Of a DNA stretch of 64,000 nt, positions 1 through 64,000 are shown one piece after another. How positions within the stretch are numbered: position 1 is the stretch's first letter; each line of letters opens with the position of its first letter. A program made the position numbers and the translations under genes. The DNA lies in assembly GCA_964658305.1 (NCBI GenBank), contig OZ210885.1, positions 24,428,001-24,492,000 of the forward strand. The letters run 5' to 3'. Under the pieces are notes generated by a model. It made no database searches. It saw nothing but the letters and a program-made list of their open reading frames with translations, and had not been told where the DNA came from. The stretch is from Leptogorgia sarmentosa (taxonomy: Eukaryota).

Positions 1-1683
1 CCGACAACAGACTTAAACGAACAAGATAATTCCATTATTGATAACTGCTTCCATCAAATGCTGCTCACTTCTATTGTGGGGTCCAATTTGACTGCAGTTT
101 GTGACTGGAGTGCTGACTTGGCCTATTTTAATAGCTTATTTGGCTCATTAAATTAATTAGTAATAACTTACATTCTTCTTTGCTGTTTGTTTACTTTAAT
201 AATATATCGCGATATTCGTTAGATCGGTAGTAAATATACGAATATTATTTGCAATCATGTCGAATTGTGAAGTTAAGATAATGCTGGGAATATTAAAGAT
301 GATTACAATCGGTTTTTACTTCGTTTGGTATAATTTATACAGCATAAGCACCGCGGGCAGTAGTATTATTAATATCGTTATTTGTTTATATTACTTACAA
401 TCGTCGGTCTGTTTATATATGACGTTGTCGTGCTGAGCTTTTCCCGACTTTTATGCAAATTTAACATAATGGGAGCACTCAGAATAATTTAAGACATGGC
501 GTAGAAGTGTATTTTAATATCGAAAGTAGAAAGTGACTTGATATGCAAAATGAGAAAGGTGACCTTGCAAGGTCAAAAAACTTGACAATTGATTGATCTG
601 TAATTCCGCACCTATTTATTTGCCCAACGAAAATTTTATATCATTTGAAAGCCAGAAACGTAGAGAGTAAACAGTGGTAATCTTAAATAATTTCAAGCTT
701 TATCGCATGTTTAAAAATTTCGTCGAATGTTGGGCAGCTTTTGTGGAGTAAGAATATATTTCTGAAAGTAAAGATTATTTAGAGTGCAACTCGTAGGTCT
801 AATTTCCTAAAAATATGTATACTGAATAATTACTTATCAAGGAAAACGTTTCAGGCAATTTTAACTGAGTACGAGTAAATTTTAGTAACAAATTTTGCCT
901 CCCAAAAATCATGCATATTTTGCAACTAAAATGGCAATTTCGAAGGGGTCGCTGTAAATCCTTGTTTTCTCAAAAATAAGCAAACGCAGGACTTCGTAGA
1001 GTATATAGCACATCTCAAGACACATTAGGCTACGTATGGAAAAGAAATGAGCGAAATCGATTTTTGAGCTTTGGCCACTTATTGTTCGATTTTTGTGGAC
1101 ATTCACTCTTAATTACTTAATAGTTAATATATAGCACCGAACAGTGAACACAACGGAGACATTGTTGAGAGATTCGTGACGAGGGGGGAAAGGAGATTAG
1201 GCAGATTACGATCAGAGGGAAGAGAGCGAACGTTAAGATATATACCATAAATACAAAACCTCAATTTCTACCGAACTATTGGCTCATCAATTTAAAGAAG
1301 ACAGAGAGGAGACCAAAGTAAGCCTAAATATAGATATTGTTCAATCCGTTAGCGAATTTAAAATATACCACAAATTAAGGAACAGATGTTAGCATCACGA
1401 ACGCTACGTACATTATAGTATAGTCATATAACCTTTATATATCCTGTTTAGCCATAAATTTATCATAGTTCATTTTCCTACTCTAGTTCGAACTCGCACA
1501 ATCGATAGCTACTTGTAACCGAATTGATATCTCGAAATAATTAAAGTCTACCGAAACACTGATCTGAAATAGTCTATTGTCCAGCGAAGTTTGAAACCCT
1601 CACGCGATCAAAAGAGCCATCACCCCTGTAGGCCCAAACGAAGCCGTCAAGAAATCTAAATCAAGCCTACAAGACCTATTTAC

Positions 1684-1935
1684 AGGGATACCAGAGCACA
1701 TTTACCACTACCCAGATGAATATGGTGGGGAAAGGTGTGGGCTTGCCCTCACCGATGAACAACTCCAAGAAGTGGCAGAAGTATCAGGTATTCTTGATGG
1801 CACCAACGACTATTTAGATGAAGCGTTCCGTAATGAATGTGAAAGACATATTCCTAATACTGATGATATTGAACCATCGCAAGCTGCAAATGCATATTTA
1901 TATTTAAAAGCAAACTTTGATGAAACCAGACTGTA
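1684..1935 (+). pseudogene. C-terminal exon of IS3EU-type DDE transposase
   Basis: Manual translation GIPEHIYHYPDEYGGERCGLALTDEQLQEV...AANAYLYLKANF* resembles the C-terminus of 36656-37330 (GRPDELYSIPEYHGGEDDLLVPVT...EAEALYCNL). Confidence 0.6.
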
Positions 1936-2048
1936 ATAGTCCATTTTTTACATTTTATTGATGCTTAAACTGAACATGAAGAAAACTCATAAAGACCAAT
2001 ATGAACATCAAGATAAACATATTATTTTAAAAGTCATCACAACATAGT

Positions 2049-2989
2049 CTATTTGGATTTGATAGATAGTAGGTTACAAAACTTGTTGCACCTGTGATTG
2101 GCAAAGAAGTTTCCAATGGCTTCAGTTGACAAGTTACCAATGCAGAAAAACACTGCATCATCTTTGGGGTCAGTTAGACCAGTGGATGCAATTTCTGGAT
2201 CTGCACAGCTTTCCTGGTGTGTGCCTCAAGCGATCCAAACAATTGTGTGATTTCGTCAGTTTTATCTTTCAAATATTTCTTCAAGATGTATTTGCCAACA
2301 GGAAGGCCACTCAGTACATTCGCTACGTAAGCTTCGCAAAATGATCCTTGAGCAAATGGGACTCTACGAAGGGAAAGCTTGACTTCAAAAGGCATTAACC
2401 ATTCCATCTCAGCTATCGAAAACTCCTCCGAATGTAACGTAACTATGTCAGAATCCGGGTTAATGACTTTCCCAATTTTTAGCATCTTACTAAGTGAAAT
2501 CGATGGCGCCACAGACATAGGCAATCGTGAGCTTAAATTTTCAGATCTCGGCATTACATTTGTGGGGGTACTGCGTTTTTTGGGGCTATGTTTGGTAGGT
2601 TCACTTTGACGGTTAGCGACAAGGCTTTGTGCGCCAAGCCCATATTCAATGAATCGCACTTTCCAATTCTTTATTTGGGATGTGCTTGTGTACGATGGGC
2701 CACGTTCACCAGCGAGAATATTGCATTCCAATTCAGTATCAAAATGGACTTTACACGCATCCTTTATGGTTTCTAGTGTGGTTTCTTTTTCTTCCATTGG
2801 CACCCAGGTCAAGGGCCCAATTTGCGTGTACTTCTGGCACTTGCCTTCTACATTGGCTGATAAACGTTGCACAGTTATACCGCCTTCAACATTGACAGAT
2901 TGATTTTTCTCGCCGCGAGAGTTCTTTCCCCTCTTTTTTGCGATCTTATCTTTATAATTATCCCAGTTTTGGCATCTTTTCGCGGACAT
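2049..2989 (-). pseudogene. Alpha-kinase (eEF2K/TRPM7-type) domain protein with an internal deletion
   Basis: PFAQGSFCEAY (P-loop) and YILKKY are present. After a frameshift near 2200 comes DPEIAS...FCIGNLSTEAIGNFFANHRCNKFC, the alpha-kinase C-terminal Gly-rich and Zn-binding motif. The middle of the domain is missing. Confidence 0.8.
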
Positions 2990-4561
2990 ATTATTCACAT
3001 TGTACAGAACAAAAGTACTTTCGTTTTTACTGTAAATAAGCGTGTTTGCTTTCAGGCCCAGGTTTCAACTTTTTAGGTGGCAAATCTGAAACCCACCCGC
3101 CTGCTAATGGGCATTATGGTCCAAACGTCTATGGCACTCATAGGCCAATAGCTGTATTTTTTTTTTTTGGAAAAAAACCTATGGCACAGATAGGCCATAT
3201 AAACTTATTTTTTTGTTTCACTTTAGAATAAAAAAAGAAAAATCAGAAAAAAATTAACATAACATAATAATATTTTAAAAATATTTTATTTATTGTTCAT
3301 TTTATTTTTTTTAATTTAAAATATTTTCCATTATTTATTTTTTTTCATAAAAAATATTAAATTGTCAACAGATATTTCTAATGGCATTCCTAGGCCACCA
3401 TACACGTTACCAGAAGACATGGCGAAAAAGTTGTTATCCAGGCAATACCACATTCCCTTAACCACATCTGGCAACGAACACTGTACTTTGTGCTTCGTTT
3501 GAAGAAATACGCTTCTCGTCTGATTAACAGTTTATTATCCAACGATGAAACAAACTTTCTATTACAGAAATAACATAAGAATTACAATAAAATAAAGCCT
3601 TTCGCACAATAAAAATACATCTGCTACTTACAGGAAGTTAGTATAATCTTTCTGGCAAGATCCTATCTCACAATAATAGAAATAATAAAGTTAGTCTGCA
3701 ATGTTCGCTCTCTCATAACAACAATAACAAGTGTTCGTAGCACCACTTGGTCAGCGGTAACAAGTGAGACAGTACTTCATGACATACACTCTGCATCGTT
3801 GTTTGGTGATAATTGAAAGGTTGGATAAATGAATGTCTTACAGACCCAAGCACATCAATGTTTCCCATCAGTTGTTGGCACATTTGAAATGATGTGTAAC
3901 CTCAAAAAAAAGATATATGGAAAATAGAACGTTAGGACTATTTCATACGTCGAATTTTGGTCACGCCGAATTCCATTCCAACTCCCATGCAACGGCTTTA
4001 AAACACGCAGGACTAGTAGTAGAGCATGTGCATTCACAAGTTTACAACCCACCAAGCAATCTTTCCTTATTTCAGTTACAGTCATTTGCCAGTTGTGGGA
4101 GGATGTCACTGTTCAAAAACAACTATAGCTTTACATCTATATGCTATTGCATGTTAGTTACCTAAAAACAGATCTTCAGCTGTTATTTGTGAAATATCTC
4201 TTTGTGGCATTGTGGCAGTTTCCTTACACATCATTAACTCTTCAATTTCGCTTATGTCAGGGATAATTGCTCCTCTTACGGTAAAATTCCACATCTTAGG
4301 CCCCAAAGATTTGAAAAGTCTTAGATGGCGTTTCCTTCCATGATAAATATTGTCCATTAACAAAATAACTGGTGTTGTTTCAGGGCACTTGTCTTCGATA
4401 AGCTTTGACAATCCTTCTTGGCGATGATCAAGAAAATTATTTCTAAAAGTAAACAGAAAAATTACTTAATTTGTGCTATACTGTGTCTGTATGTAGAAAG
4501 AATGTTTTGAGTTTCACATCACTATAATTGGGTGAGTAATTTACATTACATGTATGTTATA

Positions 4562-5142
4562 CAGGGTGTCTCAAAAAAAAGGTAATCGAACTTTGGCATG
4601 CCATTGTGCGTTAATTACTGGGTGTACGAACGTGATTTTTGCATGGTCATAAAGATCAAGGTCTTAGCAGTTGAATGACATATTTGTTGTACGATATGGA
4701 AGAAAATCAGGTAAATGCGAGCGTGTTGAAAAATCTCGGTGAAAAACGCATTCTTTCACCTCTGAGAATTGCAGCTAAACTTATTCAAAATTAACTCCCT
4801 CTGGGACTCGAAGATGACGACCTTCAACAATCGACCTGATTATGCATAATTATTAATAATCCTGATAAAATCTTTGTTACCATGACACATTCGTGATGAA
4901 TTGCATTTTTCTTTTGTTATGCACTGCTTTAATTAGGCACAGAGGTGAAAGAATGCGTTTTTCACCGAGATTTTTCAACACGCTCGCATTTGCCTGATTT
5001 TCTTCCATATCGTACAAGAAATATGTCATTCAACTGCTAAGACCTTGATCTTTATGACCATGCAAAAATCACGTTCGTACACCCAGTAATTAACGCACAA
5101 TGGCATGCCAAAGTTCGATTACCTTTTTTTTGAGACACCCTG
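4562..5142. mobile_element. Tc1/mariner-type MITE with ~200-bp TIRs
   Basis: TA|CAGGGTGTCTCAAAAAAAAGG...CCTTTTTTTTGAGACACCCTG|TA; near-perfect long inverted repeats; TA TSD. Confidence 0.9.
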
Positions 5143-5239
5143 TATATATATATATAACTGGTATCCAAACTATTACAATTTAGAAGATCATCTGAAAGAA
5201 TACAAGGTGGACTGAGAATACTAGAATACTATCCACCAG

Positions 5240-5484
5240 GGGCCAGTTGTACGAAAGTCAGATAACTTTATCCACTGCCATTGGATAGTGATTTTTTCAA
5301 TCATTGTAAAAATACACAAAAAGCTATAAAACTGCACATATGGGCCTGGAAATTAATAAAGAAAAGTTCAACTCTAAAATATCAAAGTTTAATCTGAATT
5401 GGATGGATCAACAGGTTGTTTTAAGAAGTTTGAAAAAGTCGCTATCCGATGGACAGTGCTATTCGCCTTTTGTACAACCGGCCC
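5240..5484. mobile_element. PIF/Harbinger-type MITE
   Basis: TIR GGGCCAGTTGTAC/GTACAACCGGCCC, 3-bp TSD CAG. A second copy of the family lies at 57271-57512. Confidence 0.85.
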
Positions 5485-6035
5485 CAGATGGTGATTCTTT
5501 GAGTCTTTCTAAATATGGATGTTTTCAATATTTACTTAGTGATTATCAGGGAATAAAATTTGCGCAAACCACCAAAATGAAATGTATAAGTACATGGTAT
5601 CCCAATGTGGTGTCAATCCAATAGAATTTAAAAGATTGATAAACTGTTTACCAGCTCCATATGTGACACAAACAAGACCGAGGAGCAGTCGTACATCATT
5701 TTTACATTTTTTATTCCTGACACTAACCAGCTCCTGAGAGAATGCATTAACACCACAGGTCAGTTTATACTCTGAAGTTTTGTAAACTCTTTGCCTTTTA
5801 TCTGCTACCAACAGTGTCTGCAGAACATTGTGCAAAAGCGGGCACTTCTCTTCAAAATTGTTAAGCAGATCTTTAAAGATCTCTCTCTTGAATAGGTCTT
5901 CTATATCACTTTCCTCTCTCATTCCCAAGGAGCACATTTCTTCCATTTCCTTCATTTCTTTTTCAATTTGCTTCTTCTGTGAAGATGAAATGTTTTCTGG
6001 ATCACATCCAATTTTCTAAGTTTACTTTCATATAA

Positions 6036-6202
6036 TGTGATAAATGCAGATTTCAACTTTAGATACTGTTCCAAGTTCCCTTTATAAAAAAGGACCCATG
6101 GACATGTGCTCGGGCCTTTCTGGGGGGGGGATTGACATTGTGTTAGAGTAGACTGGGAGTGATAGACTAAGGGAGTAAATAAAACGTACCAAAAACTTTA
6201 CA
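6036..6202 (+). repeat. 5' LTR
   Basis: GACCCATGGACATGTGCTCGGGCCTTTC matches 10472-10499, and ATTGTGTTAGAG...ACTTTACA matches 15537-15602. The 5' start is uncertain. Confidence 0.75.
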
Positions 6203-6216
6203 TGGTACCAGGAGTG
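6203..6216 (+). promoter_or_regulatory. Primer-binding site, complementary to tRNA-Leu(TAA) 3' end
   Basis: TGGTACCAGGAGTG immediately after the LTR CA; complement of ...CACTCCTGGTA-CCA, the animal Leu-TAA tRNA end as I recall it. Confidence 0.75.
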
Positions 6217-6233
6217 TAACTCAAGATATAGCA

Positions 6234-9200
6234 ATGTCAGAACCGTCAGAGACAGAGACAACAAGCGGTGAGCAGGTCGCGACGACGGCCCATACGCCAC
6301 CCAACACAACAACAACAACGACACAAGTTCAACAACCAACACCAATATTCACGAGCAAACTACCTACGCCACCGAATATCAATTTGAAAGGCGACTTGAG
6401 AGAGCACTGGAAGCAGTGGAGACAGATTTGGGATGCATACACCCTTGTTACAGGCCTGAACCAGCAAAGCAACGAGTTCAAAGTCGCCACATTCGTCACA
6501 TGCATTGGCCAAGAAGCGTTAAAAGTGCATAATGGGTTACCGTTTAAAACCGACGAAGAGAAGATCGACATGGCAAGAATTCTTGAACTGTGGGGCGAGT
6601 ACTGCAACGGCAAGACTAACATTATTTACGAGAGATACAAGTTCAACAACCAACAACAAAAACCAGAGGAAAGTATCGACGCGTATGCCACCACTCTTCG
6701 AGACTTTGCGAGCTCTTGCAACTATGGCGCACTACAAGAAGAAATGATCCGAGATCGCATTGTGTGTGGAATAACTAACTCCAGTATACGAAAGAAGCTC
6801 CTTCAAATCCCAGACCTCACCTACGACAAATGCATCGATGTTTGCAGAGCGGCCGAAGCAACCGAAACCCAGATAAGCGCAATGAAGTCTAACGAGACAA
6901 CATATTCGTCAAATGACGCCATTAATGTTGTTGGCAATTCCAGGAAAAAGCCGTCCGAAAGTGACCCGGGCAGGACGGGGGGTAATACCACCCTTGAATG
7001 TCGATATTGTGGCCGCCAACACAACAGAGGGCGCAATCACTGCCCAGCGTTTGGCAAATCATGTGCAAAGTGTGGGAAAATGAACCACTTTGCCGCCAAA
7101 TGTTTATCAGCCAGGAAAACTTCCATTAATACGCTCCAAGTCCAGGACACCGACGTGAGCAACGACAATATGATCGACATGGTCTCCCTGCGCGAAGAAG
7201 ATAGAGACATAATGCATGTCACACAACAGAGAGACACAGGAAAGATTTTTGCTACAATGAAGATTGGACGCAAAACAGTGAAAATGCTTGTTGATTCGGG
7301 GGCTTCCTGCAACGTTATACCGGCTAAGCATGTCCCTCCAGCGACAACCATAACCCCAGCCAACAACTCCCTGGTTATGTACTCAAAGCCTGCAATCGGG
7401 ACGACACAGCTGAACATTCTGAATCCGAAGAACGCAAGGAAACACGTGGTAAAATTTGTTGTAGTGAACAGGGAATACACACCACTACTGGGACTCCAGA
7501 CTGCTCAGGAAATGGAAATGTTAACTATTCAGCACGATAACATCCTTAACACGGTGGACAGTAACCACCCGACCGCGACAACACCCACTCCACGTCCAAG
7601 AAACCTAGAGGAGGTGATGACAACCTTTGGAGACGTCTTCGATGGCACACTGGGCCTCATGCGGGGGGACGTACACCTAGAGATTAATGAAAATGCGAAG
7701 CCAACAGTCATGCCACCACGACAAGTACCAGTAGCAATCAAACCAAAATTGAAACAAGAGCTGGAGCGAATAACGGCAAGGGGTGCAATTACACCAGTCC
7801 AGGAACCGACTGAATGGGTTTCCAACATGATAACCACGATAAAGCCAGACGGGAGCCTCCGTCTTTGTATCGACCCGCACCACCTCAATCAAGAGCTGAA
7901 GCGAAGCCATTATCCCCTTCCTGTGATTGATGACATCCTACCTGACCTCCACAAAGTAAAGGTGTTCTCGAAAGCGGACCTACAAGAAGGGTTTCTACAA
8001 GTGGGTTTAGATGAGGCATCCAGCAGACTAACCACCTTTCAAACGCCCTGGGGTCGATATCGATGGCTACGAATGCCTTTCGGGATCTCGCCCGCCCCAG
8101 AGATCTTCCAGATGAAGCTGCACCAAAATTTAGAAAGCGTGCCAGGAATCTTCACAATAGCTGACGACATTCTGATCACGGGCCAAGGTGACACCGCACA
8201 AGAAGCCGAAGAGGATCACGACCGAAACCTAGCGAGCTTCCTCAGCCACTGCAGGGGCCAGCACATCAAACTAAAGAAAGCGAAGTTCCGGTACAAATGC
8301 GCAGAAGTCCAATTCATGGGACACAGTTTAACCAATGAGGGCCTAAAGCCAGACCCCCAGGAAGTGGACGCCATTCGCAAAATGGGAAAACCACAAGATG
8401 TCGCCAGAGTGCAGAGGTTGATTGGAATGGTCAAATACCTCGCCAAACTCCTTAACAATCTCTCTCAGCTTTGCGAGCCCATCAGGAGACTGACGCACCG
8501 AGACACGGAATGGCAGTGGACGAGCAAACAAGATGATGCATTTCAAAAGATCAAAGAAGCAGTCACCACAGCACCAGTATTACAGTATTTTGACTCCACA
8601 AAGCACACAGAAGGAAGTGGAGATGCTTCATCGCAAGGAATTGGATTCGTCCTAACGCAGGATGAACATCCTATAACGTACGCAAGCCGCGCCCTTACTA
8701 CTGCTGAACAACGATACTCACAAATCGAGAAAGAACTACTCGCTCAAGTTTTCGGTCTCGAGCATAATCACTACTACACATATGGCAGAAAACTCACCCT
8801 GTGGACGGATCACAAACCGCTAGTATCGATTGCCAACAAGCCGCTGGCCTCAGCACCCAAGCGTCTCCAACGCCTTATGCTCAGACTACAACAGTACGAC
8901 GTAGAAATAAAGTACAAACCAGGCAAAGAGATGTTTGTAGCCGATACTCTTTCAAGAGCCTACCTCCCTGACCAACAGCAATCCGATGTCGAGAAAGAAG
9001 TTGAAAGCATACATGCGGTCAACCATCTAGCCATTTCCCAAGAACGACTTGCGGAAATAGAAACTATAATCGGTGGGTGGCCCAACAACAAAGCTCAAGT
9101 CGCCAGGGAAATTCAACAGTACTACAGTATTCGAGATGAATTGTCCGTGCAAAATGAAATCGTGTTCAAAGGGCAACGATGCATCATCCCGAAGAGCCTC

Positions 9201-10365
9201 CGCAAGACGATTAAACAGAAACTACACCGATCTCACGTAGGAGTACAAGGCTGCCCGAGGTGAGCCCGCGAAGTAGTCTATTGGCCAGGGATGACGAAAG
9301 AGCTAACAGAATACATCCAGCAGTGTGAAACATGCAACACCTACTCCTTAGAACAGCAACGACAACCACTTATCTCCCACAAGGTACCCGAAAGACCCTG
9401 GCAAAGAGTGGCGTGCGACATGTTCACATTACAAGGCAAGGACTACCTATGCACGGTCGACTATTATTCGGGATACTTTGAAGTAGACAAGCTGGAAAAG
9501 AAAGATGCAAAACAGGTCATAAAGAAGCTCAAGCGTCATTTTGCTGATCATGGGATCCCCATTGGATCCCCATGAACTTGTAAGCGACAACGGACCACCC
9601 TACAATTCCGTAGAGTTCGCCACCTTTGCACACGACTATGAGTTCGAGCTGAGAAAAAGTTCACCCACATTTCCCCAGAGCAACGGCCGGGCGGAGAATG
9701 CGGTCAAAACAGCAAAACAGCTTCTCAAGAAAGCTATCAGCAGTGGGAACGATTTCTACCTCTCACTTCTGGACTGGCGAAACACGCCAACCGAAGGCCT
9801 CGACAGCTCTCCAGCACAGCGGCTGCTCGGAAGACAAACACGAACGTCCCTACCCACGACGACCCAACTCTTGAAACCCAAGGCGCCAAAGAATGTGCGC
9901 GCAAACATGATTACAAAGAAAAACAAGCAAAGGAAATACTACAACCGGGGAACCAAAGACCTCCCTCCACTAAAGAAAGGCGATATCGTTCGGGTAGACC
10001 CACTACCAACAGACAAGCAAAAAAGATGGTTCAAAGCAAGAGTGGAAAGGAAAGCGGATATTCGTTCGTATGTCGTACAAACGTAAGTGGGACAACAGTA
10101 CCGACGAAACCGAAGACACCTGCGAGCAACAACAGAACAATTCGATGGTTCAGTTATGGGGGAAGACCACAGGGAGGACAATGCCACACCAGCAGAGGAC
10201 AAGGGAATCAGCATCCACAGGAACATAAAGCCAGGGAAACCAGATAGCAACGCCGGCACGATTACCGGAGCCAGCACAACCAGTGTCAGCACAGCCAGGG
10301 CCACCACGAACAAGTGGCAGAGAAACAAAACTCCCCGGACATCTGAAAGACTATATTCTAAGTAG
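6234..10365 (+). pseudogene. Gypsy gag-pol polyprotein (gag, Zn knuckles, protease, RT, RNase H, integrase), disrupted
   Basis: CAKCGKMNHFAAKC knuckle; VDSGASCN protease; RMPFGI...IADDIL RT; DASSQGIG/TDHKPL RNase H; HHCC plus ACD/SDNG/AENAV integrase. Stop at 9261, frameshift near 9560, stop at 10084. Confidence 0.95.
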
Positions 10366-10640
10366 AAAATAGTGAGACAAACTTACGTCATCTGTTCATG
10401 TTAAGTTGTGTTCGAGAAAAGGGAAGATGTAACGATAATGGTGATTGGTCATTCATGGACCAATCACAAAAGACCCATGGACATGTGCTCGGGCCTTTCA
10501 CATTAGAGAGTTTTAGATTGGCGCTCTTTTTGAAAACGGCAAACTGCGGTTTGACGTTTGCGGTTAGAAGTTTGACGTTATTATTTAAAAAGACTTTAGA
10601 TTGTATCTGGTAATAACCAGACAATCTAGAGTAAATCAAT

Positions 10641-12351
10641 ATGGCTGCTGCAAAGAGGAGGTAAGATTTGCTTATTTTGTAGCTTCAACTGCCAACAAAA
10701 TTTGTCCAGAAAAGCCGAAGTCAATTATTTTTCAAATTAACTTTTATAGAAAAAACTTTGGTGACATTGTGGAGTTTTTACTCTACGACTCAGATTCTTC
10801 TGATGACGAAGATGATTTGTTTGATGATTATGATCTAATTTTATATGAAATGGCTTTTACCCAAAAGCCAATGCTTGGACCTCGTCTCAATTTGCAAGAT
10901 GTCTCCGAAGACGATTGTGAAAAAATGTTTAGGTACACATTGTATATGTTTCGATGTTGAAGTATTATAGGCCAAATCATTCGTATGATTTATTGAAAAT
11001 AATCAATTTAGGTTTCAGAAAGAAGATATGCAACGCCTGTTTCGAGCACTAAACATGCCTGCTCATTATATTTGTGAACAAGGAACAAAGACATCCGGAA
11101 TGGAATGCTGAGGAGGTTGAGCTATCCCAACCAATTGACCGACGTTGTTCCAATCTTTGGACGATCAGAATAAGAACTAAGTCTTATCTTCAATCATGTA
11201 AATATTTTGTTATGAAAATTCAAGTACAATTATAATTAAAACGTAATGAATGATTTAAATTAAAAAAAGACCTGAAATTAATATCATCCACGCTTTAGGT
11301 AGTTGATGACCTTTATGGAAGGTACAACGAAAGGCTTAGCATGTTAGACGCGGTATGGCTAGACCCTGAAGCTTTTTCTCAAGCTATACATGCTAAAGGT
11401 TGCCCACTGACACAGTGCTGGGGTTTTATTGATGGCACTGCCAAAAGTATCTCAAGACCAATTTATAATCAGAAAATTATGTACAGTGGACACAAGAGGA
11501 TTCACTGTCTAAAATTTCAGGTATTCCTAAAACCCTTTTATGGCTGTATTAGTCCATACAACACAGCAATCTGCTTTAAATTCACATTAAGTAATGCTGA
11601 TCTAGAAAGGGACTAATACCATGTCCCACTAACCTATTCCTGTGATGAAATCAACCCAACTATATAATATTGGTACCATATTTTCCATATCAACCTATCC
11701 CCCAAGGGGGCTTATTCTTTCAGACCTTTTGAGAAGGGCTTATTCGGGGGGGGGGGGTTAATGAGAGCTTAATAAATTTAATAAATATCTCTATGTACAT
11801 AAATGGAGCAGGCTTATTGGGAAGGGGGTCAATAGAGGGAACATGGCAATTCTGTTTTTTTTCCGTTCAGTCAGTCCAGGCCCCTAATGGCATGATCACT
11901 CATTTGTTTGGACCAATTGAAGGACGGCGCCATGATGCATTTATGCTCGGAGAGAGTGGCCTCCTTCCAAAATTGCGGCGTCTTACTAAACGGAGAGCCA
12001 TATGTTATATATGGAGACCCATATGTTATATATGGAGACCCTGCTTATGGTCTGTCAAGAAATATTCTTGCTCCATTTCGAGGTGCAATCTTGACAGATG
12101 AAGAGAAGACATTCAACAGCGCTATGAGTAAAGTCAGAGTCAGTGTGGAATGGGGTTTTGGGAAAATTCTGCAGAACTTCGCCTTCATAGATTTCAAGAA
12201 AAATTTGAAAATTTTACTGCAACCTGTAGCCAAATATTACTTAGTTGCTGGCATCTTGACTAACTGCCATACATGCTTGTATGGTTCTGTAGTAAGTAGG
12301 TTTTTTGAGCTTGCCCCACCACAACTAGAGGTATACCTGTCTAATCAGTAA
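10641..12351 (+). pseudogene. Harbinger/HARBI1-like transposase, multi-exon, disrupted
   Basis: CWGFIDGT, YSGHKRIHCLKFQ, EGRRHDA, YGDPAY and VRVSVEWGFG motifs; GT-AG introns; lesions near 11105 and 11171. Confidence 0.9.
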
Positions 12352-12552
12352 AGATTTGTAAAGAATTCCAGTCTAAAATGTTATTTTATAAACATTTACA
12401 CTATATGATAATTGGGGTCATTCCAAAACCTGTAAGATAAATAAATATAAATCCTGTAATATTCTTGTTTTGTAGAAAATACAACAGTTATAAACAGCAA
12501 CATTTGTATGAAGCCTCATGTTAAACTTCACCTCAGAAGTATTCATTTACAA

Positions 12553-14937
12553 CTAGAACCTATCCTTCAAAAGGTTTATCATACGTTTTCTCTCTTCCAA
12601 CTCCATCTGCATCTTTACTTCTCTCTCTTTTGCCTCAGCTTCAAACTTCCCCTTTTGGAATTCCAATTCCATTTTACGTAACTCAAGTTCTTTGTCTTTT
12701 AAATTACCTTTAGTTTCATATTTTTCAGCAAGAATATCCAGCGCTGCCCGCTGACTTGTTCTCTTCCTATATTTCCTCTTTCTACCTACTAAAAAGAAAA
12801 ATATTTTATGTTTGTATTATGTACTTGTTCATCAATTATGATATTTGAAAAGCATACTGTACATAAATACATGAAGACAAGAAACTACATGTAACTTCAA
12901 TTGTCCTGATCCATGTCAATGTGTATATTCTTTACTTACTTTTCTTTAAAACTAGTGTCTGTTGAAGTGCTACAATCTTGTTCATTGTCCTCATCTTCAA
13001 CATCAGAACTGCTGTCACTACTACCTACATTGTTTTTCGTCTCTAGTGAATACATAAATGTAAATATTAATTAAAATGCAAACCATTAAAATATATTTTA
13101 TTAACACATTGAGCTGCAAACATTGCAGCTCATTGGTTTAAATAGAGCCATTGTGAAATTTCATAGTTGACCAATTAAATTGCAGAGCTTTACCAATGAC
13201 AATTAGTAAAATTAAAACAAAGCAAAGTAACAATCTTGATTGATTGATTGAATAATTAACTTACTTGCCATCCCACTCAAAGCTGCTGATCGCATGGTTA
13301 AAGCCTTTTGATGGTCATCATCTACTTTCTGTTTCTTTTTTTCTTTTTCTCTCTGCTTGAGTTCTTCTTGGTCATGCCTAAATGTGTATATATCTTCCAA
13401 CAATTGCTGTAATTCATTAAAATCCTCCTCAGTACCAGACCTAAAAATGTATGCCATGTTTTCAGTCATTGTGGGAAAACCTGCCATAGTACTGTATGCT
13501 GTGTATAATTATTTGAACAATTTGTTATATTTTTATATTTTTTGTTAATGTTGAAACGTTGATTCAAGTTTATTACTCAATTATTTTCCCATTTTGAACT
13601 TATGGTGTTCTCATTTGGGGTAACACATATAAAACTAACATTGAACCATTAATTATTTTACAAAAGAAAGCTTTACGTATTATAACATTTTCTAATTTCT
13701 CTGCTCACACCTCACCTATCTTTAAATTATATAATTTACTAAAATTCTCGGATATCGTAAAATTTTATATGGCGATTTTTATGCATCAGTTCAGTTCTGG
13801 TAAGCTCCCAACTAATTTCTACGATTTCTTCTCGCTAATCAACACTAAGCATAAATATAATACTCGCTTAGCATCCAAATCTTCTTACTCTCTTCCTCGG
13901 ACTCGAACAAATTATGGAATTTTTAATATAAGATATTCCGGTCCAAAAATTTGGAATTCAATTGATGAATCAATAAAATCACTCAGTATTTATCCTTTTA
14001 AACGACAACTCAAAACCTATTTCATTATCGTATACTAATTTTATTGTCAGTTTTGTAATATAGCTATCCTCAAATATTTCTATGATTACCATATCTCATG
14101 TAATTAATGCCTCAGTGATTTATTCCACTTAAGGTCATCTGACTCGACTAGCCAGTAAAGGTTATTTCAGATGGCCTGTACTTCCTTCTTTTGTAATTTA
14201 ATATTGTATATTTTATCTATCTTGTAAACTTGAAGTACTTAATAAATTGATTGATTCATTGATTAATATAAAATAGGTATCTACAATACCGTAGGGGATC
14301 CCAGTCTCACAGACAAATAATTGAAATTACATGAGAATGCATTCATGTAAAATCATGTTATCATTCAGTTTATGCCTGACTTATACATACTGAAAAGCTG
14401 GTAGTCAGTTGTCACTATAAACACACACATCCAGACACTCTGCCCTTAGAAGCCCCATTCAAATGAATGCATTTTTTACAACTGACACCTGAACAGTAAG
14501 TTTTTATTGTACCGTTTTACAATTACATTCACACAAGGTATATTCAAGAAAGCATAAGCAAAAATACAATTCAAGAATTATTTACCTTTTTAGAGATTTT
14601 TTATCTTCATCTTTGTATTTTTTCAGTAATCATTCTAACCATTCGCTACACGCCCTTCCAGACAAATCAACAGGTTTTTCCACCGTACTGAAAGCATTAC
14701 TGAGAATTCCTGCAATGACATCCCACTCCGAAGAGCTAGTGGGTCTTCGTGCTGCTACTTCAGTTGCAAGCATAATATTGTTGGCCATAGAAGGCCATCT
14801 GAAAGGGGCCATATATTCCTCCTAACAAAAACAAAAAATACTAAATATAATAACACGTTATTCCTCATTGTTCTTCACTTCTTCTAAATAAAGTATCATA
14901 TCACTAAAGTCAAACTTTCAGATGTAAAGCACGCCAT
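12553..14937 (-). pseudogene. Harbinger accessory Myb/SANT-like DNA-binding protein with coiled coil
   Basis: Exons LATEVAARRP...WDVIAGILS...GRACSEWLE*LL (internal stop), SGTEEDFNELQQLLEDI, and a coiled-coil last exon; lies inside the TIRs opposite the transposase. Confidence 0.7.
13570..14265 (+). mobile_element. 5'-truncated CR1/L2-like LINE 3' end in an intron
   Basis: YGVLIWGNTYKTNIEPLIILQKKALRIITFS...HKYNTRLASK...YSGPKIWNSI is typical of the ORF2 C-terminus; ends with AATAAA and a (TTGA)n tail. Confidence 0.8.
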
Positions 14938-15242
14938 GTTTGTTTTGAATTGCTCATACATATTCATCAAAATCCTGTAGTTTGTTTAACTGTTTGATCA
15001 AACCAAGCGAGTATTTATAAACAATAGACATAAAAGTGTATCAGATTACACTACAAACGTTGATTGGGCAGGTAAAAGTTGGATAAAAACCTTGCGGTGA
15101 TTGACTTACCTCAACAAGCCCTTCCAGTGGTAGAAACGCGAACTTCGAACGTGTAAATTGACGGCAAGACATTGGTCACGTGGTTTTTTAGCGGTTTGCG
15201 GTTTGCCGATGTTGCAAAAAACGTCAATCTAAAACTCTCTTT

Positions 15243-15536
15243 AACAATTGGATTACGAGCTCGAGATTTCTATGAGGTGATAGTTGATGAGGGCGAAGCC
15301 CGAATCAACTATCATCTCGTAGAAATCGAGAGCGAGTAATCTAATTGTTTTAGTAGAATCAGAGATCAAACGTGAAAATATTGCAAAAAATAATTTAAAA
15401 CCGCATCTCAGAAGACATTTTCTTGAACGAAAATTCGCATGTTTTGCTACTCGCTATCTATCGAGGAATAGATAGCGAGTAGAGTAGCCAATCAAATTGC
15501 AGCATTTGCAATAGTATAAGAGTATGATTCTACTAA
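15243..15536. mobile_element. Non-autonomous Crypton-like element
   Basis: Long terminal hairpin centred on GGGCGAAGCCC plus inverted repeat TTAGTAGAATC/GATTCTACTAA; inserted in the Gypsy LTR. Confidence 0.55.
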
Positions 15537-16923
15537 ATTGTGTTAGAGTAGACTGGGAGTGATAGACTAAGGGAGTAAATAAAACATAACAAAAACTTTA
15601 CAATATTGAAGAACTTTAATAAGTTACAAAAGTCCTTGTTTCAACCTGAGAAACAAATTAATGAAACTCATTTATCTTTGAATTTTTCGAATACTAGACA
15701 TACAATTTTCACTTCAAACTATACTTAAAAACATTTCATTCACAATCCCAACAATGTATTGCTTGCCTTTAATATTTTTATACACTGCCGTGTTTTTGCC
15801 ATTTTAAAGTAAAGGTTTGATATGAGAATTAGTCTTCAACTCAAACGGAAAGGCATGTGAACCTCAAGTCCTTTTTTTCATTACCTATTCTATAGAAATT
15901 TTTTATTTTCACATTATGTTATTCAGAAAACACTGACATATCATACGATGTATAGCTTGGCCTGGGGACCGAATCATATCAATGCGTTTTTTTACTTTGA
16001 ACATTCATGTAATATGATGCGTTTCTGAGGAATGTGCATGTTAAATTTCAGGTCATTTTCTCGCTTCATTCTAGCCATAGTTTTTTCATTTTGCAATATA
16101 TTATACATATTTCAATGATAATTCCAACAATGTATTGCTTGTCCTTAATATTTTTATACACTGCCGTGTTTTTGCCATTTTAAAGTAAAGGTCTGATATG
16201 AGAATTAGTCTGCAACTCAAACGGAAATGCTTGTGAACTTCAAGTCCTTTTTTTAATTACCTATTCTATAGAAATTTTTTATTTTCACATATGTTATTCA
16301 GAAAACACTGATATATCATACAATGTATAGCTTGGCCTGGGGACCGAATCATATCAATGCGTTTTTTTACTTTGAACATTGATGTAATATGATGCATTTC
16401 TGAGGAATGTGCATGTTAGATTTCAAGTCATTTTCTCGCTTCATTCTAGCCATAGATTTTTCATTTTGCAATATATTGTACATATTTCAATGATAATTCC
16501 AACAATGTATTGCTTGTCCTTAATATTTTTATACACTGCCGTGTTTTTGCCATTTTAAAGCAAAGGTGTGATATGAGAATTAGTCTTCAACTCAAACGGA
16601 AATGCTTGTGAACTTCAAGTCCTTTTTTTAATTACCTATTCTATAGAAATTTTTTATTTTCACATATGTTATTCACAAAACACTGATATATCATACAATG
16701 TATAGCTTGGCCTGGGGACCGAATGATATCAATGCGTCTTTTTACTTTGAACATTGATGTAATATGGAGGGTCTCCCAGGGGTTTTGGGGGAACAAGGGA
16801 ACAGGGTAATTTTAACAATGGGAACACGGGAACAAAGAAAAAAAATCATGAGGAACAAGGGAACACAATATATTGGAGAACAGGGGAACAGAGCCCCTTC
16901 ACAGCTTCACTCACTGGTCTTTA

Positions 16924-17564
16924 AGCCCGGCGCACACTAGAGGAAACAGCTAAGCTGAGCGTCACTCGTGAACGTTGGCGTAAGCTGTTTCCTCTAGTGC
17001 TATCGGCGACAAATATTCAACATGTTGAATACTTTTGGCGGGAATGACATTTTCCTCCAAGTGTGCGCGCGTCCTGAGGAAATAGATCAGCAGTCGAAGG
17101 GACTGCGCATGCGTTCAAAACTCAATTATCAAGATGGCGGATGATGAATCAAGCTCCTCTGAAGATGAAGAAATTTTATTGCTCCTTTTATTACTGAGAC
17201 GAAGACGCTTGAGAGCGGCTAATAGAAAGACGTGGGTTAAGCAGTGGATTTTACGCAGCCAAGTTTATCTTCCAGAATGGCTTCAGCAACTAATACCGAA
17301 CTGCTTGCCGCCATCTTGAGGTTAGAAAACAATAAAATACGCATGCGCAGTCCCTTCGACTGCTGAGCTATTTCCTCAGGACGCGCGCACACTTGGAGGA
17401 AAATGTCATTCCTGCCAAAAGTATTCAACATGTTGAATATTTGTCGCCGATAGCGCGCGTGGCAGAAATCACAGAAAACGGCTGCGCACACTAGAGGAAA
17501 CAGCTTACGCCAACGTTCACGAGTGACACTCAGCTTAGCTGTTTCCTCTAGTGTGCGCCGGGCT
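16924..17564. mobile_element. Harbinger-derived MITE with long TIRs
   Basis: TTA|AGCCCGGCGCACACTAG...CTAGTGTGCGCCGGGCT|TTA. The interior retains a Harbinger transposase-like N-terminus (MADDESSSSEDEEILLLLLLLRRRR..WVKQWILR). Confidence 0.85.
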
Positions 17565-17841
17565 TTACTACACAGAACACAAAATATTATGACCCAACAT
17601 ATTGTAGATAAAATATACGCATATTACATCATTGTCATCATTTCTAGTGACTTTAGAAAGTTTTTTGCCTGTTTGTCTTTAATAACTTCAAATCTTTAAT
17701 GACTTTAATACCATCGACGTCCCTGAGTTCTGAGGGAAAACCCAACATATGCAGCTTAGATAAAGTACAAAGCTTGCTGTTCCGGTTAATTGAGCCTGTG
17801 AGCAAATGACGCAAATTAAAGAAATTTTTACAGTAAAAAAG

Positions 17842-20800
17842 ATGGAGGCAGATACTGATCAAGATGCTGTTCATGCTGACCGTATATTGCTGCCGGTGAC
17901 TGCAGCAATCTATCAAAATGGCATGGAGAAACCTGCAATGAGATGGTCTTTCGAAATCGAAGTTGGCGCCCTAAGCGATAAAGAGTTGCACGTATTTATT
18001 GAACGATTAAAAAGAGGTTTTGGAATCGCCAATCGATGCACAGAACTAAAAATACAGAAGTTTAAAGTTTCATTGAGCATTAAGGACTTTACATCGTTGC
18101 CAGAATTTCCAAAGGGGAGACTATTTGAAGTGGATTGTCAAGAGCAATGGCAGCCTGCGCTGAAAAAAATTGTCAACCGAGAGCGAGAATTGATTGGTAA
18201 GTTGAGGCTGTTGCGTTGAATTGTCAGTCGAGTCAGTCGAGCGCATATGGGAGTTTTTCTGGCCAATCCTTTGCTAATCCTTAAAAGTAGAAAAGGCACT
18301 TCCTTATTTGAAAATATTGGAGTATTCCTCAATGATAGTCCTTATATTCATGTTATTTCATGGTCATTCATGCTAAATGTGTTTATAATGTGATGTGATG
18401 TATTGCTGTATGGTGGAGTTCATTGGAATTTGGCAAAATGCAGCTGGGAAAACAGCCAATGACTGTCAGTGTTTCTAGCAGATACCCCCTTTCTTATCTG
18501 AGAAAAAGTACATAAATTAAATAATCAGTGATTTTTTAAATGGTTCATAATTATTCCCAATGTAAGTGTACATGTAGTCTTTGGGAGCACATTGGCATAT
18601 ATTATTCTACTTGTCTATATAATATTTTTTCATTTCTGGTTTAGTAAAAGTATATGAAATTGAGTTGGTACGTGCATATTCAATTACAAACACTGCCAAT
18701 GCTGTCAATACAGCAGAGTCTACAAAAACAGTGACAACAGTGACAACAATCAAAACAGCTTCCTTAAAACCAGGCAAGTCAACTAAATCACCAGCTTTTC
18801 GTGGCAACAATACAGTGGACACTCACCGACAATTAGATGAAAAATTGTTCAGATCTCTCAGTGGGAAGCATGAGACTCAGGTTAATAGGACGGAACGGCA
18901 AGAAGAAAAATGGAAACTATTCAAAGCTGGTAGGAATGTGAATTAATTGCATGAACTGTATGTGACATTTATTACTGCTATTAATGGTCAAAAAGTTACC
19001 ATAGTCTTTGAATTGAATTGATTTATTGACACTGAGTCAAGAGCCACATCTCACCAAATTATTTGATATTTATGACTTTATGTTGTCATTAGAGCTGTGA
19101 ATTTTTAATAATTGTTATAGTGACAGTAAACATGTTATTGAGTTAATAAACAATTATTGGATGAGGCTGAGCATGATATCAAGAATTATTCAGACCGAGG
19201 TCGATGTTATCTGCCGAAGCGAAGCTGAGGCGGATAACATTGACCTCGGTCTGAATAATTCTTGATATCATGCAAAAGCCGAATCTAATAATTGTTTTAT
19301 TATACATTTAAAAGAGAGTTCACTTTCATTCAGCGAAGCAAATCTGCCGCAGGCCATTGTTTGTTTGTTTGTTTTTTCGCGCGCTTTTAGCTTCAAGCTT
19401 TTGACAGCGCTGGGGCTTGGGCACGAGAGAGTCCAATAATTTTTTTTTTGGATGCAAGTTCGATCCAAAAAAATAATTATTGGACGCTGATGACGTCATC
19501 GGCGGAAAATACGTAATAAATACCGAGAATTAGCCGGTGCTTTCTGACCAATCAGGAACGAGAATAAATTTTAAATGTATAATAATTGACCTTATTCCCC
19601 TAGTGACTAGTTAATTAACTGTTTATTGCATGATGTAGACCAATTCTCTGTCTAATAGCAGACGATTTACTCTTCAAGGGGAAAACCTTACTGGTATGTT
19701 CGTTTCATGTAGTAAAGGGTCAGGTCAGCTGAGATGTTCTATAAAATTCTATTAAATTCTAGAAATGGAAAGGAGATATCCAGGCACTCATGTTCAAAAT
19801 GAAAGGTGGATTGTATGTAGTTGTGGGGTTACAGTAATGCTGAACAAGCCAAGAGCTCTGAGGTTCTTTGCCCACAGTAAGTACTGTACTTTGTGCTGAT
19901 GTTAACTATAGGTTCAACTATATTTACTTGGGCTACTGTGGTAGAGGTATTTTTTTAACTGCATGTGTTCGTATAGGTTATAGTATGGTTTCGACTTCGA
20001 GTGCAATTTGGGAAAAACATGCATGAAATTTTTTTTAAAAAGATAGTAAATCTTTAAGCAAATTTCCATCTTTCATAATCACTTCTAAAAGTTTGGACAT
20101 GATTAGCTCAAATGAATTTCTTTAATTTGCGTTTTCTGCCAATCAGATTTGTTTGTTACATATTTTTGCACTGTTGTTACAGATTTTTGCACTCCTGTTT
20201 GGGATTAACTGCACTGAAATTGACCAATCACAGTTGAGATTTTCTTGTACATATATTATTTCATCTGTTATTGACTAAAATACCAGTTGTTTTTCTATGG
20301 AATTGTCACCTCAGAATGGATTCCATATTGCAACAGTAGATCTACTGTAATAGGTTCAAAATATCTTACGTCAGTAACGTGATTTGATATATTTATATAT
20401 TTTTTGCAGGACACTGGGACAAATGCAAGCAAAAAAGTGATGTGAAAAAAAGAAAGCAAATGACAATAGCAGAATCACTGACATGCGCCAAAGAAACTAT
20501 CTCTGCTCCATCTGTTGACATTGACAATGACATGCCTGATGACGATCTTCAAAGCTATACTGCTGATATTGATGTGTAAGGGCAGACCCACGTTGTTAAC
20601 GTCATTGGACCCGGACGGACAAGTCACTGCATATTGCTACAGTGTACTTTACAAGTCACTACATGCAACAATTAAAAATAGTTACATTTTCCTTATAAAT
20701 AACGACCGAGGTGACTGTTACGTTTTCCAAGTTATTACCTTTAAATGCAAAATACTTTTGATTTAATTATTTGTGAACATTTGTTGCAGTTGGCTTGTCT

Positions 20801-23800
20801 GTTGGCACATATCAATTCACATGTATATTCTAGCTAGAAATTTCAGTCAAACAAATGTTCATTAAAGGCTGTAAAGATCACTGTTGAATTCTAAAACTTT
20901 CTCTGTGTTGAGACATTTTGACCTATATTTATTACAGTTCCCCTGGAATAGACATAGACAGTTCTTCAGACTATCATTATGAAATGTTACTGAACGAGCA
21001 ACCACTTGACGAAATAATGGCTACGCAGTCAGAGTTTTCTATTGAAAAAACTGATTCGGTCAACTCCGACGACTCATATTCATCGTCTTTTACTTGTTCG
21101 GATTGCGATGAATCTGATGATGTTGATTTTGGACGTCCTTTAGACCCTTTTGCATCCGGAACTGCGGCTGGGATAAAACGTGTGAAAATTCTCGATCCAG
21201 TTACTGACAAGCTACAGAGCTTTTTAGACAGTGGAGTCTTATCCACTGATAGCATGTTCTATGGGCTGCTAGCAAATTCGGTGAGTTACGTGCATTGGCT
21301 CAATGAGTTCAGTTCGTCGAGAGCCTAGAATATCACGGTGGAAGAAAAGTGGTAAACCTTCTTAGAGGCGAAGGGCATGTTGGAGAGGGTGGAGGTGGCA
21401 TGTTCAACTTTGATTGGAAGAAGTGGAATTGGCCGCTGCTGGGAAAAACAACTCGGGACAAGCAATATGAAGGATATACTACAGAGAATGGGATTCATGC
21501 TTCACTGCTGGAATCGTTTATTCTTTCTTGTATAACAGAAAAGACACTTCCATTATACTAGGACGAAAATATAAAAGTTGTTCCTGCTGTTTTGGCAAAA
21601 GATGGAATGCAGTTGAAACCAGGCTTGCTGTTTGATACAAGACAAGGAAAGCTTGTTGGAAGTACTCTTGATATCGACTACAAATTTGTTAAGGACAACC
21701 CTTCACCAAACAAGGAAATGCTTAAGAATAGCATGGTTCAAGAAGCAGAGGTGTCATCTTTAACTACAATAGACTCAAAAATATCCATGGAAGTTGGAGT
21801 TCGCCACCTTGTGAAGGGTTTGGATTCAACTGAATCTGCTGATACTATCAAGAAAGAGTTGAGAGAAGTCAATGTCTGTCAACTTCATTTGCAGCACAAT
21901 CTGATCGAGACAAAAAATGGAGTAATAAACGATCACAAGAAGTGTAACAGTCACTGCATTGACTGTATAGAAAACAAGGACGTTTGCGTTGATTGTGAAA
22001 GAAAAGGTCACAAAAACATTGAACCCGAGCTTCGTGCATGTGATTACTGTATGAAGAATAAGGAGAAGTGCAATAAAGTGGCAGTCATTTGTGTGTCCCA
22101 GGACTCTGAATCTTGAAATTCAGGTAGTCAGAAAATATTGATGGAAGAAAAGAATGAAAATACGAATCCTAGTTTGAACGTTGTTTTCAACCATTGCTGA
22201 TGCTGTTCATGTTGCCAAGCGCAAGCGGCAAGGCTTCAGCAATTGGTTCTTGTGGGTTGATGATGTCAGGATAAACCTGGTACAGCTGCGAGAGCTCAGG
22301 AATGATCCAAGTCTGTATTCGGAGCTGTCGAAATTGATTCCTCTCAGTGCTGTAAGGAACAGAGATAGACAAGATGTTGAGTCAGTTCTCCAAATCTCGG
22401 CTCCAGCTGTAACTGATGTTCTGAAAACCAATGCAGCGAAAGTTACGCATACAGTTGTTCCAGAAAGGTACAGAATCACAGACGACAACAAGGAGGGCGT
22501 ACTTAAGAATCCTGTTGGTATTGCCATCGGTCCTCTTGGCAACATGTTCATAAGTGACATTGGATCACAGAAAGTTTTGAAAGTTAGAGTTTCGCACTAT
22601 CCAGCAAACGTAACAGTGGAAGTGGACTCTCTAGACTGCCCTGTTGGTATTGCTGTGCAGAAAGGTGTGCTTTACATTGCAGAGTCTAGAAAGAGTTACA
22701 TTGTGTTTAAAGACCTTACTGGTCAAACTGTACTTGATCCTAACAAGCTAACAGTAGCACAGTTGCGGAAATTCCTAAAGGAAGCTGGTGCTTGGGATGA
22801 TAGCGACAACAGGAAAAAGAAGAAACCATTGAAAGACAAGTTGCAACAAGTCTTGAAAGAGAGATTGTCCAAAAGAGGCTGTGTTTGTTCTAACAAGCTT
22901 CAAATGGAGAACAGTATTCAAAATCCTCTTGCTTTGATCTTTGACAAAGATGGTCATTTGTTTGCGTCCACAAAACAAGGAACCGTGTTCAAAATCAAAG
23001 TGGAATCAGATCTTGTGAGCTTGAAAGGAGTGGTCATTGCTCAAATTGCAATAGGCTGTGGCCTTTCTCTATGGATTGGCTATTCTCAATGATGTACTGT
23101 ATGTTGCATCCCACGACGATGACGAGTGTTTTCAATTAACTTTCAAGAGAAGACATTCGACAAGGTCTTGAGAAATGGAGAAGATTGCTCAAAGGTACAT
23201 AGCCTAACAGTTTACAATAACAAACTTCTCTTCAGCGATGTTGGGGATCATTCATTGAAAGTGTGGAATCCTGTGACCTGTGAATGCACACCCCATTCAG
23301 CAAATGGCAAGGGGACGAGGGATGGCAAGAGTGCTCAATTTGTCCAGCCAACCGGTGTATGTGCTGAACGGAAAACAGTCTTTGTGCTAGACAGTTCTAC
23401 GGGCTGTTTGAGAATGACGAGTGAAGTACCTCCGCTAGTGAAATTTCTGAGCAGCCTTCAAGAGTTCTGTGTCACGTTTGGCTTGCATCTGAAAAAGCAG
23501 AAATCAACATCTTTCACAATTGACACAGCAATCACCAGAATCCAAGAAGTATATGACTTTGATTGTCAATGCATAGAACAAGTCAAAGTTTTCCTTGAGA
23601 CAACGGCGCAGACCCAAGGTCCACAAGGAACCATTTCATCAGTCGTTTTAGAAGACGAAAGAAAAATCTTGTTGGCTTTGAAAGAAATTCGAGGTCTGTT
23701 TCAAAAGTATGCTCCACAGCTTTTAAGGGTGTTCAAACTGAAATGCCTCTTGACGCTGGTAGTTGAGAATTTTTTCGCCGAGATGAGGGCAGGAGCATAT

Positions 23801-24616
23801 GATATGCCAATGCAGTTGCAGTTCGACTACCGCTTCAGTCGAGCTATGAAGGAACACTTGAAGCAGATGTGCACAACCAAGTTTTCCTACTACACAAATG
23901 CAAAGTCTCACTATCCAAGAGTGAAATCTGACTTGAAGTATTCAGCTTTGCCAAAGACGTCCCCACCAGCAGCAGCACAGTTAACAAAGCCACAAATGCA
24001 GCAAATGAGAGATTGGCGCATAAAGTATGGTCAAAGTGTTCCACAAAAGACCGTGCGAAACATGAGCACAAAAGACAATCCCGGAACTTTGCCAATAAAT
24101 CTCTATGCCCATGCACAGCCAACTAGCGAGCCTTTGGATTTCTCGAAAATCGCAGATAATGGTGCCCAAACAGATTCGCGTCATGACACGCATGACCTTC
24201 TTCATTCCTCAGGAGACGTTGTTTTTCTTGCTTCGGACGCTATTGCTGGTCGGATGATGATCTACCTTCCACAAGAAAACGTAAGTGCCTTGACAAAGAA
24301 AGCAAGTGCCACCCATTTTGAAGGTGAGCCTTTCAATCCACTGATGTTTACAGAAGGAGGAGCTGTCAAGGTGAATGCCAGAGACATATCGGGTTCTTTG
24401 GAGAAAACTGTTTCAGCTGATGGTAACCTTGAACTGACAGAGAATGAGTTTCTGAGGTATCAGTCGAGAATGATTGATTGTGTAGATGCGGTGACTATTG
24501 AAGAGGCGAGAGAGATTAGTGAGTCCTTGGATGCGGATCAAGAAAGTCTAGTCGATGTAAGGCCAAGGCGTGCAAGAAAGAGGCCACATGCTGACGATTT
24601 TGTTTATTTTGATTGA
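17842..24616 (+). pseudogene. P-superfamily-like DDE transposase with inserted Cys cluster, NHL repeats and SAP-like motif (multi-exon, several lesions)
   Basis: DGMQLKPGLLFD..LVG (D1, 21601), VSQDSES (D2, 22102), DAVHVAK (DxxH, 22199), DRQDV, VENFFAEMR (E, 23765). NHL repeats at about 22501-23420. Probable upstream exons 17842-18195, about 18650-18929, 19762-19877, 20411-20574. Stops at 21559 and 22114, frameshifts near 22180, 23070 and 23125. Confidence 0.75.
19146..19584. mobile_element. Non-autonomous Crypton-like element in an intron
   Basis: Long hairpin centred on CCGAAGCGAAGCTGAGG and inverted repeat TTATTATACATTT/AAATGTATAATAA; same architecture as 15243-15536. Confidence 0.55.
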
Positions 24617-26199
24617 CATTTTACTGTAGTCTGTACATGTAGTTGTGGCTGTAATACTCTGCATGAGGTAGACGGAAGGCCTTAAAAGTTTCTCAATCAG
24701 CTAAAGTGATTGACAATATTTATTTACAATAATGTAATTACTATTCACATTAGTTTGATGAATTTGATATTTCGGTGCCTCTCGGATCTCATATTTTGTG
24801 TACAGTATAAGCAAAACCGGTTAAAAGTTCTGTAACAGTCATACAACAAAGCGATTTCGTTTTAATGCGTATATAATTATTTATGCGGGTTCCGTTTTTT
24901 TTTGGGACACCCTGTATAAATCATCTATTAAGGGAGCAAGGGAACATGCTATAATTTTGGAAGGGAACAAGGGAACAGAGCGAAAATTTGGAAGGGAACA
25001 AGTACCCCCCCTGGGAGACCCTCAATATGATGCGTTTCTGAGGAATGTGCATTAAAGTCATTTTGTTATTACCTTCTAAATACACAATTTTTATTTTACG
25101 ATATATTATAATTCTCTACTTGATATTTCAAATAATGTGTAGCATGCCTATATTCCTCAGAAACGCATCATATTACATCAATGTTCAAAGTAAAAAAACG
25201 CATTGATATGATTCGGTCCCCAGGCCAAGCTATACATCGTATGATATATCAGTGTTTTCTGAATAACATATGTGAAAATAAAAAATTTCTATAGAATAGG
25301 TAATGAAAAAAAGGACTTGAAGTTCACAAGCATTTCCGTTTGAGTTGCAGACTAATTCTCATATCAGACCTTTACTTTAAAATGGCAAAAACACGGCAGT
25401 GTATAAAAATATTAAAGGCAAGCAATACATTGTCGGAATTATCGTTGAAATATGTATAATATATTGGAAAATGAAAAATCTATGCCTAGAATGAAGCGAG
25501 AAAATGACTTGAAATTTAACATGCACATTCCTCAGAAATGCATCATATTACATCAATGTTCAAAGTAAAAAAACGCACTGATACGATTCGGTCCCCAGGC
25601 CAAGCTATACATTGTATGATATATCAGTGTTTTCTGAATAACATATGTGAAAATAAAAAATTTCTATAGAAGAGGTAATGAAAAAAAAGGACTTGACTAA
25701 TTCTCATATCAAACCTTTACTTTAAAATGGCAAAAACACGGCCGTGTATAAAAATATTAAAGGCAAGTAATACATTGTTGGGATTGTCAATGAAATGTTT
25801 TTAAGTATAGTTTGAAGTGAAAATTGTATGTCTAGTATTCGAAAAATTCAAAGATAAATGAGTTTCATTAATTTGTTTCTCAGGTTGAAACAAGGACTTT
25901 TGTAACTTATTAAAGTTCTTCAGTATAAAGAATTAGTTTCTGTTTGAATGTAATTATAATATATGGAGATCTATTATTAGATGTTATATGTAGTGTGCCA
26001 CAGGCCAGCCATCCCCTCATTTTGACAATTCTAATTATTAAGGTTCTTTACATGATATAGCTTTTGCTCATCTGTGTGCACATTCTCTTATATATATGTA
26101 TATAAATGGTGATTAAAAGTATAAATTTGGACACTTACTAAATTTCAGTATTAGACAATTACTAAATGTCGGGCCTGTAGCATATAAGGTGTAAACTAC

Positions 26200-26663
26200 C
26201 ATGGGCTTACGGGCCCTATCTTGTTTGGGGGGGCACATTATTGTTTGCCCGACAGGACCTGTGGAACGACATTTGAAGTGGGGGAGGGGGGGCTGACAGA
26301 TAGGGGAGGCGAAGCTCACGAGGCGCCACCATGGTTGGCGCAGAGCGAGAAAATTTTAAATATTATGGGTCTCTAGATTGTCGGAAATGGCATTTTCAAG
26401 GTGTCATATTATACCTCTTTCGTTGTGTAATACATATTTGATCTGAAATAATTGAGCTTTGGAATTAGAATACTTCATATAGGGTGTTTTAGAGGATAAT
26501 GATTTTCATCGTATTGTTGATGTTATATTGTCTGATAAAGTTAATATTCCATCAACTATGATGGAGTTATGTTTGCCCGAACGATTCGAGCTCAATTGCC
26601 CGACCGTGAACGGTTTGGGGGGGCACAGGCCCCCCCGTGCCCCCCCCGGCCCGTACGCCCATG
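26200..26663. mobile_element. hAT-type MITE
   Basis: TIR CATGGGC(T/G)TACGGGCC; 8-bp TSD TAAACTAC on both sides. Confidence 0.88.
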
Positions 26664-27339
26664 TAAACTACTAATTGTATATATCAAACAAGAAGAGACT
26701 TTGAATCCAAAAGGTTTCGTAGTCATTATTACCTAAACCTTCTCAAAGCTATTTTGGGAATTTAAGGCAGGTTAGAACATGAAGAATTTGTTAAATCTGC
26801 TCAAGAAATAGTACACTTTAACTGTTAAAACTTTTAAATGATGGTAAATAGTAAGCGCGCAACATGTGGTCTTTATCAGCAGATTTAATCTGCTTACGAA
26901 TGTGCGATGAATGTGTGACGAATGTCGTGATGAATGTTGTGACAACTTCACAGTGGTACTTCTTCGACGTTATAGAAGAGAAGACCGGGTTATTAAGTGG
27001 AATGTAATATTCACTTGCGTACATGCAAACCTCTTGGGTTTGGATTCAGCAACAGCTTTAGACTCAGGTGTCAAGGATGTTTCCCTGGTCTCGTTTTGAC
27101 TGGTGTACTTGTAGCATCAGGATCTAGAAATTTTTCAAAGTTACTTTAACACAGTCCACAAACATTGACAAATAGGTAATAATTTGTTTTGGGATTGCTC
27201 ACTACAAAAAGGTCATTTCCTTCACTATATCCCTCACTACATCATTGGGGGGCATGGCTATGCTCATATACATACATATACGAAATACAATGCTTAATTA
27301 TAGACCAAGTAATGTCGAAATCTTTGTTATTATCTTTTA

Positions 27340-28962
27340 GCCCCCAAATTTTTTTCGAAAATTTTTATTTCGAAAGTTCTGTTTCATTTGAGTACCTTTT
27401 GTGGTTAAATGATTTAATATGGTTTCTATATCGATCTTTAAATGCATAGGCGTACGAGGGGGTGGGGCTGGGGGGGCTGCAGCCCCCCCAAATTTTTTGA
27501 GAATTCATCTATTCGGGCAAAAATTGTCTTGTCATTCGGGCAGCGACGGTCTGGTGATTAGATAAAATTGTTGTTACGCTAGTAACTTTCTCTGTTTGGC
27601 TAGGGGGCACGGGGGCCTCAGCCCCCCCAAAAGGCTGAAGGACTGCGCCGTAAAAAGATGAAATCCGGGTAGAAATTAGGGGGGGACGATGACTACCCAT
27701 GTGACTACCAATCTCAATCCAAACATTTTCACAAATCTCACCCCAGAAACACGCTAAATCGCCATTGATGGACTCCAGATTTCAAAATTTTCCCGGGGGA
27801 GAATCCCCCCGGACCCCCCTAGATGCCATCGCGCCTTCCCCGTTTGCTTCGCCCCCCCCAAAAAGAATGAAGGTCTGGCTTGGCCACTGGGGACGACATA
27901 TTTCTCTTTATATCAATTTTCAAAGGAAAGCTTTTCATTTATAGTATTCTCAGATTATATAATATTATGATGACGTCACGAAATCTATGACGTCATGTAA
28001 TTCGGGCAAATTCAGCCCAGCCCCCCCCCAAAAAATGTGCCCGTACGCCTATGTTTAAATGTACTTGCCGTCATGCCTATGTAATGTTTTGTGCTGTTTG
28101 TGCATGTGACAGTGGCCTTGTAAACTATGTCTTTGGTCATGCATTTTTCCTGAAGTGGGCATGTGTTCTTGTCTCTACAAGTGCATAGGTCCGTGGCCTC
28201 GCACTGTGGCTTACTTTTCCCAATCATACGTGTGTTGTGCCTAGAAATTATAGACTTGACATTGTTCATGCAACTGTAACTGACCTTGACTGTGTTCCTA
28301 TTAAAAATCTTGTGTAGCTTGTGGTGAGGTGGGAAATGTATGTCTAATAAGCCCAGGAAATCACATGCGATGTGTGTCTTGACACTCTTGCTGAAAGGGG
28401 GATTAAACCAAATGATGTTGCGTTGCCTATTTCTGCGTGTTTGTGGTGCTCGACAAATTTGGTTTAAAAATAACAGCTGAGGCAAATTTGCATGTAGTAA
28501 ATTTCTTAGATGTCACTTTCGATCTTAACAATGGAAAATTTAAGCCCTATAGAAAGCCTAATGATGATCCACTATACATAAACAAACATTCCAACCACCC
28601 ACCAAGCATCATAAGACAACTACCCACATCGATCAACAAGCGCATTTCGACTCTCATCAGATGAGCACACATTCCATGAAAGTGCTCCTGCTTACCAAAA
28701 CGCACTAAGGCACAGCAATTTCGACCACAAGCTTGAATACATGAATCAAGCACCACAAACACGCAGAAATAGGCAACGCAACATCATTTGGTTTAATCCC
28801 CCTTTCAGCAAGAGTGTCAAGACACACATCGCACATGATTTCCTGGGCTTATTAGACATACATTTTCCACCTCACCACAAGCTACACAAGATTTTTAATA
28901 GGAACACAGTCAAGGTCAGTTACAGTTGCATGAACAATGTCAAGTCTATAATTTCTAGGCAC
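27340..28962. mobile_element. Penelope-like retroelement fragments in inverted arrangement
   Basis: Minus strand: [12 protein letters not shown]...CTC..CPL..C...YIGMTASTFKDRYRNHIKSF (GIY-YIG). Plus strand: [23 protein letters not shown] (RT thumb). 28233-28450 is the reverse complement of 28749-28962. Confidence 0.88.
27445..28053. mobile_element. hAT-type MITE inserted in the Penelope GIY-YIG region
   Basis: TIR CATAGGCGTACG / CGTACGCCTATG; 8-bp TSD TTTAAATG. Confidence 0.9.
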
Positions 28963-31900
28963 CAGGGGCGGATCCAGGGGTAGTCAAAGCGATCACGCGA
29001 CTAACGTAAGAAATGCAGTTTATGAAATTTTTTCTCATCTATTATTCTAGTGCGAAAATGCGGTCCAGTTTAAAATTTCGTCCAGTTGCACATTAATCTT
29101 TTATCTTGTGTCAGTACAAGTGAACAGCAGCCTAGCACGTGAGTTTTGATCGCTCACATGTCAAATTCGTGCAATCTGATTGGCCATTTCGTAGTTCTCC
29201 ATGGCGACCCAGGTTTTGATCGATCTAGAGGTTGGTCTGATCGATCTAGGGCCATGTTGGGGGTGTGTTAGAGCACATACAAGCCACTCAATTGGCTAAT
29301 TCAAATAAGTGTCTTCATTCCCATTGGTTATAATTTCTTGATCAATCATGACCGATCAGACGTTCAGAGAGCTGGTCTCGTATTAGAGCCTTTTCGATAC
29401 TGTGAGCCTTGAACGCAAAGGAGAGAATACAGCGAGTATTTCACAATGTCTTGTGATATTTTCGAGGGTGTACGCTCGGCGTTTCAGCAAAACGACAAAG
29501 TCTACCCTCAAAATGTGTATGATCATTTCAAACGCGAGGTTGAAGCGAGAAGAGGTCCATCAGTCGAAGAGTTGTTGAGCGCAATTATATAAACAACATA
29601 AACATAACATGTGCCTCAGGCGAAACTTTAGTGCTGAATCGTTCATCCCCAAATCTGCTCGAGAAGGGAAAGACAAGTTCTGTACTGCAATAAGGTCAAG
29701 ATATTAGTATTATTTGTTTATTATAATGCTGGTTTCTGTCTTTCCCATGTTAATAAATACTAAATAGCATTTATACATTTCAGGGGTTATTCTGATTATA
29801 CAACTCCAGTAAATTAAAAAATTCTGCCACTTTGTTAAAGTATTAAGGCTTGAGTAGGAGACCTACTGTATCGACCTGCATTATCCCTGAGAATAAGTAG
29901 CAAGGCTATATTTTTTGAATTTGGTGTGGTTATCATCTTACTGTTGCTTATTCACTAGTTACACTATGACTCTGTCACAGCAACTGTTAGCCTGTTAGTC
30001 ACTTTTTGGTGTGGTGGCGTCAGACCCCACTCATACGGTAACCTGTTGATGACTGATGAGGTAGGTAATATGGGTCAGTGGTGGGGGAAATCAATTGTGT
30101 CTTGAAAGAAGGACATTTGTAATTATTATATAAGCTCTAGCTAGTGTACAATAATTCCATATTTCCATACAAACTGTTGACATACTTTATAAACTATAGA
30201 CATCCTAGGAAATAAATATGACCTTCGAATGAGTTGGCTAAAATCTCAGGTCAAATACTTTTCCATTTACCAACATTGCTGACAAATGATATATTATTTA
30301 TTATAAAAATAAATAAAATATTTCCCCCTGCTGACAGAGCAGTTAATAAAAGGGACAAAATCTCTCAACGTATCAAATTGATAAGAGATAACGACGAATA
30401 AAATCATTTCAGACTTCTCAATTTAGTCAATAGACTCAATACCTTTGGCTTTCATGCACTCTCCAGAAAGTTGATCAAGCAATGTCAATATTGAACGAAA
30501 CTGATCTTTCAAGAACAACTTCTCAAAACATCTCTGCCACTATTGATGTCAAGAGTGGATTCTTCTACTATGATATACTTCTTGTGAAAATTTGAAGGAA
30601 GAGCTTGATATAATCAACAGCAACATTTCCACATTATATCAAGTACAAATCTTCTGTGGTACAAATAACAACCCGCAAAATTTTGCCTGGAAAAAATCGC
30701 GAAAATAAGTACGCGTATAATTAAGTGCGAAAAATTTATCATGCTTGAATCAAATTCTTGCTTTATTCCAACATCAAAAATTTTAAATATTATATTAAAA
30801 TTGATGAGTGATGAATGAAAATGATCGTTCAAGACGAACTTCTCAAACGTCTTTGCTACAATGGATTTCAAGAACTGAATCTTCTAATACTTCTGATGAA
30901 AATTCAGGGGAAGTGGCTCAAGTGGATGATGTTCAAAGATTTGCAACTGATCAGCTGAATAATGAAACTGAAACCACCGAAACTGAAACAATTTTGCCGG
31001 TTGACATAATTAATGATTGTGAAGTTGATAAAACGAATTCAAAACAATTTGATGGGAAAACCTTCAAGCATTGGACACATAAAAAGCAACATTTTGCAAG
31101 GTGTGAGATATATTTTCGAAATTTAAACACTGTCAGGTTATTTGTACAAAACAAATTACCAGCATTAGTCCAGGAAACTGGTGCAGTTTACCGATCCAGG
31201 ACAATAGGAACTCATATAAAGACACAATACCACAAAGAAGCTGTAAAATCTGAACATTTGAGAAATATGGCTCCAGAACAAGCGTATCAGTGTACACCGA
31301 TTGGATATCATATTTCAGCAGCTAACAAGGAGTTAGCAAACAAAATGGGGAAACTAATGCTTCATGTGTATAATGACGCAAAGAAACTTACACTTTCTGC
31401 ATACAGTTGGCCAAGCAGAATTGTGACATCAGAAATTGCCAGTTGTTTTTCTTTCAATCAGAAAGAAAATACATCTGGTTTTAAAATGGGCTTCCAATAT
31501 ATCAGTCCTGCACATCAAAGACAACTTCTGAAGAAACTGTAAGCTCTCATAAAGAACAACTCGCTAGTGGTGTAACTAATGCTCTTGCATCTTCTCTTCG
31601 ATGTGATGGAAGTGTTGACAGAACGCAAGTTGACAAAATTTTTGTGATGCTGAAACTTATAAGCAATGCAGCAGAGGAAGAACTGGTCTTTGTTGGGGCA
31701 AGAGAACCAAAACTGGGCTGAGGGACTTGTTAATGCTATTAAGGAAGCATGCAAGGGATGTGGCAAAGATTCACCTGAGGAATCTAGTAATGATTCAGAA
31801 GAAGAAGGTTCTGACAACCGCGACCTCCCCGATGAATCATTAGAGTTTGTGCTATATGAAACTTCCTCGATTGTAACAGATGGGACAAACGTAAATAGCG

Positions 31901-32176
31901 GAGCAAGATCTGGATTATGGACATTGCTGGAAAAATTGAGGAGCGAGAAGTGTCCTAGTGATGAGCAGGTGCCCTTGTTGAAAATTTGGTGTGCTGTTCA
32001 TCGCAGTCAATTAGCATGGAAAAATGTAACAGAAAATGTTGACGAACTGAAAATTCTCATTCAGGAGCTGGAATCTTTATCAACTTATTTTCATACATCA
32101 GGAGTGAGAACCAGAGAAAGGCAGGCGATTGGGAATGAATATAAACTAACTGTCAGACGATACCCAGAGTATTTTC
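28963..32176 (+). mobile_element. hAT transposon, left end plus truncated transposase
   Basis: Terminus CAGGGGCGGATCCAG at 28963 cuts the Penelope copy; a hAT transposase follows; no right end seen. Confidence 0.6.
30808..32176 (+). pseudogene. ZNF862-like hAT transposase fragment
   Basis: SLRCDGSVDRTQVDK (D1, about 31595-31640), SSIVTDGTNVNSG (D2), KIWCAVHRSQLA (CxxH); frameshifted; cut at 32177. Confidence 0.8.
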
Positions 32177-32749
32177 TACGGTGGCCCACAAGGGTCACTA
32201 AAACTTTCTTTTAAATTGACTTAACTTTGGTGTTTGCCGACCAAACTTTATTAAACAAATATATCTTTTGTAGCGATCAAACTTTCTTTTGTTCATAGCG
32301 ATCAAACTTTCTTTCGTAAACTAGATGTTATCCTATAACAATACCCCTCAACAAGGGCATGACCATTTCTATTTAATAATACATAAAATTTGAGCAAAGT
32401 AAAGAGATTTTACGCGAGAGAATCCCTCAATACGAGCTATTACATGAATGTACAAGGAGAATTAGTACATTAATTTAGTTATATTATTTATTATTTTAAA
32501 TTACTTATTATTTTCTTTTGATCTTTAGTAATGCATGTGTTACAATATTTGTCTACAATATTTAATTTGCCCGCCCGACATTTGTGACTTGTATTGTATT
32601 TTGTTGGATATGTATCCACTTCCCACTGACACTTCCTCGTACACTTCGATTATTTATAAAGACATAAAACTGCAAGAGTAATTCTTAAAAGCAGTAAAAT
32701 ACTTACACTTCCTCTCCTTCCTCCATTGTGAATTCGACGAATCACGCCA

Positions 32750-34560
32750 TCATGGCTCGATGGCGGGGAAAGTGTTGACGTTCCCGATTGAGTCCCGAAT
32801 ATGTTGCGGTTCGTTACGAGTATTAGCTAGGCTATTTCCCATTGCAAACATCCAGGGTAGTAACTCACGTACGGACTGCACATACATGTCGAAGTTGGCT
32901 TCTCTAAACGCTCTTACTAGGCGAAAGCAGCACAATTCCAAATCGAGCACTGAAGCCCAATACTGGAACTGTGGGCACTTTTCCGCCATAGCCTTCTTCC
33001 AATCTTCTTCAGGCATCAGACTCTCGTCCTCTTTCATTCTGTCTTTGTAGTTGTTGTATGCTGTGCGCATCGGTACAAACAAACTGGCAGCCGTCACCTG
33101 GTGTGCACGCGTTAGATGACTAGCTGTTAGAAATGACTCTGCAACGCCTTGTGTCGCCACCCCAGCATTACATATTGCTTCTACCCAACCGCTGCCACTT
33201 ACCCACTTGCCCAGCATTTTGAAAGCTGTCATTTCAATATGCAGTCCCCCAAGCATAACCACGAAGCGGTCTTCATTGTATTCGAACAATGACCACTGTA
33301 TCTGCTTGGCCAGGGCAAACAATGGCTGGTCAAGTGCGATGACTGGAACTTGTGAAGGATTGACATGCTGTGTGGCCTGCTTGACGACTTTCATGCTGTG
33401 CGCAATCATGGCCAGAGAATGTGCATTCTCTACAAACATTGGCAAAAGAGAGATGATTGCTGGGTTTCGCTCGCTGAGAGAGGATTTTTCCGCTCTGAAT
33501 GCCGCCCATGATGCAAAGTCCTTCGGTCCAAGCTTCTCCTTTGATATCAATTTCTCGATGTTGCAAAGCCAGTCTTCTTCCTCTCGGATACCACTGTTAT
33601 CATTTCTAGTAGAGACAGGAATCGACATGCCACGAGGGAGCTCTGGTGCTTTGAGATCACATACTGGTAATAATATAGGAGCTAACTCGCTATAACTTGA
33701 TGGTAATTGGGCTATTTTCTTAGTGACAGTCGGCTTAGTGGCATCAAATGTATCTGGATCTCTTGCTGTTCCTTGTTGCCCAGTTGAAGAATGTTGCACA
33801 AGAGAAATTGCTGTGCCGTGAAAAGAGCCATGTGAAGAGGTCGAGCTTGGATTATGATCAATATTGTCGGCTGCTGAAGTTGTAAAGAGTCCCAGTCTAA
33901 GTTTAGAAGGACAAACAACACCTTCGCGATCATATCTTTCTAAGACAGTGTTTGTGGTTTCAGTAGAAACAGACATAAGCCTATCATAGGATATCGAGAT
34001 GCCAAGATTGTAGAACGTATCGATCAGCGATCTGTCTCTAGTGGCACCATGTATTTTAAGAGCTGTGTAGATCGGAAGTGGGCACTCTCTCGCTCTAATA
34101 TGATGAGTGCTGCCGGTGGCGTCAGGTCGAGCTCGAGCTCTCTGGATAGAGTTGAAGACTATTAACTGGGCGATTGACAAACAAGCTTGGCTTTCATATG
34201 GGTCGACATTCGTTGTTGGTCCTTTAACTATCATACCAAGTAGGGTTAGAAGGGAAGCTGGGACGGAATGTGGCTGGCACTCAGGAGGAAATGAACCATT
34301 GAAAGTGTTCTTAATGTTTAATATCTCTCTTCTCACTATGTGTGCGGCTCGTGCTAAAGACATCGCATCCTGATCCATCTTTTTAGCTCTTGTTAACATT
34401 ACTCCAGTTTCATCTTTCAATGCAAGATGGACTTCTCTTCCTTCACTATGAGCGGTAAGAGATGGAAAGGCTTCTAGTATCCTCTCCTTTAGTCGTGTTG
34501 CATTTACCTTTCCGCATTCAGCCTTCAAGAAATGTTCAAGTTTAGAAGTATAAATCTTAT
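32750..34560 (-). pseudogene. Academ (AcademX-like) transposase fragment
   Basis: ADNIDHNPSSTSSHGSFHGTAISLVQ, PVIALDQPLFALAKQIQW and MLGGLHIEM...GSGW motifs; truncated at both ends. Confidence 0.7.
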
Positions 34561-35315
34561 TTTTGACACAAGTTCACAGATTCGTTCCCTTCTCTCTCCC
34601 GCTTGCGAAGCCGAAGGCTCCATTATGCATTATGTATAAATTAAACAAAGAGTCAGAAGACACAAGTCGGAAGTCAGAAGTGGGCCTCCTCGGCCATCGT
34701 AATACTCTGATTAGTGCAACACTCGTTCATTGCTTGTGTTGTGCTACCATTTTCAGTACTCTTTTAACAGTGACACCTGGACAGGTTTTAATGTTGAAAT
34801 AGTAGTGTCAACATTAATTTTTTTATATTTTAAAATAACTTTTTAAAATTGTGATGACCTTCCAGGTAAACTTTTCAAAAAAATGGAAAGCCTGAAATGT
34901 GCTTACAGGAAAGCAACACAATTTGGACAGGGAAACTTGTTTGTTTAGAGCTGGTCTAGATCACCAATATAAACCAATATAATGTTGGTACACAAAGATC
35001 CATAAAAAGATGAATTCTGAAGTACACTGGAAAGAGTTTTTCTAAATTCAAGTATCACTGACAAAATCAAACCATTAAGCTTCAATGGGCACTCATGCAC
35101 CATAAAATATCTACAAAATTATTGGAAAGATTGATTTTTGAACTGGAAACTGAGAGGCTGTCTCCAAACTTGTCTAGCTTTCTCACTTAGGGCAATGCAA
35201 GATGAATATGGACAACAGCTTTGAATTTTGAAGATTGATGATGAATTGGTTTCTTAAAGATAAACCTACGGTGGCCCATACCGGCAATACAGATATATTT
35301 ATTTCAATACAAATA

Positions 35316-36225
35316 CTCTCTCCTTCGCAGAGGCTTTTGAAGGAATAAATTCGAAGGAGTAAATTCGAAATTGCGCTAGAAGGTATCTGGTATAAAGACA
35401 ACCGCTGAAACTATGCGCGGGCGAGGGGGGAAGCGAAGGGGAAATTCGCGGAAGCCTCTGCCCGATTTGTGTCGATATCTGTGACAAATTGTCGATATCT
35501 GTAGCATCCTTATATATCTCAACAATCTTTTCTATTTTAAATTTTATTTGATAATGTGAGGACATTTTGGATAAAGATCTGTTGGCCAGCGTATATATTT
35601 TGGTATAATATTGTGTTTACGAGATGGCAGAATTGAATGAAAATAACCGGTCTAGTCAGGAGGGAGATGTCCTCAATTTGTCTACTGACAATTGCGAAGT
35701 TGATGTATTAAACGTTTCTTTTGAAAGGGCTATCAAGTTTTCCTTGGTTTCATTTGCAGCAAATTTTCTCAAACATTTCACTCCGTCTTTCAGCGCATTA
35801 TCATTGAATTCGGTGGCTCTGTGTCTAATTCGGTATTGTTGTTGAAGGCCTATTTGAAGGCCTATTTGACTAAATATATCTGTTGTTTGTGAACCACAGA
35901 CAGCACAACACGTTTTTCCGCTCCGCAAAGCCAAAAGAAATTGTCTTTGTCATTTGTGGACATGAATATTCATACGCACCTGCGCCATTTTGCCTCAGCT
36001 TGAGAATCTGCTCGAGCCATTCGAGCCTGCCTCTCCCCCCGGTTTAACGCCATTTTGGGACACAAATCGGGCAGAGGCTTCCGCAATTTTCCCCTTCGTT
36101 TTTCCCCGCGCACCGATTTCAGCGGTTGTCTTTATACCAGATACCTTCTAGCGCAATTTCGAATTTATTCCTTCGAATTTATTCCTTCGAATTTATTCCT
36201 TTAAAAGCCTCTGCGAAGGAGAGAG
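35316..36225. mobile_element. Non-autonomous TIR element with 9-bp TSD (AcademH- or MULE-type)
   Basis: TIR CTCTCTCCTTCGCAGAGGCTTTT (about 150 bp, imperfect); TSD ATACAAATA at 35307-35315 and 36226-36234. Confidence 0.8.
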
Positions 36226-36483
36226 ATACAAATATGTCTATTTCAATGCGAATATATTTACTTCAATACAAATATATTTATTTCAATACAAATATATTTT
36301 CCACCAATACAAATATATTTGTTCTGATACAAGTATAATTTTTCTCTGATACAAATATATTTATTTCAATACAAATATATTTTTCACCAATACAAATATA
36401 TTTTTCACCAATACAAATATATTTTTCACCAATACAAATATATTTTTCACCAATACAAATATATTTTTCACCAATACAAATTT
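36226..36483 (+). repeat. IS3EU left subterminal 21-bp tandem repeats (AATACAAATATATTTTTCACC)
   Basis: Directly visible; mirrored at 44975-45230. Confidence 0.9.
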
Positions 36484-36601
36484 TTCCTGTCCCATGAGCC
36501 CACGAACATGCACGATTTTCGAAACAACATGGCCGATGGTGGGAACTTCGAATGTGCAAACTGCAGCCAAACACTTTTAATTACATACAAGTATTGTATG
36601 T

Positions 36602-37330
36602 CTTAAGCCTTACGGATTTCCAATCCATGGGTGCATTGATGGCTGGAGTAGGAAGGTGTTGTGGTTAACACTAGCTCGTTTGAATAATGACCCCAACATA
36701 CCAGCAACGATCTACCTTGAAACAGTGGCAGAGCTAGGAGGATGCCCAAGAAAGGTGAGAAGTGATTGCGGTACTGAGAATTGCCTTATGGCAGCTATGC
36801 AGTGTGAATTATGTGGGCAAGAAGATTCTCGCGTTTATGGGACATCTCCTTCAAATCAACGAATTGAGTCTTGGTGGTCCTCATACAGGAGAAACAGATC
36901 AACCTGGTGGATCAATTACTTTAAAGACCTAATTACAAGAGAGTTGTTCAATCCAAGCAATGTGTTGGAAAAGGAGTGTTTGTGGTTTTGTTTTTCCAAA
37001 CTGTTACAAGAAGATTTAAACAAAGTAAAAAGCCATTGGAATACCCACTATATCAGGCACTCCAGGCATGATACTATCTCAGGAAGACCAGATGAGTTAT
37101 ACAGTATTCCAGAATATCATGGTGGTGAAGATGATTTGCTTGTTCCTGTGACAAATGATAAAATCAATGAAACTAGGGGGCATTTAACAAGCACCAACGA
37201 GGAACCTGCAAATATGTATCAAGATTATTTTCAACATATTGTAGACATCAGCAACCTCCAAATACCATCAATGTGGACAGAGGCTGAGGCATTGTACTGT
37301 AATCTGGTTGAGGTTGCTAGGTCAGAATAA
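36602..37330 (+). pseudogene. IS3EU-type (integrase-like) DDE transposase, 5'-deleted
   Basis: LKPYGFPIHGCIDGWSRKVLWL...PRKVRSDCGTEN...NQRIESWW...WNTHYIR; the region expected to hold the first catalytic Asp is missing. Confidence 0.85.
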
Positions 37331-38027
37331 CCTAGTATCATGACTTTGTAGCACTGCACTGTGACCAGGGACATTCCCAATATTGGAAAAAAAATCAAAT
37401 ATACAGAGTGTTCCTTGTGCAATGGAATTGACTTAATTATGTAATTGCCAGTACTGTTTATGGCATTGTTGTACAAATGGATCATCTTTGTGCTGCTTAT
37501 ATTTTGTTTTTGGTACATAATTAAAATAAATGTCCTAATACAGGGTGTATTGCAGTGGAATTGGAATATGCAAATTAGGTAAAAGAAAGTTTCAGAGGCT
37601 AATTGGAGAACTGACAATTAAGTAAATTTTGCACAATTTTTAACATTGATTAAATGCATAACCAATTATTTCTTAGATATGAATGCAGAATCTGTTTAAG
37701 CTTAAAAATTCCATGCACAAGCCATTTCTGTTTTTTCAGAAAGGACAGCCCCTCTAGTTAACACAAATTGATCATTATTTTACATTATGAGTATAGTACC
37801 AGTTACACGTCTACAATATTATTAACAATTTAACAATATGAAGTGTATCGCATGTAAACTGAAAATTTACCTGAAATTATACCTTATATATATATATATA
37901 TATATAGATAAATTGGATTTGTAGTTGAACACAAGTATCATATATATAAAAAAAGTGTTTTGACAACAGAAGAAATGTAACCACTTGTTTCTTAAATATG
38001 AAACATTTTATTAGATACACATATATA

Positions 38028-40738
38028 TACGTAGAAGGTGTTCTCGAGTGAGAAATTACCAAAGCGAGCAAGCAGTAACACTGACTTGCCGCGGACAGGA
38101 TTCGAACCCTCGACCTCCGCAATGCTAGCGCGACGCTCTACCAGCTGAGCTACGTGATCAAGTACGAATTTGTCCTGGTAATTGGAAGGTCATACTAAGC
38201 GTCATAGACATACTCGTCTACATCAGTTTAGCGTCGAACAGTACTTAGTTCATTGGCTGTGTGTGTGGTGTGTTGTTTTTGTTCACTCGGTATATAGGTA
38301 CGTAGAAGGTGTTCTCGAGTGAGAAATTACCAAAGCGAGCAAGCAGTAACACTGACTTGCCGCGGACAGGATTCGAACCCTCGACCTCCGCAATGCTAGC
38401 GCGACGCTCTACCAGCTGAGCTACGCGATCAAGTACGAATTTGTCCTGGTAATTGGAAGGTCATACTAAGCGTCATAGACATACTCGTCTACATCAGTTT
38501 AGCGTCGAACAGTACTTAGTTCATTGGCTGTGTGTGTGGTGTGTTGTTTTTGTTCACTCGGTATATAGGTACGTAGAAGGTGTTCTCGAGTGAGAAATTA
38601 CCAAAGCGAGCAAGCAGTAACACTGACTTGCCGCGGACAGGATTCGAACCCTCGACCTCCGCAATGCTAGCGCGACGCTCTACCAGCTGAGCTACGCGAT
38701 CAAGTACGAATTTGTCCTGGTAATTGGAAGGTCATACTAAGCGTCATAGACATACTCGTCTACATCAGTTTAGCGTCGAACAGTACTTAGTTCATTGGCT
38801 GTGTTCAGCAGCCAATGAACTAAGTACTGTTCGACGCTAAACTGTTCACAGCCAATGAACTAAGTACTGTTCGACGCTAAACTGATGTAGACGAGTATGT
38901 CTATGACGCTTAGTATGACCTTCCAATTACCAGGACAAATTCGTACTTGATCGCGTAGCTCAGCTGGTAGAGCGTCGCGCTAGCATTGCGGAGGTCGAGG
39001 GTTCGAATCCTGTCCGCGGCAAGTCAGTGTTACTGCTTGCTCGCTTTGGTAATTTCTCACTCGAGAACACCTTCTACGTACCTATATACCGAGTGAACAA
39101 AAACAACACACCACACACACAGCCAATGAACTAAGTACTGTTCGACGCTAAACTGATGTAGACGAGTATGTCTATGACGCTTAGTATGACCTTCCAATTA
39201 CCAGGACAAATTCGTACTTGATCGCGTAGCTCAGCTGGTAGAGCGTCGCGCTAGCATTGCGGAGGTCGAGGGTTCGAATCCTGTCCGCGGCAAGTCAGTG
39301 TTACTGCTTGCTCGCTTTGGTAATTTCTCACTCGAGAACACCTTCTACGTACCTATATACCGAGTGAACAAAAACAACACACCACACACACAGCCAATGA
39401 ACTAAGTACTGTTCGACGCTAAACTGATGTAGACGAGTATGTCTATGACGCTTAGTATGACCTTCCAATTACCAGGACAAATTCGTACTTGATCGCGTAG
39501 CTCAGCTGGTAGAGCGTCGCGCTAGCATTGCGGAGGTCGAGGGTTCGAATCCTGTCCGCGGCAAGTCAGTGTTACTGCTTGCTCGCTTTGGTAATTTCTC
39601 ACTCGAGAACACCTTCTACGTACCTATATACCGAGTGAACAAAAACAACACACCACACACACAGCCAATGAACTAAGTACTGTTCGACGCTAAACTGATG
39701 TAGACGAGTATGTCTATGACGCTTAGTATGACCTTCCAATTACCAGGACAAATTCGTACTTGATCGCGTAGCTCAGCTGGTAGAGCGTCGCGCTAGCATT
39801 GCGGAGGTCGAGGGTTCGAATCCTGTCCGCGGCAAGTCAGTGTTACTGCTTGCTCGCTTTGGTAATTTCTCACTCGAGAACACCTTCTACGTACCTATAT
39901 ACCGAGTGAACAAAAACAACACACCACACACACAGCCAATGAACTAAGTACTGTTCGACGCTAAACTGATGTAGACGAGTATGTCTATGACGCTTAGTAT
40001 GACCTTCCAATTACCAGGACAAATTCGTACTTGATCGCGTAGCTCAGCTGGTAGAGCGTCGCGCTAGCATTGCGGAGGTCGAGGGTTCGAATCCTGTCCG
40101 CGGCAAGTCAGTGTTACTGCTTGCTCGCTTTGGTAATTTCTCACTCGAGAACACCTTCTACGTACCTATATACCGAGTGAACAAAAACAACACACCACAC
40201 ACACAGCCAATGAACTAAGTACTGTTCGACGCTAAACTGATGTAGACGAGTATGTCTATGACGCTTAGTATGACCTTCCAATTACCAGGACAAATTCGTA
40301 CTTGATCGCGTAGTTCAGCTGGTAGAGCGTCGCGCTAGCATTGCGGAGGTCGAGGGTTCGAATCCTGTCCGCGGCAAGTCAGTGTTACTGCTTGCTCGCT
40401 TTGGTAATTTCTCACTCGAGAACACCTTCTACGTACCTATATACCGAGTGAACAAAAACAACACACCACACACACAGCCAATGAACTAAGTACTGTTCGA
40501 CGCTAAACTGATGTAGACGAGTATGTCTATGACGCTTAGTATGACCTTCCAATTACCAGGACAAATTCGTACTTGATCGCATAGCTCAGCTGGTAGAGCG
40601 TCGCGCTAGCATTGCGGAGGTCGAGGGTTCGAATCCTGTCCGCGGCAAGTCAGTGTTACTGCTTGCTCGCTTTGGTAATTTCTCACTCGAGAACACCTTC
40701 TACGTACCTATATACCGAGTGAACAAAAACAACACACC
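38028..40738. repeat. Tandem plus inverted array of 271-bp tRNA-containing units
   Basis: About 3 units on minus (38031, 38302, 38573), inversion junction near 38803-38850, 7 units on plus; bounded by (TA)n tracts; almost no divergence between units. Confidence 0.95.
38949..39021 (+). ncRNA. tRNA-Ala(AGC)-derived Pol III head (representative of 10 copies; other + copies at 39220, 39491, 39762, 40033, 40304, 40575)
   Basis: A box TAGCTCAGCTGG, D arm GCTC/GAGC, anticodon loop CT-AGC-AT, B box GGTTCGAATCC; acceptor and T stems are mispaired, so SINE-like or pseudo-tRNA. Confidence 0.75.
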
Positions 40739-40922
40739 ATATATATATATATATATATATATACAGAACTTGTGTAAAAGCTATCACATGATATATAATG
40801 TCATGTTTATTATTAAATCTAAGACAAGAACATGATACAGCCGGCCATGTGTCCTGGCAGAACTATAATTAATGGGAACTATGTAAGAACAGTAACAACT
40901 ATGTAAGAACAGTAACAACTAC

Positions 40923-43900
40923 TCAAATGTTACCTAAACCCATGCAGTCACCCATTGCAGAAGTCATGATCTCCTGCATATGTTCATAACTATTTAAATG
41001 AGCTGGTAATGTTATTACCAAATCACAAGTTGAAGTGGTAGGCCTGCACTGACAATTTGGTATGCAACCATGTAAAAATTGGCATTTGATTCTTTTTGGG
41101 AAGCCCAATGGGGGTACACATCTTGATCCAGTTAACCACTGCATGAAGTCAGCAATCTGCAGCCCTCCAATTCCTGTCAAAATAAACAGTAATAAATCAT
41201 TACACTACTGCTTTAAGAACTTAAAATAATTTAAAAATTTCAGCTGAAGTACACTTACTATTTTCACCCAAAATTTGTAAAAAGTCACAGAAGTATGTGA
41301 AAACATCTCCTTCAACCTCTCGTTTTTGTTGAGCCTGGCTATACTCAACATCAATGCTATCCATAAGCATGGTTGCATTCACACATGTCCCCTTCCCTGG
41401 GACTAATACTGTTTCCCACATTGTTCTTGATTCCCTGATACAATCAACAAGACCATAGGTGTTCAGGCCTTCTTCAATGTGGCTCAGCTGTGGTAGAATG
41501 CTTTGCACCTGGTCTTTTATACAAATTGACCTACAGTACGTACAGTACATGTAAATAACATCACAACGCATGGATCACAACTTAAAGCTACACAGGGCAA
41601 ATGCCTTACAAATACTTTACCTTATAAGGTTCCCAATCAGGCGCGGATCCAGACCGTGGCGAACGGTGCTCGCGCCACGGTCAGATTTTTCCCACCTTTT
41701 CCTGATATTAGATTAAAGTATATATAAATGAATAATAATTTGAAATAAATCCTTCAAAATCAAGGAAATCTGCATCTATTGCAGCCTATTTGAATAACAT
41801 TTTCCCTTATTGTTCACATTATTTTATGTGGTGTCGTATTTCGCGTCAAACGCAATGAAAGCGCCGAAATATTATGTCTCTTCAATAGCATAATCATTCA
41901 GTTAACACTGAACTATAAAAACAGCCGAAACCGTACCGAACTGTGCCGAATATGTTCGGTAAACAGTCGCAAATTTAAAGCTGCCGCCTGCGATCACAGC
42001 CACAAATTTTGCCACGGTCAGCGTGCAAAAAGTTTCGCAATTGTTACTAAATATAGTAACATTCTGCCACGGTGCAGAGGTGCAAACCAATCACAGGGCT
42101 AGCTGTGGTCATGTGCGCCACGGTGCGCCACGGTGAGCGTATTTTTATTGCGCAATGCAAATGATCAACGATGAGTTCGGGTACTCGTCGGATTTGACGG
42201 GTAGAATTTCATAACAAAGCTATACTAGTTATCGAATGCTTGTTAGAATGGAGGCTTTTGAAAAGGTCGATGTTCTCAAGAAGCTCGTTGAAATCTTTCA
42301 AAAACCGAACCAGGGCGAAGATATTTCAGGGAAGTTATCCCTCTTGAGGCAACAATGTGAGAAATTTATCACTGAAGGAAAGCTGCGCCATATAAAATCT
42401 ACAGGGACATCGTGCTGCGAGTGTGCGAATTTTCCAAACTGCAGTTCCCCAAGAGTTAAATTGAAAGATCTGGGCCTAATATCCCTGTTAAGTAAGAATT
42501 TTTAATCGTTTTATATTAAATTTGCATTTGCGCTAGGGCCAGGGAATATTTGTGTATGCACATTTTATATGTAAATAATATTTGAAGTTGGTCAAATAGT
42601 AATATGATCTCGAGCACATGGCGATGACCGATTGCCAATAGAACATAAATTTTCTCTCTAAAATATGGCGAATTAATGGCGAATTATATGATAGAATTCG
42701 ATGCTCTGAACGCAGGAAATGTGTTCAAATTTCGAAAATTTACCGGGGGGGTGCCCCCGGACCCCCCTGGTTATGCGAGTTTTTGACCCTGCCACGGTCA
42801 GATTTAATGCTGGATCCGCGCCTGCCAATTGTATTCTTAGTTTCACGTTGGGGGACACCTTGATAACCAACTTCCTCTAGTATGGAATAAAACTTTTCAT
42901 CCAAGAGTATGTGACCATACTCTCCATCATTGGCATTCAATAGCTGAAATGGCAAACATCTATATATTATCCTTAGTGTTTAGCATACAGCTAGCAGTAC
43001 AGACTGGTATGTATTTATGATAAGAACAACATGAACAATAACAATGATAACAATAAAAGTAATAATCATCATGATAATAATAATACCATAACCATTTAAA
43101 CATAACCTGTATTATTTTTTATAACTGAACCTGTGTGCAAAGATCTTTATGAAGAGGTGAAGTTATATCTTCCACTTCCAGGTTGTTGCTGAGGTAGTTG
43201 AAAACAATCTGGGACAAGAAACTAGGTGCCTGCCCTCCATGGATAATAGACATGGCCATTACTTCACCAGCCATCTTAAAATCCCCTTTTGACAAAGCAA
43301 CAGTGGAATTCAGAGGAAAACCATTGTGAAACAAGCGATGTTCGATGAACTGAAGCATTTCTGCAAAAATAAACAATTGCAATAACTATGTACATGATTG
43401 TATATTTTATTTCTATAACAACTATTTTCATGAGGCAACACCTGGTCCTTGGCATCTATACTTTTAACAGGGCTGTTTGTTATTTTTACAAACTGTGGGC
43501 TATATTACAGCATTTCTTCCCGGTAAACTGATCTCAGTATTCAACACGTCATTTACTTCAAATTCAAGATCTTTGGTTTCAAAGTCCTTAGGTCTTACTT
43601 TTCTAGATAGCAATGTTTATGGTAATATTATTATTATTGGATTGATGTATGGAAATAATGATGTGCTCTCTTGACATTGTTCATACTGTTACCTGCAAAG
43701 AACTCTCTTTTGGGTCCTCCATCGTCAACTGCTGGTTCTGTTGAAAATGTCACTTTGAGAAGTCTGGTTGGGTTGTAGTACATCTTTCTTGCCCTTCTAT
43801 AGTCTTCCCAAATAGATTTGCGCCTCACAGTTATTCTAACTGGGTCTTCATCCAGCTGCAAATATCTCTTTTTAAGAGATTCAATTGCTGATTTGATGCA

Positions 43901-44860
43901 CTGTTCCTTGTTAGTTGGCCCCGGCAATGAGATGTTACTGATTTGATTAATACCTTCATCCATTTCATCGCTATCAGTATCAAGCAAGTTTTCAGCACAG
44001 ACATCTGCATGGTCTGCAACCTCTGCTATAGGGAATTTCTTGAAACAGGTCGGACACTCAATTTCATAGGATGTGGATGGACTACAAAGCTCTACCTCAC
44101 TGAAGGCGGAGCTTGTTGATGGTCGTGATGACAAATGACCTTCATTCACTATTGGCTGATCATTGGAAACATGACGAAGCTTCACAGCATAGACCGGCAA
44201 AACGTCATTGTTTTCCTCGTCATCACTGCTGTCGCTGCTTTCGGACTTGATTACTCTTTTCAAAGCATTGATGAAATTTCCCTTTTCCATCAGATACAAC
44301 ACGATCCGGGCATAGCCGAAGCCAGATTCTTCCTTGTATCTTTGTAATGTGAATGGCTCTTCAAGATTCGTTCCAGGTACAGCCCTCACTTCGCCTCCAT
44401 CTCTGAAAACCAATTTATACATCTTTTTTGCATTAAATTTTCGATTGAAGGACTTGTGCTTTGCTTCTGCCGCTTCACGAATCTGATCAGCTGTGGCTGA
44501 TGGTAGGACTTTTAAGGGTAAAGACTCCCAGCGTCGCAAACTCTCATCTTCGTTCATCACCCCGATTTGGATCGTTACAGGCTGTTCAGGCTTGGGTTTT
44601 TTGCTACCCTTTTTTCGGAAGGAGGATGCATCTGCCTCTTTTCCTTTTTTGAACTCTACGAACGAAGGACGTCTAGTGACTCTAGTCAATGTCGTTGATG
44701 ATGGCGTCGTGGCGCTTGTCGCTGGTGTTGCAGTCTGAACGGTTTCTCTGCTGCTGCTGGTCGAGACTGGTGATTTTGATCCACAGGAAGGGCAATATGT
44801 AAAGCTAATTTTCATTGTAAATCCACACGCAGAACAAATTTTCCTTCGACGATCGGCCAT
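40923..44860 (-). pseudogene. G2E3-like HECT E3 ubiquitin ligase with N-terminal Zn ribbon, ubiquitin-like region and UBZ-type finger; 5 exons
   Basis: EPAVDDGGPKREFF, AGEVMAMSIIHGGQAPSFL, FMQWLTGS..VPPLGF and PTTSTCDLVITLP (catalytic Cys). Exons about 44860-43693, 43361-43131, 42947-41621 (split by a MITE), 41531-41259, 41176-40923. Confidence 0.88.
41638..42824. mobile_element. Non-autonomous hAT-like element with 5-bp TSD (hAT5-like)
   Basis: TIR CAGGCGCGGATCCAG / CTGGATCCGCGCCTG; TSD CCAAT; repeated GCCACGGT motifs; splits a HECT exon. Confidence 0.85.
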
Positions 44861-44974
44861 ATTGCCTCGTGGCGACGGCGACAGTCGACACCCCGCCCCG
44901 CGCTCGTCCCCAGGGCCTTAAACTGTGCCAGGGCAGAGGCAGAGCGTACAATTTTTATATAATGAAAATAATAA

Positions 44975-45230
44975 ATATATTTGTATCAGAAAAAATATAT
45001 TTGTATTGGTGAAAAATATATTTGTATTGGTGAAAAATATATTTGTATTGGTGAAAAATATATTTGTATTGAAATAAATATATTTGTATCAGAGAAAAAT
45101 TATACTTGTATCAGAAAAAATATATTTGTATTGGTGGAAAATATATTTGTATTGAAATAAATATATTTGTATTGAAGTAAATATATTCGCATTGAAATAG
45201 ACATATTTGTATTGAAATATATTTGTATTG
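44975..45230 (-). repeat. IS3EU right subterminal 21-bp repeats
   Basis: Reverse complement of 36226-36483. Confidence 0.9.
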
Positions 45231-45510
45231 CCGGTATGGGCCACCATATAAACCACTTCTAGAGACCTGGATACATTGAAGAATTTTAATTGCAATTATA
45301 GCACATCAATTATTACTATGTTTAATTTTGGAGATGTTGATTTCTTCCTTGATTCACTGTGGATAAATTTTGCAATAAAGAAGAATGGATTTGCAAAAAC
45401 TATGAGAGAATATACAGTAGATATTTTATATATTAGGGGCTGTTTATATTTTGTAGCCTGCTTGCAGCCTACTTGATAAGAATTTGGACTTTGGACAAAA
45501 TAACAGATTC

Positions 45511-45840
45511 CACTGGAAAAAATGAACCCTTTAGAGTTCATGAAATCTTTGTAAACATGAAATTCACAGACATAGTGAAAGGTAGAAATATGAAAGATTG
45601 TGACTATGTGAAAGGAAATGTCTGTAAACCAGTATTTTACATACATTTTATGTATGTGCTAGAATTGTCTTCAATGCAAAAATGTCTGTAAATTTTCTAA
45701 TTATATATGGTTCTCCATATGAAAATATGAAATCTCTGTAAAAAGCTTCTAAATCGCATTTTATAGGGATTTTACAGACATACTAAAATGTCTGTAAATC
45801 ATAGCACCAGACTCTCCCCCCATTAAATGTCTGTAAACCA
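45511..45840. repeat. Probable EnSpm/CACTA end with subterminal repeats
   Basis: CACTGGAAAAAA at 45511 followed by repeated ACAGACAT/ATGTCTGTAAA motifs in both orientations, downstream of an EnSpm-like gene. Confidence 0.45.
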
Positions 45841-47705
45841 TAGTTGAGCCAAAACAGATATTTCTTTCAAAAAGCTGTTGTGCTGCATAGGCAGTGTGAT
45901 GTATAAAGCCAGCTTTGAAAGGTGGTGAACTGTCAAATAATGTTTAAGTTGCAACTTACACACTATTTGGCAGTTCACCAGCTTTCAACGTTTGATATTT
46001 CTTTCAGCCCTTTCACTTTGAGGGGGGGGGGTGAATGATGCAAAGCAAAATATACCATCAAGGTGATGTACATCCACTATTACCCAACTGCTATATGTAC
46101 AAGCCATAAGAAGGTAACAACTAGCTACAACTAATTCAATTGGCTACAGTACAAGTACAAAACGTATTTATTTATTTAACTTAAGTAAGTGTTAATTAAG
46201 TTCAGTTGTTAAATGAACATATTGACACAAAGTTACCAACAAAATGACACAATATTTACAAGCAAAATAGGTTTTATATACTAAAATACAGACATTATAT
46301 AATGAAATACAGACATTTCCTATAGAAGATGAATTATATACAAAATGCAAAATTTGTGAATGTAAAGTACAAGATAATCTTTTTCACCAGAAGTATCACT
46401 CACAATTGATCGTAACTATTTTAATATCATTGTTGTCAATTTCCTGGACGCTGATTGGCTAAAAAGCATCAACAACTGTGCAAATTAAACTTAATTGCAG
46501 GGTTTCGAGCCCGCGATACATTATAAAAACAAATAAATAAACGCTTGAATCAACGCTAAAATTCTTGTTTTTTTTGTCATTTATTGTCAACTTTGGACAA
46601 AAAAGGTTAGTGAACGTGTACTACAATGATATTTCGCCAAACATGCGTGCAATTTTTTATTAATACTTTGAGAACAAGTGTAATTTCCTATACAAATTAC
46701 ACAGCTTCATTTAATCTGTATCCGGCCATCACTCTTGTCATCACCACAAAACCCAATATTGACTTCCAGTGGATAATGTCCTCCTGATTCGACAATTTGA
46801 ATAAACCAGCTCGTTGGGTCTCCACAAACCATTTGACAGTTGCTTTGCATCCCCCTTCATCTGTTGACACAACTCTGCCATACCAAGTTTGTTGAGCTGT
46901 ACCCATTATCTTCAAGTCATCATCTGCCTCTGGGTAGATGGGAACTGATACAGGTGATGGAGGTGGGCCATCAAAATCCACAGGAAGGTGAAATGAAGGA
47001 TTGTCTTTGTTCTCTGGCTCAGGGTATAGTAGGCACTTTCTCTTTAACTGTGAGGCAAACTGAACAGTGTTTCTTCTGTATGGGCGAGATACGAGCTGAA
47101 CAGTATTTGTCCATGAATGGGTCACAACTTGGCCATTTTTGAAAGCTGGGATTTGGTAGGTACCATCAATGAAAATATAATACTTTCCACAAATGGCACC
47201 AAGCAAAAGAATTTCTGTGATGACCAGGTACCATTCTTCATCCTCACCTCCAGAAATAATACAGCTGTCATTTATTGAAAATTTGACAACTGTACTATTG
47301 CAGTCCACCTTTACTACATGCTTAGCAGATTTAACCACTGGTGGGACAATAAAATTTTCATTTGGATGAAGCCTTTGCAGGTGCCTTTTGATGTCAGCCA
47401 TCTGGCTGGTCCTCAAGGTCTTCCTCTTTAATCTTCCCACAAGGACTCCGTTCTGGAATGGATGGTTGACACTCTCATTAGTGCTTGCTTGACAAGCTGT
47501 CAGCAAGGATTTGGCTGCTTCGAATGATGATTCATGGAAGAGCACAGGGGGCTGTAATGCATCGACATAGCCCACAGTATAAACATTTTCTGCTCCATAC
47601 TCAGACAGTTCCCCATGCTGAAGTTCATACCGTCTAAGGAATATTCGGATGTTTTCTCTTTCAGTGAAGGTCTTCTCAATACCCTTAGCATTGTTGGTCT
47701 GCTGC

Positions 47706-48076
47706 CAGGGAGGTAGCCACGGGGGGGAATGGGGGGGGGGGTCCGGACCCCCCCACTTTTATTCAAAACATGTCTTTCAATTCCTATCAAAATCAAGTAA
47801 AAAAGCGGATTTAAGGAATATTGGATACGCCTCCTCATAGTCTAATCACTATTGCATTCCCAACATTTGATTAATATATTATTTGATTAATATACACACA
47901 CATTAGGCTGTTTTGTTTAAGGTGCACTTGTGAAACATGTGTTATTTTCAAGTTCATAACAACCCCGCCTAAAATACATGAAATACGTTTGGACATATTT
48001 GTATGCGGAGTATAACTGTATATGATCTACTGGATGAATGGACCCCCTCACTTTTGTAGGGCTGGCTACGCCCCTG
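47706..48076. mobile_element. hAT-type MITE
   Basis: CAGGGAGGTAGCC / GGCTACGCCCCTG; 8-bp TSD TCTGCTGC. Confidence 0.85.
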
Positions 48077-48225
48077 TCTGCTGCTTGAAGACACGAATAG
48101 CTCTTTCAAAAACTTCACACGAATAATTATGAGGACTGGAGTGACGCTTCAAATGTTCAACCAGATGGGTGGAATACTCTAGGTTTTCAGTACATATGGC
48201 TAAACCATAGTACTCCTCTGCAGCA

Positions 48226-48914
48226 ATTGCATGAAACCATGACAAGGTTTCCAGAGCATCTACATCAGCTTTGCTCCACCCTAAATTTTTAACTGATCGG
48301 TTGTACAAGAGACACACCATGTTACAAAGTGCCATATGCACATCATAGGCTTGGGATGGGACAATTCCAGCAAGAATCTCACGTGCCACTTGACTATACC
48401 TAAAATACAAAAAACATTTTTGAAATACAAATGGTTGAAATACATAAGTGAGGTAATAAAATAATTAGCAATTTTTCAACGAGGTTGAGCGTGATATGTA
48501 GAATTATTTCGAGGTTTGTGTTACCTACCAATTGAGTCACTTGGAAATGCAGCAATGGTCTGGTCTGATGACCATGACATCTTGCTATGCAACCATTGCA
48601 TGAAACCATGACAAGGTTTCCAGAGCATCTACATCAGCTTTGCTCCACCCTAAATTTTTAACTGATCGGTTGTACAAGAGACACACCATGTTACAAAGTG
48701 CCATATGCACATCATAGGCTTGGGATGGGACAATTCCAGCAAGAATCTCACGTGCCACTTGACTATACCTAAAATACAAAAAACATTTTTGAAATACAAA
48801 TGGTTGAAATACATAAGTGAGGTAATAAAATAATTAGCAATTTTTCAACGAGGTTGAGCGTGATATGTAGAATTATTTCGAGGTTTGTGTTACCTACCAA
48901 TTGAGTCACTTGGG
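48226..48914. repeat. Tandem duplication (369-bp period) of an exon plus intron
   Basis: 48226-48544 is repeated at 48595-48914; two ORF calls share the same N-terminal sequence. Confidence 0.9.
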
Positions 48915-49765
48915 ACATCTGGGATGGAACCTCGCAATAATTAAACTAAAAATCATCTCATCTCTCATAATAAAGGAAAAGAACTTACTTCAAAAACTCT
49001 GCATGCTTCCATCCACCAAGACTATCATCCAGATGCTTCAGCTTCCCCACACCACTTGCCTTCTGTTCTTTCGTCCACTTCACATGCTTCAATGCATCAG
49101 AGAAGTCACCATGCAAGAGAAGACCACCAACATCTGGATTGCGGTCATTCACCTCAACATTAATGTTCTCATCAATGTTGGACCAAAACTTATCTATGAA
49201 TTCTCTTTTTAACATGTTGAATACAAGGTGCATTCTGTCAACCAACATGTCCTTAATAGGATCAAATCCATAGAGATGGTACAGCTCGAAGAGGCACGAT
49301 ACTCCACTTTTTATTCATTATTGTTTAGTTTTACTGTTTAACCGCATCATTTTAATACATAAGCCGATTGGTACCTTAAATATTCACGACTTGTCTTATT
49401 AATTGGCAGAATTGACACTATAGATTGCACACACTTTATGGAGTCCTAAACTATGTGCACGTAGATCATGGTAGAAAAATGCATAGATTTCTCAAAGTGT
49501 AATGGTTGAATGGTTGGCCTAAAAAGTCACAATCGACCACTTATTGAGTAGAAAAAAGATATAGTGCTAAAACATGAACTAAAAGTTTATATTATTTTGG
49601 TTATAAAGCCTGGGCTTAAACTTGGATTGCGTTTTTTTTATACAGTCTGTATAAGAAAAAAGGAAAAGAAAAAAGCAACAAAACAGCATAATCAAACATC
49701 ATGTACAAAGTATATGTATTATAAATATAATTTAACAATATTACATCAATATATACATATTTACA

Positions 49766-52700
49766 TTAATCATCATAAATTCTGTAGGGTAATGGACAAA
49801 AGTACGTTTTGTCACTCAAGATTAGAGAAATACATTTTCGTTTAATTTGAGATGGATACATTGCAATTATATCATCACTTTCTTCAACTTCCATAATAAA
49901 ATTACTATTTACATTAAAATCTGAATCTCTAAATAACATTCTATTGCTAACATACATTGGTTTGATAAGAACTACATTATATAGTGTACAGTTGCAATAT
50001 TGCAAAAATTCTAACGTACAAGAACACAATGGCTTAATATTAAGAAGACCTACAATTCTGCCACACTTTGAAGATGGATGTTGGATTGAAACGTGGTGGT
50101 TTGTGTGTCGTTTCGAACGAGTATAGCTTAGAGAAGAAATCTATCATACATCTTTCCACATCGATTGTCTACAGTTTGACTCAAAAGATCTTCCAGAGCA
50201 ACCAACATATGTGCATCCAAAGTTACCTGCTTTCCACAACCTAATGTAGCTAAACCATGCGAAGCATTATTGTGCCGAAACCTGGCATGGTCAGTCAGCT
50301 TGCTAAGCATTTTTTTCACAGAAGAAGAACAATCCTCATCAACCCAGGATGATGTCAATGACGTAACCTTGTTGTGCAGCAAAAATGTATCCGTTATTTG
50401 CTGGGGAACACATTGTGTCCCATTAAACATATTCATCAGCACATGATTATGCGACTCAAACGTAAATGCAGAAGTTGCCCACAAGGGACCACAGTCTTTA
50501 ACACAATGTGCCAAATGTGTTAAACAATGAGCGTTAAACTTACAACTGGACAAACCATACAATTCCTCCAGCTTTATCACAAACTTTGTTAAACAAAGTT
50601 CAGAAAGACAAATTAAGGAACTGGAGATTGAGTCACCCAATAGCGTGTAAATGCCATACACAAAAAGAAAGTAGTGGTTCAAGAATATAGTAGGAAGAAT
50701 TCCATGGAGAACAACAAGGCTATAAAAGATGAATGCTCTCCATTCAGATGCCTTCCAAAAGTGTCGCTGTGAAATGCTTCGAGGACTTCTGTGTATTTCA
50801 CTTGGAGGGCTGATTAGCTGCAGTCGCTCATCAACTATCTTAACCTTTTGGCCGATGTAGAAGCTTTTACCATGGTGTTTACTCTCAAACCATAACTCCA
50901 CCATTTGCCTCATGACCCCTAGACAAACCGAGTGCATGTAATCTGCAACAGTGCCCCTGACAGTATCAAAGGATGGCAATGAATCAGCCACTGTAAAACC
51001 CTTCACTCCCTTAACCGAATTACCAGCAGTAGCCTGTAATACATAAGCTGCTTGTTGCTTAGACGTCCGCATGACCACTGGTGTTCGGTGGGGATAGTAA
51101 CAGACAGGTGGCCCATTATTGTTAGAAGCTACAGTCACACCTTCGAACTCACACCAATCGCATCCAAACTGACCGTTAAATTGTTTCACATTTCGAACAA
51201 TTGCTCGAGCCGGTGAATCAGCAGACAAAAGAAAAGCAAAAACCTTCCTAGGCTGAATCTCATTCCCAAAAAGAAACCCATCACTCTCTAACCTTGAACA
51301 CTCTTCAACAAATGGCACCAAGAAGACATTCATATTTGGTTTCTTGCCAAACCACAGACCAAGTAGCAAGATGTTTTTGTGACGAAGATGAGGAGGGAGT
51401 TCATTAATAGAAGCTTGTAATGGCCATATAAAAAATTTGAGGACTTAAATACAGGAATACCATCTGTATTCCATGTTAATGAGATGTCATTTGGACCAAG
51501 ACCATGCTCAGTAATAAGTTCTTTGTACAACTGTGATGTTACTACATCTGTTACAACTAGTGAGTTAAGACATTCGTTTATGTTTCTATTAGATAAATAG
51601 GAATACAGTTTAGCATTTGCAAGCACTGTTTCAATCTGCTTCAGCAGTGGAATGTAAACAAAATAATGTCCATTCTTTATGCTTTGGTCTTCACTGAACA
51701 AACTGTCACATGCCTTGCATGCATTCATACCTGTGTCGCGACCCAAATATGTGGTACATGTTGAACAGTAGAAGTGCTTCTATAATATAATTGATAGTAG
51801 CATATGAGTAAATCGAAGCATTTTACAGAATACTGCAAAATCAAAACCTTGGGTATAATTGTCTGAAACTAGCTTATAGCCCAGCTAACATTTTTCAAAA
51901 TTTTCTTCAAAAAACACAGAGAGGTGGTGTATCAAAGTTTCAAAACTGTATATAAATAGTTTTGATAAAAGCTCTATATTCAAAACTCAACAAGAGCACA
52001 TGCACACATCATGATAAGAGAAATTCATTACAAAATATGTCAAAACATTTAAAATACCAAATGGATGAAAACGAATATCTATTGAGGATATACCTCACTC
52101 CCAAAAGTACATACCTCAGACTGGTCTAGCTGGAATGCTTTATAAAATCTATATTTTGTAGCTGGAACGGTGTCAGGGAAAAACGTATTAAAGAGAAGCA
52201 GCAGGTCATCTAAGGCCATGTCCGTAAGTTTGTGCCTTAGCACAAAGCACAGGATAAGAAGAAGACTTTGGCCTCTTGTGACATCACAGCCAGGATATAT
52301 TGGCTCATTCCTGTCTTCTGATTGTTCCTGTCAATGAAGGGTGAAAATGAATTAGTACATTAAAATTGACTAGCTACTAGGCCACAAGTAAAATTGTTTT
52401 GCTGTACAAATGATTGAATTTTCTGGTATACATGGGACACAGTAAAAACTTAGGTGTGGGGATGTTAGTGGCTGTCAGGTAATGCAGTTAAACCATAGAT
52501 TTTTGTTAACCCATTTACCAGCAGTAAACTATGACATATATTGCATACTTGATTGCAAAATACCTGTTCGTTGCTTGTAATTCCATCTTCGCTTATGCCA
52601 TTAATGACAGTATGAAAAGAGTCATCCTCGGATGCACTACCATCTTCATCACTATTGTTATATTCAACCTATATGGTACCAAAAGAAAACAAAAACATTG

Positions 52701-53806
52701 ACACAAAACATTGGGAGAAAGACTTTGGCCTTTGTGACATTGTAGCCAGAATGCGTTGAATAGTGTTACTGATCTTCTATATTCTAATATATAACTGTTG
52801 ATTTGTTTGAAGATGAAGATGTTGAAATTTATACAATATAATTATACAATATACAATTATATCTGATAATTATACAAAGGCACATGATATGGCTATTCAA
52901 AGGGCAAACTTTGAATTGGCAGGCCAAGTCGAATATGCCATGAAATTGGACAGGCATGTTTGAAAATATATATACACATGACTAATTAGGTAACAAAGGG
53001 TAAAAATATAATTACATTATAATTAACTACCTAGATATGTGGTAGGTGGTCCACCAATTTGAAGTAAAATAATTTGACATAAACATGATAACGCTTCTGA
53101 GTTTTACTAACCCATTTACTGGCAAGTATTCTGTGACATTAGAGATTCAATCCCAAAATACCTGTTCATTCCTCTCCTCAATTATGTTATTTGTGTCATC
53201 CCCAGTTGCACTTGATTCTTCATCACTTCCATCCAATCCTTCATTTACAAGTTCCTCCTGAATGCCAAAAGGAAACAAGATATTGTAATTATTTTTATTA
53301 ACCATAATTATCAGGAGTACCTCAAACATTGAAAACATGTTACTGTGGATACTCATTGCAGTGAATAAAATGAAAAGAAAGATATTGCACAATATATAAT
53401 ACCTGAAAACCCGCAGTTTGAATGTTCTCTTCATCATCAATTTGGCCCTCGTGATGTAATGTATCACCATCTCTCTAGATACAATAGATTTTCAGTAATG
53501 TGGTCAGAAAAACTAATCAGGGTCTCAATTGGGCCTCTAATGAAGTTGCTACTATTTTCGTGTCTTTTAAATTTCAAGGGATAAGTTAAGAATTGTCTGC
53601 AGAAATAGTATGAGAAAAGCAGTAGGGTAGTAATAACACATTTACCAAGAAAATAAAATATTGCATACCATATGGGACTGATTAAAATTTTCAGTGTCAG
53701 CCATGGCCAGCTCGTCGCAATTACGTTTTCTCCTGTTATACGAAGTTGTCTTCGGAACAGAAACAGAACCATCATATTCATAGCGTTTATAAGGTCCTCT
53801 TGGCAT
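49766..53806 (-). pseudogene. EnSpm/CACTA transposase (family 2), multi-exon, frameshifted
   Basis: Start MPRGPYKRY (53806); ISLTWNTDGIPVFKSS, ADSPARAIVRNVKQFNGQFGCDWC, DYMHSVCLGV, WKASEWR, HCLTHL..CGPLWATSAFTFESHN. Confidence 0.88.
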
Positions 53807-54167
53807 TGCCTTTGTGAAACGTTTCTACTGTAGGTGTATACTCGCATTTCCGCATCAAATCTGATAGCAAAGTTCACAAAACCGCGTTGTTGCAGTGCCA
53901 ACACAAATCACTCAGTGACACAAATTTGATCCTGCCTGAACTTTGAACTCTGAAGTCAGAAGGGAACTCCCCCCCCGCCTGGGAGCAGCCTGCCTGCCTG
54001 CATACAGGCGAAAGGGCTAACCAATGATCTTTGTCTATTTACATCACGTGTTGGCGTATCAGATTTCTGTCACACCATTCAAACTGATTCGAACGCAATT
54101 TACGCATTCTCGAAGCAAGCAGAAGCCAGAAGGACAAATAATATTTGCATTTTTTTCGTCTTTCAAC

Positions 54168-57100
54168 ATGAAATACGCACTATTTGAATTTGTAAATGAG
54201 AAGGCATGTGAGATTGGCGAAACGCGATGGATTACTAGGGAAGATCCAGAAACTTTTCAAAATAGCAGCTGGGATGTTGAGAAGGAAATAATAGTGGCAT
54301 GGCCAACGGAATTTTCGAAAGTGTCCAAAAAGATTGTAAAAGGGTCTATTGATCCATTGAAGGTATCGACAACAACTTGTGTGGCTAGAGTGTTGAAATT
54401 TAGTGGTAAGTCACAGTTATTTGTGTTTGAATATACTGTTTTTAAATGTTTACATTGTTAGCATATCACAGCCATGTCAGTGACCTTTAGATTGAATTGC
54501 TGGCATGGATTATATGAGGAATACCCTGGTTAGAATAGAGATCGAATATTTAGCAATTATATGAAGGCCTGTGTGATGTTGCTACACTAAATTATTTGAA
54601 AAACAAGTACACAGCTTTTTATAACATAATGTATTTAGATGACTATGAAAGTGTTAGACAACACATGAAGAGATATATAGAAACTGGGTCGACAGCAACC
54701 CCAAGTCATGGCAGAGGTCAACGCACTTCTCAAAAGACTACCAGATATGATGAGTCTGGTGAAGAATCAGAGGAAGAAAGGGTAAATTTTTATATGAATA
54801 ATTCTATACCTAGTTGAAATAAAAAGTTGTTTTTTTTCAATACTGCTTGGCATATCAAATTCATTGTGTAATAATATTATTGTAATGTTTAATGTTTAAT
54901 TTCTATCTAAATGTAAATTCTACATTTCATAGATAAATTCTGTAATACTTGAACTGTCATAACACGAAAATTACCTTTATAGTCACCTAAACGACAAAAA
55001 AGGCAATCACACACGCGCAGTGATTCAACGAGTGGTGCAGCGATTCAAGCCCTGAAAGCCAAATATAACTTGCAAAAAGAAAAAGTAAGTATTAGGAGCC
55101 TTAAGGTTTTTCAAATTTTTTTTTGAGAAAGTCCTAATGTTTGGAATAAATATCCTTACCCAAACCCTTATTCTAACCCTAACATGACTAGAAAAATAGC
55201 AATTTTACTTGATGATTTTGAAGTTCTTTTGACATATTTACATTAACATACAGTGCATGGTCCTTTATGGCGGGGTATTGTATAATTATACCTAATTAAT
55301 GCTTTTTTGCCAGGGTTCTGTTTTCTTTTTTATTCCTGTATTTTATTACTGTTTTGTTTGGAGGTAAGCTTTTGCCACCCAAAGTGTAGAAAGGAATGCC
55401 ATTGGGAGTCATTTCCATATCAAGTCACCCATCAAATACTGTTCCCCGCTCTAGTTGTATCCGTCCCTGGATGCTTACATCATGTCACTAAAGCAAAATT
55501 TTCCTCCAGGTTTTATGTGCAAGTCAAAATAAGTCTGCTGAAACTGAAGATGTAAGTCAACTTTACTATACAATGAATTCATGGATTTGTATACATATGA
55601 GGCCCAACCCATGAATATTTCTTTGCATGGAGTGAAAATTGGTCAGAGTTACTTTGAGAGGTCATAATTCCTACCTTCAAGGATAATTATAAGAATTAGG
55701 TCCACTAATTATAAGAAAGGTCCACTACCTTCAAGGATAATTATAAGAAGGTAAGGTATGGTATCAGTGTAATTTATTTTCAGTTCAACATTTTTCCCCT
55801 TTTATTAATTTGTATGCAAAGAACAATAACACCAATGCTGATGAACTAACGAAGGAGAACCACAAACTTCAACAGGAAATAGAGAAGAAAGACAAAGAAA
55901 TTGAGCATTTGCTTAGCATTATTGACAACCACAAAGGTATTGTTCTTTTTCCCCAACTGGTTATCCATGGCATTGCCCAATTTTGCATTTTGTCTATTGT
56001 ACTAAGTGAAGCTATGTTCTTCAAGTTAACCATTTCAATCGTTTTGAAACTCCTACTTTCAGCAATTCAATCCCTATCGAGTATTGCTACTGATTTGAGA
56101 AAGCAAGTGGAAAGACTCAAAGATGGAAACAGCAGCAGCATTAGCAGCAGCATTAGCAGCAGCTCCTCAAACAATATGCCATTGTCGCGAAGTCCCACTT
56201 TGAAAGAGTCTGCAAATTCAGACGATGAATCTGACGTAGTAAGTAAACCTTTCTATTTGTGAATGCCTTCCAGTAATTAACAGTATTGCTGTAGGACGCT
56301 TTTTCATGTGCACCCAGCTATTTCCTTGGTCTTTTGTGTTGGTAGCTCAGCCAGTCCATTCTAATACTAAGTGGCAGGCTACTATTTAGAATTTAGTTGC
56401 AGAAGATGAGGTGGAAAATCCATTCTGTACCATACACTGTCTAAATGATTACTCACCTTGTGACACTTGTGTGGCCTTACTCTTAATGTGTAATTTTTGC
56501 CTTTTTTGCAGGTAACATTTGCTCCAAATATACACATAACAAAAGCCCAGAATAGAGTCATCAGATCAAAAGTTAATTTGAAGGACTATGTATATTCAAT
56601 AATGGGTATGCTGTGGAGCAGAGAGGTTCTGTGTACACATTCTCTGTCTGGAAAAGTTTCAAATGCATTTAAAGAAAAAGATGCCAAACCCCAACTTGAT
56701 CAAGAGAAGGTGCAAAGTATATGTGGTAAGCTGATATGTTCCATTCTAAACTTTAAGAGCATAATCAGTTAATGATTACTAGTAGTAGGAATTTTTCTGG
56801 GGCCGGTTGTTCAAAAGCTGGTTAGTTTAACCTTGGTTAACTTAAAATTCAAAGAAACAATACAACAATTGGTTGATGAATTTAGAAATGTTTTTCAGAA
56901 ATCTTGTCTAGATCATCAACAGGTTTCTTTGACGTTTCGAAGTAAACAGATATGCAGAAATACAAACTAAAACACTGGGTTAAATTTTAACCCAGGATTA
57001 GCACTAACCTAGCTTTGAACAACTGGCCCCTGTGTTGTAACCTAAATAGTCAGTCTATAGCTACTAATGTTTCCATTGTCAATTCTTTGCCTAGAATATG

Positions 57101-57207
57101 GTTACAAAAGGTTTGGTGTCAAGCCGGTTGAAGTCAGGAGAGTGATGACATCAAGAATTAACAATATTTGTAAGGTTGAAAAAGCAAAGGAAAAGACAAG
57201 TCGGTAA
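54168..57207 (+). CDS. Multi-exon BEN-domain protein, probable EnSpm accessory gene
   Basis: MKYALFEFVNEK..W N-terminal module, coiled coil (55810-55935), BEN-like YVYSIMGMLWSREVLCTHSLSGK...PQLDQEKVQSIC; GT-AG boundaries; divergent from the transposase. Confidence 0.7.
56800..57029. mobile_element. PIF/Harbinger-type MITE in an intron
   Basis: GGGCCGGTTGTTCAAA / TTTGAACAACTGGCCC; TSD CTG. Confidence 0.85.
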
Positions 57208-57270
57208 AAAAAAAGTCGAACACATAGTACATTGGGACTTTGGGATTTGAGACAATCTACCATACTTCTG

Positions 57271-57512
57271 GGGCCGGTTGTACGAAAGTCGGATAACTTT
57301 ATCCACTGGATAGTGATTTTTTCAACCGTTGTAAAAATATACAAAAAGCTCTAAAACTGCACATACGGGCCTGACAATTAATTAAAGGAAAGTTCAACAT
57401 TAAAATATCAAAGTTTAATCTGAAATGGTTGGAACAACGGGCTGTTTTAGGAAGCTTGAAGAAGTCGCTGTATCCAATGGATAGCGCTATTCACCTTTCG
57501 TACAACCGGCCC
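57271..57512. mobile_element. PIF/Harbinger-type MITE
   Basis: GGGCCGGTTGTACGAAAG / CTTTCGTACAACCGGCCC; TSD CTG; homologous to 5240-5484. Confidence 0.88.
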
Positions 57513-57769
57513 CTGAACATGATCTATCTCTATTAACTGTAGGTATAATTTCCTAAGTTTATTAAGTATTTTATAGGTTAATATAAATGTTCAGTGCACT
57601 AGTGTAGTTTGGTTTGGAACATCTTTGAAAGTTTAATATATATTAAGTATATATTTGCTGCATCTTCTGTTAATCTTTAGCATTTACTTTAGAATACTGT
57701 ATATAAGAGCAGTTTCTACACAGTAATGTATAAACTAGTTTGATAAATTGCTATTGCACATGCTAGCAT

Positions 57770-58180
57770 ATAGAATGTACCATAGAATGTGTTTTACAAT
57801 TGTGCAGAATATTATATAGAATATTCTACAATTTCATTGAATGTGCAATTGAATATTACAAAATGTTCTATAGAACTACCATTGTATGTGCTATAGAACT
57901 TCCATAGCACTATAGAACTCGTATAGAATGTGCTGTAGAACGTCTATAGTATGTGCTATAGAACTTCTATAGAATGTGCTGTAGTATGTGCTATAGAACT
58001 TCTATAGTACTATAGAACTTCTATAGAATGTGCTGTAGAACTTCAATAGTATGTGCTATAGAACTTCTATAGAATGTGCTAAAGAACTTCTGCTGATTGT
58101 CTTATAGAATAGGTTCCAAAATCGTTTAGAATATCCTATAGAACACTTATAGAATATTCTATAGAATCTCAATATATTCT
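57770..58180. repeat. Degenerate short tandem repeats (CTATAGAA/TGTGCT), probable EnSpm subterminal region
   Basis: Dense repeats of TATAGAA and GAATGTGCTGTAGAACTTC just 3' of the BEN gene. Confidence 0.6.
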
Positions 58181-58329
58181 AAATTTAACAATAAAAACAG
58201 ATACTTCATCAAGTTGGATAGGCTAATACAGAGATAATTTATATCAAACAACACTGAAAAATATCTGAGTTCCAAACACCTGTGTAAAGGTAGGATAAAA
58301 TAAAAATACTTTTGCTGTTTCATACAACT

Positions 58330-58566
58330 TACTGTATGTTGGTTCTTCTTTTATTTTTCTGACAATACATTTTTCACCTTTGTGTACTTTTGGATAAATG
58401 ACAACCCATCGATCTTCACCCTCTTGTGTCTTGGCTTGGTTCCTTTGTGAGTTCTCATTAAAATGCATATTTGAACAAAACAAACTAAATGAACAGGTAG
58501 TTAGCTCACTATTTATAAACAACACAAAATATACATACATGTTTGCTGTAGAAACTTGGTAAAATT

Positions 58567-58609
<43 letters not shown>

Positions 58610-61293
58610 GTGTATATTATAAACCTGGCCATCAAGGAATGATATGGGTAGTATATCTTCTTTTGGGCAAATTGGTTATCCAGTGCATGTTTTGCTTCCA
58701 GTCATGAAGTTTGGTGGTAGTTTGATAATTTTCGAATTGCAGTGATGAGTCTGGGTCGGGTTAAAATCTCCTTAAGTTTCTTGAATGCTGCAGAACCTAA
58801 TCAAAAAACAAAAAATGTTTTGGAAATTGCAAGAGTCTGTGGGCTATTTTTATAATTTTCATGATTCTCGTACATACCTGGCTTTATCCATTCTCGATCC
58901 AATATTCCATGGGTGCATTCCTTGAAATACTTGAAACCTTCATGAACATGCACATCAGTGATATGGTTCAAGACACTCCTCCATTTTTCCTCCCTTTCAT
59001 GCTCACATGTACTTGAATTGGCCACCCAGTAAATATGATTCATGATAGACTACATAGAAACAATTATAGCTGTAATGTGTATTTCACACACAGAGTCTAG
59101 GAAAAATTACATGACCACTGAGCACTTAAAATTTTATAATTGTACCCCTATCCAAGGCTTTATAGCTTGAAATTTCTTAGTTTTGGCAATTTTCAACAAC
59201 CTCTTCTTCTCGCCTATAAAACCATAGGTTGAACAGTTACTAAAGATGAAGTACAAGACATGAATTGATACCAATCTGAGAAAGTTACCTATAACAATAC
59301 AGATTGAAAACATGATATAAGTTTAACAGTATGTACTTCCTAATGATGATTTATTACATGTATATGTATAACAGCAGAGCAGCTACCTTTTGCCAAATGC
59401 CAGACATCATAATTATGTTTGATGTTTGGTTTTTCCTGAGCCATGTAAGCTGATACTTGTATGTGTCTGTCTGTCACTAGTTTCTTGACTTCCACATCAG
59501 AGTGTTCAAGCAAAGCAAGTTGTCTTTTAAGGGATTCCAGTTCCATTGCATTTGAATTTTTAACTTCTGTGCTCTACATATGACAGATTTTTTGTTTCCC
59601 GTAAGTGGTTAGATTGATGGTTGTAACATATTACTCACTAAAACATTAAATTACTGCACTGTACCTTGATTATTTGAGTGTCCAGAATGACATTTCGTTC
59701 AACATCAAGTGTACTTCCAGCACCAAGTAGGCCGCAATGCCCTGGACTATCCACTTGCATATCCGATGCTATCTCAATTGCTTTCCTTTTAACTTCATCC
59801 AATAATTTTTGTTGTTCCCTTCTCCAAACATTTATTACAGCTGGTATTACATATGAACTCTGAATGTTTGACAACTCTCTCCTTTTGAAGCACAACATGT
59901 TTAGTGATTCCATGAATCTTATTGTTTTGATTCCATACCAATGCTTAGAATGCTAGAAGCCATAAGCAGATTTAAAACAGGTAACCTATTCATTAGTGGG
60001 CCTGTTGACCAGTATATGTTATATGCTGAAGAAAATGAACATGAAATTAAAATTTTGCAATAGCTTCCAATTATACTTGTGACCAAAACAGAGCAGCAAC
60101 TTCCACATTTAAGGCACACACCAAATGCTGTTGAAATGGCCTCTTCACAAACAATGAATTTTAATTGGTCCTTCATAGACTTTCCACTGGTTAGTATTAT
60201 TGGCTCATCTTCCAGATAATTTTTTTTGCCACATGGTTCAATTTCACTTTCATCACCTGATGTCATACTGTAGTCTTCACTGCAACTCTCTTCATCAAAA
60301 CTTTTCTCACCATCTGACTCACTTGCTGACTCCTCCAAGAATGAATCTTCAACAATATTAATATTTCTTGTATTCTTGTTGCCTTCCTCAGTTTCATCCC
60401 TATTTTCGTTGTCATCATTGTCCACAATAATATTAACTGGATCAGTTTGTGAACCAGTTGAAACCATCTTGGGCATTGATAAATACTTTGACAGCAAGTC
60501 ATTAGTAATGCAGGTTTGTGTTCCTTTTGTGACCATGGTTTTTGTGTTGTTATTACCTTTTGTTTGTGTGCCTTGACTCCTCCCAAAATATTCTACTGGC
60601 AAAGTCTGAACATGGACTGAGTTGGGTCTGTCATATTCACCTAATATCTCCTGTTGAAGTGTTGCAGCACCACATGTAGCTTCTCCAATTTCTGTTTCTT
60701 CTTCATTGGTTGTATTTTGTCCTGTTTCTTGTGATATCAAGTAATCAACTTCCTTAAAGACAAATACAACTGTGTGCATTTGAACAATTAAGAGGGTATA
60801 TATTGAGGATATGTATCACTAGATATTTTATTATGAGTGCTTATTTGAGAGGAGGTCATAGAAATATTGTGGTATTACAGGCTATACACTACCATTATAA
60901 GGGATGTGGAAGTAGTACACTCACCTTTCTCCTTGACAAAATTCCTGTCTTTCTTCTTTTTGTTTCTGATGGCTTGTCTAATTTAGCTGCATCAAGTGCT
61001 TTATTTATAGTCGGTATGGCATCAGGTTTAAGAATTATTTTCCGTTTACCAGAAAATTTAATCGATTCCAGAAAGTAGGGAGAATGTGAGGGGATATACG
61101 CATCTGGGCTAAAGTGTGATGAACACAAACACGTGCATTTTGACGGAACAAAGTTTTTTCGCTTGCAAAATTCAATCCAGATGTCGCGTCGCTTTTTTTC
61201 TTTATTTATTGGCTTTGGGAATGAAAAAAAGTGTATTTTGTTTTCAATATTCTTTTTGCTATCGCTTGTGCATCCATAAACCGGACAGTACAT
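58330..61293 (-). pseudogene. Kolobok transposase with N-terminal THAP domain, multi-exon
   Basis: THAP (CPVYGC..FFSFP..W..C..HF..PDAIPT); core ASDMQVDSPGH, MELESL, LVTDRH, YDVWHLAK, NHIYW. Confidence 0.88.
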
Positions 61294-61562
61294 CGTGGTT
61301 TATAGAAATATTGTTCCCGGCAATATATTTACATTTCGCGCGATAATTCAACCCAGGTTGTGACGTCACACATATCGAAGTTTACATAAATTAGCATACA
61401 GGAATTCAATCCAAGATGGCGGACGAAACACAATATTTGGGTAAAAACAATCGCCAATTTCTGCGAAGGCAACTGTCTCAAAACCAAACTTTTACTCATT
61501 TTAAGAATGCTATAAGGTAAGCTTTATTTTAAAGTTGAAAAAAAATATATTGCTATTTCCCT
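61294..61562 (-). mobile_element. Kolobok 5' terminal region
   Basis: Ends ...GCTATTTCCCT|TTAA, i.e. TTAA target followed by an AGG terminus, upstream of the THAP exon. Confidence 0.65.
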
Positions 61563-61576
61563 TTAAAACGATCTGT

Positions 61577-62777
61577 TTATCGAAGATACTCATGTACAGT
61601 TGGAGGGTCAATTCCAAAGAATTTTGAAGTGTTGTTTCCATACATACATATTAATGCATTATTTACAATTGCACTTGCAATATAGATTTTTCCAATAGGA
61701 CTTAAAGCCACCTTCAGGTTTTTTTTGAAATCAACAAATTTGAATTGATTGACTACATCTCCAAATAGCCACTCAACCGACACCCTTACTGAGCTCATGG
61801 ATTTGTTGAACATTTTCATTTCATCTGTTAAAACTGCTCCCCTGAAAGGTGCCTGGAGCTGAGGGCGTAAAGGGTAAGCTGGGTCACGATAAACACACAT
61901 TGGTTGTCCAGTTTCTGAAAGAGCATGTTCTTCAAGGTCAGCAAGAAGACCAGACTCTACAAGCATAGATGCATCATGCCTCTTCCCTTCTAAAAACATG
62001 TGGAATATACACACAATTAGTGCTTAGGCATCTAGCAATTATCCCACATTCAAACTCAGAGGTGTTGTAATGCATATGAATAGCTGTAAGTCAACAATGT
62101 TATTTGCATAAATAATAATGCAATTTTAAATACAATGTATCAGTATGTGTACATTCGGTCATACCTACAGGTCCATATAAATGTGCAATCAATCCGTTTG
62201 GTAAAGAGACTGATTGGAACTTCATAGCGTGTAAATGCTTGTGCCTGTTATACATGGTTCTTTGTAATTTTTTGGGACGACATATCGGTCGTACAGTTCC
62301 GTCTATGAAACCAAAACAGTTTTCGAGAGCACCGCCTTTCCCATGAACCGCATCAGCATAATTCTGAAGATTTGATTTGCAGGACTGAGAATTGATTGAT
62401 TCCACCTTGTAACTCTGTGTCCATGTTCTCTGTATATAAACTGAACTACTTCGTTGTGAATCATACTTAGTACTGGGGGTCTTAGTACTACATAGTCCTT
62501 CTATGCCACTCCACACTGAGCCTCGAGGGCATATAAATCTCTGGGGAAGACGTAATAGTTCACCAAGCGTTTCTATATCGCTTTTTTGGCAGCGAAATTC
62601 AGCCATACATTCAAATTCATCCATGTCTTCTAAGTTGAACTCTGCAATGTGTTTGTAAGGAAATTCGGGATTTTTTGAACGGTGCAGATCGAAAAGAAGC
62701 AAAAATTCGTCTTCGTCTATCACACCTTAGTCGTAGCTCTCTAAAAGAATACCTCTAGTAATTTTAAATGATGCCAT
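61577..62777 (-). pseudogene. Second Harbinger/HARBI1-like transposase
   Basis: CFGFIDGTVRPICRP, KFQSVSLPNGLI, GKRHDA, DPAYPL, VRVSVEWLFG; internal stop and deletion; probable terminus GATCTTAAGGTCTCT at 62944. Confidence 0.88.
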
Positions 62778-64000
62778 CAAACTAGTTTCTCCCCTTGTTT
62801 ATGATGGAATGTCCAAGTAGCCGTCCTTTCGTAAACAAAAATCTTAAGGGTTTGAATTTGGCACGAATCCCGTAGTCTAGTCCCAGTCCCCCCTCTCTCA
62901 CTCCCGTCGTCCTTCTCTGTCCCGTCGCAGATCTTAAGGTCTCTAATATATCTGGAGATCGGGCTCTCTCAGTGGGCTCTCCACTTTGAAGTGTCGCCAA
63001 AAACATGGCGGATTTTACGTCACACGTCCCCTATTCTCATGATGGTAATTACTGACCACAGTTGAAGTGTGTGCAGGTGCCGTTTCCAACCCCCCCTGGA
63101 TTTTACTGTTTGTTACTATATAAATATATATACTGCAGTGTTGTTTTGATATTTTTTCAAAGAATTGAGATAAAGTATTAAAATTCTCTTACATCTCAAA
63201 AATATATTGTTGTATTTGTTGATGTACGCGCCTATAAATACCGAACGCGATTGATTAAAGAGGACAGGAATGGAGCTTACTGCTTGCCTGACGGCCACCA
63301 CTGAGCTATAAGAAGACGTTGTTTCAAGACGTTGTTTCATTGTAATAACCACTGATATCACCACTAAGTTTTGTATCTGTATGTATTGCAATTTCAGGTA
63401 TATTCTATCGATGAAATTATTGAAAAATGAGTGCAGCATGTCAATATGAAGTGAAGTGTATATATTTATAATGGTCTTGCTTGAAAAAGGTAATGCCACT
63501 ATTTGATTGAACATTCAAGGAACAATTGCCTTTTAGATGCTTGATCTAGAATGTTTGATATCTGCATTTTATGCAATTCATATCTCATTTTTATTTGCAT
63601 TGAAGAATAATATTTTATCAAAAAATTTCCAAGATAATAATATAATATTTCAGGATATACAATAATATATTCATATTCAAATCACAACAAAATTATTTTT
63701 CTATGTTAAAACACATACAACACAAGTATGAGTAAACAAGTTGCTCAACCAATTCTATGGATGTCAATCCCCATTTGCTCAGCACCTAATTTTGCTGGCA
63801 TATTGACTTTGATTAGCCAGCACAACTAAGAAATAAATACTTATGGAATTGTGTTCACTTTCTAGTTTAATTTGATGCTTTCAACTTCAAAATCAATGTG
63901 AAATGGTCCAGTTATGTGGCAAATGTGATTGCACTCATCAATTTGCATTCAAGAGAATTAGATATGCATAGAATTGATTGAGACAAAATAAATATATTAA

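Follow-up and report, generated by a model that had tools for sequence, protein, structure and literature searches.

A decayed IS3EU/GingerRoot transposon in Leptogorgia sarmentosa and the inherited alpha-kinase gene of its animal relatives, with a predicted ubiquitin-like domain

We analyzed a stretch of 64,000 nucleotides from Leptogorgia sarmentosa (contig OZ210885.1, positions 24,428,001 to 24,492,000), hereafter the window, which consists of repeat-rich animal DNA. Positions 1671-3402 hold a dead, 5'-truncated copy of an animal IS3EU/GingerRoot cut-and-paste DNA transposon, in which the tail of a transposase gene faces a broken alpha-kinase gene on the opposite strand (Table 1). A preliminary description, made from the sequence alone, had placed this feature at 1684-3402; its right boundary stands, while its left boundary moves to 1671, where the transposase tail is cut. 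The geometry reported there was confirmed: the kinase gene begins 413 nt from the right end and converges on the transposase 3' end at 1936, and with the kinase stop at 2049 the two genes are 112 nt apart in the window copy. Several other repeats are present in the window. A Gypsy-type LTR retroelement, whose gag-pol ORF is 1026 aa long and whose integrase is frameshifted, occupies 6183-10500; the gene model P0003, an integrase joined to half a kinase, was dropped as linkage evidence because its integrase part matches this Gypsy element and not IS3EU. Three plus-strand ORFs in succession (21562-24616), which give NHL and weak SAP matches, are likely a decayed large transposon gene. Finally, remnants of Harbinger type (DDE_Tnp_4) and of CACTA type (weak Transposase_21), together with a 607-aa ORF that lacks any Pfam match, are found at 11896-12351, 62100-62726, 50128-51444 and 32750-34573.

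Table 1. Positions of the features of the two IS3EU elements in the window.
Feature	Position	Strand	Remarks
Transposase C-terminal tail, IS3EU/GingerRoot DDE	1671..1936	+	last 88 codons; remainder lost
Alpha-kinase C-terminal remnant	2049..2201	-	DPEIA..HxCNxxC zinc motif; out of frame with the upstream part
Deletion junction	2201..2202		310 nt gone, equal to 103 kinase residues including NNxG and the DxQG catalytic loop
ORF2, N-terminal two thirds	2202..2989	-	basic helix, Ubl domain, low-complexity linker, pre-kinase segment, kinase N-lobe
Predicted ubiquitin-like (beta-grasp) domain	2642..2884	-	from the model of relative P0013
Subterminal palindrome TGGC-N8-GCCA	3132..3147		candidate transposase-binding site
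Subterminal palindrome TGGC-N8-GCCA	3182..3197		candidate transposase-binding site
Right terminal inverted repeat	3382..3402	-	TATGG end, TGGC-N8-GCCA at position 6
Second IS3EU element, with HECT gene	35267..45248		both ends, TAAACC 6-bp duplication, decayed
Partial transposase of the HECT element	36581..37330	+	PF24764 E 2.8e-24; retains the second D and the E, the first D being deleted
Predicted ubiquitin-like domain of the HECT gene	44270..44599	-	model pLDDT 83, from 4 sequences

The kinase ORF begins with an ATG at 2989 on the minus strand, covers the N-lobe as far as RKAVQ and reaches a stop at 2049. Its N-terminal part is 81.5% identical over 265 columns to an intact relative of 425 aa, P0015, which matches the alpha-kinase profile PF02816 with E 5e-34. 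The C-terminal remnant was detected by the same profile in frame 2052-2225 (E 1.1e-4, 22.9 bits against a Pfam cut-off of 21.3) and also by tblastn with full-length relatives. At the junction between the two parts, contig 19 of sequencing run X4 holds 309 extra letters and one shared base, and in P0015 and P0026, the intact relatives nearest to the window copy (about 82% identical), the 103 residues are in place. The window kinase is a pseudogene, because NNxG and DxQG are lost with the 310 deleted nucleotides, the frame is shifted, and the copy lacks a complete catalytic core. The N-terminal module described earlier, running from ITVQRLS to RFIE, is indeed present, at a length of 78 aa rather than about 90, and in the window copy it is without three residues of its last strand.

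Assignment to IS3EU/GingerRoot is based on TA..TA ends (TAYGG..CCRTA), a 6-bp duplication and an IS3/integrase-like DDE transposase, the duplication and the DDE motifs being read in relatives and the truncated window copy having lost its own left end. BLASTP with the two window transposase pieces gave no match, so the link to IS3EU was made via related loci. The window tail is 55-64% identical to the last exon of the DDE transposases in related loci such as L001, L002, L006-L008 and L012, and its close relatives are transposase genes with D, D and E motifs and PF24764. Another X4 contig continues beyond 1671 into a transposase NHRIR motif, a loose end judged by eye, and this motif precedes the corresponding transposase tail in relatives. 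Upstream of 1671, other repeat DNA takes the place of the element's 5' part. In the repeat DNA at 1000-1671, many contigs stop or diverge at 1465-1500 and at 1671.

As the preliminary description had noted, the two window elements have a terminus motif in common, TATGGTGGCC, found on the minus strand at 3393-3402 and 45239-45248. This ten-letter motif has 5 matches with at most one mismatch in the window and 10 out of 100 shuffles reach 5, so the count is not above chance. Copies of the kinase element were sought in public sequencing runs, and contigs of other runs (two samples, two studies) part from the window at 3402, 3404 and 3407 and continue into three distinct flanks. Because of these flanks we accept the earlier proposal that 3402 is a genuine terminus. 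A right end as at 3402 was found in 13 families. The palindrome TGGC-N8-GCCA has 4 sites in the window against 0.44 expected, and in 13 related families it occurs 24 times in 4,921 bases, in which the TGGC/GCCA pair with spacers of 4-7 or 9-12 was never encountered; it is likely a transposase-binding site. A further TACGGTGGCC at 32177-32186 may mark where a third IS3EU-type element ends.

A search with a full-length relative of the kinase returned 141 proteins, with PF02816 in 112 of the 120 listed. The ORF in these relatives is about 400-450 aa long and mostly intronless, and DxQG is kept in 87/93 full-length ones. Named relatives come from anthozoans and one hemichordate, and entries called TRPM6, TRPM6-like, MHCK-like, ALPK1-like or vwkA-like were found in Exaiptasia, Paramuricea, Acropora, Oculina, Dendronephthya and Saccoglossus. 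Among viral contigs, 58 pattern matches to the kinase were obtained and none was confirmed. A metagenome scan confirmed 201 related stretches, of which the best 80 were used, representing 41 families at 85% DNA identity; this selection under-represents distant or domesticated kinases. Among loci with at least 1 kb downstream of the kinase, a convergent IS3EU transposase was present in 52/55 (28/29 families), where L007 and L027 had supplied the transposase queries and matched themselves. In none of the 55 loci was a transposase found on the kinase strand, and in three of them (L005, L032 and L051) no detectable transposase was found. The tie between kinase homologues and IS3EU transposases elsewhere, on which the preliminary description depended, is thus well established. 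The transposases of the kinase loci have an HTH, D, D and E motifs and a PF24764 match. Similarly, the end motif TAYGGTGRC lies less than 1 kb upstream of the kinase in 19 of the 26 loci with enough DNA, compared with 2 matches in 24,368 bases of opposite-strand control. Complete ends were recovered in several cases. For example, L074 has both ends, a TIR pair and a CTGCTG 6-bp duplication, and L069 and L070 have TIR pairs with a duplication matching at 4 of 6 positions. The right end of family 10 is found with four different flanks in L020, L022, L023 and L076 and has a matching left end in L021, which gives an element length of about 5 kb. Taken together, the identity of the element family and its fixed kinase-transposase linkage are close to certain.

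Some of these loci have further peculiarities. L069 (9592-11251), L070 (7076-8735) and L074 (7012-9259) are internally deleted derivatives of 1.7-2.2 kb in which both TIRs remain, along with the 5' portions of the two genes. In L056 (940-1000) the transposase, here intronless, and the kinase stand head to head with nearly overlapping starts; possible explanations are a chimeric assembly, assembly from RNA, or a circular or tandem junction at which both ends have been deleted. L004 (4617-7721) holds an intact-looking 1035-aa LINE ORF within or beside the 5' portion of its IS3EU transposase gene.

Kinase and transposase diverge together. Pairwise identities of the two proteins are correlated across 26 families (Mantel rho 0.53, 325 pairs, 0/2000 permutations), and in trees built from the 19 families with the best coverage 6 of the 7 starred transposase splits are also starred in the kinase tree, the seventh being unresolved. 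One conflict was seen, between a starred kinase clade (L004, L010, L011) and an unstarred transposase clade. Because the trees agree, the kinase is, judging from sequence, a fixed and inherited second gene of the element and not a swappable one. This co-inheritance is evidence of physical linkage, not of functional co-evolution. A profile of the N-terminal module pointed in the same direction. It matched 994 proteins; 142 new ones from the best 150, mostly fragments, were scanned, yielding 15 with an alpha-kinase and none with HECT, and 9 of the 10 longer module-bearing proteins inspected continue into kinase sequence. HECT sequence was likewise not found in the 80 kinase loci (best of 201).

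Selection was assessed in 13 intact intronless ORFs, with the zinc motif required for inclusion. In all 78 pairs pN was lower than pS, both in the Ubl domain (median 0.31 vs 0.86) and in the kinase domain (0.39 vs 0.81), with pS close to saturation. K, NNxG, DxQG and DPE are retained in 13/13 of these ORFs, and catalytic motifs are kept across kinases down to 33% identity. These patterns indicate purifying selection on both domains in the relatives. They also bear on the idea that the kinase is a captured host gene, carried as a passenger with no benefit to the element. Transposons do capture passengers, TET genes are described as moving passively (PMC12730594) and many kinase copies are broken, the window copy included. 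However, pN below pS in 78/78 family pairs, catalytic motifs that survive at 33% identity and a fixed position in 28/29 families are hard to reconcile with a passenger, and we consider this explanation very improbable. In intact elements, ORF2 probably encodes an active kinase that serves the element.

Fold comparisons of the kinase and of its N-terminal module were based on a model of relative P0013 (84 sequences, pLDDT 84). The kinase is predicted to adopt the alpha-kinase fold, with matches to MHCK-A (Z 25.7, rmsd 1.6, 207 aligned) and TRPM7 (Z 25.5, rmsd 4.5, 244 aligned). By profile, TRPM7 is the best solved match (106.5 bits), followed by MHCK-A (92.9), eEF2K (88.6) and ALPK1 (49.1). Model residue 165 onward corresponds to TRPM7 1554 onward and TRPM7 residues 1553-1562 form a dimerisation and activation segment (PMC2827801), with which the N-terminal segment of the kinase is predicted to align. 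The module model consists of strands at 35-45 and 50-60, a helix at 68-79 and strands at 84-88 and 108-113, with a block pLDDT of mostly 82-97. Residues 32-118 match the Rad23 UBL (Z 6.7, rmsd 2.9, 72 aligned) and the N-terminal domain of 12dl_BA (Z 6.9, rmsd 2.4, 66 aligned), middling Z values, obtained with the model of a relative, in a range where a match may reflect a common arrangement only. The matches span the whole small domain, the order of strands and helix agrees with beta-grasp, and the module is predicted to have a ubiquitin-like beta-grasp fold (beta-beta-alpha-beta-beta-beta). No sequence match to it was found in Pfam or the PDB, including PB1 or other named Ubl families, ESM Atlas gave no usable match, and the fold matches single out no Ubl subfamily.

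The second element of the window carries a HECT gene, also convergent with its transposase and with PF00632 above cut-off on the last exon. The model of its N-terminal module matched beta-grasp domains through most of the list (Z up to 8.7), with ubiquitin-fold Foldseek matches at E about 1e-3. The earlier guess of a ubiquitin-like fold for both N-termini therefore agrees with the predicted structures of both modules. The preliminary description had gone further and proposed one Ubl adaptor shared by the two genes, on which kinase and HECT would be interchangeable and swapped between IS3EU families. The two elements do have the terminus, the geometry and the type of 6-bp duplication in common, both modules model as beta-grasp, and an aromatic-x-x-aromatic-basic helix motif precedes both (94/166 kinase N-termini and 4/4 HECT ones, which is weak evidence). 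The adaptor itself, however, appears not to be shared, as profile comparison of the modules gave no homology (probability at most 0.3%, with a HECT profile of only 4 sequences and hence shallow). The transposase core of the HECT element shares 20-35% identity with 20 kinase-type rows, against 34-82% among those rows, and the subterminal motif has a spacing of N7 in the HECT element as opposed to N8 in kinase elements. Together with the co-divergence of kinase and transposase in 19-26 families and the lack of HECT in the 80 loci and 142 proteins, this argues against interchange, which we regard as improbable. A single, very old enzyme replacement between the kinase and HECT lineages is possible. 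In our preferred reading the HECT element belongs to a distant IS3EU lineage in which a gene for a Ubl domain plus an enzyme was assembled independently; the transposase tree is unrooted and the HECT branch long, so its placement is unsure.

What does the kinase do for the element? Our best explanation, to which we assign a probability of roughly 0.6, is that the fixed convergent gene for a Ubl alpha-kinase helps the IS3EU/GingerRoot element to transpose. From what is known of the family, an intact element would move by cut-and-paste through a DDE transposase bound to the terminal palindromes. The basic N-terminal helix may take the ORF2 product to the nucleus, where it would act as a dimeric Ser/Thr kinase, and the Ubl domain may recruit the substrate. 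Phosphorylation of a host chromatin or silencing protein could then let the element escape repression. The target is proposed because of two analogies: fungal IS3EU elements add a TET gene, which is proposed to counter methylation silencing (PMC12730594), and cleaved TRPM6/7 kinases act on histones, which they phosphorylate (PMC13143021). Taken by itself, a host chromatin or silencing target is a tentative suggestion, at slightly less than even odds.

The main rival to a host target is the element's own transposase. In PIF/Harbinger, the second protein of two-ORF transposons partners the transposase. By the same logic, the Ubl domain of the kinase would dock on the transposase, and phosphorylation of the transposase or transpososome would switch on or limit transposition. 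Strict co-inheritance of kinase and transposase suits this possibility, as do the stronger conservation of the Ubl domain relative to the kinase domain (pN 0.31 vs 0.39) and the description of IS3EU as encoding two proteins (PMC10853768). On the other hand, the HECT lineage of the same superfamily has another enzyme, joined to a Ubl that is not homologous, which fits a host-facing need at least as well. We judge action on the transposase to be rather unlikely, and keep to a host protein as the preferred target.

The pairing of an alpha-kinase with IS3EU is already in print for fungi (PMC12730594). In that account all TET-positive fungal families have the TET gene between the transposase and alpha-kinase genes, which lie in opposite orientations (Kojima 2025, PMC12730594). 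The fungal elements resemble ours in their TAYGG termini, 6-bp duplication and opposed transposase and alpha-kinase genes, but here the host is an animal and no TET/JBP gene lies between the two genes in the window copy. A ubiquitin-like domain is not part of the fungal description in the text accessible to us ('ubiquitin', 0 occurrences), and the fungal kinases were compared by description only; a term search of the accessible supplement found 0 occurrences of 'kinase'. The IS3EU/GingerRoot elements of Kojima and Bao 2023 (PMC10045372) and Cerbin 2019 (PMC6839031) share the TA..TA ends, the 6-bp duplication, the integrase-like DDE core (PF24764) and presence in corals. Term searches of the accessible main texts of both papers found no kinase, HECT or ubiquitin, and Repbase entries may already name the second ORF. 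Our literature search, which covered publications and not Repbase, found no report of the animal Ubl-kinase architecture. What is new relative to the accessible fungal account is an animal lineage in which the Ubl-kinase gene is fixed, and the parallel Ubl-HECT gene. In 2025 the structure and function of IS3EU were still called largely unexplored (PMC11934779), and a conserved animal element about 5 kb long, whose second gene encodes an active-looking kinase joined to a predicted Ubl domain, opens the role of the second protein to direct testing.

Known alpha-kinases such as TRPM6/7, MHCK-A, eEF2K and ALPK1 share the fold and the zinc motif. In contrast to these proteins, the transposon kinases have a basic helix and a predicted Ubl domain in place of the channel, WD40, vWA or calmodulin-binding parts, are only 20-30% identical to them and are located inside a transposon. 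Cnidarian kinase-only 'TRPM6-like' entries have recently been called misannotated (Morini 2026, PMC13143021), in a paper whose accessible main text has no occurrence of 'transpos'. The names of those entries are like those of our relatives, a likeness by name and not by accession, and the two sets are likely the same genes. The animal kinase element likely explains the cnidarian kinase-only 'TRPM6-like' database entries. More generally, many cnidarian genes annotated as 'TRPM6-like', 'MHCK-like' or 'ALPK1-like' may be transposon genes, in which case kinome counts would be inflated and kinase phylogenies misled. A broader and speculative scenario, which we hold to be unlikely, is that animal and fungal IS3EU/GingerRoot elements depend on a gene for a Ubl adaptor plus an enzyme, with the kinase as one ancient lineage and HECT as another, both disabling host silencing via chromatin proteins. 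The kinase lineage would then be the source of the invertebrate orphan 'TRPM6-like' genes and perhaps sister to, or donor of, the vertebrate ALPK2/3-TRPM6/7 kinase domain.

Several minor observations concern the HECT element. Relatives of its HECT ORF were sought in viral contigs, where none of 9 pattern matches was confirmed. The ORF, at 43634-44917, has a C4 zinc ribbon at its N-terminus (Pfam matches weak). It also contains a CPTC..HADxC motif that weakly matches the WRNIP1 zinc finger (E 0.81) and may be a finger that binds ubiquitin. Between the transposase and the HECT gene, inside the element, a 271-bp tandem array (38021-40739, 99% identical) forms two opposed blocks of about 3 and 7 copies; each unit carries a tRNA-Ala(AGC), and ARAGORN reports 8 genes. 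The left TIR of the element is about 290 bp long, is made of 21-bp repeats and is interrupted at 35316-36225 by another element, whose inverted ends are about 160 bp long and 84% alike.

What the first reader, a model, noticed from the sequence alone, without database searches (positions are those of the whole stretch)
21592..24616. P-element-like transposase with an NHL beta-propeller, SAP-like motif and Cys cluster built into its catalytic core
Seen: in order, DGMQLKPGLLFD..LVG, a cluster of about 9 Cys plus His (CQLH..CNSHCIDC..CVDC..H..CDYC..C), VSQDSES, DAVHVAK, DRQDV, about six NHL-type repeats (NPVGIAIGPLGNMFISD; CPVGIAVQKGVLYIAE; NPLALIFDKDGHLF; LTVYNNKLLFSDVGDH; GTRDGKSAQFVQPTGVC) interrupted by a SAP/HeH-like helix pair (KLTVAQLRKFLKEAG..KKKKPLKDKL), then VENFFAEMR. 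Known: P/THAP9 transposases show DEMxIK, D, DxxH and ENFFSxxR in this order, with a helical GTP-binding insertion between DxxH and E. Inference: a distinct P-related lineage in which a propeller (protein- or RNA-binding in other NHL proteins) sits in that insertion and could mediate targeting or regulation. I know no described transposon with this architecture; automated pipelines would probably label it an NHL-repeat host gene.
Basis: partly seen in the sequence, partly recalled or inferred. Interest (0 to 1): 0.9.

Follow-up and report, generated by a model that had tools for sequence, protein, structure and literature searches.

The report
Propeller-carrying P-like DNA transposon family
This is a decayed copy of a widespread marine-animal jumping gene whose cutting enzyme is predicted to fold like the fruit-fly P element transposase but carries a whole six-bladed propeller, a likely DNA-binding SAP motif and a likely zinc cluster inside its catalytic core, an architecture I could not find described.

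Summary
Confirmed and extended. The motifs lie in the last exon of a five-exon gene (17842-24616) broken by two stops and four indels. The gene sits in an 8.26-kb element (16767-25023) with perfect 16-bp terminal inverted repeats. A 6-bp target duplication is shown by four empty copies of the host repeat. Intact relatives are common: 255 clusters at E≤1e-30, with named hosts among corals, an octocoral, amphioxus and Priapulus. D, D, the H of DxxH and E are essentially invariant in 36 full-length relatives. A model of a propeller-less deletion form matches Drosophila P transposase best (Z 16.1, next 8.3). The insert folds as a six-bladed NHL propeller (Z 26) with a SAP motif in a loop. It is kept in 49 of 51 relatives spanning the core, and its tree follows the core tree, so it is no one-off chimera. 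The element is not a standard P element: 6-bp duplication, no THAP domain, GTP site apparently not kept. The propeller's role is inferred only; most likely it helps capture target DNA, like RAG2. No paper found; Repbase could not be searched. This scan noted the same family before on other DNA (e1-7583089).

The parts
16761..16766 (+). left target-site duplication AATATG (6 bp)
   Evidence: repeated at 25024-25029; four empty host-repeat units carry one copy only
16767..16782 (+). left terminal inverted repeat GAGGGTCTCCCAGGGG
   Evidence: perfect 16-bp pair, 2 matches against 0.12 expected; similar left ends in L003, L004, L011
16789..16890 (+). six subterminal GGGAAC repeats, candidate binding sites for the N-terminal finger (inferred)
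   Evidence: GGGAAC occurs 10 times on the + strand of the element, all near the two ends
16924..17564 (.). nested palindromic MITE with TTA duplication (Harbinger-like; label recalled), a later insertion
   Evidence: contigs skip exactly 644 bases here; ends read
17842..18196 (+). exon 1: ATG and an N-terminal domain of unknown family
   Evidence: 61% identity to L002 and 44% to Paramuricea P0008; no Pfam hit
18645..18929 (+). exon 2
   Evidence: AG/GT borders, in phase; short matches in L002 and L005
19763..19876 (+). exon 3: first half of a CxC..H..C (BED-like, not THAP) finger
   Evidence: 57-71% identity in L002, L005, L006, L008; motif in P0008, P0037, P0151, P0045; zf-BED E 0.024 in P0151
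20410..20575 (+). exon 4: end of the finger (H-W-x-x-C) and acidic linker
   Evidence: matches in L002, L005, L006; exons 1-5 to 21306 read 429 codons without a stop
20938..24616 (+). exon 5: pre-RNase H helical region, RNase H core, Cys cluster, propeller, C-terminal region; broken in this copy (46-nt deletion near 21306, stops at 21559 and 22114, indels near 22183, 23066, 23120)
21601..21603 (+). first catalytic Asp (strand 1)
   Evidence: D in 35 of 36 full-length relatives, the other truncated
21877..22071 (+). Cys cluster between helix 1 and strand 4 of the RNase H fold, likely zinc-binding
   Evidence: nine Cys positions conserved in 35-36 of 36; placement from the model's secondary structure
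22102..22104 (+). second catalytic Asp (end of strand 4)
   Evidence: 36 of 36
22199..22210 (+). DxxH motif
   Evidence: H 36 of 36, D/E 36 of 36
22490..23410 (+). six-bladed NHL-type beta-propeller inserted in the helical insertion domain (approximate borders)
   Evidence: AlphaFold model of relative P0007; Z 26.5 to SOQ1 and 26.3 to NHLRC2; profile E 3e-23 and 2e-17
22745..22870 (+). SAP-like helix pair in a propeller loop, basic
   Evidence: Pfam SAP above its cut-off in four relatives, best E 1e-11; median net charge +5
23765..23767 (+). catalytic Glu (ENFF helix)
   Evidence: 36 of 36
24190..24480 (+). C-terminal beta-barrel, weakly BAH/chromo-like (approximate borders, low confidence)
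   Evidence: Z 5-6 to several BAH, chromo and PWWP domains in the model of P0025, below the tool's trust line
24940..25000 (+). four subterminal GGGAAC repeats, same orientation as at the left end
25008..25023 (-). right terminal inverted repeat
   Evidence: contigs of three other runs follow the end and leave at 25023-25028; L001 has a similar end
25024..25029 (+). right target-site duplication AATATG

Best explanation
This is a decayed copy of a DNA transposon with 16-bp terminal inverted repeats and a 6-bp target duplication, whose single five-exon transposase is predicted to have a P-element-like DDE core and likely uses its built-in NHL propeller and SAP motif to grip and position target or flanking DNA. 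Shown: the ends, the duplication, the exon structure, the invariant D/D/DxxH/E, and the family-wide conservation of Cys cluster, propeller and (mostly) SAP. Predicted: the P-like fold and the six-bladed propeller. Inferred: the BED-like N-terminal finger binds the GGGAAC subterminal repeats; the core cuts and rejoins DNA with Mg2+ as a cut-and-paste enzyme with a 6-bp stagger; the Cys cluster binds zinc. The propeller is inserted into the helical domain that in P transposase binds GTP and contacts transposon and target DNA. It would act as a rigid in-cis accessory that presents the basic SAP motif to DNA, much as the RAG2 propeller assists RAG1, and probably without a P-type GTP site. My odds: transposon 0.97, P-related core 0.9, this particular propeller role about 0.4.
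For: Ends and 6-bp duplication. A second lineage with other ends (CAGGCCCGGCCAGGGG) has both ends in L015-L017, and the left flank of L017 equals the right flank of L016 over exactly 6 bases. Core fold: 6P5A Z 16.1, rmsd 3.8, 287 aligned, chain range 149-569 covering all three catalytic residues; next best Z 8.3; Foldseek E 5e-6, the only entries below 1e-3. Spacing DxxH to E without the propeller is 194-217 aa against 192 in P transposase (D339 to E531; PMC8230255 passages). Propeller kept in 49 of 51 spanning relatives. Core and propeller trees agree (Spearman 0.75; 11 of 13 supported propeller splits shared). pTM 0.77 over 1018 residues suggests a fixed propeller-core arrangement. The P insertion domain contacts transposon and target DNA (PMC7776569 section 8). 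RAG2 is a six-bladed propeller that assists RAG1 in binding and cleavage (PMC7204232 passages).
Against: No sequence-level match to P transposase in the PDB with three profiles, and the Pfam P-core hits are below the cut-off. The core model came from a deletion form with a poorly modelled junction (pLDDT 55-60 at residues 331-370). I could not read model coordinates, so convergence of the three acids is inferred from secondary structure and from the alignment range. The propeller body is neutral to acidic (median charge +0.5 and -4), which does not favour direct DNA binding, and SAP was not detected in 12 of 51 spanning relatives. Nothing here tests the propeller's function. Only the best 150 of 1503 profile hits were seen, so propeller-less closer relatives may exist further down.
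Confidence: 0.6

Rival explanations
1. Same transposon, but the propeller is a protein-interaction module that tethers the transpososome to a host chromatin or replication factor (possibly with the C-terminal BAH-like barrel), steering insertion rather than touching DNA.
For: The propeller body is not basic; its nearest sequence relatives are SOQ1 and NHLRC2; the C-terminal barrel weakly resembles BAH/chromo readers.
Against: The conserved propeller residues cluster at its entry next to the core (P505, N514, H550, P552), and the family spans distant hosts with only about 24% mean propeller identity, which fits a self-contained role. The barrel match is below the trust line.
Confidence: 0.22
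2. An ordinary but diverged member of the P superfamily, possibly already catalogued in Repbase, in which the propeller is a structural or oligomerisation add-on and GTP use is retained.
For: P transposase is by far the best fold match; one lineage ends in CA..TG like P elements (the P end rule is recalled); other superfamilies contain TSD-length variants such as hAT5/6/7 (PMC12730594 passages). Repbase was not searchable.
Against: 6-bp duplication against 7-9 bp for P, 1360, Galileo and BuT5 (PMC3698922 passages); no THAP hit; no PF21788 GTP-domain hit in 24 members at E<=0.1; the position three residues before the catalytic E (D528 in P) is L, T, V, I, M or C among the six commonest letters, covering 34 of 36 rows.
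Confidence: 0.13
3. The propeller binds RNA (its own transcript or a guide), as TRIM-NHL propellers do, and regulates or guides transposition.
For: TRIM2, TRIM71, Brat and Mei-P26 NHL domains score Z 23-26, nearly tied with SOQ1.
Against: By sequence the propeller is far closer to SOQ1/NHLRC2 (E 1e-23 to 1e-17) than to TRIM-NHL (E 1e-4 to 1e-2); net charge is not basic; flanks of related ends share only a loose A/T-rich pattern, not one fixed target.
Confidence: 0.04
4. A one-off chimera or a domesticated host gene rather than a mobile family.
For: The window copy seems single in its genome (one contig path over 18014-24668).
Against: TIRs, a target duplication inside a high-copy repeat, internally deleted derivatives with both ends (L015-L017), many intact and broken relatives, clusters of up to 379 members.
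Confidence: 0.01

Closest known systems
Drosophila P element transposase (PDB 6P5A/6PE2) and THAP9/Pdre2, 1360, Galileo (P superfamily)
   Same: Predicted fold from the helical pre-catalytic region through the split RNase H domain (Z 16.1); order D, D, DxxH, helical insertion, E; insertion length without the propeller; short TIRs with subterminal motifs; introns.
   Different: 6-bp instead of 7-9 bp duplication; BED-like finger instead of THAP; about 90 extra residues with a Cys cluster between the first two Asp (167 against 73); about 325-aa propeller plus SAP in the insertion; GTP-binding signature not detected; C-terminal beta-barrel where P has an all-helical CTD.
RAG1-RAG2 / ProtoRAG (RAGL transposons)
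   Same: A DDE enzyme working with a six-bladed beta-propeller; zinc sites associated with the catalytic region. This is a functional analogy only.
   Different: RAG2 is a separate kelch-type gene; RAGL makes 5-bp duplications with CAC ends; core fold match is only Z 6-7.6. Here the propeller is NHL-type and inside the transposase chain.
Dada and KolobokD/E/H transposons
   Same: C/DxxH-class DDE transposases that captured extra domains; some Dada carry an exonuclease inside the catalytic core and some make 6-bp duplications.
   Different: Dada target small-RNA genes; Kolobok make TTAA duplications with RR..YY ends and often have a second gene. The captured domains are nucleases or helicases, not a propeller.
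SOQ1 and NHLRC2 NHL domains
   Same: Closest solved propellers by profile and structure (Z 26.5, 26.3; 258 residues aligned).
   Different: Those are thioredoxin-linked cellular proteins; here the propeller is interrupted by a SAP motif and embedded in a transposase.
hAT6 and IS3EU (6-bp duplications)
   Same: Duplication length.
   Different: The core matches Hermes (hAT) at only Z 7.1 against 16.1 for P; no IS3-type integrase-like spacing.

Membership tests
DDE cut-and-paste (TIR) transposon | terminal inverted repeats and target-site duplication | tested here: met
   16-bp perfect TIR, 6-bp TSD, empty sites
DDE cut-and-paste (TIR) transposon | RNase H fold with conserved D, D, E | tested here: met
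   invariant residues on strand 1, end of strand 4 and the last helix; fold match; spatial convergence not read directly
P superfamily | C/DxxH after the second D and a helical insertion before E | tested here: met
   spacing compared with PMC8230255 passages
P superfamily | closest structural relative is P transposase | tested here: met
   Z 16.1 against 8.3 for the next; no Kolobok or Dada structure appeared among the listed hits, so those were not compared
P superfamily | 7-8 (up to 9) bp target duplication | tested here: not met
   6 bp in the window and in one cross-contig pair L016/L017; rule from PMC3698922 passages
P superfamily | N-terminal THAP (C2CH) domain | tested here: not met
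   no THAP hit in window exons 1-3 scanned singly, nor in P0008, P0033, P0037, P0151; a CxC..H..C BED-like motif instead
P superfamily | GTP-binding residues (D528, K385, K400, V401, S409, F443, D444, N447) | tested here: inconclusive
   no PF21788 hit in 24 members; the E-3 position is mostly L or T; other positions could not be mapped without the P sequence or coordinates
P superfamily | 17-nt staggered end cleavage, GTP dependence | not testable with these tools
   needs biochemistry
P superfamily | phylogenetic nesting among P/THAP9 transposases | not tested
   no P-superfamily sequences were obtained from a tool; the tree holds family members only
Kolobok | TTAA 4-bp duplication, RR..YY ends | tested here: not met
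   duplication is AATATG; ends GA..TC fit RR..YY in the window lineage but CA..TG does not; rule from PMC9587614 passages
hAT (hAT6) | Hermes-like core with 6-bp duplication | tested here: inconclusive
   duplication length and a BED-like finger fit, but Hermes scores Z 7.1 against 16.1 for P
Dada | insertion into small-RNA genes | tested here: not met
   the window copy sits in a 375-bp repeat unit and related ends have diverse flanks; no Rfam scan was run
NHL repeat propeller | six four-stranded blades with NHL repeat signature | tested here: met
   Pfam NHL in 24 of 39 members at E<=1, best 1e-9

The most novel reading that the evidence does not exclude
An undescribed, ancient superfamily-level sister group of P elements, still intact and probably mobile in corals and other marine invertebrates, that replaced the GTP cofactor and THAP domain with a built-in NHL propeller plus SAP clamp: a single-chain, independently evolved counterpart of the RAG1-RAG2 transposase-plus-propeller design, and the likely autonomous partner of a class of 6-bp-TSD coral MITEs.
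Probability: 0.3. Interest if true: 0.85.

Novelty: new variant of a known kind. Interest (0 to 1): 0.68.

Why it matters
P transposase is the only transposase known to need GTP, bound in its insertion domain (PMC7776569). A large sister lineage with a propeller grafted into that very domain, a different target stagger and no clear GTP site makes the origin and role of the cofactor directly testable. It also offers a natural parallel to the RAG2 propeller. Intact open reading frames exist (L008, P0001-P0004 and their clusters), so it can be assayed. The loop that tolerates a 325-residue domain points to a site for adding targeting modules to P-type transposases. The family is invisible to routine annotation (labelled hypothetical or NHL protein), so coral repeat libraries probably miss or misname it.

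Tried and rejected
No whole genome is held for the window, so copy number and further TSDs could not be counted. Single-sequence and profile searches of PDB sequences gave no transposase. The first metagenome scan found nothing. Viral and prokaryotic collections gave no relatives or ends. No RNA holder was listed, which is no evidence on expression. The ESM Atlas gave nothing for the N-terminal domain. The long inverted repeats at 15603-16780 and 25140-25926 first looked like Galileo-type foldback ends; they were rejected because they are a high-copy 375-bp host repeat into which the element inserted. The full-length fold search was swamped by propellers, so the core was modelled from deletion form P0025. 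Read depth over the gene (about 65, against about 120 in the left flank of run X1) hints at one haplotype only, but the tool warns that depth is no copy number and the run may be the window's own sample, so I do not rely on it. One contig follows the right end to 25041 with many differences; whether a second copy sits in the same repeat was not resolved. No complex prediction and no Rfam scan were run. A second-look structural alignment did not start and was not repeated.
Full report
Observation. The region is a broken reading frame in three open stretches. Against the frame-intact relative L002 it has a 46-nt deletion near 21306 and small indels near 22183, 23066 and 23120, plus in-frame stops at 21559 and 22114. 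On the window pieces Pfam finds only NHL (E 6e-4) and weak SAP/HeH. Intact 1226-1260 aa proteins align across all pieces at 45-55% identity, so the architecture is real and predates the decay of this copy.

The gene is larger than reported. Paramuricea protein P0008 and loci L002, L005, L006 and L008 match upstream blocks. These define exons 17842-18196, 18645-18929, 19763-19876, 20410-20575 and 20938-24616. All four introns have GT and AG borders, and the spliced frame runs 429 codons without a stop to the first lesion. Splicing is inferred from DNA; no RNA run was available. The N-terminus carries a CxC..H..C motif, also seen in four relatives, with a weak zf-BED hit in one (E 0.024). No THAP hit was found in the exons or in the relatives with long N-termini.

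The element. A perfect 16-bp inverted repeat, GAGGGTCTCCCAGGGG, lies at 16767-16782 and 25008-25023 (2 matches, 0.12 expected). It is flanked on both sides by AATATG. The element sits in a 375-bp tandem repeat, and four other units of that repeat in the window carry AATATG once, which fixes the duplication at 6 bp. Contigs from three other runs follow the right end and leave it at 25023-25028. Among 26 related loci, L001, L003, L004 and L011 have similar ends. L008, L015-L018 and L022 have a second type of end, CAGGCCCGGCCAGGGG or close, with both ends in L015-L017. In L016 and L017 the two flanks of one contig do not match each other, probably because the assemblies join different copies. The left flank of L017 equals the right flank of L016 over exactly 6 bases, a single supporting case. 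GGGAAC occurs ten times on the plus strand of the element, six at the left end and four at the right. A 641-bp MITE with a TTA duplication is a later insertion at 16924-17564. No second open frame of 150 codons or more lies within the ends.

The family. A profile of the N-terminal core alone (9 sequences, no propeller) found 255 clusters at E<=1e-30, 878 at 1e-10 and 1503 at 1e-3; only the best 150 were shown. Source names, where given, are Porites lobata, P. harrisoni, Montipora foliosa, Paramuricea clavata, Branchiostoma belcheri and Priapulus caudatus; most hits are unnamed. The window is probably cnidarian (inference from closeness). Of 190 search hits, 51 span both the DxxH region and the E region. 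Of these 49 keep a 365-500 aa spacer and 48 score for both halves of the propeller. The two short ones are an internal deletion that also lost part of the helical insertion (P0025) and a chimeric gene model (P0125). About 36 of the 51 helped build those region profiles, so the spacer length is the less circular number. In 36 full-length proteins the first D is present in 35 (one truncated); the second D, the H of DxxH and the E are in all 36; nine Cys positions are in 35-36. Trees of core and propeller for 35 proteins (P0152 left out as truncated) agree: Spearman 0.75, 11 of 13 supported propeller splits shared, 2 conflicting pairs. This fits one old capture followed by vertical descent; the trees are unrooted and do not date it.

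Structure. The model of P0007 (pLDDT 82, pTM 0.77) shows a split RNase H fold, the Cys cluster between helix 1 and strand 4, and about 24 strands at 522-842 with a helix pair at 603-639. That block matches six-bladed NHL propellers, best SOQ1 (Z 26.5, rmsd 2.8, 258 aligned) and NHLRC2 (Z 26.3), nearly tied with TRIM2 and TRIM71. By sequence SOQ1 and NHLRC2 are clearly nearer. The model of propeller-less P0025 (pLDDT 79) finds Drosophila P transposase first by Foldseek (E 5e-6, the only entries under 1e-3) and by VIA-align (Z 16.1, rmsd 3.8, 287 aligned, chain 149-569). Next come ISCth4 and Tn5 at 8.3, RAG1 at 7.6 and Hermes at 7.1. Pfam TNP-like_RNaseH_N hits 9 of 39 members, all under the cut-off, and the ESM Atlas neighbours of the core are mostly P-like clusters at 0.83-0.91. 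Against this, no PDB sequence search reached P transposase. With the propeller removed, DxxH to E is 194-217 residues against 192 in P (numbers from PMC8230255), so the propeller is an insertion within an otherwise P-sized insertion domain. A C-terminal barrel gives only weak BAH/chromo-like matches (Z 5-6).

Mechanism. Cut-and-paste transposition by the DDE core follows from the family's known chemistry; it is not shown for this element. In P transposase the insertion domain binds GTP and contacts transposon and target DNA (PMC7776569). Here the Pfam GTP-domain model is not hit in 24 members, the D528-equivalent position is mostly L or T, and the stagger is 6 bp. I therefore think it most likely that the propeller is a fixed accessory presenting the basic SAP motif (median charge +5) to target or flanking DNA, in analogy to RAG2 (PMC7204232). 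That SAP motifs bind DNA is recalled knowledge. The neutral-to-acidic propeller body and the missing SAP signal in 12 of 51 relatives count against this and keep a host-protein tether as the main rival.

Comparison and novelty. It works like a P element but fails two tested defining features (7-9 bp duplication, THAP), so I file it as a P-related lineage, not a member. Searches for transposase with NHL terms gave no paper, and none of the 15 papers listed holds 'NHL repeats'. One search returned only the Dada paper. What I saw of papers: term passages of PMC8230255, PMC3706591, PMC3698922, PMC12730594, PMC9587614, PMC7204232, bioRxiv 10.64898/2026.09.03.748810 and 10.1101/2021.09.26.461848 (the last two have no occurrence of NHL or propeller in the main text), and passages plus section 8 of PMC7776569. 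No supplements were read, and alignments or element lists there could hold members of this family. Repbase, Repbase Reports and subscription journals were not searchable, which is the main gap in the novelty claim. Domain capture inside a DDE core has precedent (an exonuclease in some Dada elements, PMC3706591). This scan noted the same family on another genome (e1-7583089) and a possible distant relative (e1-7449653); my reading was fixed before that look-up and these notes are not independent evidence.

Verdict. Real, widespread and architecturally unusual: a new variant of the DDE/P-like kind, interest 0.68, with a 0.3 chance that it is an undescribed superfamily-level group with a RAG2-like built-in propeller.

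Noticed in passing
window 15603-16780 and 25024-25926: High-copy 375-bp tandem repeat present in both orientations, forming long inverted arms around the element. The unit right of the element flips orientation near 25140, so an inversion or a foldback-type host element may be involved.
   Followed up: partly
window 16924-17564: Palindromic MITE with TTA duplication; it holds a short acidic/basic ORF remnant that resembles the start of Harbinger transposases (recalled, not tested).
   Followed up: partly
window 6137-10500: LTR-type retroelement: 1026-codon ORF at 6183-9260 with protease, reverse transcriptase and RNase H hits. A 66-bp TG..CA segment at 6137-6202 recurs at 15537-15602, and 6089-6120 recurs at 10468-10499.
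   Followed up: partly
window 11896-12348, 62103-62726, 50131-51444 (-), 36581-37327: Other mobile-element remnants: two DDE_Tnp_4 hits, a weak Transposase_21 hit and an rva_4 integrase-core hit.
   Followed up: partly
window 32753-34573 (-), 46700-47758 (-), 2177-3064 (-), 59922-60815 (-), 30808-32211: Long open frames (183-607 codons) with no Pfam hit in the five scanned; probably further uncharacterised mobile-element proteins.
   Followed up: no
window 38021-40739: Array of a 271-bp unit (about 10 copies, 99% alike) that contains a tRNA-like sequence.
   Followed up: no
L008:1660-5415 and 6058-6073: Intact 1252-codon open frame of the second lineage with its right end 640 bases downstream; a good naturally intact candidate for assays.
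   Followed up: partly
L015:2-3450, L016:973-3868, L017:923-4209, L011:1892-5412: Internally deleted derivatives that lost the N-terminal exons and first part of the core but keep the ends, as expected of non-autonomous copies.
   Followed up: partly
proteins P0092, P0149, P0179, P0073: Very divergent members from unnamed sources (P0092 adds a PHD finger); their composition suggests non-animal hosts, which would make the family older than animals, but the hosts are unknown.
   Followed up: no
window 15243-15349, 19171-19273, 19428-19488: Short, very high-copy hairpin repeats, two of them inside intron 2 of the transposase gene.
   Followed up: no
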